DNA of 63,418 bases, counting the filler, from Aduncisulcus paluster (taxonomy: Eukaryota): NCBI GenBank assembly GCA_024181965.1. It is 12 parts of 12 records of this genome, joined end to end, with 100 filler letters (N's around TTAATTAATTAA, not from the genome) between each part and the next. Parts side by side here need not be neighbours in the genome. Positions count along the whole stretch, not along the records: positions 1 to 23,258 come from BQXS01000484.1; 11 more parts are not named here. One strand, given 5' to 3'. Below the pieces are notes generated by a model that saw only the letters and a program-made list of their open reading frames with translations, was not told the origin of the DNA and searched no databases. Positions 1 to 63,418 of the stretch are shown in pieces. Position 1 is the stretch's first letter. Every line of letters starts with the position of its first letter. Both the position numbers and the translations under genes were made by a program.

Positions 1-2
1 GC

Positions 3-179
3 TTTATAGCTGGAATACCCTGTGTAACCGGGAAATGCTCATGTTTTAAGAAGTGCAAACAAAAGGAGACTAAGGCGCTGCCCTTGCCAAATTGGGTTGA
101 ATATCTGGAATCTATGAAAATAGAAAAACCTGAAATTATGAAAAGAACTTCTCAAAGATCCCAACGCTCCCAAAAATAA
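3..179 (+). CDS. 3' end of a coding region with a Cys-rich CxxxxCxC motif (possibly a transposase C-terminus)
   Basis: Frame 3 is open from the window edge: FIAGIPCVTGKCSCFKKCKQK...SQRSQK, then TAA at 177-179. Confidence 0.35.
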   Translation, partial: FIAGIPCVTGKCSCFKKCKQKETKALPLPNWVEYLESMKIEKPEIMKRTSQRSQRSQK

Positions 180-441
180 AAAATGACAAATAAAATCTTC
201 ATTCATTTAATTTGAGCATAAAAGTCGCTTTAAATTTATAAAAGTAACCTTAAAAGCATTTTTTCACTATAATTATGAACTATCACTTTCAAAATGTGAC
301 AAAAAACTCCCAAATACTTCCAATGTCTGATATCAAATAGTTACAATGTTTCAAATGCTTAAATCGAGTTATAAACACACAAATTCTTTAAAATAATATC
401 ATAAATGTTTAATTTAATGACTATTTCTGGCTGGAACATTT

Positions 442-484
442 TGCCGGTATTTTAAATACCGGCACCTGCCGGTCCCGGTATTTT
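442..484. repeat. Palindrome plus repeated CCGGT(A) motifs
   Basis: TGCCGGTATTT-T-AAATACCGGCA (11-bp arms, 442-464) is followed by TGCCGGT and CCGGTATTTT in otherwise AT-rich DNA. Confidence 0.6.
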
Positions 485-944
485 CGTTTTATCCCAATTT
501 CGAAATTGGTGACCAATAAAGTTTATTGGTGGGATATTTCATTTATTGCCTTTTTATTTCGAAATTACCCCCCTATTCGGAATATCCCCTATTGGTACTA
601 GGATCGCAAGACAGAATTGTTCAAAATATAAAATACAAATTAGCTTTGTATTTTTATGGTAATCAAAATCAACAAAATAACCAAAACCAATTGTTACTCC
701 CTGAAAATGGGTTTACAAAGACAATTGATTGAAAAAAAAACAAATGTGATAAAAATAACAATAATAATAATAAAACAATGTGAGAAAAACACAATAAATT
801 AATTCAATGATACCAAAAAAAGGGTCAACGGGTCCCTAATCAATAAAAATTGAAACGGATTCAATACAAAAGTTTCGTCGAAATCATTTCAACATTATTA
901 TCATTATTGCCAATTAAAATATCAACATAATAATGTTATTAAAA

Positions 945-3900
945 TTATTTAAATATAATTTTGGAGTAAGAATATAAAAACGAATGAGAAGGGTCATGAA
1001 TAGCCCTTGGAAATTTCTCAACAACTCCACTTCTTGCTAAACTGTCATCACTCTCGCCAAAATGCTCATGGGGCCCAATTAGAGAAGGCTCGAGGAACAA
1101 TTCTTCCACGCTTGCAACCAATTTCGCCTCAATAATCCACAATATTGGTTTCTCATCGATGAATGATCCAGACACTCGAAACAATTCTCTCTGGATAGCT
1201 GAAACAGAATATGAAGTTGATAAGACACATCTTTTGCAGATTCCAGGCGCTGGATAATATGAAAAGGACCAACGGGCAGGGGCAACAGAGTTGGATAGCA
1301 AAAACAACAACGTTCTTTCTTCTTTCAAGAGAAGGGAGTGGAAAACANNNNNNNNNNNNNNNNNNNNTCCAGACACTCGAAACAATTCTCTCTGGATAGC
1401 TGAAACAGAATATGAAGTTGATAAGACACATCTTTTGCAGATTCCAGGCGCTGGATAATATGAAAAGGACCAACGGGCAGGGGCAACAGAGTTGGATAGC
1501 AAAAACAACAACGTTCTTTCTTCTTTCAAGAGAAGGGAGTGGAAAACAGGATGAGGGAAAACATGCCCTTGAAAATGGGCAAAAATGAGTGCCTCTGTTC
1601 GTTTTGAAGGGAAATAGAACCAATTGAGAAGATTATTCATTGTTAGGTAGAAACTAGAAGATAACCCACACTCTTTTCTCACCAATGGGGTTTCTTCACG
1701 AATTCTCCTGCTTAATTCCATAACAATATCAATGACCATTAGATGAGATCTAATGACGAGTGGATGTGACAGTAAAAATATCAAAGAAAATGTAGAAGCA
1801 AACTTAACCGCAGCTTGTCCACTTGGTTTCTTCCCTTTCATTTTCAAAGATCTTCCAGGATTCAAAGAATATCCTCCTCCTCTCTCTTTCTGGGTGGAAC
1901 TACTTCCTCGACAAGGGGCATGGAATATATGTAATTGGAGCCCCGATTTGCTTGATATGATACCATATATGCCCTCAGACCTGATCATCGGGACTAACAT
2001 ATAATCATCGTCGTGTATGAATTCAAGACAATTGGGCAAAAGTACATTGAACTGATGACAAGAATTTGTGGAAAGATTGAGAACTTCCACTCGAACCGAA
2101 GAAATGGAACACAACGAGTGCATAATTATGAATGGTTTGCTGACACACATTCGTATCCTATTATGTTGAGATGGTGAAGACAAGAAGGGACATCCCAGGT
2201 GGCAAGTGGATATGCTAAGAGATCGGGGAGGTAACGAGGAATAAATGTAATTCTTTCCCATTTTCTTCCTTTTCCTTTTCACAATTTTTGAATGGTGTGT
2301 TTCGACAAAAAAGGGTACTTTCTCGGCAGATTTTAGACGTAAAACAATATATTCCTGTGAATCGCTTGAAATCATGGATAAATAATTTCCACAGGGCGAA
2401 AACGTTGGAATTATCCAATTCTTGAATGATTTTATAATGTCTTTCTTTCTTAAGTTTAAAATATGAGTTGTGAACATGCATTTCTTGCATGAACTCTGAG
2501 ATGCTGAAGAAGACGATGGCTTTGACTTCCTATCACGTGAGTGAATGGGAGTACAGCAACATACAGCAATCACATCTCTCCTTGCACTGATAACAGGCTC
2601 ACAAACGATACCGCCAATGACAACGCTCCATAGCCTTTGTGCAGCTACTCCATCGTCACTCTTGTATAGGGCTATTGTGCCCTCACGGACCTTATTATCA
2701 GAGAAGCAGGTGCAGATCAGACCTGAGTGGGATACGAGGATATGCGAGAGAAATTCATTGGTTAAGCTTGGGGATGAATGATTGATCTTCATGAAGCAAG
2801 AAGGTGTTGCAGAGACAACGAAAGAACTCGACGGAGAAAAAAGAGAATCATGGAGGGACATGCTTGTCATTGAAGGCAGAGAAGAAGCGTGGGGAGGGGA
2901 AAGGGATTTATATTTATATTTAAACCCAGATTTGCCATATCCACTTTGGAGCTCACCCATTGAAGATGTCCTTTTGGCTGAGATAAGCTTAAGAGAGACA
3001 GGCTTAGGGGAGATTGACTTTGGAGAAAGACGAGAACAAGAAGAAGGAGAACGAGACAAACGATGAGAAATACCACTCGATGAACACATCCAAGACACGA
3101 CATAATTGAGATTATCAGAATTGGACAAATACAATGCAGTTAACGACGGAATATGATACAAATTAGAGCGGAAAGAGCTTCCTGTCCCATTTCTCTCTCC
3201 TTTGGAATAATCGAAGCCACACACAGTAACGGAAGACCCACAAGGAGAAGTAGAGACAAATATCTTACCTTTTTGAAGGACTTGGAAAGGGAAATATGGG
3301 GGAAGATTACGAGGTACTGTTCCCTCGCTTCTTTCTTCATCTGCGTCTCCAGCTACATCATCTGCAATTTCTTCCGAAGAACAATCAGCATCTATTGCAT
3401 CAGAAGGAACAATGGAGGACGATTGAATGACAGGTTTCCCTAGTGCATAAGGCGAAGGGTTGTTCCAAGTTGTACATATGTGGGATTGACGATCGAGAGC
3501 TGTGACAGAATACCCAGAGTCAAGGATATTGGCAAGAATAATTGAGGTTGTGTGAGAAGCAGAAGGTGAAGGAAAAGGAAGGAAAGGATACTGACTTGGT
3601 AAAGATTTAAGAGAAGGAGAGAGAGAAAGAGGGAATGGTTCATCGTGTTTCTGAAAACATAAATGTGAGTGACATTNNNNNNNNNNNNNNNNNNNNCGAA
3701 GAACAATCAGCATCTATTGCATCAGAAGGAACAATGGAGGACGATTGAATGAAAGGTTTCCCTAGTGCATAAGGCGAAGGGTTGTTCCAAGTTGTACATA
3801 TGTGGGATTGACGATCGAGAGCTGTGACAGAATACCCAGAGTCAAGGATATTGGCAAGAATAATTGAGGTTGTGTGAGAAGCAGAAGGTGAAGGAAAAGG

Positions 3901-5163
3901 AAGGAAAGGATACTGACTTGGTAAAGATTTAAGAGAAGGAGAGAGAGAAAGAGGGAATGGTTCATCGTGTTTCTGAAAACATAAATGTGAGTGACATTCG
4001 AAGGGACAATCACACAGAACATCACTATCAAGGAAAGGATGAGAAAATGACTTCCTAGAGGTAGTTCTAGAGTCCTGTGCGATTGGAGAAACAGCAGACA
4101 CAAGGATAGGGTGTGAAATTGGTATTCTAAGAAACTTCTCAGCACCTGTTGAAGGAACAAAAAAGGACAGATATCCCTCAATATCATTGAAATATATAAT
4201 ATTCTGCATGGTACACTGTATTTTATGACACTTTGAGTGACATAATCGTTTGGATAGGAGTGAGCGCTTTCTAATGGCCTTTCGCCAAGTTTTAGTATCT
4301 AATAGATCAAGTTGAGTGACGGAAACTCTTCCATGTAAGGCGAATGCTGTGTCAAAACGTACGAAAAACAACAGCGATCCGTCTGGAGAGAAAGATGGGC
4401 ATGATGACAGACTTTCGAAGACAATTGGAATACCATCAATGGAATTAATGAGAAAAAAATCGGATTCGCCCTTTCTTTGCCGAAAAGAAAAGGCTATTAC
4501 ATCCAAAGTTGGGTGTAAATAAGGAATAGAATCAAATTCACAGTCATGACCAGTTATCTGCATGAGTATTTGACCCTGGCGGTTAAGCAATACTCCTCCT
4601 TCAGAATATCCCAAAATAAAAATGTTATCTTCCCTAGTGATTTTGATGGAGTGGACCTCACCGAAGGTATTAAGACATTTCCGTTCTTTCGTCTTGGTAT
4701 TAAAGAGAATAAGTCGTGTGTTATATGCAAGATCATCACGTCTCATATCGGTAAAACCATATACAATTCCGGGCTCTCCATCGCATATGGAAGGGGAGCA
4801 AGAAATTGGAACGGTGGTGGAGCTCATGTCTAAAAGAGTACAAGTCTTTTTAAATATATCATAGAGACGGATTTCAAATTCTTTCTTGGGTACAAACACG
4901 CATGCTACAAATATATTTTCTTTCGCTGCCGAGAAGGAAATTCTAATCTCATCGGTTTCTACAAACTCGGATTGCTTTTTGAAATCACAAATAAAATACT
5001 TTTCAAGATTATCATAAACAATAAACTTGTATTTGAGCTTTTTTTGATTGATTTCTTTCTGAAATATTTGAAATCTCCCACAAGGGGAAATTGTCTCACA
5101 TTGTGTGGAATTAATCGTTTGATACTTATTTAGGTGTTTAGATTGATTGCTTTTGGGTCCCAT
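945..5163 (-). CDS. Large (~1200 aa) protein with WD40/TolB-like beta-propeller motifs; one gene split by two gap duplications
   Basis: ORFs 3640-5169 and 945-3713 share a duplicated overlap around the N gap at 3677-3696; a second duplication flanks 1348-1367. Motifs ISPCG, PSFSPDGS and PTFSPCG are present. Confidence 0.65.
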
Positions 5164-5380
5164 CAACAAGTATATAAAAATTTATAATTTTGAAAATAGT
5201 GATAGCAACAGAAAAACGACATTTTTTCTTGACGTAGTTGCATTGTCCTGCCGCGTACAGCAATCCAATGATGTTGAGATAAATTGAAGATTTGTATATA
5301 ATTTGATTTTTGTTTCCCCTATTTGAAAAGTTTTTTCGATTCCCATTTATTATATATACTAATTAGTAAAAATTTTATGT

Positions 5381-5453
5381 GCCTACCTAGCTCAGTCGGT
5401 AGAGCGTTCGGCTCTTAACCGAACGGTCGTGGGTTCGAGCCCCACGGTGGGCG
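5381..5453 (+). tRNA. tRNA-Lys (anticodon CTT), intronless
   Basis: Acceptor stem GCCTACC/GGTGGGC with discriminator G, D arm TAGCTCAGTCGGTAGAGC, anticodon arm TTCGG-CTCTTAA-CCGAA, T arm GTGGG-TTCGAGC-CCCAC. Confidence 0.97.
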
Positions 5454-5466
5454 ATTTATATATTTC

Positions 5467-5636
5467 TGTGGCAAATGCTAGCTCTTGGAGCTTGCGAGCC
5501 TTCCATAACTCGCATACGAGGCTTATACGAGGTCATTGGAGACCTGAAACAATAAATTGTAACACAGAAGACTCTTCGGAGGTTGGCTGAATCACAATTT
5601 CAAAGGGAATCTTCTATTGTTTAGGTTATTGCCATA
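5467..5636 (+). ncRNA. Candidate structured ncRNA of unknown class, immediately downstream of tRNA-Lys
   Basis: Nested helices 5467-74/5629-36, 5542-54/5615-26 and 5555-60/5594-99; a cUUCGg hairpin at 5572-81; hairpins at 5480-92 and 5493-5514; no ORF. Confidence 0.5.
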
Positions 5637-5769
5637 TGTGGTGCTCCTGTAGTAAATTCCTCTGTATTATCCTTATTTTAATACATTTTTACGATTAATT
5701 ATCAGATTAATCACATTGAAAACTTCGTTTGAAATGACCAAAAAAACAGAAGTTTCAAACATATTTGTC

Positions 5770-7833
5770 TCAACCATAAGCCTTTATTGATCTTGTCTTC
5801 TTCCTTTTCTCAACTTTGCCTAATTCTTTAATCAGTTTCTTTGGTCCGTGTTCAATGATATCACTCATGGTAAGAGATTGGGATTTGTCACTGCCGGATG
5901 GAGATCCAAATCTTTTTGGAGGATTCATACATCCTACAGGGGAGAAGAAAGAAGGTGACCCCAAAGGTGAAGATGCTAATCCACTCATAATACAATCGCT
6001 GTTCCTCTTTAGCGAGATGGATGAGGATATATCTCGCATTGAAGACAGAGTCTGTGAGAGAGCAGTGCTTCTCGGTGAGAGAGAAAGCAGAGGACTGGAT
6101 GATGTGAGCAGGGTTTCAGTGTGTAAAGATGAAAATATAAGGGAAGGAGGCGATTGTGAGAGAGAAATGGGAGGAGAGATGTCAGAACAATCGATATCCT
6201 TCATTCCTCTCGATGTGAGACTACACTCTTCACTCTCATCCTCACAGCTGTCATCACAATAGCACGGACATTCACTCACACTCACACATGCAGAAGAGGA
6301 CTCAAAGGAATATGACACACATCCTGGGGGGGCAGCCGTTGATGGCAGAATTACACGACCATTCTTACTCCTCTTTCTGCCCTTATTGTTGTTGACAACA
6401 CACATAGGAAGGAGAGTTGAAGGAGAACGGGAAGAATGTAAGGACCCGTTCCACACACATTGAAGACATTCACCAGGTTTAAGAGAAATCCTTCCTCGTG
6501 ATAGTAACCATGGTACGGAGGAAGGAGATTTCTGAGGAGAACAAGAGCCTTGATCCACAGAAGAAGCATCGATTCTTCGCTTTTTATCTTCGATTTTACC
6601 AAGAACTCTTCGAGACACTTCATGGAGATGGTAAAAACACCCATAACTGCTTTGAGATGGTCCCAAATATTCAACAATAACATCACATGAAAGTTCATTT
6701 CTAAACGTGTACGAGAATACATGCTTGTGGTTGCTCTGAACACTTTCTTGTCTCCCACTCTGAGTACGGCCATATTCCTTCGTGTCGTCTCTCAGCTTTT
6801 TTGGACGTATGACTGTTCCCTTCACAACATCGTTGATCTGGGCTCGCATGCTACCAGGGCAAGATATACATATTTGGGCACTGTCGGCCATACTCTGGGA
6901 GACGGCAATGGATAGAGGGACATGGACAGGCTGGAATGGGAAGGGAGAGAGTTCAACATAGGAACAGTCAGCTTTCTTCTGGGTCTCAGTACAACTTGTA
7001 CTGGAGCTTGAAGCTCCAATGGGACTAAACCTACGCTTTCCAGAGAAGGAAGGAGAGGAAGAATGTGAGGACTTAGGAACAATTCGGCTCACAAATACAT
7101 TAGTTCTTTCACTTTTAGAGGATACAAGCTCGAGATGCCCAGATTTCTTCCACCAGTGATCGATAGCCTTCTGTTTGGAGTCAACGTGACCGAGATAGAC
7201 AGCATAAAATGGTTTCTCGCCGGCTTCAGGATCATATTCATAGCTTATTTCACTATTTAGAGCACTTACACTGAGTTTAAGATCAAGAATTCCTCTTGAT
7301 AATAGGTCACGACCAATGGCCATGCCACAAGTGTCCCACATTGAAGAAAAGAGGGAGAAAGAGGAAGAAGCAAAGACACTCAATGGTCTTCCGCGTTTTT
7401 TATGCTTTCGTTCACGTTCCTCATGTGAACTGGCCCCACTCATAGCAGAGGAAATTCCAATGATTTTGATGTGTGTTTCATAAGGCCCAATATGTGAAAC
7501 CGTATGATAAAGATTATGTTCAAGGAAAGAACGAGCGGAAGGAATAGAAATCCTAACATTGTGAAGAACACTGCCCATTGGATTATGAACACATACTAGA
7601 ACATGCCTTGGATTCGCTGGGTTGATAAGGATGAAGGAACTAACCTCATGGGGATGGACCCGATATTGTTTTTCAAGGAATAATCGAAGAGATGGAAGAG
7701 AAGAATAGAGGAGAAGGGTGTCAATATCTGACTCAATGGCTTCCTTCTGAATTCGAGACACATGGAAGGAATTGGCACTTTGAGATCGTGGTTTCCCGTG
7801 TTTATGACTCAGGGGGTCTTTTGGTTTGGACAT
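5770..7833 (-). CDS. Hypothetical Ser-rich protein (687 aa)
   Basis: Long uninterrupted ORF with an ATG start; no family recognised. Confidence 0.75.
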   Translation of the reverse strand: MSKPKDPLSHKHGKPRSQSANSFHVSRIQKEAIESDIDTLLLYSSLPSLRLFLEKQYRVHPHEVSSFILINPANPRHVLVCVHNPMGSVLHNVRISIPSARSFLEHNLYHTVSHIGPYETHIKIIGISSAMSGASSHEERERKHKKRGRPLSVFASSSFSLFSSMWDTCGMAIGRDLLSRGILDLKLSVSALNSEISYEYDPEAGEKPFYAVYLGHVDSKQKAIDHWWKKSGHLELVSSKSERTNVFVSRIVPKSSHSSSPSFSGKRRFSPIGASSSSTSCTETQKKADCSYVELSPFPFQPVHVPLSIAVSQSMADSAQICISCPGSMRAQINDVVKGTVIRPKKLRDDTKEYGRTQSGRQESVQSNHKHVFSYTFRNELSCDVIVEYLGPSQSSYGCFYHLHEVSRRVLGKIEDKKRRIDASSVDQGSCSPQKSPSSVPWLLSRGRISLKPGECLQCVWNGSLHSSRSPSTLLPMCVVNNNKGRKRSKNGRVILPSTAAPPGCVSYSFESSSACVSVSECPCYCDDSCEDESEECSLTSRGMKDIDCSDISPPISLSQSPPSLIFSSLHTETLLTSSSPLLSLSPRSTALSQTLSSMRDISSSISLKRNSDCIMSGLASSPLGSPSFFSPVGCMNPPKRFGSPSGSDKSQSLTMSDIIEHGPKKLIKELGKVEKRKKTRSIKAYG

Positions 7834-8550
7834 TTATACACTCAATGTTTGAAAATAAAATCACAAATTTGGAGAGGAGGGAAAATTCAAAATAGAGAAT
7901 AGCGAAATATATCAATACAAATAAAAAGAATAGAGATGAAACTCACAAGTTAATCAAAATAGACTGAAAAATTTGTACAAATCTTTGGAAGATTTAATGA
8001 CAGAATGTATTGAAAAAAAGTCTGATGAAATATGAATCTAAAATTATTTCAAACAAATTAGTTTCAGAGAAATTATTTCTAAGAACAAAATAACTAAACC
8101 ATTTGATGGAGTATCTGATTAACAATGCTGGAAGAGTTTGCTCGAACAACTATGGCTTGAACTCTTTTATGAGAGTAAAGGATTCCATTTTTGATCAATC
8201 AATTTAGCTGACATATCAAAAATAATAAAATTGTGTTAATCTATCTAGTCATTACAAGACAATCGAAAATCGAAAATCTAACTCCGACAAATAAGGATAA
8301 TAAAGCCTGCATAATAATAATCGGATTATTTGGTGATTGTATATATATTTTCTCTTTAATTTTTGAAAATGATTGTTGTTCGACACTTTCTCAACCTATT
8401 CATGATCAGGATCGGATTGTTTGATCAGCGCTACCCACTCTTTTCTTCGTATTTTCGAAAATGGAGACTTTACAATGACTTTTTTTTAACCACTTTTTAC
8501 TTATCGGGTATTAACCTCTGAAATTATTATAAAAAACCAGTATTACTCCA

Positions 8551-10116
8551 ATGTCTAACGAAAATGATTTCTACGTCTCTTTTGAGACTTCTCCTTTTGA
8601 TTTCACAACTTCTCAGTTGTATTCTTCTGCAACAGCCTCTTCTGATGAGTTTGCTTCCGGATTTAGCACTCCTTCTTTCTATGCTACTCAATCCACTTCT
8701 ACTCCTCTCTCCCAAAAGAGTACTGTGACCAGTTCCCAATATTCTGATGCTCATTCAACTCCTGAATTTGTCAGTCCTTTCCCTGCCATGTCCCCCGAGG
8801 AATTTTCTCAATGTGTGTCCTCTGTTCATCATGCTGTCCAAGAGGGTAAGAGTCTCTCTCGTACCTGGACCGCCATTGAGAATGCTCGCACTGTTGCCGA
8901 GCAACATGATCTTGACACAGAAAGAGAGATGGAGCACTCTTCTCCCCTACAATTCGGTGTTGTGGGCCCTTCCATGGGTTCTACTTTATTGTCCACTTTT
9001 GGAACTGGTCCTCTCCTTAAGGAGGAGGAAGCCACTTCTTTCTCCTACCCCAATGGTATGCCTCTTCCCCCTGCTTTTGGAATGCCNNNNNNNNNNNNNN
9101 NNNNNNCATATCTTGACACAGAAAGAGAGATGGAGCACTCTTCTCCCCTACAATTCGGTGTTGTGGGCCCTTCCATGGGTTCTACTTTATTGTCCACTTT
9201 TGGAACTGGTCCTCTCCTTAAGGAGGAGGAAGCCACTTCTTTCTCCTACCCCAATGGTATGCCTCTTCCCCCTGCTTTTGGAATGCCCCACTCTTCCCAA
9301 ACTCTTTCTCCAGCTTTTGCTTCAAGCGATGAGTTTGTTGATCCTTTTTGTGTGGAAGCTCAAGCTGCTGATGATCTCCACTATCCCACTTCAGATGGAG
9401 CTTCTTTTGAGTTGGTCTCTCCTTCCTTCTCTCCTGACTTTTCCCACATGTATTTGAGCAGTGGTTCCCGGAGTCACACTCACAGAACTGCTCACAGAGA
9501 ACTTTCTCCCAGTTTTGCCTCTGCTTCTCACGAGTATTCCCGTAATCCCGCCGCAGCGAGTGGAAATTTATGTGATATCCCCCTCCCCTGTTTTCATTCT
9601 GGTCTTGTAAGTGCCGAGGATGCTCACAGATGTATGTTCGAGCACTACCGTAAGACCTGTTCCTCTAGAAAGGGCTCTCGGTCGCTTGGCGGCCAAGACC
9701 ATCGTCAACAACGGGGCCGTGTGATGCGTGGTATATCTCATCAATCTTCTTCACCCAAGTCTTCCGCTGCTGGTCGTTGTCCTCGCGTACCTTCCAACAG
9801 GAACTTCCGTCCAAAGGGTTACTCTTATTCGACCACTGAGAACTCGTATCTTGTGGCTGTGAACCACGTGTTTGATACCCGTTCGTTGACAGAACCTCAA
9901 CTATGCCAAATAGCTTTCGCTTGTCTTGACAAAGAGAAGCTCAGTGAGAAGTTTGGTGCTGACAAGAAGCGCATATCTGTGTCCATGCGTGCTAAGTTCC
10001 GCAACTTACGCAACCGCGATGGAAAGAAGAAGAAAAAGGTTTCTGAATCGGAAGATTTTCATAAGGTATGTTCCCATGTGGAAACTCTTCTTGATGGCGT
10101 GTTACAGAAGAAATGA
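8551..10116 (+). CDS. Ser-rich protein with a C-terminal Myb/SANT(telobox)-like segment; ~454 aa once the gap duplication is removed
   Basis: Long ORF with about 200 bp duplicated around N 9087-9106. YSTTENSYLV...RISVSMRAKFRNLR resembles Myb helices 1 and 3. Confidence 0.7.
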   Translation: MSNENDFYVSFETSPFDFTTSQLYSSATASSDEFASGFSTPSFYATQSTSTPLSQKSTVTSSQYSDAHSTPEFVSPFPAMSPEEFSQCVSSVHHAVQEGKSLSRTWTAIENARTVAEQHDLDTEREMEHSSPLQFGVVGPSMGSTLLSTFGTGPLLKEEEATSFSYPNGMPLPPAFGMXXXXXXXXYLDTEREMEHSSPLQFGVVGPSMGSTLLSTFGTGPLLKEEEATSFSYPNGMPLPPAFGMPHSSQTLSPAFASSDEFVDPFCVEAQAADDLHYPTSDGASFELVSPSFSPDFSHMYLSSGSRSHTHRTAHRELSPSFASASHEYSRNPAAASGNLCDIPLPCFHSGLVSAEDAHRCMFEHYRKTCSSRKGSRSLGGQDHRQQRGRVMRGISHQSSSPKSSAAGRCPRVPSNRNFRPKGYSYSTTENSYLVAVNHVFDTRSLTEPQLCQIAFACLDKEKLSEKFGADKKRISVSMRAKFRNLRNRDGKKKKKVSESEDFHKVCSHVETLLDGVLQKK

Positions 10117-10254
10117 CACAAGAAATTGTGTAATTAATAAATTAGGATGAATTTTTTTTTTTGTTGAGTTATGGTTTTTTTATGATGAGCAGTTTTTGGC
10201 CAGATAGAACAATTGTTTCTTTCGAAATCGAGTTTTGAGAGGGAGTCTGGGGAA

Positions 10255-12453
10255 ATGAAGGTCAAAATTGAAAGGTGTATTTCTCCAGAAGCTGTTAAGA
10301 TGTTTCTTCTTGGCAAAAAAGTCCGATTAAATGATTATTTGACACTTCCTTGGGGTAAGGAGATTCAAATCATTGAATTGGATGGCTTTGATGAAGAAGA
10401 ATTAATTACAGTTGATACCAATATTATTTTTGAACAAAGTGACGATTTAGTTAGATCCGATAACCCTAAAGAAGAGCGGGTAACTTTATTAACTGAACCT
10501 TTTGTCGGATATGATGAAATAGTGGAAGAAATTTCATTATTTCTCGATTTAGCTTGTTTAAATCGGGATAAATGTCATGAATTGGGAGTTTTACCGCCCC
10601 GTGGTCTCCTAGTAAGTGGTCCTTCTGGTGTTGGAAAGAAATCTGCCGTTTTCGCTGCTGCCGAGAAAGTACAAGTGCACCCACTTATTATATCCCCAGA
10701 TATGCTTGCTAAAAGTGGTGTGGGAGAGGCAGAAGAGGAGTTAAGATCTATTTTTTCTTCCGCGAAAGAAGCGCTTGTTCCAACCTTCATTGTAATTTCT
10801 CAGACAGAATCGATATTTTCTCAGCGTGACTCTCTTTCAACCTCGTCTTCTTCGTCACATTCCCGACTTGTTGCCCAAATGCTCACTCTTTTGGATGGAA
10901 TTGATGTGAAAAAGAAAGGAAGAGAGGGAAGTATTTGTATTATTGCAATTTGTGAAGATGGAGAAAAAATTGATGCTGCTCTTAGACGACCTGGAAGACT
11001 TGATTGGGAAGTAGAAATGAATCTGCCAAATCAAACCCAAAGAGAGGTCATTTTCCGTCATTTTCTTGTCTCAGAAAAGGATAAACCGGCAAGAAAAGAT
11101 GACACATGTGCTCTATTGGCCCGGTATTCGGCTGGATTCTCACCCTCTGACATTCGTATTGCCTGTGATGTATGTGAAGGGTTAGAAGGGATGCCTGCCG
11201 TTCGAGAAATGCGCAAAAAAGTCCATGTACGTGGTATTGGGGAAGGAAGAGGCCATGAGACGAAGAAGACCCGTATTCAAGAAATGGTTGGAGTTTGTGG
11301 ATTACCGAACAATACGGCTGAAGCTGAAAAGAAGGGGGGAAAACAGCAATGGAAAGAAACGGAGAAACCTCCTGAAAAATGGCATATCATTGAATCATTT
11401 TTACCTTCAACAGACAGTAGTGTTTGCAAAAGTTCCGAAGAATTGTTTGGGTCTAAAACCAAACCATCTGTCGATTTCAAATCCACAAACAAATCCCCCG
11501 CTACTTCTCATTTTATGTCGATTGTTGATACCATCCTGCGACCTTTACTCGATGATATGGGTAGTATAGTTCAGGATAGTGTAACAACCCATGCTTCCTC
11601 ACGAGATACCCTAGGAGATCCACGAGATACCCTAGGAGATCCATCCACATCGCAAGTGGCTGAATGTCCTTCTTCTTCTCGATCGGTCATTCCTTCCTTC
11701 TCTCTGTCTGGATGTTTGTTATACGGTCCAAGTGGATGTGGGAAGAGTATGTTAGCACGATGTATCAAGACAGCCACCTCCGGAATGGTTGCTTTCTTTA
11801 CTGTAAATGGCCCGGAGCTCATATCTCCCTACGTGGGTCAGACCGAGGCCAATATCCGTGCTTTATTCAGCAAAGCTCGGCGTCACTCTCCAAGTATTAT
11901 CTTCCTTGATCAGATTGATAGTTTCTGCATGGACCGTGTGGGATCATCAGCTGGCGGTGCTGGGGTGGGAAGTCGGATTGTGGGAACCCTGTTAACTGAA
12001 ATGGATGGCATTGCCACTCGTGGAGGTGTTGTTGTGATCGCCGCATGCAACCACCCCTGGGATATAGATAAAGCATTGATTCGTCCTGGTCGTCTGGATC
12101 TTCATCTTTATTGCCGTGCTCCAGACTATTTTGAGAGGAAAACACTAATTACTCGGATGATCGGGACTACTGATTCATTATCTTCAGGAGATTCAAATGT
12201 TATCAATGAGATTGTCGAGAAAACGGATAAATTCAGTTACGCCGGCATTGTCGGGCTTTGTGAGGCAGCATTGAGACAGCGATTGGATCGTTGTTTACAT
12301 TTAGAAGAGATTTCAGGTGGAAAACCAATCGATCCTGAAAAATCTTGTGTTATTTTGGAAGATTTTGGCACTGGATTGCATGGTTTTAGAAAGAGTATTG
12401 ATAGTGTTGATGTAGAAATGTGGGAAGATTGGGAAGGAATCAATACTTCTTGA
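10255..12453 (+). CDS. CDC48/AFG2(SPATA5)-family double AAA-domain protein
   Basis: D1 has PPRGLLVSGPSGVGK, LVAQMLTLLDG and RRPGRLD. D2 has LLYGPSGCGKS, GPELISPYVGQTEANIR, LLTEMDG and IRPGRLD. First ATG is at 10255 (the ORF is open from 10213). Confidence 0.9.
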   Translation: MKVKIERCISPEAVKMFLLGKKVRLNDYLTLPWGKEIQIIELDGFDEEELITVDTNIIFEQSDDLVRSDNPKEERVTLLTEPFVGYDEIVEEISLFLDLACLNRDKCHELGVLPPRGLLVSGPSGVGKKSAVFAAAEKVQVHPLIISPDMLAKSGVGEAEEELRSIFSSAKEALVPTFIVISQTESIFSQRDSLSTSSSSSHSRLVAQMLTLLDGIDVKKKGREGSICIIAICEDGEKIDAALRRPGRLDWEVEMNLPNQTQREVIFRHFLVSEKDKPARKDDTCALLARYSAGFSPSDIRIACDVCEGLEGMPAVREMRKKVHVRGIGEGRGHETKKTRIQEMVGVCGLPNNTAEAEKKGGKQQWKETEKPPEKWHIIESFLPSTDSSVCKSSEELFGSKTKPSVDFKSTNKSPATSHFMSIVDTILRPLLDDMGSIVQDSVTTHASSRDTLGDPRDTLGDPSTSQVAECPSSSRSVIPSFSLSGCLLYGPSGCGKSMLARCIKTATSGMVAFFTVNGPELISPYVGQTEANIRALFSKARRHSPSIIFLDQIDSFCMDRVGSSAGGAGVGSRIVGTLLTEMDGIATRGGVVVIAACNHPWDIDKALIRPGRLDLHLYCRAPDYFERKTLITRMIGTTDSLSSGDSNVINEIVEKTDKFSYAGIVGLCEAALRQRLDRCLHLEEISGGKPIDPEKSCVILEDFGTGLHGFRKSIDSVDVEMWEDWEGINTS

Positions 12454-13012
12454 TGCGTCATAATTTATGATTTACATTGAGTTTGACCTTTCCAATATTG
12501 GAACTATTGTTTCCCTGTGGAACATCTTTTGAACCAACTTACAAATATGTTTAATTATTCAAGACCTTTCCGCATTGATGTATGATCTTTGAAGTCAGGA
12601 CTCCTATATATAAACAATGATTTTACTATAATGAGTGGGACTAGAAAAAAGTGTTTGGCAAAAGTGTATATTCATGTCTATCTTTTGAGTCCAAAGAATT
12701 ATCATATCCCAATATTTCAGGTAGAAATATCAGATAATTGATCTCTTCAATTTCATGCGATAGAATTTCAAAGAGATAAGCATAGAAAGAATACAAAAAA
12801 CATGAATATGAGAAAAGAAAAGGGAACCTTAAGCTTTTAACCAAAACAACAACACGCCATAACATTAAATATGAATACAAAAAAAAAATCAGGTTCTAAA
12901 TCGAAATATTTCCAGAATGCCAATAAAAAAAATAGATAGAAAACAATATAAATGAAACAAAAATAGAATTGGTTGGTCGGATTTATAATTATTTTATATT
13001 GTTAGAAATTTC

Positions 13013-16000
13013 TCACTCTTCAAAAGCTACTTCGCCTCCTTCAGATTCTCCACTGACACTTTCAGTTTCAGTGTCACTTTCCTCTTCCTCCTCTTCCTCC
13101 TCTTCCTCTTCCATCATTTCTGAAGTCTCATCATAGTCGCCATCATCATCAATATCGTCAATTGATATACTTTCAGGCGTATCAATGACACTGCTTACCT
13201 GGATTTCAGTTATTTCCCCTTCTTCTTTCTTCTTCTCCACTTCAAAAANNNNNNNNNNNNNNNNNNNNGTTGGTCGGATTTATAATTATTTTATATTGTT
13301 AGAAATTTCTCACTCTTCAAAAGCTACTTCGCCTCCTTCAGATTCTCCACTGACACTTTCAGTTTCAGTGTCACTTTCCTCTTCCTCCTCTTCCTCCTCT
13401 TCCTCTTCCATCATTTCTGAAGTCTCATCATAGTCGCCATCATCATCAATATCGTCAATTGATATACTTTCAGGCGTATCAATGACACTGCTTACCTGGA
13501 TTTCAGTTATTTCCCCTTCTTCTTTCTTCTTCTCCACTTCAAAAAGCATCAGCAGCTTTCGAGCAGCACCACGAATTTCACCTCCAGTTTCATCTGCCCT
13601 GTGGCATGAACAACATGACCATGTGGGAGCAAGAACAACCTTCAATTTCGAACGAGTGGGAAGGGTCATTGTGGTTTGGGTTGCAAACCCAACACTGCGA
13701 ATTGCACTCACACCAAAGTCCATGGTTTCAGCTCCTGTATTCTTGTCTTTCGTAGTCATATAAGCCATTAATGAATCTGTATTGGTTGATCTTGAATGAT
13801 CTTGGATCAAAAACTCGCCTCTCTCAATTTCAGCCAAAATATCTCGCTCTCCTTCAGTCTTTCTGAAAACAGCATCATGGAGTGATTGTGCTATTTCCCT
13901 GTCAGAAGAACTATCTGAAGCTTCAATTTCAGAAACGGTAGCAGTTTCCGATTTCTTTTTCTTGAAACCTTCAAACCAACTCGCTTTCCTTGAAGAACTT
14001 GCTTCTCCAACAGAGCCAGATACTGAACTTCCCCGTTGCTGCTCTTCCATTTTCTTCTTCACTATCATTTGATGATAGATCTCTCTTTGCTTTGCGGTCA
14101 AATCACGGCATACTTCTGCCTCGGAAACTGCAGCTTCACAACCCTTTTCTCCTTCAAGAGCACTGTAAGGAGTGGTAAGTTCTTCTTCGCTCAATAAACT
14201 GACTTCGCTTGTTTCATCGTATCCCCTAAGTTCATCCAATCGTCCTTGTGGGAACATTTTCTGATCTGTCGTACCACTGGTAGCACCACTAAGAAGACCA
14301 CTGCCAATAGCACCACTTTCATCCCGGGCCACATACATAGCTCCATCTTCAAACACTCTATCACCTTCTTGCACCTGCTGAGGAGAATCAAAGAAGTGGA
14401 TCATGTGTTCACTTTGTTCGCTAGTTTGAACGAAACTCTCTCTTGATGCATCAAATGAGAGAACAGGATTATCAGGATTCTCAGCTTCTTGTTTGACCTT
14501 TTCAGATCCGAACCATCCAATAACATTTTTGAATAGTCCTCTCTTTTCTCCCTTACTTGTGTTTGTGAAGACATGGGTTCCAGAGGATGTCGAGATTCTT
14601 GATAACGAATCCTCAGCAACACTACCAGGTGCAGTCATGGGGATACCTGATTGGGAATGAATGGAAGAGGCACTTGAAGTTCGCGTTATTCTCTTTTCCT
14701 GTTTAGCTTGGTTTTTCATGTATTTATGGAGTTCTCTGTGACGTTCCTCAATCAACTTCCGTTTTGTCTTCATGCGCTTGAGTTCGTGCTTTTCTTCTTC
14801 TTCAATTCCCTTGTTAACAATTTGAACCATTCTTTTCACCTTCACACAACGTGCAATGATACATCCAATGAAGATAAATAAGCATATTATTGAGAGGAAA
14901 GAAGCTACAAAGGAAAATAGAGGGACAAAATGTCCCAACGCAAATACTTGAGTTGATTCTACTTCTTCAAGAATTATAATATCAAGAGATGGCATGTTTG
15001 AAATTGAATTCAAAGAAGCATCAGAAGCAGAAGGAGTAAGACGATTGTTAACAACATATTGGTGGAATTCATCGGGAACATTGGGTTCCAAATTGAAAGC
15101 GAAGTACATAATTTGATCAAATCCCAATTTATAATAATAATATATTTCACTAAAAGTGGGAATTGAAATGGAAGAAAGGGAACTTGAACTCATTGAAGCC
15201 GAGGAAAGATACAGTTCGACTTCAGTCAAGTTAGAGGCATGAGAAGAAATGGGTGCAATGGATTCAACATTGTTTGAAGCTGAGTCATCTTCTGCTTCTT
15301 CTTCATCTGCTTCTTCTTCTTCTTCTTCTTCTTCTGCTTCTTCTTCTTGGGCATAAATACTTTCATCATGGGTGCTTACGAAAACAACCTCTTCTTTTCC
15401 CCACATTTTTACATCTCCAATTGAAATTGTTGGAATAAGATGGACCGAGAATAGAGCTGGGATAAAGGATAACATTGGAGAAATATATCCAGAAGCAATA
15501 ACAATAGAATCATCATCAGCACCTTGAGGTTCATCCACAGTCTCATCAATAGATACATCGGAGAGTTCTGTGTTAATATGAGTAATATCAAGTTGGACAG
15601 CAAAATCAAGGTCAGTAAAATCTATATCCAAATCAACAATTCCATCTGTTGCAGAAGAATATAGTGATAATTCCTTGGCATTCGATGATAAAATAAGAGG
15701 ACAATCAGTATTAGAACTCTCAACAAGAGAAGATGACACGCCAATTGATGAATCTGAGACCAAACAACCAGCCTTGTCAATACACATTGGATACACAGAT
15801 GAGGCTAGAAGAGGGAAGGCGTATAAGGCAAGATCATCAACAGGAATTGATGACGGAAATGGGTATAAAGTCGAAACTTTATAAACAACTTCAACATCAA
15901 TATCAGAAATCTCACCAATATATTCTTCATTTGCGTCTCCATCAGCTTGACGTTGTATTTCATCAACAGCTCTTGAAATAAGTTCCCGAACAACTTCCGA

Positions 16001-19000
16001 TTCAACACTAATTGAACATGCCACTTCATCCTCGCCATTTCCACCACTACATGTCACCACATCATATCCATCAACAGTTCTAGAATACGAATCACGTTCA
16101 TAAACATCATCAGCAACCTCTGGATCCTCAGTCAATCCCAAAGCTGAACAAACAGAAGACACTCCACTGCTTTTAATATAGGGAATTCGGTACTTAATAT
16201 CGGGTAATGGTGCAGTCTGTTCCGTCAGTCCATCTTTTCGGATGACTTGCTTTTCCCAAGATCCATCTTCTTGCTCCAAAAGATATTCACAAACACCATT
16301 ACACTCGGTAACTGTCGTACGAGGTGCAGTATTGTATGTTGCAGCGTAAAGTTCAGGAGCAGTTGGACTCATCATTGAATTGAAGAAAGCGTATGAAATA
16401 GCGGATGGAACATNNNNNNNNNNNNNNNNNNNNAATACGAATCACGTTCATAAACATCATCAGCAACCTCTGGATCCCCAGTCAATCCCAAAGCTGAACA
16501 AACAGAAGACACTCCACTGCTTTTAATATAGGGAATTCGGTACTTAATATCGGGTAATGGTGCAGTCTGTTCCGTCAGTCCATCTTTTCGGATGACTTGC
16601 TTTTCCCAAGATCCATCTTCTTGCTCCAAAAGATATTCACAAACACCATTACACTCGGTAACTGTCGTACGAGGTGCAGTATTGTATGTTGCAGCGTAAA
16701 GTTCAGGAGCAGTTGGACTCATCATTGAATTGAAGAAAGCGTATGAAATAGCGGATGGAACATATTTCTTATTTGTCACATCGCTCATATCCACAGTTCT
16801 CCAAACGATTGCACGTGTCTTTCCAATGAGATATCCATCACTAATAATGTGATCATGGACATGAGAATGCGGAGTTGTGGCCAATAAAGAAGGCTGGAAC
16901 GAGAAACTTAAATCGACCAATTCTTCAGCCTTTGAAGATGGAGATGAGGCAGCCAATATAGCCAAGGCATCATCATCTAACCAATATTGGATTTCTATGG
17001 ATTCCAATAAGGTATTCATTGAAGATGAGGAGGATGCACCGGATTCGACAAAGATTTGGGCCAAAGAATCACATTGAAAAGCCCATTGGGATCCATCAAT
17101 TCCAGTTGTCTGAGTGTGAACAATTTGATATGAAGAATCGGGTTCGAGAGGAGATTCCCCAATAAAACTTGGCGCATTCCACTCATCTTCAGAATATGCA
17201 ATTTGAGAATCTTCAAACTCAGAACAATGCCCACTACTGAGAAAGAGGCTGTGAATATTCGTAAATATGTTGGTGTCACAGATATAACACTGGGTCGAAG
17301 GCAAAGGTATTTGATTACGGACTAGAGACAAATCATATGAAGAAGCTGAAATGAAAGAAGAAGATGTGAGAGAAGACACACTATCAGCTGGAATAGATTG
17401 AGCAAGAGTACTAGAATACACAGAAATAGACATCGGTTCAGAGGGAAGGAAATATACAGCTCCACCACTCCATATTCCAATAGCTAATGTCTTTTCAGAA
17501 TCACCAACGACAACATCATTTTCAGTTTCATAATCTTCAATGTCTTTAAGCCAATCTGATGGAAAATCAATACCGAAATAGGAATAGCCGATATCTTGAA
17601 GGNNNNNNNNNNNNNNNNNNNNCAGATATAACACTGGGTCGAAGGCAAAGGTATTTGATTACGGACTAGAGACAAATCATATGAAGAAGCTGAAATGAAA
17701 GAAGAAGATGTGAGAGAAGACACACTATCAGCTGGAATAGATTGAGCAAGAGTACTAGAATACACAGAAATAGACATCGGTTCAGAGGGAAGGAAATATA
17801 CAGCTCCACCACTCCATATTCCAATAGCTAATGTCTTTTCAGAATCACCAACGACAACATCATTTTCAGTTTCATAATCTTCAATGTCTTTAAGCCAATC
17901 TGATGGAAAATCAATACCGAAATAGGAATAGCCGATATCTTGAAGGTAGGAACCATGATAAACTTTCCTGATAATTGGAGAAGAAGAATAAACAATGTCA
18001 CCTTCTTCAATTGCAGAAGTGAAATCATCACTATCAGCAAGATATAATGCTTCAGCAATTGATGTTGGAGCTATTGATGCTGGCATTTCGTCTGATAACG
18101 ATTCGAGGATTCTTTCAGCAATCGATAATGTTGTGATAACAATACTAACCGACATATCTCTCGCGACAGTATCTGTCACATCAATAGGAAGGGTAACTTT
18201 GATACCACTAACGTAAGTTGCTGGGAACGAAATAGTCAAAGCATCAGAGTTGCTAACAGTTTCAATAATTGGTCGTGGAAGATGAGGCTTCATCAAAATA
18301 CGAATCTCGGATAGATCCCCGTCGACACCAACATTATCCAGAGATATAAGTTCCATTGGACTTGTTGTTAGATCGTAGGCATCTCCACCAATTGTGAATC
18401 CGCGAGCAGAATCATAGGCAGTAGAAGTGAATGGATCAAGACAGAATTGCTGAAGTTGTAGAATCCAAGTTCCAGCGGGAAGATCCTCAAGATCTGAACT
18501 AATGGCAGACACGATAGTTGAGGGGACCAGAGCAGTATAATTATCATCAGAATTGGGAACTCCAATAGAAAATGATTGGTTGTCAACCGTATGAGTATGA
18601 GTGAATGCAGTATCCAAACACTCTTCAGCATTATCGAGAAGAGAATCGATATCGTCAGAATCTCCGCCATTCCCAGCAAGTTCTACAGCATCTTCCATGT
18701 ATTGTTGGGCCTGATAGTAAAGTTGATTCACCAGGTGTGCAGGAACAGGGTAGAACATGAGATCACATTCCAACGAAGTGCGAGTATTTGAATATATGAT
18801 GGACATAGATTCGTCACACAAGTAGAGAGTCTCCTCGGTCGTTGGAAATGCAGGAACAGTTGCTGTGAGAGGATTGCTAGCAATTGATTGCCTTGTTAGT
18901 TCAAGATTAACAGAGAGTTGAGTCGGATCAGGGAAATATTTTGTTGAAGTGGTGCATCCATCAACAGAGCCTAGTTGTTTGGTGGGTTGATCAAGATCAG

Positions 19001-19427
19001 GGTCTAAGAATGCATATAACTTACAAGAAACATCCGAATAAAATGATCCATCATAGTAAATAGCGGCACAAATAACGGTGCTTTCAGTCAATTCAACGCT
19101 AATATCCTTGGATACAGTTTGAGAGTTCGAGAAAGTAACATCATGAGGATTGAAGTCTAACCCAGTAAGAAGGTCCGTAGAAGATGGCTTATCATCGGCT
19201 TCATCATATGCAGTCATGAGATATTTAATCTGATAATTTAAGAATGTATCTACTGTACACGAAGGACAATAAATATGAAAAGTCAATTGAACTGTTTCTC
19301 CAACTTCATACGCACCTGGATCAGGATGAAAATACAGAGATACTGATGAACAAAAAGAGGAAGTTACGAATATCAAACAAATTGCCAGAAAATACAAAAC
19401 GTTGTTTTTTCTCCAACTTGTTAGCAT
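13013..19427 (-). CDS. Very large (~1800 aa) acidic type-I membrane protein: signal peptide, N-terminal Fn3-associated/chitobiase-C-like domain, one TM helix, long cytosolic tail
   Basis: ORFs 17484-19427, 16372-17634, 13310-16375 and 13013-13240 tile via duplicated overlaps at three N gaps. Signal LYFLAICLIFVTSSFC; TM FSFVASFLSIICLFIFIGCII followed by basic residues. Confidence 0.8.
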
Positions 19428-19642
19428 TTTCTGTGTATTTTTCTTGTGTGATGTAATTCAAACTTGATTTTTAGGAATTTTTAAAACGTATCAAAAAATT
19501 CATTTTTTGGATTGTCAGAGCCAAAAATTCAAAAAAATCAAATGATTGAAATTTTAGCACCAAATGCGCATATAATTTATTATTAAATTAAATTTATCCA
19601 TTTAATAAAAATAAACCTAAAAACAATCCCGCAAAAACCCAT

Positions 19643-20872
19643 TTATTCACGATCTTTACCAATTGGAAATTTTTCGCTTTCATCAAGAGATCCACTCATA
19701 CCTTCTCTATCATCAAGGGAAATTGCATCATCGGCAGTGATTAAACATACATTTACAGCATGATGAGGGGTTGAAACTTTCCCAAGGAATGTATTTACAA
19801 CAACTTCTTCCTCTGACAACTCTTGTTTCCCAGCAGTATCTGAAGAAATTTGAGTCATTGTTTGGGGTGTTTGAAAGTGCATTTTGGCTATTTTTGTTGG
19901 AACTGGCTGGAAAAATGGCGGTTCATAATCATCTGGAGTGTCATCAGTATACGACAATCGCAATTGAATATGTCTCTCCGTTAAAATAGGAGGGAGTCCA
20001 TCCATTATTGAAATCAAAGTTCTGAGAAGAGATACAGTTTCTCCTTTCACAGAAGAACGAGAAAATTCAGCCAAAGCAGGAGATGATCTCGATGAGCGTC
20101 GCTTGCCAGATTTTGCTGATTTCGAGTTTACAACGACATCAATTTTTGGAATATCATCATCGGAATATGTGATAGTCATTGTGTATGCTTCAATCAATGT
20201 TGTTTTATCATCAGGATCTTGATAAATCCCAATTGTCAATTCTTTAAGATATTTTTTTGCAAGGCATGAAAGACACCCTTTTCCAAATACTTAATCATTT
20301 GATGGGTATCATCAGATACAGCCTTCAAAGTTTTGATTTTGGCACCACCAATATTAACTTCTTTAAAGGCATCTTCGGGGAAAATTCCTCTCAAATAACA
20401 AATTGTACTCAACGCTGTCCGAAATAAATTCCTAATTAATGTTAGAGACGAGGTTGAATTTACAACCTTCGATCTGAGAGATGATTTCATAGCCTGTTTC
20501 ATATTTNNNNNNNNNNNNNNNNNNNNCATCGGAATATGTGATAGTCATTGTGTATGCTTCAATCAATGTTGTTTTATCATCAGGATCTTGATAAATCCCA
20601 ATTGTCAATTCTTTAAGATATTTTTTTTGCAAGGCATGAAAGACACCCTTTTCCAAATACTTAATCATTTGATGGGTATCATCAGATACAGCCTTCAAAG
20701 TTTTGATTTTGGCACCACCAATATTAACTTCTTTAAAGGCATCTTCGGGGAAAATTCCTCTCAAATAACAAATTGTACTCAACGCTGTCCGAAATAAATT
20801 CCTAATTAATGTTAGAGACGAGGTTGAATTTACAACCTTCGATCTGAGAGATGATTTCATAGCCTGTTTCAT
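19643..20872 (-). CDS. HOP1: HORMA-domain meiotic protein, Hop1/HORMAD-like (~285 aa)
   Basis: SLTLIRNLFRTALSTICYLRGIFPEDAF, LEKGVFHALQKKYL, EAYTMTITY and YTDDTPDDYEPPFF are HORMAD signatures. The 5' part is duplicated across N 20507-20526, and the T7 vs T8 difference explains the frameshift in one copy. Confidence 0.85.
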
Positions 20873-21278
20873 ATTTATGTATGTATTTCGAATATAACAG
20901 GAACAATGGGATCAAAATGGAGGTTTTGATGTACCTTTTGCTCAAAAAGAGTAACATTATAAATCAGCCAAAATCAAGACAGAAGAATTCCACCATTCTC
21001 AGTTCAGACCAATTTACAATATATATAACTGATTATATCCACAATTCATGATTATGAAATGCTTTTAACACATTTTTATGGCATAAAAAAAAGTTACCCA
21101 CTTAAATTCAAGAGAAAAACTCAAGTTACATTATCTTTAAAATCCAGTCCGTTGGACGAAATGTAGTAATTTTATTATGTCATTATTTAACGTAATTACT
21201 AATATTAAGCTATTATATAGTCAACCAGATTACAATTTGAGGAGATGCAATATTATTCCGAGTTTTCCCGTGAATACA

Positions 21279-22249
21279 ATGTCTCAACATAGAACCATGA
21301 CAGAATTTGATAAATTGGTTGAGCAATATAGACATCTTTGTGATGTATTGGATACTCAAGAAGAAAAAGAATTGGAAGATAAGAAAAAGCTCCTATTCGA
21401 CAAAAGGAAGCGTATGTTGACAATAGTTTTGCTCTAAAAGTTTTTGCAATTGCTCTTTTAACTTCTGATATTTTACAAACATTTATTTTCTTCTCCTTTT
21501 TAGGATCTAGTGATTTTATTAAGAAAACCACGGAAACTATTTTAAAATTAACAATGGAGAAGGATGATATAAAACAGAAAATAGATAAAATAACAAGAAC
21601 AGAAGGAGAAAATTCCTTAGATACTGCTAAATTACAACTGGCATCAGACCTCCGCTCATTGGAAAAAGATATTGATCGAGTCAAACATGATATGGGAAAA
21701 ATGGAAAAAAAATATCGAGAATCTAAACAAAAGAAAAAGGAGGCTGAAAAAGATCTTGGGCATTTCAAGCATTCTCTCGATAAGAAAGAACAGGAGCACC
21801 GAGTTCACCTTAGACAAGTTAAAGATATGATTCAGCAATCATATCTTGAAGAAGTGAGCAAACTCAACCATATCGATGACCTAGAAATGGCTCAATCCAA
21901 AGATAGCCAGAAAGAATCGATCGCCTTGGACGCCGAAATTGCCAGCATTAAATCTCAACGTGCCGTCATTGAATCATGGATCCGTTTATTTACTGGTGCC
22001 AAGGATATTGATATTTTGGTTTCGGAGGATGGAGGATCCGATTCCCAAGATTTCAATTTAGATTATGTTAATCGTAAAACTAAATCTTTGAGATTACAAG
22101 GAACTTATCATTTCCATCTTGAGTTGGGAAAGTATATTATTACCCCTAAAGAAGTAGATCCATCTATTCCGGCAATCTCTTCAACTATCATCGATGAAGA
22201 GAAACTTTTCCCAATGGTCACTGAAATTGCTGATAAATTTGGAGGATAG
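21279..22249 (+). CDS. Coiled-coil protein with an RWD-like C-terminus (Spc25-like candidate); intron 21412-21503
   Basis: A 92-nt GTATGT...TTTTTAG phase-1 intron joins exon 21279-21411 in frame to the 21554-22249 ORF. A long coiled coil is followed by TYHFHLELGKYIITPKEVDPSIP...LFPMVTEIADKF. Confidence 0.65.
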
Positions 22250-23033
22250 TTTACCGTATTTATTATACATATGATCTAGTTTTAATTCTTAAATAGTTTG
22301 TGCCTTGATACAATTATTGAGAAGAATCTGAAGAAATTTCAAAGAAATTTTAGAAATTATCTATTATTTTAACCAAACTCAGTATCAGGATGATCGTGTC
22401 TTTATCAAGGCTACGCATGGCATGATATTCATTCTGGATGTCGATTCTGTGCGTTCAGGTATGGGAAGTATGATGACATGTTCTTATGATATTCACTAAC
22501 AGGGATAAGGTCTAATTTGGAAGATAAATTTCTCTTTCGATCCATCAAAACAATGGAGAATGCACAAATCAACCTTTATGATCTTACAAGTGGAGATCAT
22601 TCTCAACATAACATTAACATCACAATGTAAGCTGTTCTTCAGGTTGTTTGGTTTGAAATAAATATTATTTAAATTTAATTCACTATTTTTATGCTGATTT
22701 ATACACCCATTTTACGCTATTTCATGAAAATTTTCACTCTAAATCACCAATTACCGTTTCCCCTTCTTGAAAATAATATTGTCGCATGATTGTATGTATT
22801 TATTTATTGTATTTTGTCATTATTGTGTTATATATATATCATTGAATGAGTTGTTGTTTTAACAATCATCTGGCCAACTTTTTACTGAACTTATTTTGTA
22901 ATGTCTCCTTGTTTTCACGATTTTCATTTATATTTCATTTTATTGTGACCATCTTATTTTATAATAACGATATTCTCATAACATTTCATTAATATCCTTT
23001 CTTAACTCCTCTAGCCAATGGCCAGTAGCCATC

Positions 23034-23258
23034 ATGGTTGATCCTATCAGGAATCCTGAATTTGTTTGTAGAGAAATTGGAATAGGAGAGTGCCCAATTC
23101 CTCTTGATGATCCCGAACTTGTTAAACCGGACTTTCCAAGTATTACTGGTAGTCTTTATACTACAGATTCTGAAGGAAATACAGAGGATGATAAAGAGCT
23201 TCCAGAGGTGAAGCAAAACATATTTTTCAGGGAATCAAGAATAACGACTTGTTTTCAA
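23034..23258 (+). CDS. 5' fragment of a hypothetical protein (PEF...CPIP.D.P...PDF motif), cut by the contig end
   Basis: ORF runs into the linker. The motif resembles an expanded lineage-specific family as I recall it (unverified). Confidence 0.45.
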
Positions 23259-23358
23259 NNNNNNNNNNNNNNNNNNNNNNNNNNNNNNNNNNNNNNNNNN
23301 NNTTAATTAATTAANNNNNNNNNNNNNNNNNNNNNNNNNNNNNNNNNNNNNNNNNNNN
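23259..23358. other. Artificial contig linker N-TTAATTAATTAA-N
   Basis: The identical six-frame-stop linker also occurs at 24624, 38069, 42261, 43501, 44803, 45984, 47467, 56928, 58129 and 62236. Confidence 0.98.
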
Positions 23359-23734
23359 CTCAAATCCTCCATCTTCTCCACAAGATCCTTCCCATGACGA
23401 TTCTGTTGTCATTGTGTCTGATGCATCTCTTGGTATGGCTGAGACCATCGAAGAAGATCATGTGCATCGAAGAGCTAAGAGCAGGAAGAAGTCTCGGAAA
23501 AGACATGGCAAAACTATTGTTAGGAAGAAATCAACAAGACGCAGAATGTTGGATGAGGATGAATCCAACAACAATGTTGTTTCTACGTCTCACTCGTCCG
23601 ATCGCTCCACTCTTGATGGTTGTGTGTCTGAAGAATCTCCAATGTCTCCCGACATTTCTCTAAATCCTCTGAAACCAAGTAGAACAAAGAAGAGGATAAA
23701 AAAGAGGAAGAAGAGGGTGATAGTATCAAAATAA
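23359..23734 (+). CDS. 3' fragment of a basic low-complexity protein
   Basis: Open frame near the contig start ending KKRKKRVIVSK*. Confidence 0.5.
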
Positions 23735-23972
23735 GTTTCTTTTTATTTAGAATATTTAATGATTTGTTTACTTTTTTTTAAAATTCATTATTATAGAGCC
23801 TCGTCGCAATATTTTTTATTAGTTATTGATTTCTCTAGATCCTTTCACTTTAACTCACCATACAAATTTTAGTTTCCTTTTTGATACTGATTTTGTATTG
23901 CTTTTTAGCTCTAGTTACCTAATTACATAATATTTTTATTTGTTTCTAGGTTTCAGCACACCTTTTTTCTAA

Positions 23973-24623
23973 ATGACTGAGGAAGCGCAGAGCTCCATTG
24001 AAACGGGCGAAATTAGTCGCCTTTTTGAGTCACTTTCTGCTAGCAATATCCCCTACCTCCTAACTGATCTTGGGATCTTGGTTACTCTTGGTTCCCAAAG
24101 GAAGTTCCAAGTTGGAGATATTAACTACAATATTCCGACCAAGGATGTTGCTTTAAAAGTCCTTGTTCATATTTATGAGAAGAACCCTCTTGTTAGAGAA
24201 CTCTTTGATGGTCGTATCTCGAACCTACAAGGGATCTCCAATGGTACCTCCACCACTATTGCCTCCAATAGGAAATGCCTTTTTATGTTTATTAAATCGC
24301 TTTCTGATAAAGAGGATAAAAAATTTTCGGAGTTAGATAGCCTTGCCATGTCTACAGAAACCTCTGGTGGTGAAACATCAGACTCTCCTACTCCGTTGCA
24401 TCTATTTGTAACCCCCACTATTCACAAGAGGGCTACAAAACGTCAGCTGTCCAAGAAGAGTGAATCTCTGCAAAATTCCATTATTAAAGGGCGCACGCCT
24501 GCTGCTCATGGCATAGCACATGCTGCTGTTCGTGCCGCTGATAATACTTGGAACAATTTGCAGAAGAAGTTGCCTCGACTATCTGACAAGTCTCCTGTTG
24601 ATATTATGGATGATATTCTGATG
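23973..24623 (+). CDS. Hypothetical protein, 3'-truncated
   Basis: ATG ORF following AT-rich DNA and running into the linker. Confidence 0.6.
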
Positions 24624-26361
24624 NNNNNNNNNNNNNNNNNNNNNNNNNNNNNNNNNNNNNNNNNNNNTTAATTAATTAANNNNNNNNNNNNNNNNNNNNN
24701 NNNNNNNNNNNNNNNNNNNNNNNGATGGAATGTGTTGGAGGGGGAGTATAGTCAGATAAAACGTTGTCAAACAAAAAGAAAGGGGATAATTGAGAACTAC
24801 AATGAAACTTAAGCTGAGGCACCGAATGAAGGCCTGATATAGAGGATAAAAGATGCGATGGGCTGTGATTTGTGAATAAAGAATCTGAAGGAAGGCTAGG
24901 GGAGATAGGATGAAAAAAATCATCCGAATAAAACCTTCGTTTAATGGCAGATGTAATATTTTGATTGGAACTGACATGAACTTCAGATCCATCGGAATTT
25001 TGCGAATGGCACAACATCATTTTGATTCAGAAATAGTACAGGTATATAGGGTTAATAAACGAGGAGAAACAATACCAAAATCAATTATTTGGTAAAAAGT
25101 ATAACTGATGGTTTTGTTCCCTTTCGTCAAAACAGGAACTTACGAATTTCGTCTTGATTTCGATGAATCGTTTGAACACCGAATTCATCATCGGAAACAT
25201 GAAAGAAATGCATATTTACAGAAGAAATATTCGTCCTTTATTTTTTTCTCAGGTGGATATTAATATGAAAGGTCATAAATCAATGCCCAAAGAAAATGAC
25301 GAAAAATTTGATCCGATCATTTCAATTCTTCCGGTTTCTTGCTTCCATTGATGCTTTTGATAGGATCAATGATCACATTTTATTTAGTTGGCCATAAATT
25401 CGTTTGATTTAATGAATGATTATCCCATTATCTTTGTAAAATTTGTAGAAAATTTAAGTTGAAATCTTTCAATGGGTTTGGATTCATTCTGACATGTTAT
25501 ATTGATGATCCTAATGTTTATTCATGTCACTTTTAACCTTTGGTGGGCAGATATTGACATATATTTCCCCACAATCATATGTATTGGGAATGGATGCCAA
25601 AAATGGGACAGACATTTAAAAAGCATAAGCAGGAAAATTTGGATGATTTCAAATATCATTTCGTTATTTATTCAGTTATCTTGAAATATTTTGAAAGAAA
25701 TCAACATAACCGTGATCCAATTCTGACAATCTGGATGGAGATAGTGATACCGTGATATATTGTTATTNNNNNNNNNNNNNNNNNNNNATTCTTCCGGTTT
25801 CTTGCTTCCATTGATGCTTTTGATAGGATCAATGATCACATTTTATTTAGTTGGCCATAAATTCGTTTGATTTAATGAATGATTATCCCATTATCTTTGT
25901 AAAATTTGTAGAAAATTTAAGTTGAAATCTTTCAATGGGTTTGGATTCATTCTGACATGTTATATTGATGATCCTAATGTTTATTCATGTCACTTTTAAC
26001 CTTTGGTGGGCAGATATTGACATATATTTCCCCACAATCATATGTATTGGGAATGGATGCCAAAAATGGGACAGACATTTAAAAAGCATAAGCAGGAAAA
26101 TTTGGATGATTTCAAATATCATTTCGTTATTTATTCAGTTATCTTGAAATATTTTGAAAGAAATCAACATAACCGTGATCCAATTCTGACAATCTGGATG
26201 GAGATAGTGATACCGTGATATATTGTTATTATTTTTCTTCATTTCATTGTAAATAGTTGGTTTTATACTCATTTAAGAAGAGGGACTTGATCTAAAGAGT
26301 GTTGAATTCACCAAAAGGTCCGCATTGACTTGAATAGAATTTCGTTTAAATTCTCAAACAT

Positions 26362-29300
26362 TTATTCATGAATTGTCCTATTATCAACACGAAGATGCAG
26401 CTGAGATAGCTTTTTTGGACGATTTGCAGGCATTGTTTGTGTCAACACGAACAGACGGTCTCTTTTTATCTTAACTTCAGCATCGAACAAACCTTTTTTA
26501 TCCTTTGCCGAGAGATTTGGAACTCGTATATGCCCCGTCGAATATTCCATATCAGGTTTTGATGACGCTTGTTTTGCCTTTGGAAGGATGAATTGATGAT
26601 CGGTCGGTTCAGGAGGCCTCTCTTTCTCAGTGTGGATTATTCTCCCATCCACAAGACTTGTTCTTCGTGATCTTTCAGATTCAGGTCCACATGTCTCAGC
26701 AATCATTGATACAAAATGACGCATGATTCGTTGCTTTTTCTGACGATTATCTCCACGTCGTTCAACCATCCATTCATGACCAGCTTTACCGTTAATCACC
26801 ATTTCATCAGAAATATCTTCCGGAATAATATCAGACTCCTGTTTTAGTTGGTCAGACACCGTTTTCATTCCTAATTTGAGAGCACCACTAGCATATACAC
26901 CAGGGTTACTCTTTAACCAGTCAGTTTTGGCCTTTTCCCTTTCCAATAATTTAGCCAAAGCCTTTTGCCTTCTTTCTTCGAGGGAAGGGAATGTCAAACC
27001 AGAGCCATTCCGTGGAGAACGACCCTTTCTTCTGCGACTCGAGTGGAATATCAAAGTCGTTTGGTCACCACGGGCATTATTTACAATACCAATGTAAGGA
27101 GACGACGAGGAAGAAAGAGGAGAGCGAGAAGAGGGGAACGGATGTTTCAATGGACTGAGGGAGGGACTTATCCGTGATGTATTTGGTGTTTCTTTGGGAT
27201 TATGGGAGCTGGAATGTGAAGGAAGCATCTGCTTTAAGTGTTGGTGACCATCAGAAGGAGAAGAAATCGCCACACCATCTTTAGCAGTCGTGATTGAATC
27301 CTTTTTTTCCGTATATATCTTTCTGCTACTCTTTTTCTCTGGAATAGGATTAGCTCTTCGAACAAACACAACATCAGACTGGTCGTCTTGAGTCGAATAT
27401 TTGGATTGGACTTCACCGAAGGCATCATGGGAGCCCTGTATGTGACCATAGTCGGCATCGAAGCGTGAGATGACAGAGTTTTGGAATCGATCCCTCCGAA
27501 CATATTGTCTTTCTTTTCTTTGACGAAGTTCCTTGTTCATCCTTCTCTTCTCTTTCCTTTCCTTCATTTCACCAATTTTTATGTTTTTCATCTCTTCTTT
27601 AAGCTCATCTAAGCGAGTTTTACGGCCGTACAGACTCAAATGTCCAGGAATAACCTCTCGTGTCTGCTTTTTCAACATTTCATCAGTGGGAATCGATGTG
27701 CCTATTTCTGTCATCATTTGAGAAAGTTCAGAGGAATCATGTGACGACATTCGTCCGAGAAGCATTTTCTGATGTGTTTCCTTCCTTCTCTTGGCCTTTG
27801 ACAGCACAGGTGAAGCGAGAGAAGGCGAAGAAGAAAGAGAATGTGCCAATTGGTGTGATAATGTGGAATTGAACTCTGAGTAACTTACCGGGTGCAACGA
27901 GACCGACGGGGATTCATTAGCAGCTGAAATTACACTCATTGAAGAAGGAGTGAGTTTTAATTTCTCTTCAACACTATCCTCACGGGGTAACATTTGAGGC
28001 GACGAGACAAACTCGTGAGGGAGTTTCTTGAGGATTGTAGAGCCATGTAAGGCTGATTGTCTCGGAGATAATCGAGAACTTCCCATCTGAATCAAGTTTA
28101 ATCCACCTTGTCGTAGTCTACTTTTCTTCTTGTTTTTTGATCCTTTAAGTCTCGTTGCATCACTTATACCAGACATCTTCGATTGGAGGGCAATGCGATG
28201 ATCAGAACCTTTCGTTGCAGACCTTTCCCTATACCTCTTTGTATTATTAATTCTTGGAACAGCAACAGAAAGTCCAGAATAATAGCCGAGTTCGCTTACA
28301 CTTCTCCCACTCGGCGATGAAATATAATGATCTGATTCACCTCTATGAGTATTGTGATGACCATGATTCTCCTTTCTCCACATCTGTTTTGCACCACTCA
28401 AAGGAACAGGACTCGTTTCATCTTCGATCGTTTCATAGAGGATAGATTGAGACAATTTAGATGAATGGGGTAGAAGATCTGAAGCTGCCCGACTTGAAGA
28501 GGAAGAGGAAGAGGAGGAATCCTTTCTTCGGTTTGGTTTTATACCGTACTTTGTATATTTGTTTGGAGTTGGGCAATGGAGAGCTGGTAAAGCATTTGTA
28601 CAACCATGATTCACAGATATTTCACAAAGAGAAGAGGAATGAGATAATGTTCTTATTGCATACTCTCCACTCGAAGTAACAGACCCATCGGCATCAATTC
28701 GTGAGCTGTCAAGATCTTCTTCATCTCTTTCCTCTTCTTCCTCATCTCCCAATTTATGATGGGGATTATACTCTTTGCCCATGGCATTGCTCTTCCTTTT
28801 GTTCTTAGCTTTCACAGGACCGTCTCTCTTGATAGAAGTATATTTATGTGAAGAAGAAGCTTTAAGAGGACCGTGGCCAAGATCTTCGCCTGAAATCGTT
28901 GGATGAACATATATACAACCAGAAAAGTCATGAGTTTCTACTATTTTCAAAGAAAAGGAAAAGGAAAAGTAAATAAAAATACAATATATAAAAATAAAAT
29001 CGAATCAATAATTTTGAATAGCATATAAATGAATAACATATAAATGAATAACATATAAACGATAAATAAAACGATAATTACATACCTTTTTGACTTTGAA
29101 GTGTTTGATGAACTTTCAAGATAGGTAAAGTCACTGCTGGTGAACTTTTCTTTGATAATATGATAAGTTTTTGACCTAAAGTTATTTTTGGCGCACCTTT
29201 TCCATCAAGAACTCTTCCATTTCTTATATATTGAACGAACATATCGCTATATCTCTCTCCTCCTGATCCGTCCTTGTTGTTTTCTCCTTCCTCATCTTCT

Positions 29301-30307
29301 TGCTTGAACATTTCTAATTCAAGCTTACTACACCACTCCATTCCTTCCGAATACTTCGGATAAACCATTGGCAAGACAATTGGAATTGCAGAGAGCATGG
29401 CAATGAGTCGAGCCCAACAGGAAGCACCAGACACATGGTTCGTCTCCCTGAAGGCAACCAACCATCCATCAAGGAGATCAGAGACCTCATCATATACGCG
29501 AATGGCGTGGGAAGGATCACAACAGAGAGACGCAAAAAACCCGAGGCTATGTTCAACTTTAACATGAGAAGAATCAATCATAGCAAATCCGGCAAAGTTC
29601 TTTTTAATAATTGTACATATTGGATGGAATAAATGCCATAATTCAGCACAATATGCGTTACATGGGGTTATATTATTGTGCGACAGTGTAATGTTGTTCA
29701 GAATACCCATCCAGCATCCAAATAGCATGCTTGAGGTGTATTTCTTAAGCCAGGGGAGGACATTATCCTTGATTATCTTGATAAACGATTCTTTCACCGC
29801 CTGTGAAGGGCACAAAGATATATTTATACAGGTAAGGAGAACATTGGTGACAACAGCATCAGGAAGAGTGACCTTCTTGCCTTTAAGGAACAAACGACGC
29901 AAGGACCGTTGCAATTTTTCATATATTATGGCTATTTTGCTCTCATCTTTTACCATAATATTCATACAAAGCTCATACAAAATAACTGAAACAGAGTCAC
30001 CAATCCGAGACTCAAGAAATATAAGTTTATCTAAGAATTGGTCAATCATATGAGACATATCGTCCATTGAAAGGAGTAATACTTCTGATTTATGCGTAGA
30101 TCGCTGCAAATATGAGAGACATTCACAAGCGAGAATTATCTTGTTTTCATTCTCTTTGATCGCAGAAGATGATTTATAAAATGTTAATATTTTCATTATG
30201 TCAGCCCAATTTTTTTTGTATAATTCAGATTTAGCAGCTATATGTGGGGCTAACTTAATTGTTTCAAGTAGCCCAGTTAAACTGGAATGAGAGAGAACTG
30301 ATTGCAT
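26362..30307 (-). CDS. ~1270-aa protein: helical ARM-like N-terminal domain plus a Ser/basic tail; intron 28941-29085
   Basis: Donor G|GTATGT at 29085 and a pyrimidine tract with TAG at 28941 (NAGNAG alternative at 28938) join the 409-aa and 862-aa ORFs in frame. Confidence 0.7.
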
Positions 30308-30837
30308 GATATAAATATTAACTACAATCTTGTAACTTCAAATTAAATTATGATATGAATTTATACAGTAATATTATATAATTAGAGAAAAAACGAAATT
30401 AAAACAAGAAATCACATTAAAATCGAAAAAAAATACATACAATCTCCAAGATAGTTATCTGTATATGCCAAAAGTTCTTATTAAAGAAGTATTACGGATC
30501 TGAGTGTCGGGAAAACATTGAATTCATTCTGGGCAGGCGATACGAGATTGACACATCATGTATACCTTGTCTACAAATTTAAACCGATAGTAAATTCTTG
30601 TTGGCAAGTTTAAATGTTCCATTATTTATATTGATCTCAACATACAATAAAATCTTGTATTTTGATTGAATCCCAGATTTTATTTGAAATCTAGAATTTG
30701 AATTCGATCTGTACCTATCTGGACCATTTAAATAATCTTATATTATTATCTTTTATTAGTCTGACAAGATATTCCAATCATCATACATTGTTGTTGTGTT
30801 ATTTGTTGAGTTATAACATAATTCCTCTTCAAAAGTA

Positions 30838-32640
30838 ATGGGCATATTGCAGTTTTTTAACCTTTGTTTAAGTTTTATACTTATCTACTTACTTTTCTTC
30901 ATCTTTGAGAATCACCATCTTGCAGACGCTTTAATTGCGAATAAGTATGATCTTGGCTCATTTTCATGTAATGACCTTTCTGTTGTTCCATCACACGAAT
31001 TATTTTCTGCTACTTTTCAATGCCTTGAGAATCAACATTTTTCTTTTGCGCTAAAACATGATTATATTGATAAAGTTCTTCGTTTTGTTGATCCAATCCT
31101 CAAAAATACACCCTCTTTTGTTGAACTTGAAGATGAATCGACAATAACTCAAGATCTTGTTGTATTTGGAGATATTCATGGAAATCTTTCATCTCTACTA
31201 TCAGTTTTGTCACCATTTATTGTTCAATCCACGTCAAATTCATCAAATATCACAACAGATAGTATGGGCTCTTCACCAAAGAAGAATAGTCCACCTCGCC
31301 ACATTTCTCTTTCTCCCAATTACCAATATGTCTTCTTAGGAGACATTGTTGATAGAGGCGCCTATTCCCTTGAGAGCGTTCTCCTCATATTAACAGCTAT
31401 AATCTCCCATAATGAACTATATTATCAATCCAATTCTCCATCCCTCAACGCTTCACAACATCCATCAATAACATTACTTCGTGGAAATCATGAATTTTTG
31501 CAAACTTTTGCTAATTTTGGGTTTTTACAAGAACTTCAAAAAAAGTTATTTTTAGATTCACGAGGTGGAATGAGAAAGAGTATTAGTCTCTCTCAAAGTG
31601 CACATATGATATTTCTCTCTCTTCTTGATACCTTTTCTCTCCTTCCCCTTGCTGCCTCCAAGGGAGAAATATTCTTATCTCACGGCGGATTACCTCTCCA
31701 ACACAATCCTACCCTCTTAACAGATTCATTCTCCTCTTCCATCCTCTCACCGAGTCAACAGCAGAAGATTACCAACAATAATACATTCAATGGTCAAACT
31801 ATCCTTCCGGTGAATTCTATGCGCATAATTGATGGTTTCAAGTCACTTGGCAAGCTTTCATTTGATCCCACATCCTCAGATTTCTCCTATGGTCCATGGG
31901 AATCTGTTTTATGGAGTGATTATCGAGATATCACTGATGGATTTTATCCAATGGATAGAACTCTGAGCAAATCAATAACCAATCCACGTGGTGCAGGTTT
32001 TTTGATAGGTAAAACAGACTTTGTGAAATTTATGTCATTTATGCACTATTCACTCTCTATTCGTGCTCATCAAATAATGAATTCACAAGGATATAACATT
32101 GGATTCTTATATTCATCTAATTCATCACTGCCTAAAACAAACATAAAAACTCAAATACCAATTGAATTATTATCTCGTGATGCGGCAGTTGATTCCACAT
32201 CTTCTTCTTTTTCTCAAATGGTTCATATGGATGAGAATATTTCCCAACCTAATACTGAATTTATGGCCATCAATCCTAATAATGAAGACACATGTGATGA
32301 ACGCTTGCTTTTGAATGGAGGAGAATATGAGTCTGTTGATAAGGAATCTATTTCAAATCCTATCCTCAATAATAGTAATAATTTAAATCATTCTGTTCAT
32401 TCTCCACCGGTTATTCCATTCACTCAATCATTTGAATCTATAAATAGTAACGTTTTTTGTACTGAGAAACAACATGCATCCCTCTCTTCTCCAAAAGTGG
32501 TCACTGTGTTTTCTTCTGCCAACTATGGTGGGTTTTCGAACGAAGCGAATTTTATTATCGTTTCCGCTCAATCCCTTGGCGATAATCATTCAAATGAGTT
32601 CTCTAATGATCTTGAATTTCAAATTTGTGCAATCCGTTGA
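30838..32640 (+). CDS. PPP-family Ser/Thr protein phosphatase with an N-terminal hydrophobic segment
   Basis: Motifs GDIHG, GDIVDRG, LRGNHE, SHGG, LWSD, NPRG, IRAHQ and VTVFSSANY. Confidence 0.92.
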   Translation: MGILQFFNLCLSFILIYLLFFIFENHHLADALIANKYDLGSFSCNDLSVVPSHELFSATFQCLENQHFSFALKHDYIDKVLRFVDPILKNTPSFVELEDESTITQDLVVFGDIHGNLSSLLSVLSPFIVQSTSNSSNITTDSMGSSPKKNSPPRHISLSPNYQYVFLGDIVDRGAYSLESVLLILTAIISHNELYYQSNSPSLNASQHPSITLLRGNHEFLQTFANFGFLQELQKKLFLDSRGGMRKSISLSQSAHMIFLSLLDTFSLLPLAASKGEIFLSHGGLPLQHNPTLLTDSFSSSILSPSQQQKITNNNTFNGQTILPVNSMRIIDGFKSLGKLSFDPTSSDFSYGPWESVLWSDYRDITDGFYPMDRTLSKSITNPRGAGFLIGKTDFVKFMSFMHYSLSIRAHQIMNSQGYNIGFLYSSNSSLPKTNIKTQIPIELLSRDAAVDSTSSSFSQMVHMDENISQPNTEFMAINPNNEDTCDERLLLNGGEYESVDKESISNPILNNSNNLNHSVHSPPVIPFTQSFESINSNVFCTEKQHASLSSPKVVTVFSSANYGGFSNEANFIIVSAQSLGDNHSNEFSNDLEFQICAIR

Positions 32641-32776
32641 CGATGTAATGTTTGTAAATCTTTCATTGACTTAGAAGGTAGAACCAAGAATAATCAATTG
32701 CAATCCGTGCTTCTGATAAAGGTTTTATTCCTTCAATAGATCAAAATTTGACTTATGAGCTCGATTCATTCTTCCA

Positions 32777-34102
32777 TCAACGAAGATCATATATTAATTT
32801 CCCTGGACGAATCGTACAATGTTCTTTCCGGCTCGTCTGTCCCATAGATATGAATGATGCATCCATTATATCTGATCTATCATCGTGAAGAGCAATTGAG
32901 TCACTCACCAACCCAGATCCATCAACTCTCAAATCAGAACTCTGTTCATTGAGTTCACTGCGGCAGTGATCATTGCCTAATAAATATTTTGAATCAGCAA
33001 TTGTTGGACAAGTTTGATCTTGATTCTTTCTTCCTCTCCTCTTACGTTTTTTTCTGCTCGACTCTTTCCTCTCCTCGCTTTGACGCTCAAAAGATGTTTG
33101 GATGGAGCTGAATGTGGCTTTACACTCATCAAAATCGATGGAACAGTCACTTGATGTTGCTCCAATCTCCTCTAATACATCTGAAACGCAGAGTTGAGAC
33201 TTGCAGATCTCTGGATCAGAGTCGTCACTTTCCAGGTCGTCATCAATCTCAGATTGAGAATCATCAATGCTCTTTTTGGTCCCTATTTTTTTTGAAGATC
33301 TCTCTGATTTCACGGATGTGCTTTCTTTGGACTCTGAGGAGGCAATAATAGACTCAATCATATCGAGAACAGCTCTTCTCCTTTGAAGTCCAAGCTTATA
33401 CATCGCATAAAAGGATTTGTCAAGGGATATCAATCGCTTAGCATCCCACAGAGAGCTATCTGAATTTTCACAATCCAGATCTTTGCTAGTTCTCTTCTTT
33501 CCAATTGAATCTTTGAATTTCCTTTTCGGGCATGAATCATCTCGATATTCATCAATTTCTGCTAACATCATATCAATTGAATCCTGAAAAGACGCCAAAG
33601 CGGTTGGAATAGAATAAGAATCTGGAAATCTTCGTAAATGTCTACACTGTTTTTGAAGAAGTTCTTTTTCTGTCTCCAGCTTTGATATTTCAGAGTAAAT
33701 ATTTTTTGTAGAGGTTTGAAGAGCTGAAATAGAATCATCAGAGAGCACGGAAATGAGAGATTGATTCGGATAATATACAACGGAATCATCGATTGAGAAA
33801 TCAGATTTATGGGCAGGAATTACTAATCCGGAGGGAGTTTTTGATATTAAGATCATAGGTATGTCTGACTTTGTTGATTCATAAAAATCATCAACAATAC
33901 TAAATTCTTCAAAAGAATTAAGAATGCGAAGAATATCTTGGATATCAATCTTTGGAAAAGTCTTTTGCACCAATTTAATCAATTGATTTTGAGAAAATGG
34001 TTTGTTTTCGGTTAGAATGTGTTGGATGAGAAAATTTCTTATCTCAAGTTTAGAGACAGCAATTACGTTATTTTGAGGTTCTAAATCAGATATCTTCAAC
34101 AT
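32777..34102 (-). CDS. HOP2: Hop2/PSMC3IP-like meiotic recombination cofactor
   Basis: Winged-helix ILTENKPFSQNQL (cf. Hop2 NRPYS), VYYPNQ, a coiled coil, QRRRAVLDMIESII and VLEEIG. First ATG is at 34102. Confidence 0.65.
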   Translation of the reverse strand: MLKISDLEPQNNVIAVSKLEIRNFLIQHILTENKPFSQNQLIKLVQKTFPKIDIQDILRILNSFEEFSIVDDFYESTKSDIPMILISKTPSGLVIPAHKSDFSIDDSVVYYPNQSLISVLSDDSISALQTSTKNIYSEISKLETEKELLQKQCRHLRRFPDSYSIPTALASFQDSIDMMLAEIDEYRDDSCPKRKFKDSIGKKRTSKDLDCENSDSSLWDAKRLISLDKSFYAMYKLGLQRRRAVLDMIESIIASSESKESTSVKSERSSKKIGTKKSIDDSQSEIDDDLESDDSDPEICKSQLCVSDVLEEIGATSSDCSIDFDECKATFSSIQTSFERQSEERKESSRKKRKRRGRKNQDQTCPTIADSKYLLGNDHCRSELNEQSSDLRVDGSGLVSDSIALHDDRSDIMDASFISMGQTSRKEHCTIRPGKLIYDLR

Positions 34103-34879
34103 ATATATCTCAGGGCAGGTGGTTTTGCTCACAAAATAACATAATTACAAACACTCAAGGTTTCGTTTACATTTTCCACCAAACGCAAAAAGCATATAAA
34201 TAAGAATATTACCATAATTTTCATAGCCTATGATTCATTATAAACCGATTATATATTCTGAATTGCGTTGTAGTTGTCAAAGTTGGGTGTTATATCTTGA
34301 AAATCATGTGAGCATGTATTAGGCAAAAAAATACAAGGATACCGACAAATTATTAATTTCCTACCATGATAGGATCCATTTAAGCAAAAATATAAAAGAA
34401 AATTGAAATACATGAGACCATGGACAAAAAAAGCTATATATCACGAAAAACAGAATAATTCTAACGTAATACATAACAATCAGATAGATTAATCATTTAA
34501 GTATATCTTTCTCATTTGAATAAACCAATCAGTCACGTTGACGCAAGACAGATCCAAAATGATTTCGGTTTTGTTCTCGCATAAATCAATCCCTAAACAA
34601 CACCAAGATAGCAAACAATGAGTGTTTTATTGAATTAACAGCGATAATTTAATTTATCGGAGGAAAAATGGTGAGGAATTAAACAGGCTTTCTTAAAACG
34701 CAAAAACAGGGAAAATCATCAAACAAATGAACCAAATCAAGATGAAAATTAGGTGAAACCTTATGATTGAGTTATGTTATTTTGTGAACATCACCTGATA
34801 TTGGTGGAAATAGAATACCATGTCGACGGTATTTTAGTTTTCGAATGAAAAAGATAATTTGGACATGATAATGGCATCA

Positions 34880-35797
34880 TTACATTGGTACATCTTGTCC
34901 TGGAAGATAATATGTGGGATAAGCAATCCCAGCATAAGGTGCATTAAATTTGGTTTCAAAAATTTCATGAACAGGGTTATAATCATCATCCCAAGTCAGA
35001 AAATCATAATATGTTTTTCCTTCATACACAATAAATACTTCATAAATCCATTCTTGGAGCGTTTTGTTCCCAAGATCACTAATTATTGTAAACCATGTAT
35101 TCACTTCACTTCTCACAACTGGGTTTCCATAATAATCAACAGGATCCCCAATAGGCTCACCGTAGAGGTTCATATATGTTCTATTTACGTCTACATCAAG
35201 GAAATAATCCACATCATGCACATTATGGAGCCAATTTATCATATCTTGAGCCATATCCATACACTGGTTCCCACGAAAGATTTCTTCATTTTGCCAATAG
35301 TCCCAAAGTTCAAACATGGTGTAATTACGTCTGGTAGAGTTCCACTGATGCCAGAAAGATGCAGCGATGTCATTAAGAATATCTCCGGTTATATCAGAGA
35401 TATGATTATCAATCACCCATCTATACTCTGGTTCAGGTCCAAATTCATGTCCATGAAAACATAACAATTCATCCCAGTGTGGCCAGACAAGATACCCATC
35501 ATCACCAACATATGGGAATTTGGCAGCCATGGTATAATGATCGCGTGTATCATAGTGATATGTGAACGATTTTGTTGAATCATCTTTCGCTAAAAAACTC
35601 ATTTGAGCGTGCATTCCACCAACAAATCCAAGAAGGGGACCAAACTCATCTTGGAAGGCAGGACGATTCACATAATAAACTTCATAGATTTCATCTGCTG
35701 GAACATCTTCCCAAACATCGATATAATCAACAGATTCTCCAGGAATGACCAAAAGTAACAAGACAACGAAACCCAAAAGCAAAGTGAATAATTTCAT
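34880..35797 (-). CDS. Secreted/lysosomal CLN5-like protein
   Basis: Signal peptide MKLFTLLLGFVVLLLLVIPG; EVYYVNRP, GGMHAQMSF, YTMFELWD and QCMD fit the CLN5 His/Cys layout. Confidence 0.6.
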   Translation of the reverse strand: MKLFTLLLGFVVLLLLVIPGESVDYIDVWEDVPADEIYEVYYVNRPAFQDEFGPLLGFVGGMHAQMSFLAKDDSTKSFTYHYDTRDHYTMAAKFPYVGDDGYLVWPHWDELLCFHGHEFGPEPEYRWVIDNHISDITGDILNDIAASFWHQWNSTRRNYTMFELWDYWQNEEIFRGNQCMDMAQDMINWLHNVHDVDYFLDVDVNRTYMNLYGEPIGDPVDYYGNPVVRSEVNTWFTIISDLGNKTLQEWIYEVFIVYEGKTYYDFLTWDDDYNPVHEIFETKFNAPYAGIAYPTYYLPGQDVPM

Positions 35798-36012
35798 TGT
35801 GTTTTTCAATATTATTTATAAAATGAAAAACAATAATTACTAAATAATTTTTGAAATGACCCAAAAAACCATTTCAGATTCAATTTTCATTTTCCAGTAA
35901 TTCATCCGACATAATAAAATTTATCGCGATTTTTCCGTTTTTAATGCCATGTTAATATATTTTTATCAATATTTTTTCCTGTCAAACAATGATAGCATAC
36001 ATTACATCAAAT

Positions 36013-38068
36013 TTACTCAATGGGATTAGGTGGAGTGCTCCAGGAAAGCAAAGCCTCAGCAAGAGCAATAAGAACTCTATCTCCACTCTTCTTGGCATTT
36101 TCTTTAACACTTAGACTTAGTGATTTCACATGATCTTTAAAATGTCTCATTTCCTTTGGATTAAACACAATATTATTTGACAAAGCACTCATAATAACAG
36201 TAATTTCAACAATAGCATTTCTGTGAGCCACGATACTTTCTTCTCCCTTCTCCAACCCATCTTCAGAAAACAAAGACATTAAAAACCTCTCTTCTAAGCA
36301 TTCTGACCATTCATGGGGTTGTAATTGGAAATAAAACAATCGATTCAATTTAGATGATTGTTTATCAAATTGTTGAATGAATTCTACCATTCTCCTAAAG
36401 CCAAGAATGGAAGAAACTTCCCAGAAGGAGTCGGCAAGATGAGGAACAGAATCGAGAGGAATTTCAGTAATACACAAACAATCACAAACTCCACAAAGAG
36501 AAGTTGCAAGCTTATTCCTTAATCGTTGATTCATAATTGCTTCAGGATCCAAACAAGAAGGAGAAGATATTTCACTTTCACATTGAATAGGCTTCTTGTC
36601 AGGAGAGGTCTCCGTTTGCTGTCCAGCGCATACACTTGTGCTGCTCGTTGATGTACTCGTTGATGTACTCGTTGATGTACTCGTTGATGTACTCGTTGAA
36701 GACGTGGTCTGTGTAGCCATATAGACATAAACCCGTTTTCCCTTCTTCTTCTTCCTCGTCTTCCTCTTCCTCATCGACTTCCTCTTCTTCATCGACTTCC
36801 TCTTCTTCATCGACTTCCTCTTCATCAACACAAACGGGATCTATCTTCTTGCCAAAGGTCATAGATTGAGGAATTCCGGCAATGTCGATTCCCTCTTTCT
36901 TTTCTTGCTCAATTAAATTGTCCATCCAGATAGCTAAATGAGGGATAACAAGTGAGGAAATTGAATGTTTTGAGGATTCTTCAACTTGTGCTTTGTACAA
37001 AAGTATTATGGTTTCAAGCAGATCAGGGAATTCAAATATCATATGTTTTGCTCCATATTGGATAAGAATAAAGTTAAATAATAACGGGAAGTTACCTGAA
37101 ATGTTTGAGACGAGGTTTGTAGCAAAATCATCACAATTAATCAAATATTTATGAATAATCTCCATGGTTCTTTTAACAATCTTGATCATCGATGAGATAT
37201 ATCGTTTCTCACGGGAGAAAGGAAGGAAAAGCTGATGGGCAATTGTGCACAATGGCATGATCATTTCACATGCACTATTCGAGGCAATGCGATCAATAGA
37301 ATCATTCGAAGCAATCTTTGTGATCAAATTGAGAAGATCTTTTCTCCTTTGCACTAACATGAAGGATACCGATTGACCCCGGAAGAATTGAGAAATCATC
37401 AAAAAGGGCTTCTTTTGAATATTGGTATATACGGAAGGCCAATATTCACAGGTCGCATTCAACACAGAGCAGACACGTACAATCCATCCTGGGTGTTTTG
37501 TGGGATGATTTTCAACATATACTGCAAAAGTTAACAATATTTCGTCCACCAAAGCAGTGTAATTAGTAGGAAGAGAAGTGGTAGATGGGTTGATGATTGA
37601 ACTTTTTGAAGAAGAAGGCTTAAGCTTGCCACTTGAAGCATCATAATATAATTCAGAACAATTGGCACAACCGAATATCCACGAACAGACAAGTCTTTCA
37701 AGACAGTTCGAAATCCTTGCTTGGATACACTGACTCAAATCCTCACTCTGCAGGCCTTTAGTATTAAATCCTTCATATAATACCACTTTGCCGGAACAAT
37801 GAGGAGTTGGGTGCTCATCATCACTCACAAAATCAAGATCATCTCGAGTATACTGTTTTAATACACCCATGGAGACAGCAGAATCTTCCCCAGTTACTGT
37901 AATTTCCCCTCCCTGACCCTCATGTTCTTCCTCACCCTCATGAGCTTGTGATTGGAGTGATTGTTTAAGGTTGAAAGGAAGCTCCCACTTGAAATCGCCA
38001 GGATATTCACTATGTGTGGATATTTGTTGCTGAAGGCAAAAAAATTTCGCGACAAAGCCAACGATTTT
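36013..38068 (-). CDS. 5'-truncated helical-repeat hypothetical protein with one frameshift in a tandem-repeat tract (~36640-36830)
   Basis: The frame is open from the contig edge through 36599-37870 and overlaps a second-frame ORF at 36013-36831. Confidence 0.6.
36645..36825. repeat. Coding minisatellites: 12-bp CTCGTTGATGTA x4 and 18-bp CATCGACTTCCTCTTCTT x3
   Basis: Directly visible tandem units. Confidence 0.9.
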
Positions 38069-38168
38069 NNNNNNNNNNNNNNNNNNNNNNNNNNNNNNNN
38101 NNNNNNNNNNNNTTAATTAATTAANNNNNNNNNNNNNNNNNNNNNNNNNNNNNNNNNNNNNNNNNNNN

Positions 38169-38891
38169 AATATTACGGATAACACTGCCAAGGGTAAGCA
38201 AGGACAAATTAATCTTGGTGGATTCGGCCTTTCGTTGATAATTAACCTTTCCATCTTTGCCAATGCAAGCATCAGCACCCTCAGAACCAGCCAGATCAAC
38301 AAGGTGAAGCTTGGCGGTCTTCAGAAGCTCTTGCCCATCCCTAGTGGTCTCTTTGATAAGCGTAGTGATAGTAAATATGCAATGGGAACGTGAGGAAGCA
38401 CGATTAGAAAAGGTTTCTGCAACAGATCTCTCATGACTACTTTTGCGAAGATGGTCAAGGACTTCTGAAGAGTTTGTAACTGTGAATTCTTGGAGACCAT
38501 GGACAACAGCCTCAATTTTATCAGTGGCACCTTTCCGTTTCGAGCGACGTGTTAACAACCTCAAAGTTTGCTTCTTTCCAGCAAGAAGATCATACAATTC
38601 TTCTTTATACACCTCTAAATGTGATATTTTGACAGTGTAATCACTCTTGGATTTCTCTAATGTTGTGAAGATCTCATGAATTGCTCTGGGAATCATTCCA
38701 GATTCTGCTGTGATTTCAGTTGTTTTTTTCAGAACCAAAGGGACCGGATGTCCTTCCATCGTATATGTTTTCCCGGTACCAGTTGGCCCGTAGGCAAACA
38801 CTGTACATGAGAATCCGTTTAAAAATTGTTTAATAATAGGTGAAACAGTTCCCTTATAAACTTCTTCTTGAGTTGAAGTGGGGTGGTACAC
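38169..38891 (-). CDS. Kinesin motor-domain fragment, kinesin-5/BimC-like
   Basis: CTVFAYGPTGTGKTYTMEG, GMIPRA, NRASSRSH, LVDLAGSE and INLSLLTLG. Both ends are missing. Confidence 0.9.
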
Positions 38892-38894
38892 TTA

Positions 38895-40476
38895 AAAGAG
38901 GTATCTTCAGGGTAGATACTACCATCAGAAGAATACTTTGGAATACAATACAATGCAATAGAACTTCATACTATGATTCAGACAAATTGAGTTCTCTATC
39001 GCATGAAGCAAGAGCTGTGGCATCAAAATTGTCAGGTTTGTCCTCACATTCAATTTTAGTGTAAGAAATACATAATGCTGGGTCATCACTGCAATCAGAG
39101 AGATCAATACCAAAGACTTCAGAAGAATCTCCAAAACTAGCTAAATTTCCCCAATATGATTTGTCAGCTTGTGATTGNNNNNNNNNNNNNNNNNNNNCTA
39201 TGTTCAGACAAATTGAGTTCTCTATCGCATGAAGCAAGAGCTGTGGCATCAAAATTGTCAGGTTTGTCCTCACATTCAATTTTAGTGTAAGAAATACATA
39301 ATGCTGGGTCATCACTGCAATCAGAGAGATCAATACCAAAGACTTCAGAAGAATCTCCAAAACTAGCTAAATTTCCCCAATATGATTTGTCAGCTTGTGA
39401 TTGTTTAAGAACAATCTCTCTTGCTCTCTCACAAACAGTGTAATCGTCACATGGTGTGCCCTTAACGAAAGACACATACATCATATTATCCACAATAATA
39501 GCATTCTCTCCAACAGAACTCATATCAAGTTCCCTAGCACCTGAAGTTATAGAGTACACGTCACCATCATAGTCCGTCACAGAGTAACCCAGAGGTCCAG
39601 GAACATCAACATAGGTGGAACTCTTATGAGTGACGTTCGACTGGTACAGGACAATTGAAGAGTAAGTGTTGGAGCTTGCAGAAGCGTTGACCATTGTGAC
39701 AGCTGTCAGGATACACATTGTCTTCTGGGAAGTATCAGTGTACTCGTCGATGGAGATCCAATGGTAATGAGGAAAGATTGTTGAGAAACTGTTCTAATTG
39801 ATGCGTCAGAAGTGCTAAAGTTGGTCCAAGTTGAGCTTATAAAGCCTTCACCACCCAAGATGCTACCACCATCCCTGCCAAGGAAAGGTTCGACAAGGAC
39901 TTCTTTATACAGGGCCATGACATCGTTAGAAGGCGGGATCACTGTAGAAATGTCAGAAGTGGATACAGAATAGGAAGAATCACCAATAGCCATGTTTACA
40001 TAGTTAGAGGAGAGGGTTTCATCGGCAGAGAGAAACTGTGCATTATCTCCACTGGAATCAAAGAAAGAAAGGGTATTGTGGGAGAACTGATCGGCTTGTA
40101 GAGCAGTGGAATGGACATGAATGTCACATTGAGCTTCTCCAAGAAGACAGTCTTTCTGAGCGCTTTTCAAATGTATGAATTCCCATTAGCATCATTATTC
40201 ACCATGGAATGCGTGATTTGTTGATTAATAAGTGACCCATCGTCAGATATTGTTACAAATTGGCCGTCAGTAGGGAAAGGAAGAGTCACGAAAGTTACTG
40301 CTGATTCACTCCTTGAAATGAGTACAAATCCTTCTGAAATAGCAGATTTAACAGAAACATCTTCTGTGATGTTGAGAAAAGAACATCAACAGAAAGGATA
40401 CCGTCTTTAGTCCAGCATAAAATACCTTAAATTCATACAAAAAGGTGAATTCATTGTTGCTTGATGTTGTGGACAT
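38895..40476 (-). pseudogene. Multiply frameshifted Ser/Asp/Cys-rich surface-type protein (low-quality sequence or pseudogene)
   Basis: Consecutive coding-like frames break near 40375, 40170, 39715 and 38970; a gap duplication flanks 39178-39197. Confidence 0.5.
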
Positions 40477-40725
40477 TTAAGTCTTATTATCTGATACATG
40501 TCGAATAAAATATCCATTATAATATTTGTTTCATGTAATTTATTTAATGTATTCATCTTCATTTAGCTATATTTGCAATCGCTGTTGCAACTCCTCTGTT
40601 TGATTTTTTTCAAAACTAATAAAAGGCAGATTAACCTAATATATAGCTATTAAGCAATTTTTATTTAATTTTAAGCTGATATATTTCCTTTTTCTTCTCT
40701 TCGACATAAACGACCCTTTTTTGTC

Positions 40726-42260
40726 ATGAAGAAATGCACAGCAGAAGCAATAACTTGTTGTGAGAGCATTTCTTGGGGGTTGATAAGATTTCGATACAAA
40801 ATATTATCAATCCCCGATTATATGCTCTCACAACAAGTTCTTCTTAGAATAGAAAATTCGTTAGAGGAACTATTGGTATCATTGTCACCAATAGTTCCTC
40901 TAACAACGTTCAGCAATTTGATCGATGCAGAAAAGATGCACGTTCTTTTCTGCATCGATCAAATTGCTGAAACTCTGTATCATATTGAAGGACATCTATC
41001 ATCTGCTTGTAATCGGATGATAGATGTCCTTCACAGCTTTGACAGCATTGCCCTCCGGGCAATTGCTGTCACAACGGATTCTGGTTCTTTTACTCGTTCA
41101 ATCAGCAATAATAGTACAATTTGGGCTATTTGTCGGGCAGCTGCATTCCTTCTTGCCCACTCCAACCCTTTGCAGCGGCCTGCCCTTAAACTTGTCATTT
41201 CTGCGTGCCATACTTGGGGCTCTTTCCTTCCTTCTCTACCTCTGGATGTTAAAAACAAGGTATTAACTAATTCTGAGAGAGAACATGAATATATGGAAGT
41301 TCTTTGGAGACTATGGACTATTCAAGAGAAAGACGAACAAGAATCACATCTCCAACCCGTCATTCCTTTCGATGAACTCCTTTTGTCAGCTCCCGTGGCC
41401 AATGATTCCCATCCCAAGGTGTATGATTCCCTCGCTACCGGTTTAATTGGTCTGGTTGAAGATAAAGAGATATCTATTGAGCATTCAGCCTCCCCAACCC
41501 CATCATTCAAACGATTGTCCTCTCGTGGTCGAGTTATGAAACAATTTGAAGAGGATATGGCCAGAATAGATGAGGATTGGAACATGGATTCAAGTTCTAT
41601 ATTCTCCCTTCGCCTTCCTCCTTTCCCTGTAATATCTCATTGTATTTCCATGTCTTCACATCCTGTATCTTTCTGTAGATCTCTGTTGATGTTCTCCTCT
41701 TCAGCATCCATCAATGAAATAGCCTCTGTCGGAAGTAGATTCGAACAATCGATCAAGACAATCCATAGAGTCTATAATTTACATGAGATCCCAGATACAC
41801 GTTCCTCCATGACACTCTCCTCCCTTGAATCGGCATCAAGCGTGTCCTTATGGGATTTCTCAACGATATTATTGGCTCTGACATCAGTTAATGATAATAC
41901 ACGGAGGAAAGCAACTTCTGTTTTTAGAAGATGTCGTCTCGTAGCCTCTTGGTTCGGCGATTCTGTTTCTTCCTTTTCCTTCTCAAATGAAGAAGAAAAA
42001 ACGATTGTATTTACCGACCCTTTGGAGAATGATATGCTTGCTCTCTCCTCTACTATCCCTCTATGGGCTGTGTGTGAAGACAATCATGCTTATTGTAATG
42101 TAATTGAATCGGGAGATAAGTTATCTATTGTATCTCCAGCTTTGAGAGAGAGGAGAGGACAACGCCAGGAAGGCAAAAAGGTTTCGTCAAAAGAGAAAGA
42201 GGGAGAAGAAGGAAGAGAAGAAGAAAGAGAAGATGATAGATTTACGATTGAAGATCTAGA
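40726..42260 (+). CDS. Hypothetical protein, 3'-truncated
   Basis: ORF of more than 500 aa running into the linker. Confidence 0.7.
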
Positions 42261-42361
42261 NNNNNNNNNNNNNNNNNNNNNNNNNNNNNNNNNNNNNNNN
42301 NNNNTTAATTAATTAANNNNNNNNNNNNNNNNNNNNNNNNNNNNNNNNNNNNNNNNNNNNA

Positions 42362-42805
42362 CTCGCTATCTGTGTAATTATTCCAGGATGCTTTTCAGTT
42401 TTTTTTGTTGGGGATGATGGACAGTATGGTGGAACCCCCGGAGTTCTTGTCACATTTTCAACGGCAGCTCTGTATGATGCTATATTTCTTGGTCTTGGAC
42501 CATACTTTGTATCCTATATGGATAGTTTACAAATTCCTGATTTTGAGCAGAAGATTACTTTTGGAATCGGTGAAGCAGATGTAAAGCTTTCGGATTTCAC
42601 AATTACTTCATTTGCTTTTTTTCCTGATGATGACGTGCTTATTTCTGCTGAACCTGGCATAGATGGTGTGTATGTAAAGGCTTCAGGGGCCAGTATTGCC
42701 GTGAATGTGGGATATTCTATCAAATTATTGACTTATCCGTTCACTTCATTTTCTGGACAGGCTTCCCTTAGTGTTGGGAGTTTAGGACTTTTAACGATAA
42801 TATAA
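42362..42805 (+). CDS. BPI/LBP (TULIP) family protein, N-terminal fragment
   Basis: Hydrophobic leader, then TPGVLVTFSTAAL...SLQIPDF...VKLSDFTITSF, matching the BPI N-terminal pattern. It ends abruptly. Confidence 0.7.
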   Translation, partial: LAICVIIPGCFSVFFVGDDGQYGGTPGVLVTFSTAALYDAIFLGLGPYFVSYMDSLQIPDFEQKITFGIGEADVKLSDFTITSFAFFPDDDVLISAEPGIDGVYVKASGASIAVNVGYSIKLLTYPFTSFSGQASLSVGSLGLLTII

Positions 42806-42818
42806 TTCGAAAGATAGA

Positions 42819-43500
42819 CTATCTCCAAACGGAAATCTTTCCATTGCTATAGGAGACTGTAATTTTCCCATCTTCTTCCGTTACTGCTCTAACCTCACTC
42901 AATTCCCTTTCACCATACCCATCTTCAATCCACATCAAAGCAGTGGGATTATCAGATGTTAGTTCGGTATAAGGATCGCGAAGACCAATTTCAGTGGTAC
43001 ATGTGAACATGGCACGCACAGTGCTCCCTAAAATTCGTGATTTTTGGGGATTAGTGAAGTCAACCACCCTGACATAACCATCTGAACTCCCAATTGCAAT
43101 ACATTCGCCCACAGAACACATGGAAAGTATCCGATTCCGAGGCAAAAGAGGTTGCGGAAGAGAGATAGGAGAGAGAGGGAAAGGTATTTTGAGAGGATTC
43201 TTCATAATTTTAGCAAGGACATGTTCGATAATACTGCTCTTGATGTCGTCACGAGAAGAGCTTGATTGTTGCTCTCCCGTCTCATCGAAATAAGATCTGT
43301 ACGACCCAGGCGTTGGAAGAGACAAAGGTTCAGCAAGCATTTGATTGGTTTCTGTACTGCCATATTCCTTATCCTTGGGCCCAAGGTCATCATCAGAGGT
43401 TGATGGAGAGGAAGAAGGCGATGGATCCAAAGATAATGAGAATTCTCTCATCGCTTTGTCAGCGTTCTTCATTCTCTCTTTCTCTTTGCGCCTTTCCAAC
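42819..43500 (-). CDS. Fragment with WD40-like strands
   Basis: IAIGSSDGYVRVVDF and ITVSYSNGKISVW. Confidence 0.6.
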
Positions 43501-43600
43501 NNNNNNNNNNNNNNNNNNNNNNNNNNNNNNNNNNNNNNNNNNNNTTAATTAATTAANNNNNNNNNNNNNNNNNNNNNNNNNNNNNNNNNNNNNNNNNNNN

Positions 43601-44802
43601 GATTGACCGATACAACTATACCTTCTCTTCCTTCTCTTGAGTATTTGGACCTGGACCTCTCATATTACTCCTCTATTACTGTCGTTCCTGACCTTTCCAC
43701 TGTTCCTAAGTTACGTTCTTTGATATGGGGGTCTTCGATCTCTGACTTCTCAAATTTGGTAACTCCATCAAGTCTTCAATTATTACAAATTTCTACATAC
43801 GATATCTCTGATTTCACCCAATTTTCGAGCGTTATTTCATCATTGGTCGGTTTGATAGATCTTGATGTTACTTTAAACTTTCCTATCGAAAGTTACCCAT
43901 TTGAGGTACATTCATTTGATCTTAGTGGGGCAACTTCCATAAAGTACTTTAAATTATCTGGACGCTATCTGAATGATATTTCAGAAGTTGTTTTACCTCC
44001 ATATGCAAGAATATATAACCTGTATGCTTCAATTCTTCCAGATTTTTCATCGTTGACCAATATAGAGGTTCTAATTCTCGATTATTCAAGTTTGTCAGAT
44101 ATTTCATGTTTATCTGAGTGTTGTCACACTTTGAAGGAACTAGATCTTTCTGATACTTCTGTCGTTGATATTTCAGCTTTGGCTTCTTTCAATAGTCTTG
44201 TCAAATTAGATTTACGTTGGGTGAATGGAATTAGTGATATTTCCGCACTTTCAAATCAAACATCTCTGAAATATTTGAATTTGGGGGGAAATAATATTAG
44301 TGATATTTCTCCTCTGTCATCCCTTGTGAATTTAGAGTTTTTATACCTCTCCAATAATGCTATTTCAGATGTTTCTGCTCTTTCTGCCCTTTCTTTGCTC
44401 AAGGTTTTACACGTTGATGGAAATGATATCTCTGACATTTCTTCTTTTTCTGCTTTGGAATCTATTACTTACCTGGATATTGGTGATAATAGTATCATTG
44501 ATGCTTCATCACTTAGGTACCTCACTTCATTAAAGAGATTGATTTGTGGGGGCAATAATATAATCGATGGTTCGTTTTTAGCTCCTTTAACAAATATGAT
44601 GGAAATGTTTTGTTCCGGAAATAACATTTCAAAAATAGAACTTGATCAGCCACTTCCCATGTTTTATTTTTTAGCGTTGGGTGAAAATGCAATAACAGAT
44701 ATATCATTCCTTTCTCAAATGAAAAATATGGAAGGTATTGAATTATATGAAAATTTAATAGAGGATATTGGACCCATTACAGAACTGATTAACGCTACTG
44801 AT
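43601..44802 (+). CDS. Internalin/SDS22-like leucine-rich-repeat protein fragment
   Basis: Repeated 22-aa LxxLxLxxNxISDISxLxxLxx units. Confidence 0.92.
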
Positions 44803-44902
44803 NNNNNNNNNNNNNNNNNNNNNNNNNNNNNNNNNNNNNNNNNNNNTTAATTAATTAANNNNNNNNNNNNNNNNNNNNNNNNNNNNNNNNNNNNNNNNNN
44901 NN

Positions 44903-45983
44903 GTGTTGAAAAAACTTTCCTCGCTCTATGTTTCTGTGAGTCTTCATCATTCATTCGTCAAGTGTTGGATGTACATTATTCCAGACAAAAGCAGGGCGTT
45001 TCGGCAGAGAAACCGCATGAAACCGAAATGAAAAAAATGAAGCGAGAGTTGAGTGAGAAATTTGAGGAAGATTGTGACAGACGGACATTCTATGGATCAT
45101 GTAAAAGCGAGGATTATATGGATTTGTCGGGGAGTATTGGGATGAAAATGAGTGTTCTGAATGATTCTTTGGAGGCTATTTATGACTTCACAGCTAAAAC
45201 CCATTTCACGAATGAATCTGATTCTGCAACGATAAAAAACAATGTGAGTACATTATTATTGGCCATCAGACGTTATGAAGAAATGGAAGAGTCTTCGAGT
45301 GAGTCAGAGTCACTCGGTATTCCTGTTCAATCTGTTCCATCTGTTCTTCCTGAAGTTTTGAGTGATCATATATCCTTTGAAGTTGGGAAAAAGCAAGCTA
45401 TGACAAGAGATCGTCCAATCTCTGATTCTTTTGGTTCTCAACCAATCATTCATGGAGCCACTGATGGGAGTCTAAGTTTGGGAGATAGTAGCAGTGTGAG
45501 TGTCAGTGTGGGCATGTCGAGGGTGGGAATTGCTTCTAAAAATAGATCGCATAAAACTCAATTCGAATGGTTCGAGGTTGTTAAGGATAGTTCATTGTTA
45601 CGATTCCTTTTGCTTCAGTTCTATGCTGTTTTGAAAAATAATGCTCCAGATGGGTTAAGTATTGAAAATATTGTATTGCGTTCACGGTTCATACTTGCTT
45701 CCTTTGTGTTACCAACTATTCATTCAGCCCATTCGAGCGATAAACTTCTTTCTGCCGAAGATATTGTGAGTCGACATGAAGATGTTATTGGAACTCGAGG
45801 CTATTTCCATCATTTGTTCATTTCAGATAATGTTCTTAAGATCATGGAATATCCTCGACTATTCTCGCTGATCTGTGTTATTATTGCGGGATACATGTAT
45901 GAATTTATGACAGACAGTCGTGATCCTAGGTGTCTAATTTCTTCCTCAGAGGTTAACATTGTTCCATTTCAAAACATGAATTT
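44903..45983 (+). CDS. Internal fragment of a hypothetical protein
   Basis: Open frame spanning essentially the whole contig. Confidence 0.6.
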
Positions 45984-46083
45984 NNNNNNNNNNNNNNNNN
46001 NNNNNNNNNNNNNNNNNNNNNNNNNNNTTAATTAATTAANNNNNNNNNNNNNNNNNNNNNNNNNNNNNNNNNNNNNNNNNNNN

Positions 46084-47466
46084 TCATGGGCTATGTTCTG
46101 GAATGAATGTACTCAGTGTTCCCCGACAGATATAAACACTCGTCAGATGCTTTGCTCTTTATGTAAAAGCAAGCATGCTGTCAGGTCATTCTACTCCAAA
46201 GGATGGGAACATGCCGTTAAACGCCTTAAAACATTTCCTACATGCATAGCCGCGGCCTTGTTGAAACGTGTCCCTTCACAATTCTCTGTTGTTGCCGACA
46301 AGTTTTCTTCAACCATCATTTGTGATAGAGTCGTTCCTTTACTCTCATTGCCCCCTGAACTTGCCCTCAAACATAAGTGTGCGAGTGAGTTGATCAAGAT
46401 GCATTTCTCTGCTCATCTCCCTGCCAAGAAGCTTCCAAAAGAATGGATTTCCAAGATCATTGAGGAGATTGATCAGATCATTGAGCGACTCATCTCTCGT
46501 TCGCATGGCAAAGAGTTTTCTCTCTTGTCAGCATCCGAGCGTGATTTGATGCTCCAAAGCATTCGCGATCTCAATCACAAATTATCCTCCTTGCACAAAC
46601 CATCCCTCGTGATCGACCATGTTCTCAAACCAGAGGCAGAGGCCATCGTTGTTTGCTTGTGTGACGGCCTTGGCCATGAATTCCTTGCATCCGTGCGTGC
46701 TGCTGACTCTATCCGCCTCAAAGATATCTGTCTTCTCCATCACATCACGAAGAACTTTGTGATTGATCTTGATGAGACCGTTCGTACCGTGATGTTGAAT
46801 ATTCGTCGTTTGCTTGAGACTCATCGTTCCAACTTGTCCACATATATCCTCGACACATCCATTGGTGCCTCCCCATCGAATCCAAAATCCACCGATGTTG
46901 TTCCCGATGATATTGTTGTTCCCGATGATATTGGTGTTGATGAAGATGGCAGTGAGAGTGGCCCGATTGCCTCACTGGTTTTAGTTGCTACTGCTGATGA
47001 CGAGAGTTCGGGGGAGAAAAGTCCAGATCCCCTCGCCCCTTCTCTTCCTTCTGTCAGCAGACTGTCTGGAGCTCGTGCCCCTGCAATCCATCGTCTTCGT
47101 CTCTCCAGGACCTTCACCAAGGACGTGTCCTTGCATTCTGTGCACCATGCTTATGCCCTCCAGCACGATCCAGACCTTGCCCGTAAGATTGAAGAGACAT
47201 TGCTTTGCACTGACAATCTATTCCCTTCTCGGCTTAATTCCCATGAGTTCACCATCTGTCCGTCGTCATGTATCAATCTTTCTCTTCCATATGCTTTCGA
47301 TGCTCCTGGTCGTCGGACAGTCATGCAACACCATCTCCAACGGGTTATCCGTCAGATGGGCAGACGAGTCAGTGCAGATGACATCCTGAGGCCCATTCTC
47401 AATGCTTTTGTTCCTCCTCTTACTCAGGTCATGGAGTATGGTCTGAAGGAAGAAGACATGTACAAG
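46084..47466 (+). CDS. Internal fragment of a hypothetical protein with CxxC...CxxC at its start
   Basis: Open frame across the contig; CTQC and CSLC may bind Zn. Confidence 0.6.
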
Positions 47467-48016
47467 NNNNNNNNNNNNNNNNNNNNNNNNNNNNNNNNNN
47501 NNNNNNNNNNTTAATTAATTAANNNNNNNNNNNNNNNNNNNNNNNNNNNNNNNNNNNNNNNNNNNNCACCATGAACTGATGCACATGGAGAACAGTGCAC
47601 GTGTATCCTTGTCTCATGCTATTCAACATGTCGAAGAGAGGAAACCATTCCTTCCCCATTGTGCAGAGATGTTTGGAGTTATTGATGAGATTAAAACAAT
47701 GTTCTTGAAGGTTATTGAGTGAATATTCCCAACCTTAGCTCGCACGATGATGATTTATAAGCTCTTTTGATGCTATAAGAAGGTCATTCTCAGGAGAATC
47801 ATGTTCTTGAGTTTGAATCTAGTAAATCCACTATTCTTGCATATCATCTATATTTTTTGTCATATTTTATTGAATTTCATGCATGTTTCATTTCTTCATA
47901 ATATTTTTTCTCGTCAATCCAATTCATCCAGAATGGCATTCAATCCAGCCTGGATTTTGGCTGCAAACTCAATTCTTAGTGAATTTTAAACATTCTATTT
48001 CTTGACGATAACAATA

Positions 48017-48622
48017 ATGCCAGACAAAAAAGTTGGATATTTCGGAATTGGAGGAAAACTTGCCATGTTAACCGTCCTTTTTTGTTCACCATTCATTTTG
48101 TTGGATGTTTTTTCTCTCGTCAATCTTCCATGGCCCCCATACTTCCCCGCTGAGCGACGTAACATTTTTGGTTTCGTTATGATTGGATGTGGAGTTGCTT
48201 GTTTAATTGCCTCTGCAATCCAACACGCGAAGTTTTTCCCCAAAGATAAACTATGTACCTCTGGTGTTTACTATTGGTGCCAACACCCCATATATTCGGC
48301 ATGGATATTGTTTTTAATTCCAGGCTTTGTTGTCATCTTTGGTCGAACCTGGTTATTGCTTATTTGTCCGTTTCTCACTGCTCTTGCTCTCAAGTTATTG
48401 ATATCTGAGGAAGAAAAGGATCTAACACGAATGTTTGGTGATGATTATCTTATCTATAAGGCCAGTACCCCGATGATCGTTCCTCTTTTCAAGATATTCA
48501 AACGTCCACCCAAAAATATTCATCCCACTTCGTCTGACAACATATGTTCAAAGAAAGGCAGCACCACCAAACATTCGAAAGGCGAAACGACAGAATTTCG
48601 TCATAAAGGAAAGAAGAAGTGA
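48017..48622 (+). CDS. ICMT/PEMT-family integral-membrane methyltransferase
   Basis: LCTSGVYYWCQHPIYS and EEEKDLTRMFGDDYLIYKASTP, with about four TM segments. Confidence 0.85.
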   Translation: MPDKKVGYFGIGGKLAMLTVLFCSPFILLDVFSLVNLPWPPYFPAERRNIFGFVMIGCGVACLIASAIQHAKFFPKDKLCTSGVYYWCQHPIYSAWILFLIPGFVVIFGRTWLLLICPFLTALALKLLISEEEKDLTRMFGDDYLIYKASTPMIVPLFKIFKRPPKNIHPTSSDNICSKKGSTTKHSKGETTEFRHKGKKK

Positions 48623-48793
48623 TCTATCAGATGGAGTGGTTTGTCTTGTCTAGCAATGGAGAAATCGTGTTTATTTGCCAATGGGATGTTCATTCGTGCA
48701 GTATCAGTGTTTCATTCGAGTGTGTTATATTGATGCCACTAATAACTACAAACTTAATCATCTAAATAATTCTTTTGGAAATGGTGTCAATGG

Positions 48794-51700
48794 TTACTTG
48801 ATATTTCTATACATTCTTTTCAATAAAAGTAACGTTTTCAGCATTGTAACATTACATTCACCCTTAATTTCGACAGTTTCATCCCGCACAGAGACAAAGC
48901 AGGCCTCCTTTCCTCCAATGGAATCATTATCGCGGATTTCAATCCCTTCTTCGCCACCATCTTTTTTCATCAGGACACGCATGTCAGCACGCGTCAGACG
49001 ATCCATCACATCCTTTTCGGAAGGATTTCCAATCATAATGCTCTTGTTAGGGGCCTTATCAACACGGTTAAGGATCGTGCTTGAGCCTACATCAGTAATG
49101 GAGTGGAGAGACAAACGTTTCTCTTCCTTTTGCAGCGCTGGCATGATTGAAACTCTATTGAGAGCAGTCCTACGTTTGAAAGGGATGTGAACTACATAAA
49201 AAGGTGCAATGAGAGATGTTTGAATAGTCGGTGAAAATGAAATATCCCTTAGGGAAGTGCCTATATGGTTCTTCGCTTCCATATCATCACTGTGGATGAT
49301 CCCAATGGACTCACACAGATGCCATTTCTTCACAAATGATCCAATGGCTTCGCGGAGAGTTCGAAGATGGATCCCAGTGTCGAAAGGAATCACTCCAATA
49401 TTACGAGGTGCATACTCTGCAACGGAGGTTACACTTCCAACATCTTCAAAGGGGATATAAGCAGAAAATACATTGAGTTTGAGGGCTTCCGGGTGAGATA
49501 AGTGCAATTTAATCTGCATATGAGTCGAAACACCGTGTGTTCCAGACTCTTTCCTCCGAACTATCTCATCCTTCTCTAACGTCTCAGGAACACTTCCAAA
49601 AACCTCCCCTGATATTGTTTTCCTTGTCTGACCTTCAGTAATACTATCCGAAATGGCTGCTTTTGAACTACCACCCACAGATGGACTTACGGTACTCTCA
49701 CCACTGATCAGTAAATCGTCACTCTTGGTACCTCGATCACTTCGCAAGGCAGTATTATCTTCCCTTTTAGATCCAATATGGGCCATCCATTCACGTATCC
49801 AGGGTGACCGCCGACATACAGACTTTGGGAGAGAGTCTGGTTTCAAACACAAAACACTCATATCCGGCCTAACAATTTCACCATTGTAGCAAATATCAAT
49901 TGCTGCCTCAGAGATTTTGCTGGAAACAGATCGAGTGGAATGGGAACGTAATAAATCCTGAATGGAAGCGAGTTCATCATTCGTAAGAGGTTCATTCTCA
50001 GGTAGAGCAAGAATACATGACATATATTGGCGAATACCCTGGGATTCCTTGTCAATATCTCTCTTGGATTCCTTATCGCCATCTCCTCCCACTTCAGATG
50101 GATCCTTTGTGGATTCCTTGGACTCTTCGGGCAAATGTAAAGATTTCTTCTTCTCCTCTCCCTCTTTCTCTTGGGCCTCTTCCTCTTCTTTCAATACAGC
50201 CTCCTCCTCCTCTTCTTCTTCTTCGTCTTTCTTTTTTTCAATGATGGCAATTCCTTCGTTCTCAAGCTTTCTACCCATTTCCTTCACTTCCTTCAGATCT
50301 ACAACAGCTCCAAACATATCACACATCACTATGCTCTCATCGGGGGCAGCCAGTTCTTTTGTTCCTTTCTGGTCCTGATCAATACGTTGACTGGATGAAG
50401 AAGAACGATGCCGCGAAGATGCCCTAAGCTTTGCCGAATGTAACAATTCTTGTTGTCTTTCAACAGTGACATCATCATTACTGGATTCATCGTCAAAGCT
50501 ATCCTCTTCACCGAGTAGTGACTCGCCAAGAGCACCGACATCCCGATCCTTCTTCCTGCGATCTCTTGTGCTTCTCCGCTTTCCAACCCATCCATCAGTT
50601 GTGTACTTGGCATGCTGCCCATCTCCGAACCCATACGTGTGGAGTGGTGGGATAAGGATGCTAGGTTTGAGAGAGTCGACAATTGCTTGTTTTGTCACTG
50701 TATTTGACTGAGATATTAAGGATCCATCCTCTCCGACAACTTGCAGACNNNNNNNNNNNNNNNNNNNNCATCCCGATCCTTCTTCCTGCGATCTCTTGTG
50801 CTTCTCCGCTTTCCAACCCATCCATCAGTTGTGTACTTGGCATGCTGCCCATCTCCGAACCCATACGTGTGGAGTGGTGGGATAAGGATGCTAGGTTTGA
50901 GAGAGTCGACAATTGCTTGTTTTGTCACTGTATTTGACTGAGATATTAAGGATCCATCCTCTCCGACTACTTGCAGACTTCCTCCTGACGAAATGTCTGA
51001 CGTACCAGACCCAGAAAGATCAAGGCTTCTTGCCATATATTGAGTTCCCAGATTCTTCAACGAAGGAGTGTTGTATATTGTCAGTCCACTATCTTTTCTA
51101 TCCACACACTCAACCAAATGCATAGGAGGCAGTGCAGAAGAGTTCTGATGGTAGATTCCACTCTTTAGCTGCAGTTGTGAGTGATCAGCGATAGAGTGCA
51201 ACTTGGAGGAGATAGAGGGGCCTTCTTGAGTGTCGGATGTTGGTTTTGACGTCTCAACTTCTTCTTCCTTTTCTTTCTCCTCTTCTTCTTCCTCTTCTTC
51301 CTCTTCTCCTTCTTGAACCTCCTCTTCTTTCATATCTCTTTTTTCCCTCTGCAACAGAACTTTTAAATGATCACTAATGAAGGTGTCATCTTTTATAATA
51401 ACTGTTATAGGATGATGATTATTTCTACTCTTCTTTCTCAAATGTTCTATTTTGGGAGAAATATCATCATCTTTCGCGGATTCTCGATGACCCTGATCAT
51501 CTCCACAATGACCATCAATAAAATCGGAAGAAACACACACTTCCTCTCCTTTCCACGATGTTTCGAACAACTTACCCTTGAAACTGATTTTCCCCTGATC
51601 TTCTTCTTGTTCTTCATGACTCAAAATAGGATCAGAACCAGTGTGACGGTTTCCACCACCAAATATAGGGAAGAAATAATCCATATATACTTTTTCTTCC

Positions 51701-53457
51701 AAAGGAGACAATCCAAAGGAAGCTGCAGAAGCTTGAGGCCTTTCTTCTCTAAATTGAGGACTTTCTCCTCCACATTCCTCTCCTTCTTCTTTTCCTTCTT
51801 CTCCTTGGCCTTTTCCTTTTTCTTCTTCCTTTCCATCAAGAGAGAACATGGGAGAGGATTGAATAGCGTCCGTCATCTTAGTATATTTAGCCCTCCAATG
51901 AGACACTGGAATAGCTTGATAGACATGTTTCGATGGCTGTTTCAGAAAGGACTTTAAAATGGTAGCACTGAGGCACTCGAGGGGAGGAGAACTGGAAAAG
52001 CTATTGGATGATGTGAAACTCATTCGGTGCAGCATGCAAGATGGTTGGACAAGGAGCACAAAGTTGTTCCCGAGGCCAAAGTTCCCTTCATCAAAAATAT
52101 ATCGACTCAGGCCGTACTCTAAGTATTTCCCAGAAGCGACAACAATTCTTTTGGAGGATCTGTTGGCCGACTTGAGTGAATCTGCAACACGTTTGATCTC
52201 CTCAAAACTCTCGTAGCATTCAACACTGTCCCTGAAGTCAAGATAATTCTTGTTCTTCGTCGAAGAGGGCAAGAGATACGAAAGAATGTTGTTGACGCTT
52301 GTACTCATAGTTGAAATGGTCTGCAGAAGGGCACGGGCTCCACCACAGACAAACATGATCTTCAACGGCATCTCTCTCTCTCGGCGCATCTTCACAAGGA
52401 TAGTAAGGACTTCAACAAGAACGTGGCTCACACCGACGGGAATGAGTACATCCTTCTTGAGGCCATGGAGAACGCTGGAAATGATGGCATAAAGACGCGT
52501 GTCTCTACGGAATGGCTGAATAGAATTCGGGACAGAGTGGACTCGTTGCAAGGTCTCAGATTCCATACCAGTGATCAAAAGGGATGATAAGAACTCAGAA
52601 GAAGGCAAAGAAGCAAGAAGACTTGTTGGAAGCGGTAAAGAAGCTCTTCTGGGTACTTTGCAGATACTTGGAGCATAAACAATGGGATCAAGGAACTTAT
52701 TGCTCTTGAATACCCATACCGTATCTCCAGAACCATTTGGATATGGAATAATCGTTAATTCGGAGAGTTTGCTAACCACCAGACAACGGAGATGAGACGG
52801 GAAAGGAGCATTGGCGGCAGCCTTTGGAACCATCCGAATATCTTCACGAATACTATATTTATGATCAAGACCATACATACAATGCCTCATAAAGGTCGAA
52901 GTATGCTGATTAAAGTTTCCACTGGTTGTTGGAAGAAGTGGAGTAAGGGGCTCGGAATAATGAACTCTAACGGAGGAAAAAAAGGTTAAATCGGCTTCGT
53001 ATTCATCATATGCTATCAAGGATTTAACAGATCCTTTAGGAAGCTTCTTTTCATCCTCATAATGATCTGCGTGAAATTGATGAGTCTTGACGGCATTAAT
53101 CCAAGTAATTCTTGCAACTTGAGCAACAGAATATGGCAAATATATTGGTAAATATCTTCCCAATCTTGCAAATAGAAAGGGTAACCCACCACAAGCGAGA
53201 ATATCAGACGAAGATATGAATACAGCATCAATTGTATTTGCAATCCTATAATACACAAAATAAAACAATGTAAAATCACAATATAACGAAAGAAATTATC
53301 TAAAATAATGCTCAACATACTTCCTAAGCTCTGTAAAATCACTTGAAGCACAGGCTTGAGTTGATAAAGCTCCACAATCAAGCAATAAACGATATCCTTC
53401 AATTTCTAATACACCACCATAGCAATTATCTCGTAATTGTGAGAATTTAACCACCAT
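48794..53457 (-). CDS. CPSF2: CPSF100-like metallo-beta-lactamase/beta-CASP protein (~1450 aa with acidic insertions); intron 53246-53320
   Basis: LEIEGYRLLLDCG, then across a 75-nt GTATGT..TAG phase-2 intron IDAVFISSSDILACGGLP (degenerate metal motif), DVLIPV and LEYGLSRYIF. A gap duplication flanks 50749-50768. Confidence 0.75.
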
Positions 53458-53575
53458 GGTATGCCAAAAGGATAAAATCATTCTAGGGAACTTATAAAAC
53501 CTTTAATACCCAATATTAAGGCAAAATTATTCATTTAACTCTTTTTTAAACAAAACTACAAATTTATTGAATTAT

Positions 53576-54422
53576 TTATTCTTTCCCATCTAACGGGGGA
53601 ATATATATAATGCGAGGAGTTGATTTTTCCCCAGAAAGAGTTTTCATTGAGCCCATTGCCATCCATATATTACCATCTCTTTCTATTATCTCCTGAAAAC
53701 CTGTACTATCAGAATATACAGAACACCTAGTTGACAAGAGGGCTTTTCTCATATTATCCTTGAAAAACAATGGTGGAACCTTACTTTCTTTTCCCGCATC
53801 ATCATCTTCCTCCTCTTCTTCTTCCTCTTCATCACCCATATCTAGGCGGAAAGAAGCAACTGTTGTACATATCGTTGGTAAAATTATTGATAATAGATGA
53901 TCATGAGATGAGAATATTCTACATTCAATATAGAGAGTTAGATATAAATTATCAACTTTAGAAAAACAAAAATCTTCAACAGAACAAAATTGAAGAAACA
54001 CAGACAATATATAATCCTCGGAAAATTCTAATGTAGGAATAATATTACTTGAGATGTCATCTGGTCCTGTGCGGAAATATTTTGAATTAAATTTGGTTTT
54101 TGAGGTCTTAAAAGACACATCATCATAGACAAAATCTAGAATCATAATAACGGAAAAAATAAGATCAAAGAGGCTACAACTAGTGGAGAACAAGGAAAAG
54201 ATCGAAATACATACTTATAAGTTGTTTCATTTCCACAGAATGGAGATATGGTTTGACTTCACTATGAATACCACATATGGCTGTAATATCACTATCTATT
54301 GATGCAAATACAGAACTAAATGCTGTTTTAACCGTGCCTATTGTTAAAGTAAGATCCAACATTATTTCAATGGTGCCAGAAGACAGATTTTTTTGTTACT
54401 CAATGTAGTCTTTTGAATTCAT
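53576..54422 (-). CDS. Divergent exosome RNase-PH ring subunit (Rrp42/43/45 group); intron 54136-54214
   Basis: LTIGTVKTAFSSVFASI...TAICGIHSEV and FCF...LTLYIECRIFSSHDHLL. A GTATGT..CTAG phase-1 intron restores the frame. The start is uncertain (54362 or 54422). Confidence 0.55.
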
Positions 54423-54544
54423 TCATTTGAAAGGTCTTATCAGATATTAGCTTGAGCAATAATTCAATATTTATTCTTTTTTCATTCCTTTTTTCATCAA
54501 TAACCATTTCAACAAAATTCTCTTGCATTTTGTGTCGTTCTCAA

Positions 54545-55142
54545 ATGATTAGATCTTTCCAATCCCTTTTACAAAGAGCTTTTGGTATGTTGATCTTCTA
54601 TACATCAATATTGTCATCACTGTGCTCAGTTTCATGCGCATATATCCATGTTATTATGGTTGGGTGATGATTGCTTATCATCAATTGCATCTTATCGATA
54701 TTTTATTTACATACTGATTCTTTTCTCTCATTTATTACGATTTTTGTTCATGACAAATGATATGTTAGCCACCGTTCGTTTCACTTCTTCCCACGAATAC
54801 GTGTCCATCGATGGTGATGTGGCCACTCTCGGTGTTACAACATTTGCTGCTGGACATCTCGGTGAAGTTGTTCATGCTGATCTCCCCGAAGTTGGAATGG
54901 AATTTGAACAAGGTGAAGCTGTCGGTGCTTTGGAGTCTGTCAAGGCTGCTGCTGACGTTATGACCCCTTTTTCCGGTTCCGTCATTGCTATTAATGAGCG
55001 TCTTGAGGATAATCCCTCCCTTATCAACGAAGACCCCGAGAACGAAGGTTGGATGTGTCGTATCAAGATCTCTGGTGTTGAAGGTGACGACCTTATGGAT
55101 GAAGCTGCTTACGCTAAATTTAAAGAGGAAGAAGGCCACTAA
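54545..55142 (+). CDS. gcvH: Glycine cleavage system H protein (137 aa) with an organelle presequence; intron 54585-54768
   Basis: RFTSSHEY, LGEVVHADLP, lipoyl-Lys ESVKAA and INEDPENEGW. Exon 1 (MIRSFQSLLQRAF) is spliced in frame by GTATGT..TTAG. Confidence 0.95.
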
Positions 55143-55491
55143 GTTCGAGATTTCAAGAATATTTTGTCCGATATTTGTTTTTCCCATATCATATGTCTCA
55201 ATGATTGAGAATCCCTTATATCATTATTTATGTCTTCCCTTCTTATCAAAGTTGAGTCTGCAATTACCATCCCGTTCCAAATCGAAATAAATATAATCTT
55301 TTCATGTCAAATAGACATGGCATATGTGTATTCTTTTTCCTCAGCTTGAATAGAAGTAAATACAAATAATATAAAATATATCATTGATGATTGGTAGTTT
55401 ATAGTTAATGTAACTTGCTAACAACTGATATTAATAATTTTTCCAATCAAAAATTATAAAACGTCACGTTTTGAGTGATATTAGAAGATAA

Positions 55492-56927
55492 ATGGATCCT
55501 TTTGATGAGCTTTTAAGCGAATTCAAAGATATGATGGGAGATATCGGTTTAGATATTGAACCTGACATACGGATTATGGAGGAAGAAGAATTGTTAGAAA
55601 AAGGACTCATTGAGGATGCAGAAGAGAAATTAGAAAAAGAATTGAAAGAAAAACACGAAGAATATTTAATCGACAAAGATGAAATTGATAATGATATTAT
55701 AGAGAAAGAAATTGATGAAGAGGATAAGGATCACTTTGAAATTCACGATGCAACTCCTAAAAATTCTTCTCCTGTCTCTGAAACAAAAGAATATGATTTG
55801 TGGCAACAAGAATTTAACTTATTAACGTTAAAACAGAAGTTTTATGACCGGCGTGATGTTGAACGCCGAGCTTTGCTCCATCATTTTGAGTTATCTTCTC
55901 TGAGAGAACATGTTGCAGTAGAATTTATACACAAATCGGCCATCCGATTGATTGAAAAAGCTTGGCAATCATATAAAATGTTCCATAATTTTCGATATAC
56001 ATGTGAAAAAAGGATTGTCGAGAGAGAAGAACAAAGAAGAATGTCAGAAGAACGAACAAAGAAATGTAAAGAACTTGAAGAACGAAGTAAGAAGGAAGAA
56101 GAATATAAGATACGATGGGTAACTCAAAAGAAACGAAAAGAACAAGAGTTTCAATCATTAAAACGTCAATTATATAGCTTATCAATTAAAGAATTTGACC
56201 AATTTTCGACACCCTTCAAGTCCCATTATTTTACTTCACAAGAGGTTGTGACTCTTAGTTTTATTCTTCCTGACACCCAACCCACTCCCTTCCTCTCTTT
56301 CTCTTTCTACCCTCTTCTCTCCACCACTTTATCCCACAAGTTCCTCTCAGAATATGTTAAACCATCCATGCTTCGCAAACTGACCGATTTTGAGGCCTCG
56401 ACATTCCACTCTTTCACGAAAGTCTCCTCTTCCTCCTCTTCCTCCTCTTCCTCTTCCTCTTCCTCCTCTTTATATTCGGAGTCTCACCCTATATCTCCTC
56501 AAAGAGTTCAAAGAGCCCCTGATCAACGTGAGGTAAGTCTCGCCCGATATATTACTGTGAAAGGAGAGGATAATAGCATCTTATCGATTATGAATAGGTA
56601 TTCAAACCTTATCAAGTTATCCAGATCTTTTCAATCTGATCTTGACTCTAACGACTCTGAATTTGATGCAGTCTCTGGCTTATTCCCATTTTCATCTTCC
56701 CTTTCCGTTTCATTCAAACATTTTCCTCCAAACTTAAAGGATATTCCAATTAATAATGAAGAAGATAAACACTCTTATATTGATTCTATTGGAAATCTTG
56801 TCAATTCTCTTGAGGTTCTTGGGAATTTGGTATCTAAAATTAGATCATCCCCGTTCGTTGGAGATGGTGTTCCAAAAATAGCTTCACAGATTAAAACGTC
56901 GGTCTCACAACTATTTTTAGTTGCTTC
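55492..56927 (+). CDS. Acidic coiled-coil protein with an IQ-like motif, 3'-truncated
   Basis: Long ORF containing SAIRLIEKAWQSYKM. Confidence 0.7.
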
Positions 56928-57027
56928 NNNNNNNNNNNNNNNNNNNNNNNNNNNNNNNNNNNNNNNNNNNNTTAATTAATTAANNNNNNNNNNNNNNNNN
57001 NNNNNNNNNNNNNNNNNNNNNNNNNNN

Positions 57028-58128
57028 GTAATAACTTCTCAGCCCCATCGCTTTCAATTCCTATCTTCTTACCATCATAAATACTTGCGAAACACTCTGA
57101 ATCCGACATCTCGTCTTCAGTTAAAACAATATCATCCCTCTCGTCTTCGGAACAATATAACGTTAACATTATTTCCAATAATTTAGGTTTTACCAAGCTG
57201 ACCCATAACTGTTTACCACCTTTCGCCTTATAAATTTTGTACTTCTCGACGAAATCCTTCCATTTCGATTTCGACATAGTAACAAGAAAGGGTGGTTCTA
57301 AATCTGTTCTTAACATAATTAATCAGTGAATTCACTGTTGATTACTGTTATACAATAATTCTCGAGTTCAAATTTATTATTCTAAATGTTCTTGTCAAGC
57401 TTTCCCGGTGACAAGTTGGTTGACACCTCGTCACCCAATACTGTTAACTCCATTCCTTAAATTACTTCTAACAGCTTAATATTAATACATAATTAACAAT
57501 TATAAGTTATTATAATTCGTTAATCCCAAACATCATTTGAATAGAGATAGAACTTCTTATCTAAAGAATAAAAACAAGCAGAATAATAATAATATTAGTA
57601 TTTGTGAACAAACAGAATAAATGCGAATTTCAAGGAAAACAGTCCGAGAAACAAAGACAAAACGAACAAAACGAACAAGAAACGACCACACAGCATAATA
57701 TAGTGAGTATAATTGAATGAATCCGGTTAAAATATTTCTTAATATACATTTAATAAAAGATGTGACATATATTAAACATACAATTTGCTCTAAAAGCGGG
57801 AAAAGATGGCCACCAAACTTACAACCCTCGATTGACAACCTTGGAAATTGATATCGCATAATATATACATAAAAATATATGAACATTTTCTTTCTATCAT
57901 ATGTTGCATGCCATCCTTGTGACTCCACTCCTGATACAAAATCGTTTCATAAGTCCCTGTTTTATTTATATATTGGATTCTAAAGTGACAAAATCCCAAG
58001 GTTATGAGCCCTCTTCTTACGTCGCCTATGTGTCTATCTATCTCAGATATGGAAGGCTTCAAGCCTGTTTTCTGTTTGGAAGTTCCAAACTCCCGGTTTG
58101 GGCGGAGTCCGCCTGGAGAAAATGAAGC
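57028..58128 (-). mobile_element. Probable 5' end of an LTR retrotransposon: LTR-like region, PBS-like site and start of a gag-like ORF (57316-57028)
   Basis: The minus strand reads ...TTAACA-GTAT-TGGGTGACGAGG (57437-57426), similar to Gypsy TGG(C/T)GACGAGG primer sites. It lies ~110 bp before ORF MLRTDLEPPFL..WKDFVEKYKIYKAKGG. Confidence 0.45.
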
Positions 58129-58228
58129 NNNNNNNNNNNNNNNNNNNNNNNNNNNNNNNNNNNNNNNNNNNNTTAATTAATTAANNNNNNNNNNNNNNNN
58201 NNNNNNNNNNNNNNNNNNNNNNNNNNNN

Positions 58229-58476
58229 CTTGGTCTGTTACAAGCTCTATTTATATTCGTGTTGCCAATACTCCCCTTTATAGTTGTGTTAACCCCGATA
58301 TTTGGTACGGTGATGATTTCTTTGCTCTTCTTCTTGAGTATAAATTCCTTGGAAATTTCATGCCATCTGATTGGGACTCTGAATCAGACCTTGATATTGA
58401 TGCTTTTGATGCTGAAGAGAATGTTTTTCTTCATTTCTATGATTTTGCCCCAGCTTCGAATTCATGTCTAGCTTAA
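58229..58476 (+). CDS. C-terminal fragment of a BPI/LBP-like tandem paralogue (not in the ORF track)
   Basis: WSVTSS...NPDIWYGDDFFALLLEYKF...NSCLA* aligns with the C-terminus of the downstream gene, WSVNDN...EPDVWYGEDFFALLVNYRF...NSCLA*. Confidence 0.8.
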
Positions 58477-59295
58477 TTATTCACTTTATATATGTATATT
58501 TTCACTTTCGTTGTGGTATGGCGAGGATTTCTTCGCTCTACTTGTCAATTATAGGTCCTAACTCTTAAAACATGTCTTTATTTCCTATTTCCTCTTTTGA
58601 CCGAAATTTATTTTTAGTTTGTTTTGGCTTTCTTGATTTATTGCTATTTTATTATTTTGACCCATTTATTTATAGAACTGAATGTCCCTTTGTTTTCCTC
58701 GATGCTTTCTTAGGTTTCATGTGTTTCCTCCCTCTGAATGTGTGTTTGTTTTTTGTCTTCTTTTGTTTTTCTCTCCCTTGTTGATACTTTCGATTTTCAA
58801 ATATTGTTATTGTCGGTACCCTTTTATTTGTTTTTCTCTTGTAGTTCTTTTATCATTGTTATTCACTGTGTATTTAACCATATTCTCCTCCCTTTGCTGA
58901 TTTTTTGTGCTGAAGAACTACCACTGCTATTACCATATCTATAAATAAATCCAGGAATTCTAATCTATTTTTAAGATTAATGATGCATTTAATTAATTGA
59001 AGGCTACTTATTTAGTCGCTCAGAGAAAATCGAAGTTTCCACTCGAAAATTGGGGTTTAAAAATACCAAAAATGATGTGAAGGGAATTCATTTTGCAATT
59101 AAAACCGATTTTCGGTAAAACTCAAGAGATCTATTTTTTAGAAAATGAGGGATATCAATTTCACTTCAATTCGATCTCAACACACTCCGGCGAACAACTA
59201 TTGATAGTTTTCTTGCCTATCCTGTTGTGTTGAGCACTTTTAAGATATTTTTGGTTTTTATACGATTTTTTTATATTTGAATATTAAATTATATT

Positions 59296-61245
59296 ATGCA
59301 TTCCCACGGTTTCTTCAGTGATTTTCTATATCGCTCACGATTGTGGCCTCTACTATTATTATCTCTTTTTATTTCGGCTTTTCAAACTCTACTCCCTACT
59401 ACTTATATAACGACGACACAACATGGATTAAATGCCATTGCAGTTCCATATTCACAAGAAATCATTGAGAGTTGATATCTCAGGATATTCCTGGTTTTCA
59501 CTTTCAAAATGATCTGTACAAAATTAATGTTACTGATATTTTCTTTGAAGGAGCCTCTGTTGGAGATTTTACCATCGATCTTGAAGAAGGAGCCTTGCTA
59601 ATTCAAACTGACACTTTATCCTTTGAATTAGCCTTCAATTTCGCTTTTAAAATGTTAGTTTATCCGTATACATATGATTCTGCCGATATTTTACTCACTG
59701 CTGCTCAGACATCTATATTTCTTGATGCTTTTTTTTATATTGCTGATAATCACTGTTATTCTATTAATGTTTCTGCAATTAACATAACTTTTGGCACGTT
59801 TGATATGACTTCTAGTGATAGTTCTGAACTTTTCAATGATATTTTGAGTGCTGTCTCTTCTGTTCTGGCAGTTGCTCTGCAAGAAGAGGTTAATACCCAA
59901 TTTGCTGCCCTTATTACTCAGGTTGCGGGTGAATTTATGGGATGTGCTGTATGTATCATTATGGATCGGCCTTATGGAATGTATATCGATAACCGAATGA
60001 CGTATGATCCTCCGATTTATGATGGTTATTATACACAACCGAAATCTGAGATATATTATGATGGCACTCAAGAAGGATTTTATCAGGTAGATCCAGATAC
60101 ATACACGGAATTACCAGCAATCATTGATTCAAGCGATTTGCAAACGATTATGAAACCTGATTTCCTAGCTTCTGCATTCCATGCGTACAACCGCATTGAT
60201 GGGTTCTTCCACTATGAAATTGAAGCGAATGATCTCACTAACTTCCCTTTCCCCTTCACCCTCGCCACTCTCGAGCAAATGTTCTCCTCTTTGCCGCAAT
60301 GCGTCTCCTCTCTACCCGATTCCACACCTCTTCGTGCCGTGTTTGACCTTGGGAGCGATCCCGACGTGTCCATGATGCCGGGTGCACTCAGTGTGACGAC
60401 GAATGATTTTGTCATATCCTTACAGGTCCAGGATACTCAAGGGACCTGTTCGTCGGCCGGATCTTCCTCCTCTTCCTCTTCCTCTTCCTCGTCCACCGAT
60501 TCTTGGGTTGAAGTGGTTTCTGCCCCGTTGGAAGTGATCATTGCCGCTGTGCCTCCTCGCCACTCTCGAGCAAATGTTCTCCTCTTTGCCGCAATGCGTC
60601 TCCTCTCTACCCGATTCCACACCTCTTCGTGCCGTGTTTGACCTTGGGAGCGATCCCGACGTGTCCATGATGCCGGGTGCACTCAGTGTGACGACGAATG
60701 ATTTTGTCATATCCTTACAGGTCCAGGATACTCAAGGGACCTGTTCGTCGGCCGGATCTTCCTCCTCTTCCTCTTCCTCTTCCTCGTCCACCGATTCTTG
60801 GGTTGAAGTGGTTTCTGCCCCGTTGGAAGTGATCATTGCCGCTGTGCCTACTCCCACTCTCGACAGCGACACCCAAGCCGTTCTGAGGTGTAATTTTGTT
60901 TTCAATGTCTATCAAGCCATCCTTCTTGACGACTCGTCCATGCCTCCTCTCACCAATGTCTCTGCATTTGAACTGTTTAGTTCCGTATTACTCGATTATT
61001 CTCTCTCCGGTAGTCTCTCTTCTTGGTCTGTTAATGATAATGTTGTAGTTCCTGTTGATCACTCTTCAATGTATGATTATATTGAACCAGATGTGTGGTA
61101 TGGCGAGGATTTCTTCGCTCTACTTGTCAATTACAGGTTCAATAATGAGGGTGCACTTGCCTCTTTAAAGAAATCATATGACGACTGTGGAGAGGTCTAT
61201 TTGGATTATTTCAATGATCCACTACCGAATTCTTGTTTGGCCTAA
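59296..61245 (+). CDS. BPI/LBP (TULIP) family secreted protein; 1-nt frameshift at ~59472 and an artefactual ~295-bp internal duplication
   Basis: Signal LWPLLLLSLFISAF, then TTTQHGLNAIA...DIPGFHF..KINVTDI. 60260-60550 is repeated at 60555-60849. Confidence 0.7.
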
Positions 61246-61846
61246 TTTATATTTTTTAGCGAATTATTTTATTTTGTAAGATCATCACTCTATTGGTATC
61301 CGAGTGATTATCTTTTAGTATATTTATTCTATTTATTTATTTATTATTTATTTATTCTATTTCTGTCTTTTTTTCCTGTATATAAATCTCCATTCGATGC
61401 CTACCAAGTCCCAAAACTCTGTGTTTATTTGTTGAAGCTCGAAAGTTTTATTATTTTTAGTGATATTGTCTGCACCAAGTTTGTTCTCCCTCGGTTCTTG
61501 TTGTTCTCTTTTTCTATGTTTTTTTTAAAGGTTATATATAAATATATTTATATTTATGGATGTTTCCTGCTTGCTTATCTTTGTGTCTATCATCGGTATA
61601 TTTGACCAGCCTTCGATTCTGTTTAGTGGCACAAGATTAACCTCGAAGAACCACAACTGCGATTACCAATAATATGTCATATTGAATGTGAAATAAAATC
61701 CAAGAATCCCAATTATGTTGTGACTATCCACTGAAGCTAATGATAATTATTTGTCAATATCCAAACTTCATTCAATTGAGTCGGTCTATCCGAGTTCTAA
61801 TATGCAAAGTATTATTGTTGGTATTATTAGATCAATATGTTCTTGT

Positions 61847-62235
61847 TTAACACATTGAGAACATCAGTTCGACACAAGGATGGGTTTCACACACGAAAAA
61901 GATGAGGTTTCCTGAATCTCCCATAGATAGATCAACATGTCCACTACCATCTCCTTCGAACTGAAACGCAGGCATCATAATAGTAGAACAGATTGGACAT
62001 ACAAATTCTTCTTTTCCTTGAATCCAGGTGGGGTATCCAAAGATTTTGTCACCATGTGAGTGGAACAGATCAATGCATTCATCAAATGCCTTGGCTTCTT
62101 CCTTTGTTACAGCACACGAACGAAGGTCTGCAAGTGAAAAATATTCGGGAAAATCATAATCACCATAGAATCGAGCGATATCGACTTTCTTAACAGCAAA
62201 GGATTCAGCCACAAGATCATCGAAGCGACCAGGTC
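61847..62235 (-). CDS. DUF1963/YwqG-like protein, C-terminal fragment
   Basis: DKIFGYPTWIQG, CPIC, FQF and MGDSGNLIFFVC. Confidence 0.7.
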
Positions 62236-62335
62236 NNNNNNNNNNNNNNNNNNNNNNNNNNNNNNNNNNNNNNNNNNNNTTAATTAATTAANNNNNNNNN
62301 NNNNNNNNNNNNNNNNNNNNNNNNNNNNNNNNNNN

Positions 62336-63418
62336 TGGAGGACCGTCCTCGAATGCCCTCGACCCTGCCGCCAATGGTGCTAAAATTGGGGGGAGAATAT
62401 ATGAATCTTGGAGAAGCCCCACGAAGACAAGCATATTCCAAAGAAAAGTTTATCAGGGAGGAAATTGGGAAATTGGAGAGTGATGGAATCATCACGAAAT
62501 CGAAAAGTCCAATTTCTTCGCAAGTGGTGGTTGTTCCAAAGAAAGGGAATACTTTCCGCATGTGTGTGGATTACCGGAGGGTTAATCTCCATTTGGAGGA
62601 TTTGAAATTTCCACTGCCAAGGATAGACGACATATTTCATACTCTTGAAGGAAAGAAATGGTTTGCTGTACTCGATCTAAAGAGCGGATATCATCAGATT
62701 TTGCTTGAAAAGAGCTCAGCGTACATATCAGCATTCGTCACTTCAACGGGTTTATTTGAGTATACAAGAGTACCTTTCGGCCTCAAGACAGCGCCGGCGT
62801 ACTTCCAGATGTGTATGTCAAATGCGTTCGCTGATTTATTGTTCTGCTGCTGTATCATCTACATTGATGATATTATCGTATTTGGTAGAGACGATAAAGA
62901 GTTTGTGGAGAACCTCAGATCCGTGTTGATGAGGTTGAATGATTTGAATTTATCATTGAATAGATCCAAATGCATAATTGGGGTAGAGAAGTGGAGTATC
63001 TGGGCTTCGTGGTAAACTCCAAAGGAAGGAAAATATCGACAAAAAGATTGGAGGCTTTGAACCAGATACAACCACCAAGAACAAAGAAGGGGGTTCGTCG
63101 AATGATGGGCACTCTAAATTATCTGAGAGATTTTATTCCAAGATACGTCGAATTAACTCAGCCAATAAGTGATCTACTCAAGGAAAAAGGAGATCTAACA
63201 TGGGGAAAATTACAGAAGGATGCATGGAAGAGAATCGTTCTGAGCTTGGAAGGAAATAGGGAACTGTTCCATTACAATCCAGACTGTCCTTTAATCCTTA
63301 GGACTGATGCTTCGAACCAGGGACTGGGTGGAGCACTCATAATGATCAAGAATGGAAAAGAAGTCCCCATTCTTTTCTTCGCTAAGAAATTCACAGAACA
63401 AGAAAAACATTGGTGCAC
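62336..63418 (+). mobile_element. Ty3/Gypsy LTR-retrotransposon pol fragment (RT plus RNase H), 1-nt frameshift at ~62990
   Basis: RMCVDYRRVN, FPLPRIDD, LDLKSGYHQ, VPFGLKTAP and YIDD. The shifted frame continues VEYLGFVV...MGTLNYLRDFIP...LRTDASNQGLGGAL. Confidence 0.95.

What the first reader, a model, noticed from the sequence alone, without database searches (positions are those of the whole stretch)
5381..5690. Terminator-less tRNA-Lys followed by an unassigned, highly structured ~200-nt RNA (candidate dicistronic Pol III unit)
Seen: no run of four or more T follows the tRNA until 5676-79 and 5686-90, which is unusual in this T-rich intergenic DNA. The intervening sequence has no ORF and folds into a closed multi-branch structure. 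It has a closing stem UGUGGCAA/UUGCCAUA, hairpins AGCUC/GAGCU and UGCGAG/CUCGCA, a direct repeat AUACGAGG, and a long arm ACCU(G)AAACAAUA/UAUUGUUUAGGU enclosing AAUUGU/ACAAUU capped by cUUCGg. G-U pairs and the UUCG loop favour the + strand, and UGGA/UCCA loop pairing is possible. Established: tRNA-snoRNA dicistrons released by RNase Z occur in plants. Inference: this is a tRNA-driven ncRNA that I cannot match to U1-U6, U3, SRP or a telomerase template. It has only a weak echo of RNase P/MRP conserved regions (GGAGACCUGA...UUUAGGUUA before the closing stem).
Basis: partly seen in the sequence, partly recalled or inferred. Interest (0 to 1): 0.75.

Follow-up and report, generated by a model that had tools for sequence, protein, structure and literature searches.

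The report
tRNA-Lys gene with long unterminated trailer
A normal lysine tRNA gene is followed by about 220 bases without a standard stop signal for its polymerase, so a folded extra RNA may be made with it, but nothing yet shows that this RNA exists or has a function.

Summary
The tRNA-Lys(CTT) gene at 5381-5453 is real (Rfam 68.1 bits). Every quoted motif is at its stated place, and no frame is open for more than 50 codons.

"Highly structured" holds only in part:
- The full 226-nt trailer folds no better than shuffles (z -0.97).
- The 170-nt core 5467-5636 gives z -3.4, but the opposite strand gives -3.8.
- Four other intergenic loci in this window score better.

A T4-free gap of 222 nt occurs by chance in 14-18% of cases. 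What does stand out is a GC-richer block without homopolymer runs: 9 of 934 control windows match it. It starts 13 nt after the tRNA and ends about 10 nt before the T runs.

No Rfam family matches, RNase P/MRP included. I found no homologue, no second copy and no usable expression data.

Best reading (0.35): a tRNA-led Pol III dicistron like Yarrowia tRNA-Trp-RUF70. Close rivals are an unstable read-through trailer and a relic sequence. Interest is low to moderate.

The parts
5352..5360 (+). TATATATAC, a TATA-like element ending about 21 nt upstream of the tRNA. It may help Pol III initiation.
   Evidence: Read from the sequence. Its function is an inference and was not tested.
5381..5453 (+). 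tRNA-Lys (anticodon CTT) gene with internal A-box-like (TAGCTCAGTCGG) and B-box-like (GGTTCGAGCCC) sequences. It is the only promoter-bearing part of the proposed unit.
   Evidence: ARAGORN. Rfam RF00005 68.1 bits, full length 1-71. Naming the boxes rests on recalled consensus.
5454..5466 (+). AT-rich spacer A-TTTATATATTT-C. It has two T3 runs and no T4. It could be a weak, degenerate terminator, and it is the expected RNase Z cleavage zone.
   Evidence: Sequence. Orioli 2011 (PMC3141230, passages read) reports that an isolated T3 is nearly inactive in human Pol III, while some interrupted T-rich elements terminate in part.
5467..5636 (+). Folded core of 170 nt, closed by UGUGGCAA (5467-5474) pairing with UUGCCAUA (5629-5636).
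   Evidence: MFE -50.8 kcal/mol, z -3.41. Closing-stem pair probabilities 0.56-1.0. GC 0.42-0.43.
5480..5492 (+). Hairpin AGCUC-UUG-GAGCU.
   Evidence: Pair probabilities 0.85-0.97.
5514..5532 (+). Direct repeat AUACGAGG-CUU-AUACGAGG (8 + 3 + 8 nt).
   Evidence: The 22-nt two-unit pattern has no other match in the window at up to 3 mismatches.
5542..5626 (+). Long arm ACCU(G)AAACAAUA pairing with UAUUGUUUAGGU.
Evidence: Outer-arm pair probabilities 0.19-0.73.
5637..5675 (+). 3' extension. It stays GC-richer up to about 5665 and contains GUAGUA at 5649.
   Evidence: GC profile. Motif scan.
5676..5690 (+). First canonical Pol III terminator candidates: T4 at 5676-5679 and T5 at 5686-5690, with ACA at 5683-5685 between them.

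Best explanation
This is a tRNA-led Pol III transcription unit. TFIIIC and TFIIIB assemble on the A and B boxes inside tRNA-Lys(CTT). Pol III meets no T4+ run after the tRNA, so it reads on for about 222-237 nt to T4 (5676-79) or T5 (5686-90). RNase Z cuts after the discriminator base at about 5453/5454. That releases the tRNA and a 3' RNA of about 225-235 nt. The 170-nt core of that RNA (5467-5636) is closed by an 8-bp stem, and its 3' end is an oligo-U tail of the kind that La protein binds.

On this reading the 3' RNA is a lineage-specific small RNA without a promoter of its own, like RUF70 behind tRNA-Trp in Yarrowia lipolytica.

Shown here: the tRNA, the lack of a T4+ run, the position of the T runs, the composition island and a moderately stable fold. 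Inferred: read-through, RNase Z release, stability and any function.
For: - The tRNA gene is canonical.
- There is no T4+ on the + strand from 5454 to 5675, then T4 and T5 within 15 nt.
- The space between the tRNA and the T runs is filled by a GC-richer block without homopolymer runs. It starts 13 nt after the tRNA and ends about 10 nt before T4. Only 9 of 934 other non-ORF windows, at 3 places, combine GC of at least 0.40 with no T4+ or A4+ run.
- The core folds better than shuffles: z -3.41, 1 of 200 as good. The closing stem and first hairpin have pair probabilities mostly above 0.85.
- There is no coding frame.
- The 13-nt spacer lies within the 4-17 nt reported for Y. lipolytica tRNA-5S units. 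RUF70 was found by the same logic, a missing T-track behind a tRNA gene. In that compact genome every other tRNA gene had a feasible terminator within 50 nt, apart from a few tandem tRNA genes (PMC2566860, passages read).
- In the one measured case here, the poly(A) tail starts 17 nt after the end of an AATAAA. The two such signals after the convergent gene (5788-83 and 5682-77) would therefore place its mRNA end outside the core.
Against: - No RNA evidence of any kind was obtained for the segment.
- No Rfam family matches.
- The whole trailer has an unremarkable z of -0.97.
- The core's z is matched or beaten by four other intergenic loci in the same 63 kb.
- The opposite strand folds equally well. 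That is what inverted repeats at the DNA level would give.
- A 222-nt T4-free gap arises by chance in 14-18% of cases.
- The spacer TTTATATATTT could terminate part of the transcription. Many human tRNA genes lack a T4 within 50 bp yet have no functional downstream RNA (PMC3141230, abstract and passages).
- There is a single copy in the window, so no paralogue or orthologue was available to test covariation.
Confidence: 0.35

Rival explanations
1. Pol III does read through, but the long 3' trailer is a by-product. It is cut off by RNase Z and degraded. The fold and the composition have no function.
For: - The missing-terminator evidence is the same as for the main reading.
- Long read-through trailers without a known function are common in human cells and yeast (PMC3141230, abstract and passages; PMC4937561, title and abstract seen only in the listing).
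- The fold is no better than at four other intergenic loci.
- The ensemble is poorly defined.
Against: The composition island fills the gap between the tRNA and the T runs quite exactly. It is rare among non-ORF windows: 9 of 934. Neutral AT-rich spacer would be expected to drift toward the 0.31 median GC and to acquire T runs. The median distance to a T4+ run is 71 nt.
Confidence: 0.28
2. The block is a relic unrelated to the tRNA's transcription. It could be a decayed mobile element or gene fragment that landed next to a tRNA gene. The tRNA then terminates inefficiently at the degenerate TTTATATATTT, or is a weakly used gene copy.
For: - Both strands fold equally well, as nested DNA inverted repeats would.
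- Read from the sequence: the core can be framed as TG...CA (5469-5634) with 6-bp terminal inverted repeats TGGCAA/TTGCCA. Four bases later comes TGGTGCTCC, which would be complementary to a tRNA 3' end ...GGAGCACCA. This resembles an LTR followed by a primer-binding site.
- An LTR-retrotransposon pol fragment (RVT_1 E 6.7e-30, RT_RNaseH_2 E 2e-12) lies at 62335-63416.
- LTR elements of yeasts and Dictyostelium are known to target tRNA genes (recalled, not checked).
Against: - No similarity to any other part of the window. The longest shared word with the core is 11 nt.
- No target-site duplication could be checked.
- The LTR and primer-binding-site reading rests on short motifs with no statistical test.
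- The copy number in the genome is unknown, because no genome is held.
Confidence: 0.22
3. The segment is the 3' untranslated region of the convergent gene 5770-7833, so it is transcribed on the - strand.
For: - The gene ends at 5770 and points toward the segment.
- The - strand folds at least as well (z -3.84).
- One transcript contig in this run extends about 590 nt past a stop codon elsewhere (10130-13047, against the stop at 12453).
Against: - The one poly(A) site seen follows an AATAAA by 17 nt and gives a 43-nt 3' UTR.
- On the - strand the candidate signals are AATAAA at 5788-5783 and ATTAAA at 5682-5677. These would end the mRNA at about 5766 or about 5660, short of the core 5467-5636. 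This is an inference from a single example.
Confidence: 0.08
4. The segment is an independent small-RNA gene with its own promoter on either strand, and it sits beside the tRNA by chance.
For: The composition island and the fold.
Against: - Only 13 nt separate it from the tRNA, which leaves no room for an upstream promoter on the + strand.
- It has no internal B box, no Sm site and no C box (recalled consensus patterns).
- No Rfam match.
Confidence: 0.05

Closest known systems
tRNA-Trp(CCA)-RUF70 dicistronic Pol III genes of Yarrowia lipolytica (Acker et al. 2008, PMC2566860)
   Same: A genuine tRNA gene leads. There is no T-track directly behind it. An orphan structured RNA of unknown function and without internal promoter follows, and then the T-track. 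In both cases the unit was noticed by looking for missing terminators (passages read).
   Different: RUF70 is about 70 nt, and a stem abuts the tRNA 3' end. It exists in 13 copies with compensatory changes and was shown by northern blot and RT-PCR. Here the trailer is about 225-235 nt with a 170-nt core. One copy is known, there is no covariation data and there is no expression data.
tRNA-Gly-snoR43 (plants) and tRNA-5S rRNA (Y. lipolytica) dicistrons
   Same: The same architecture and the same proposed release by RNase Z. Spacers are short: 4-17 nt in the tRNA-5S units, against 13 nt here.
   Different: In those units the downstream RNA belongs to a known family (C/D snoRNA or 5S rRNA). Here there is no C box, the only CUGA motifs are internal, and no Rfam family matches.
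Human tRNA genes with distant or non-canonical terminators (Orioli et al. 2011, PMC3141230)
   Same: No T4+ run near the tRNA 3' end, degenerate T-rich elements in the flank, and a long 3' trailer predicted.
   Different: Those trailers are mostly heterogeneous by-products. Here the trailer coincides with a compositionally distinct, foldable block bounded by T4 and T5.
RPR1 and SNR52 of S. cerevisiae (tRNA-like leader promoters)
   Same: A promoter-less RNA is expressed from upstream A and B boxes and is cut away from its leader. This is mentioned in PMC2566860.
   Different: The leader there is not a functional tRNA, and the products are RNase P RNA and a C/D snoRNA. Neither family matches here.

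Membership tests
tRNA-led dicistronic Pol III unit | A functional-looking tRNA gene with internal promoter lies at the 5' end | tested here: met
   ARAGORN tRNA-Lys(CTT). Rfam 68.1 bits against a gathering score of 29.
tRNA-led dicistronic Pol III unit | No Pol III terminator between the tRNA and the second RNA, and a T-track right after the second RNA | tested here: inconclusive
   No T4+ from 5454 to 5675, then T4 at 5676-79 and T5 at 5686-90. The spacer holds TTTATATATTT, whose terminator strength in this organism is unknown. The gap itself has a chance probability of 0.14-0.18.
tRNA-led dicistronic Pol III unit | A short spacer between the tRNA 3' end and the second RNA | tested here: met
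   13 nt (5454-5466) before the closing stem. The published range is 4-17 nt.
tRNA-led dicistronic Pol III unit | A single precursor transcript and a stable processed second RNA | not testable with these tools
   No RNA holder is on record. The only run could be laid once, at coarse bins.
tRNA-led dicistronic Pol III unit | The second RNA is conserved (paralogues or orthologues) with compensatory changes | not testable with these tools
   No genome is held. No other copy in the window. Zero matches in 2 metagenome scans. No look-alike in earlier windows.
RNase P / RNase MRP RNA | A match to the family covariance models, and CR-I / CR-V sequences forming P4 | tested here: not met
   No hit with E up to 10 on either strand in three permissive scans. 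The recalled CR-I and CR-V consensus patterns are absent.
Box C/D snoRNA (as in plant tRNA-snoRNA units) | A C box RUGAUGA near the 5' end and a D box CUGA near the 3' end, joined by a terminal stem | tested here: not met
   No C box, even relaxed. CUGA occurs only at 5544 and 5587, inside the fold (consensus recalled). No snoRNA family covers the segment.
Box H/ACA snoRNA | Hairpin, ANANNA hinge, hairpin, then ACA 3 nt from the 3' end | tested here: inconclusive
   ACA at 5683-5685 sits just before T5, and ANANNA motifs exist. I could find no 3' hairpin ending next to that ACA by inspection, and the fold does not end one there. No Rfam H/ACA family matches.
Spliceosomal snRNAs, SRP RNA, telomerase RNA, vault and Y RNA | A match to the family models; an Sm site, ACAGAGA and similar motifs where applicable | tested here: not met
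   No hit on the segment. No Sm site and no ACAGAGA. The weak U4 hit (13.6-17.6 bits) lies upstream at 5319-5401 and runs into the tRNA.
Second tRNA (tandem tRNA gene) | A cloverleaf detectable by tRNA finders | tested here: not met
   ARAGORN finds only tRNA-Lys at default settings. Only low-threshold spurious calls appear at -ps70/80. No similarity to the tRNA beyond a 7-mer: local alignment score 14 against a shuffle mean of 13.6.

The most novel reading that the evidence does not exclude
The trailer is a stable, essential, lineage-specific Pol III RNA made only as the 3' passenger of tRNA-Lys.

The boldest version that my evidence does not exclude is a ciliate-style telomerase RNA: a stem closing the 5' and 3' ends, hairpins 5' of an unpaired AUACGAGG-CUU-AUACGAGG (1.7 copies of an 11-nt unit, the layout of a telomerase template), a long distal arm and a U-run end. 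The comparison with ciliate telomerase RNA is recalled and was not tested.

Against it, the implied repeat AAGCCTCGTAT is not G/T-rich, and no such array is in the window.
Probability: 0.03. Interest if true: 0.85.

Novelty: new member of a known kind. Interest (0 to 1): 0.3.

Why it matters
tRNA-led Pol III dicistrons with a non-tRNA passenger are known from only a few lineages: plants, Yarrowia and a herpesvirus (PMC2566860, passages read). This organism appears very divergent. Most of its large ORFs have no Pfam domain, and the proteins I searched have no close relatives. Covariance models often miss housekeeping RNAs in such organisms.

If the passenger RNA is real, it would be another independent case of a promoter-less RNA carried on a tRNA gene, and a candidate for one of the unrecognised small RNAs of this lineage. 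If it is not real, the locus is a plain example of a tRNA gene with a distant terminator.

Tried and rejected
- **Expression.** The look-up of sequencing runs listed no RNA holder on record. It listed only one run, X1, of uncertain kind. The listed contig over the convergent gene spans 5780-8371, and the pieces over 5337-5779 were not among the 8 shown of 1,115 laid. This says nothing about a short non-polyadenylated RNA. A narrower lay would have been the better use of that call.
- **Whole genome.** None is held. The terminator habits of other tRNA genes and the copy number of the segment could therefore not be checked.
- **Homologues.**
  - Two metagenome scans gave 0 matches each: one with a 26-nt stretch of the core and one with the whole tRNA.
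  - No look-alike stretch in earlier windows, and no notes on this genome.
  - The upstream flanking protein has no homologue at E 0.001.
  - The best non-self hit of the AAA ATPase is 40% identical over 28% of its length.
  - No covariation test was therefore possible.
- **U4 snRNA.** From memory, GAGGCUUAUACGAGG resembles the 5' stem-loop of U4. The Rfam U4 model gives no hit on the segment, and I could not form the required stem next to the bulge by inspection. Rejected.
- **RNase P/MRP, SRP, U1-U6, hammerhead and other ribozymes.** No Rfam hit.
- **RAGATH-27 (20.6 bits, E 1.1-4.2).** This is a bacterial family with a gathering score of 76. Chance.
- **Decayed duplicate of the tRNA, or a second tRNA.** Rejected.
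- **Short protein or terminal exon.** No open frame.
- **Strand choice from G-U pairs or the UUCG loop.** Not supported. The MFE is -50.8 (+) against -48.4 (-). G-U pairs are 8 of 53 (+) against 5 of 59 (-). The cUUCGg hairpin has P 0.00.
- **Taxonomic placement.** The protein atlas gave only 'Eukaryota, kinesin'. I did not pursue this further.
- **Supplementary files** of the papers were not consulted.

Full report
**What is there**

ARAGORN and Rfam agree on one tRNA in the 63 kb window: tRNA-Lys(CTT) at 5381-5453 on the + strand, 68.1 bits against a gathering score of 29. The gathering-threshold Rfam scan of the whole window finds nothing else.

Downstream, the first T4+ runs on the + strand are T4 at 5676-5679 and T5 at 5686-5690. 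The 13 nt right after the tRNA read A-TTTATATATTT-C, with only T3 runs. No frame over 5455-5770 is open for more than 50 codons from stop to stop, apart from one 75-codon frame that starts upstream of and runs through the tRNA.

**Is the structure more than chance?**

- The whole trailer 5455-5680 folds no better than dinucleotide shuffles on the + strand: z -0.97, with 35 of 200 as good. The - strand gives -2.18.
- Cutting to the stretch closed by UGUGGCAA/UUGCCAUA (5467-5636) gives z -3.41, with 1 of 200 as good. The reverse complement gives -3.84, with 0 of 200. My own shuffle runs on the + strand scattered between -2.8 and -4.3.
- Those boundaries were chosen by eye, so I ran a matched control.
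  - I ran RNALfold on both strands of all 21 non-ORF segments (14,365 nt). This gave 663 closed local structures of 120-200 nt.
  - The 110 best by a composition regression were each scored with 50 shuffles.
  - The target was the 7th row and the 5th distinct locus, behind 57364-57556 (z -5.95), 432-623, 30608-30732 and 55223-55371.
  - A fold of this quality turns up roughly once per 3 kb of this genome's intergenic DNA.
  - The closing stem, the AGCUC/GAGCU hairpin and the outer long arm are supported, with pair probabilities 0.56-1.0, 0.85-0.97 and 0.19-0.73.
  - UGCGAG/CUCGCA has about 0.1. AAUUGU/ACAAUU and the cUUCGg hairpin have 0.00.
- G-U pairs (8 of 53 on +, 5 of 59 on -) and energies (-50.8 against -48.4) give no strand preference.

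**Is the missing terminator more than chance?**

As plain sequence statistics, no. P(no T4+) is 0.14 in shuffles of the 222-nt stretch, and 17.6% of 5,469 random positions in other non-ORF DNA are at least 222 nt from the next T4+.

The weight of the observation comes from biology. Pol III genes normally end in a T run just downstream. In the compact genome of Yarrowia, every tRNA gene had a feasible terminator within 50 nt, except those followed by a second co-transcribed gene (PMC2566860). In human, by contrast, a large set of tRNA genes lack a T4 within 50 bp. Degenerate T-rich elements give partial termination there, while an isolated T3 is nearly inactive (PMC3141230). Which regime applies here is unknown, because no other Pol III gene of this organism is at hand.

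**What does stand out**

The composition does. The stretch from about 5467 to about 5665 is a GC-richer island (0.40-0.53 in 40-nt windows) between the AT-rich spacer and an AT-rich 3' flank (0.17-0.25).

A 180-nt window here has GC 0.42-0.43. Of 934 other non-ORF windows:
- 4.3% reach GC 0.41;
- 3.9% lack both T4+ and A4+ runs;
- nine windows, at three places, combine GC of at least 0.40 with no such run.

The island begins 13 nt after the tRNA and stops about 10 nt before the T4.

**What it is not**

- Three permissive Rfam scans (5300-5800, 5000-5900 and 5455-5700, both strands, E up to 10) give no match on the segment except RAGATH-27, a bacterial family, at 20.6 bits against a gathering score of 76.
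- A weak partial U4 hit (13.6-17.6 bits) lies upstream and runs into the tRNA. It did not extend when more sequence was given.
- Consensus patterns that I recalled for the C box, Sm site, ACAGAGA, B box, CR-I and CR-V are absent. CUGA occurs only inside the fold. ACA at 5683-85 precedes the T5, but I found no hairpin ending next to it.
- It is not a second tRNA, nor a decayed copy of the first.
- It has no other copy in the window.

**Surroundings**

The segment lies in a 588-nt non-ORF gap between two minus-strand ORFs, 3640-5169 and 5770-7833. Neither has a Pfam domain, and the first has no homologue.

The organism is a eukaryote with kinesin, HORMA and AAA genes and an LTR-retrotransposon pol fragment. 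It has no close relatives in the protein collection.

Run X1 behaves like RNA. Depths range from 10 to 231,542, and a poly(A) loose end follows an AATAAA by 17 nt at 10159. By that single example, the convergent gene's mRNA would end near 5766 (AATAAA at 5788-83) or near 5660 (ATTAAA at 5682-77). Either end is outside the core. This is an inference.

**Most likely mechanism**

I put 0.35 on a tRNA-led Pol III dicistron whose passenger is a stable orphan RNA. Pol III is recruited by the tRNA's internal promoter and reads to 5676-5690. RNase Z then separates the tRNA from a U-tailed RNA of about 225-235 nt with a 170-nt folded core.

The rivals are:
- 0.28: the same read-through, but the trailer is unstable.
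- 0.22: a relic, for instance a mobile-element remnant. This is suggested by the equal fold on both strands and by a TG...CA frame with 6-bp inverted ends followed by a motif resembling a primer-binding site. Those motifs were read from the sequence and not tested.
- 0.08: the 3' UTR of the convergent gene.
- 0.05: an independent gene.

The first two readings share the read-through step, so about 0.63 of the total weight is on Pol III reading into the segment.

**Comparison with known systems**

The architecture works like the tRNA-snoRNA units of plants and the tRNA-5S and tRNA-Trp-RUF70 units of Yarrowia (PMC2566860). RUF70 is the closest, being an orphan passenger found through a missing T-track.

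Membership in that kind is met for three features:
- a genuine leader tRNA;
- a short spacer;
- a T-track after the passenger.

It is inconclusive for the absence of any terminator in between. It could not be tested for co-transcription, stability and conservation.

Membership in RNase P/MRP, C/D snoRNA, snRNA, SRP and telomerase families was tested and not met.

**Verdict**

The interpretation can be neither confirmed nor refuted with the data available. If real, this is a new member of a known kind. Interest is 0.3.

Noticed in passing
window 8551-10116 (+), poly(A) at 10159: This ORF encodes a Ser/Thr-rich 521-aa protein without a Pfam domain. It is by far the most deeply covered stretch in run X1: bins reach 231,542 against 10-85 elsewhere. 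An AATAAA at 10137-42 is followed 17 nt later by a poly(A) loose end.
   Followed up: partly
window 3375-4012, 16084-16764, 17279-17946, 50539-50978, 60260-60863; also around the N gap inside 8551-10116: These are two-copy tandem duplications of 230-350 bp at 93-100% identity. At 16128-16479 and 17278-17623 the X1 contig skips one copy, and the protein from 8551-10116 repeats itself on both sides of its N gap. They look like scaffolding or gap artefacts that inflate ORFs rather than real repeats.
   Followed up: partly
window 432-623: A cluster of perfect short palindromes (for example GCCGGTATTTTAAATACCGGC and CCAATTTCGAAATTGG). Fold z is -4.2 to -5.0 on both strands. It lies in the first bin, which has raised depth (840), several loose ends and two base differences in X1.
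   Followed up: no
window 57364-57556 (+): The strongest local fold among the non-ORF segments (z -5.95, 50 shuffles). It is AT-rich and lies in the 2.5-kb non-ORF stretch upstream of the retroelement-like ORFs.
   Followed up: no
window 62335-63416 (+): An LTR-retrotransposon pol fragment that runs off the window end: RVT_1 (E 6.7e-30), then RT_RNaseH_2 (E 2e-12).
   Followed up: partly
window 13024-13244, 23000-23200, 23520-23700: Besides the target, these are the only non-ORF places that combine GC of at least 0.40 with no T4+ or A4+ run. They may be unrecognised exons, gene fragments next to N gaps, or other RNAs. No Rfam match.
   Followed up: no
window 5230-5289: A second small GC-rich bump (0.42-0.50) lies upstream of the tRNA, between it and the start of the divergent ORF 3640-5169. 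It contains CCAATGATG.
   Followed up: no
whole window: Few of the large ORFs tested have a Pfam domain: 2 of the 14 scanned. The flanking protein has no homologue, and the best non-self match of the AAA ATPase is 40% identical over 28% of its length. This points to a very divergent eukaryote with few or no sequenced relatives.
   Followed up: partly
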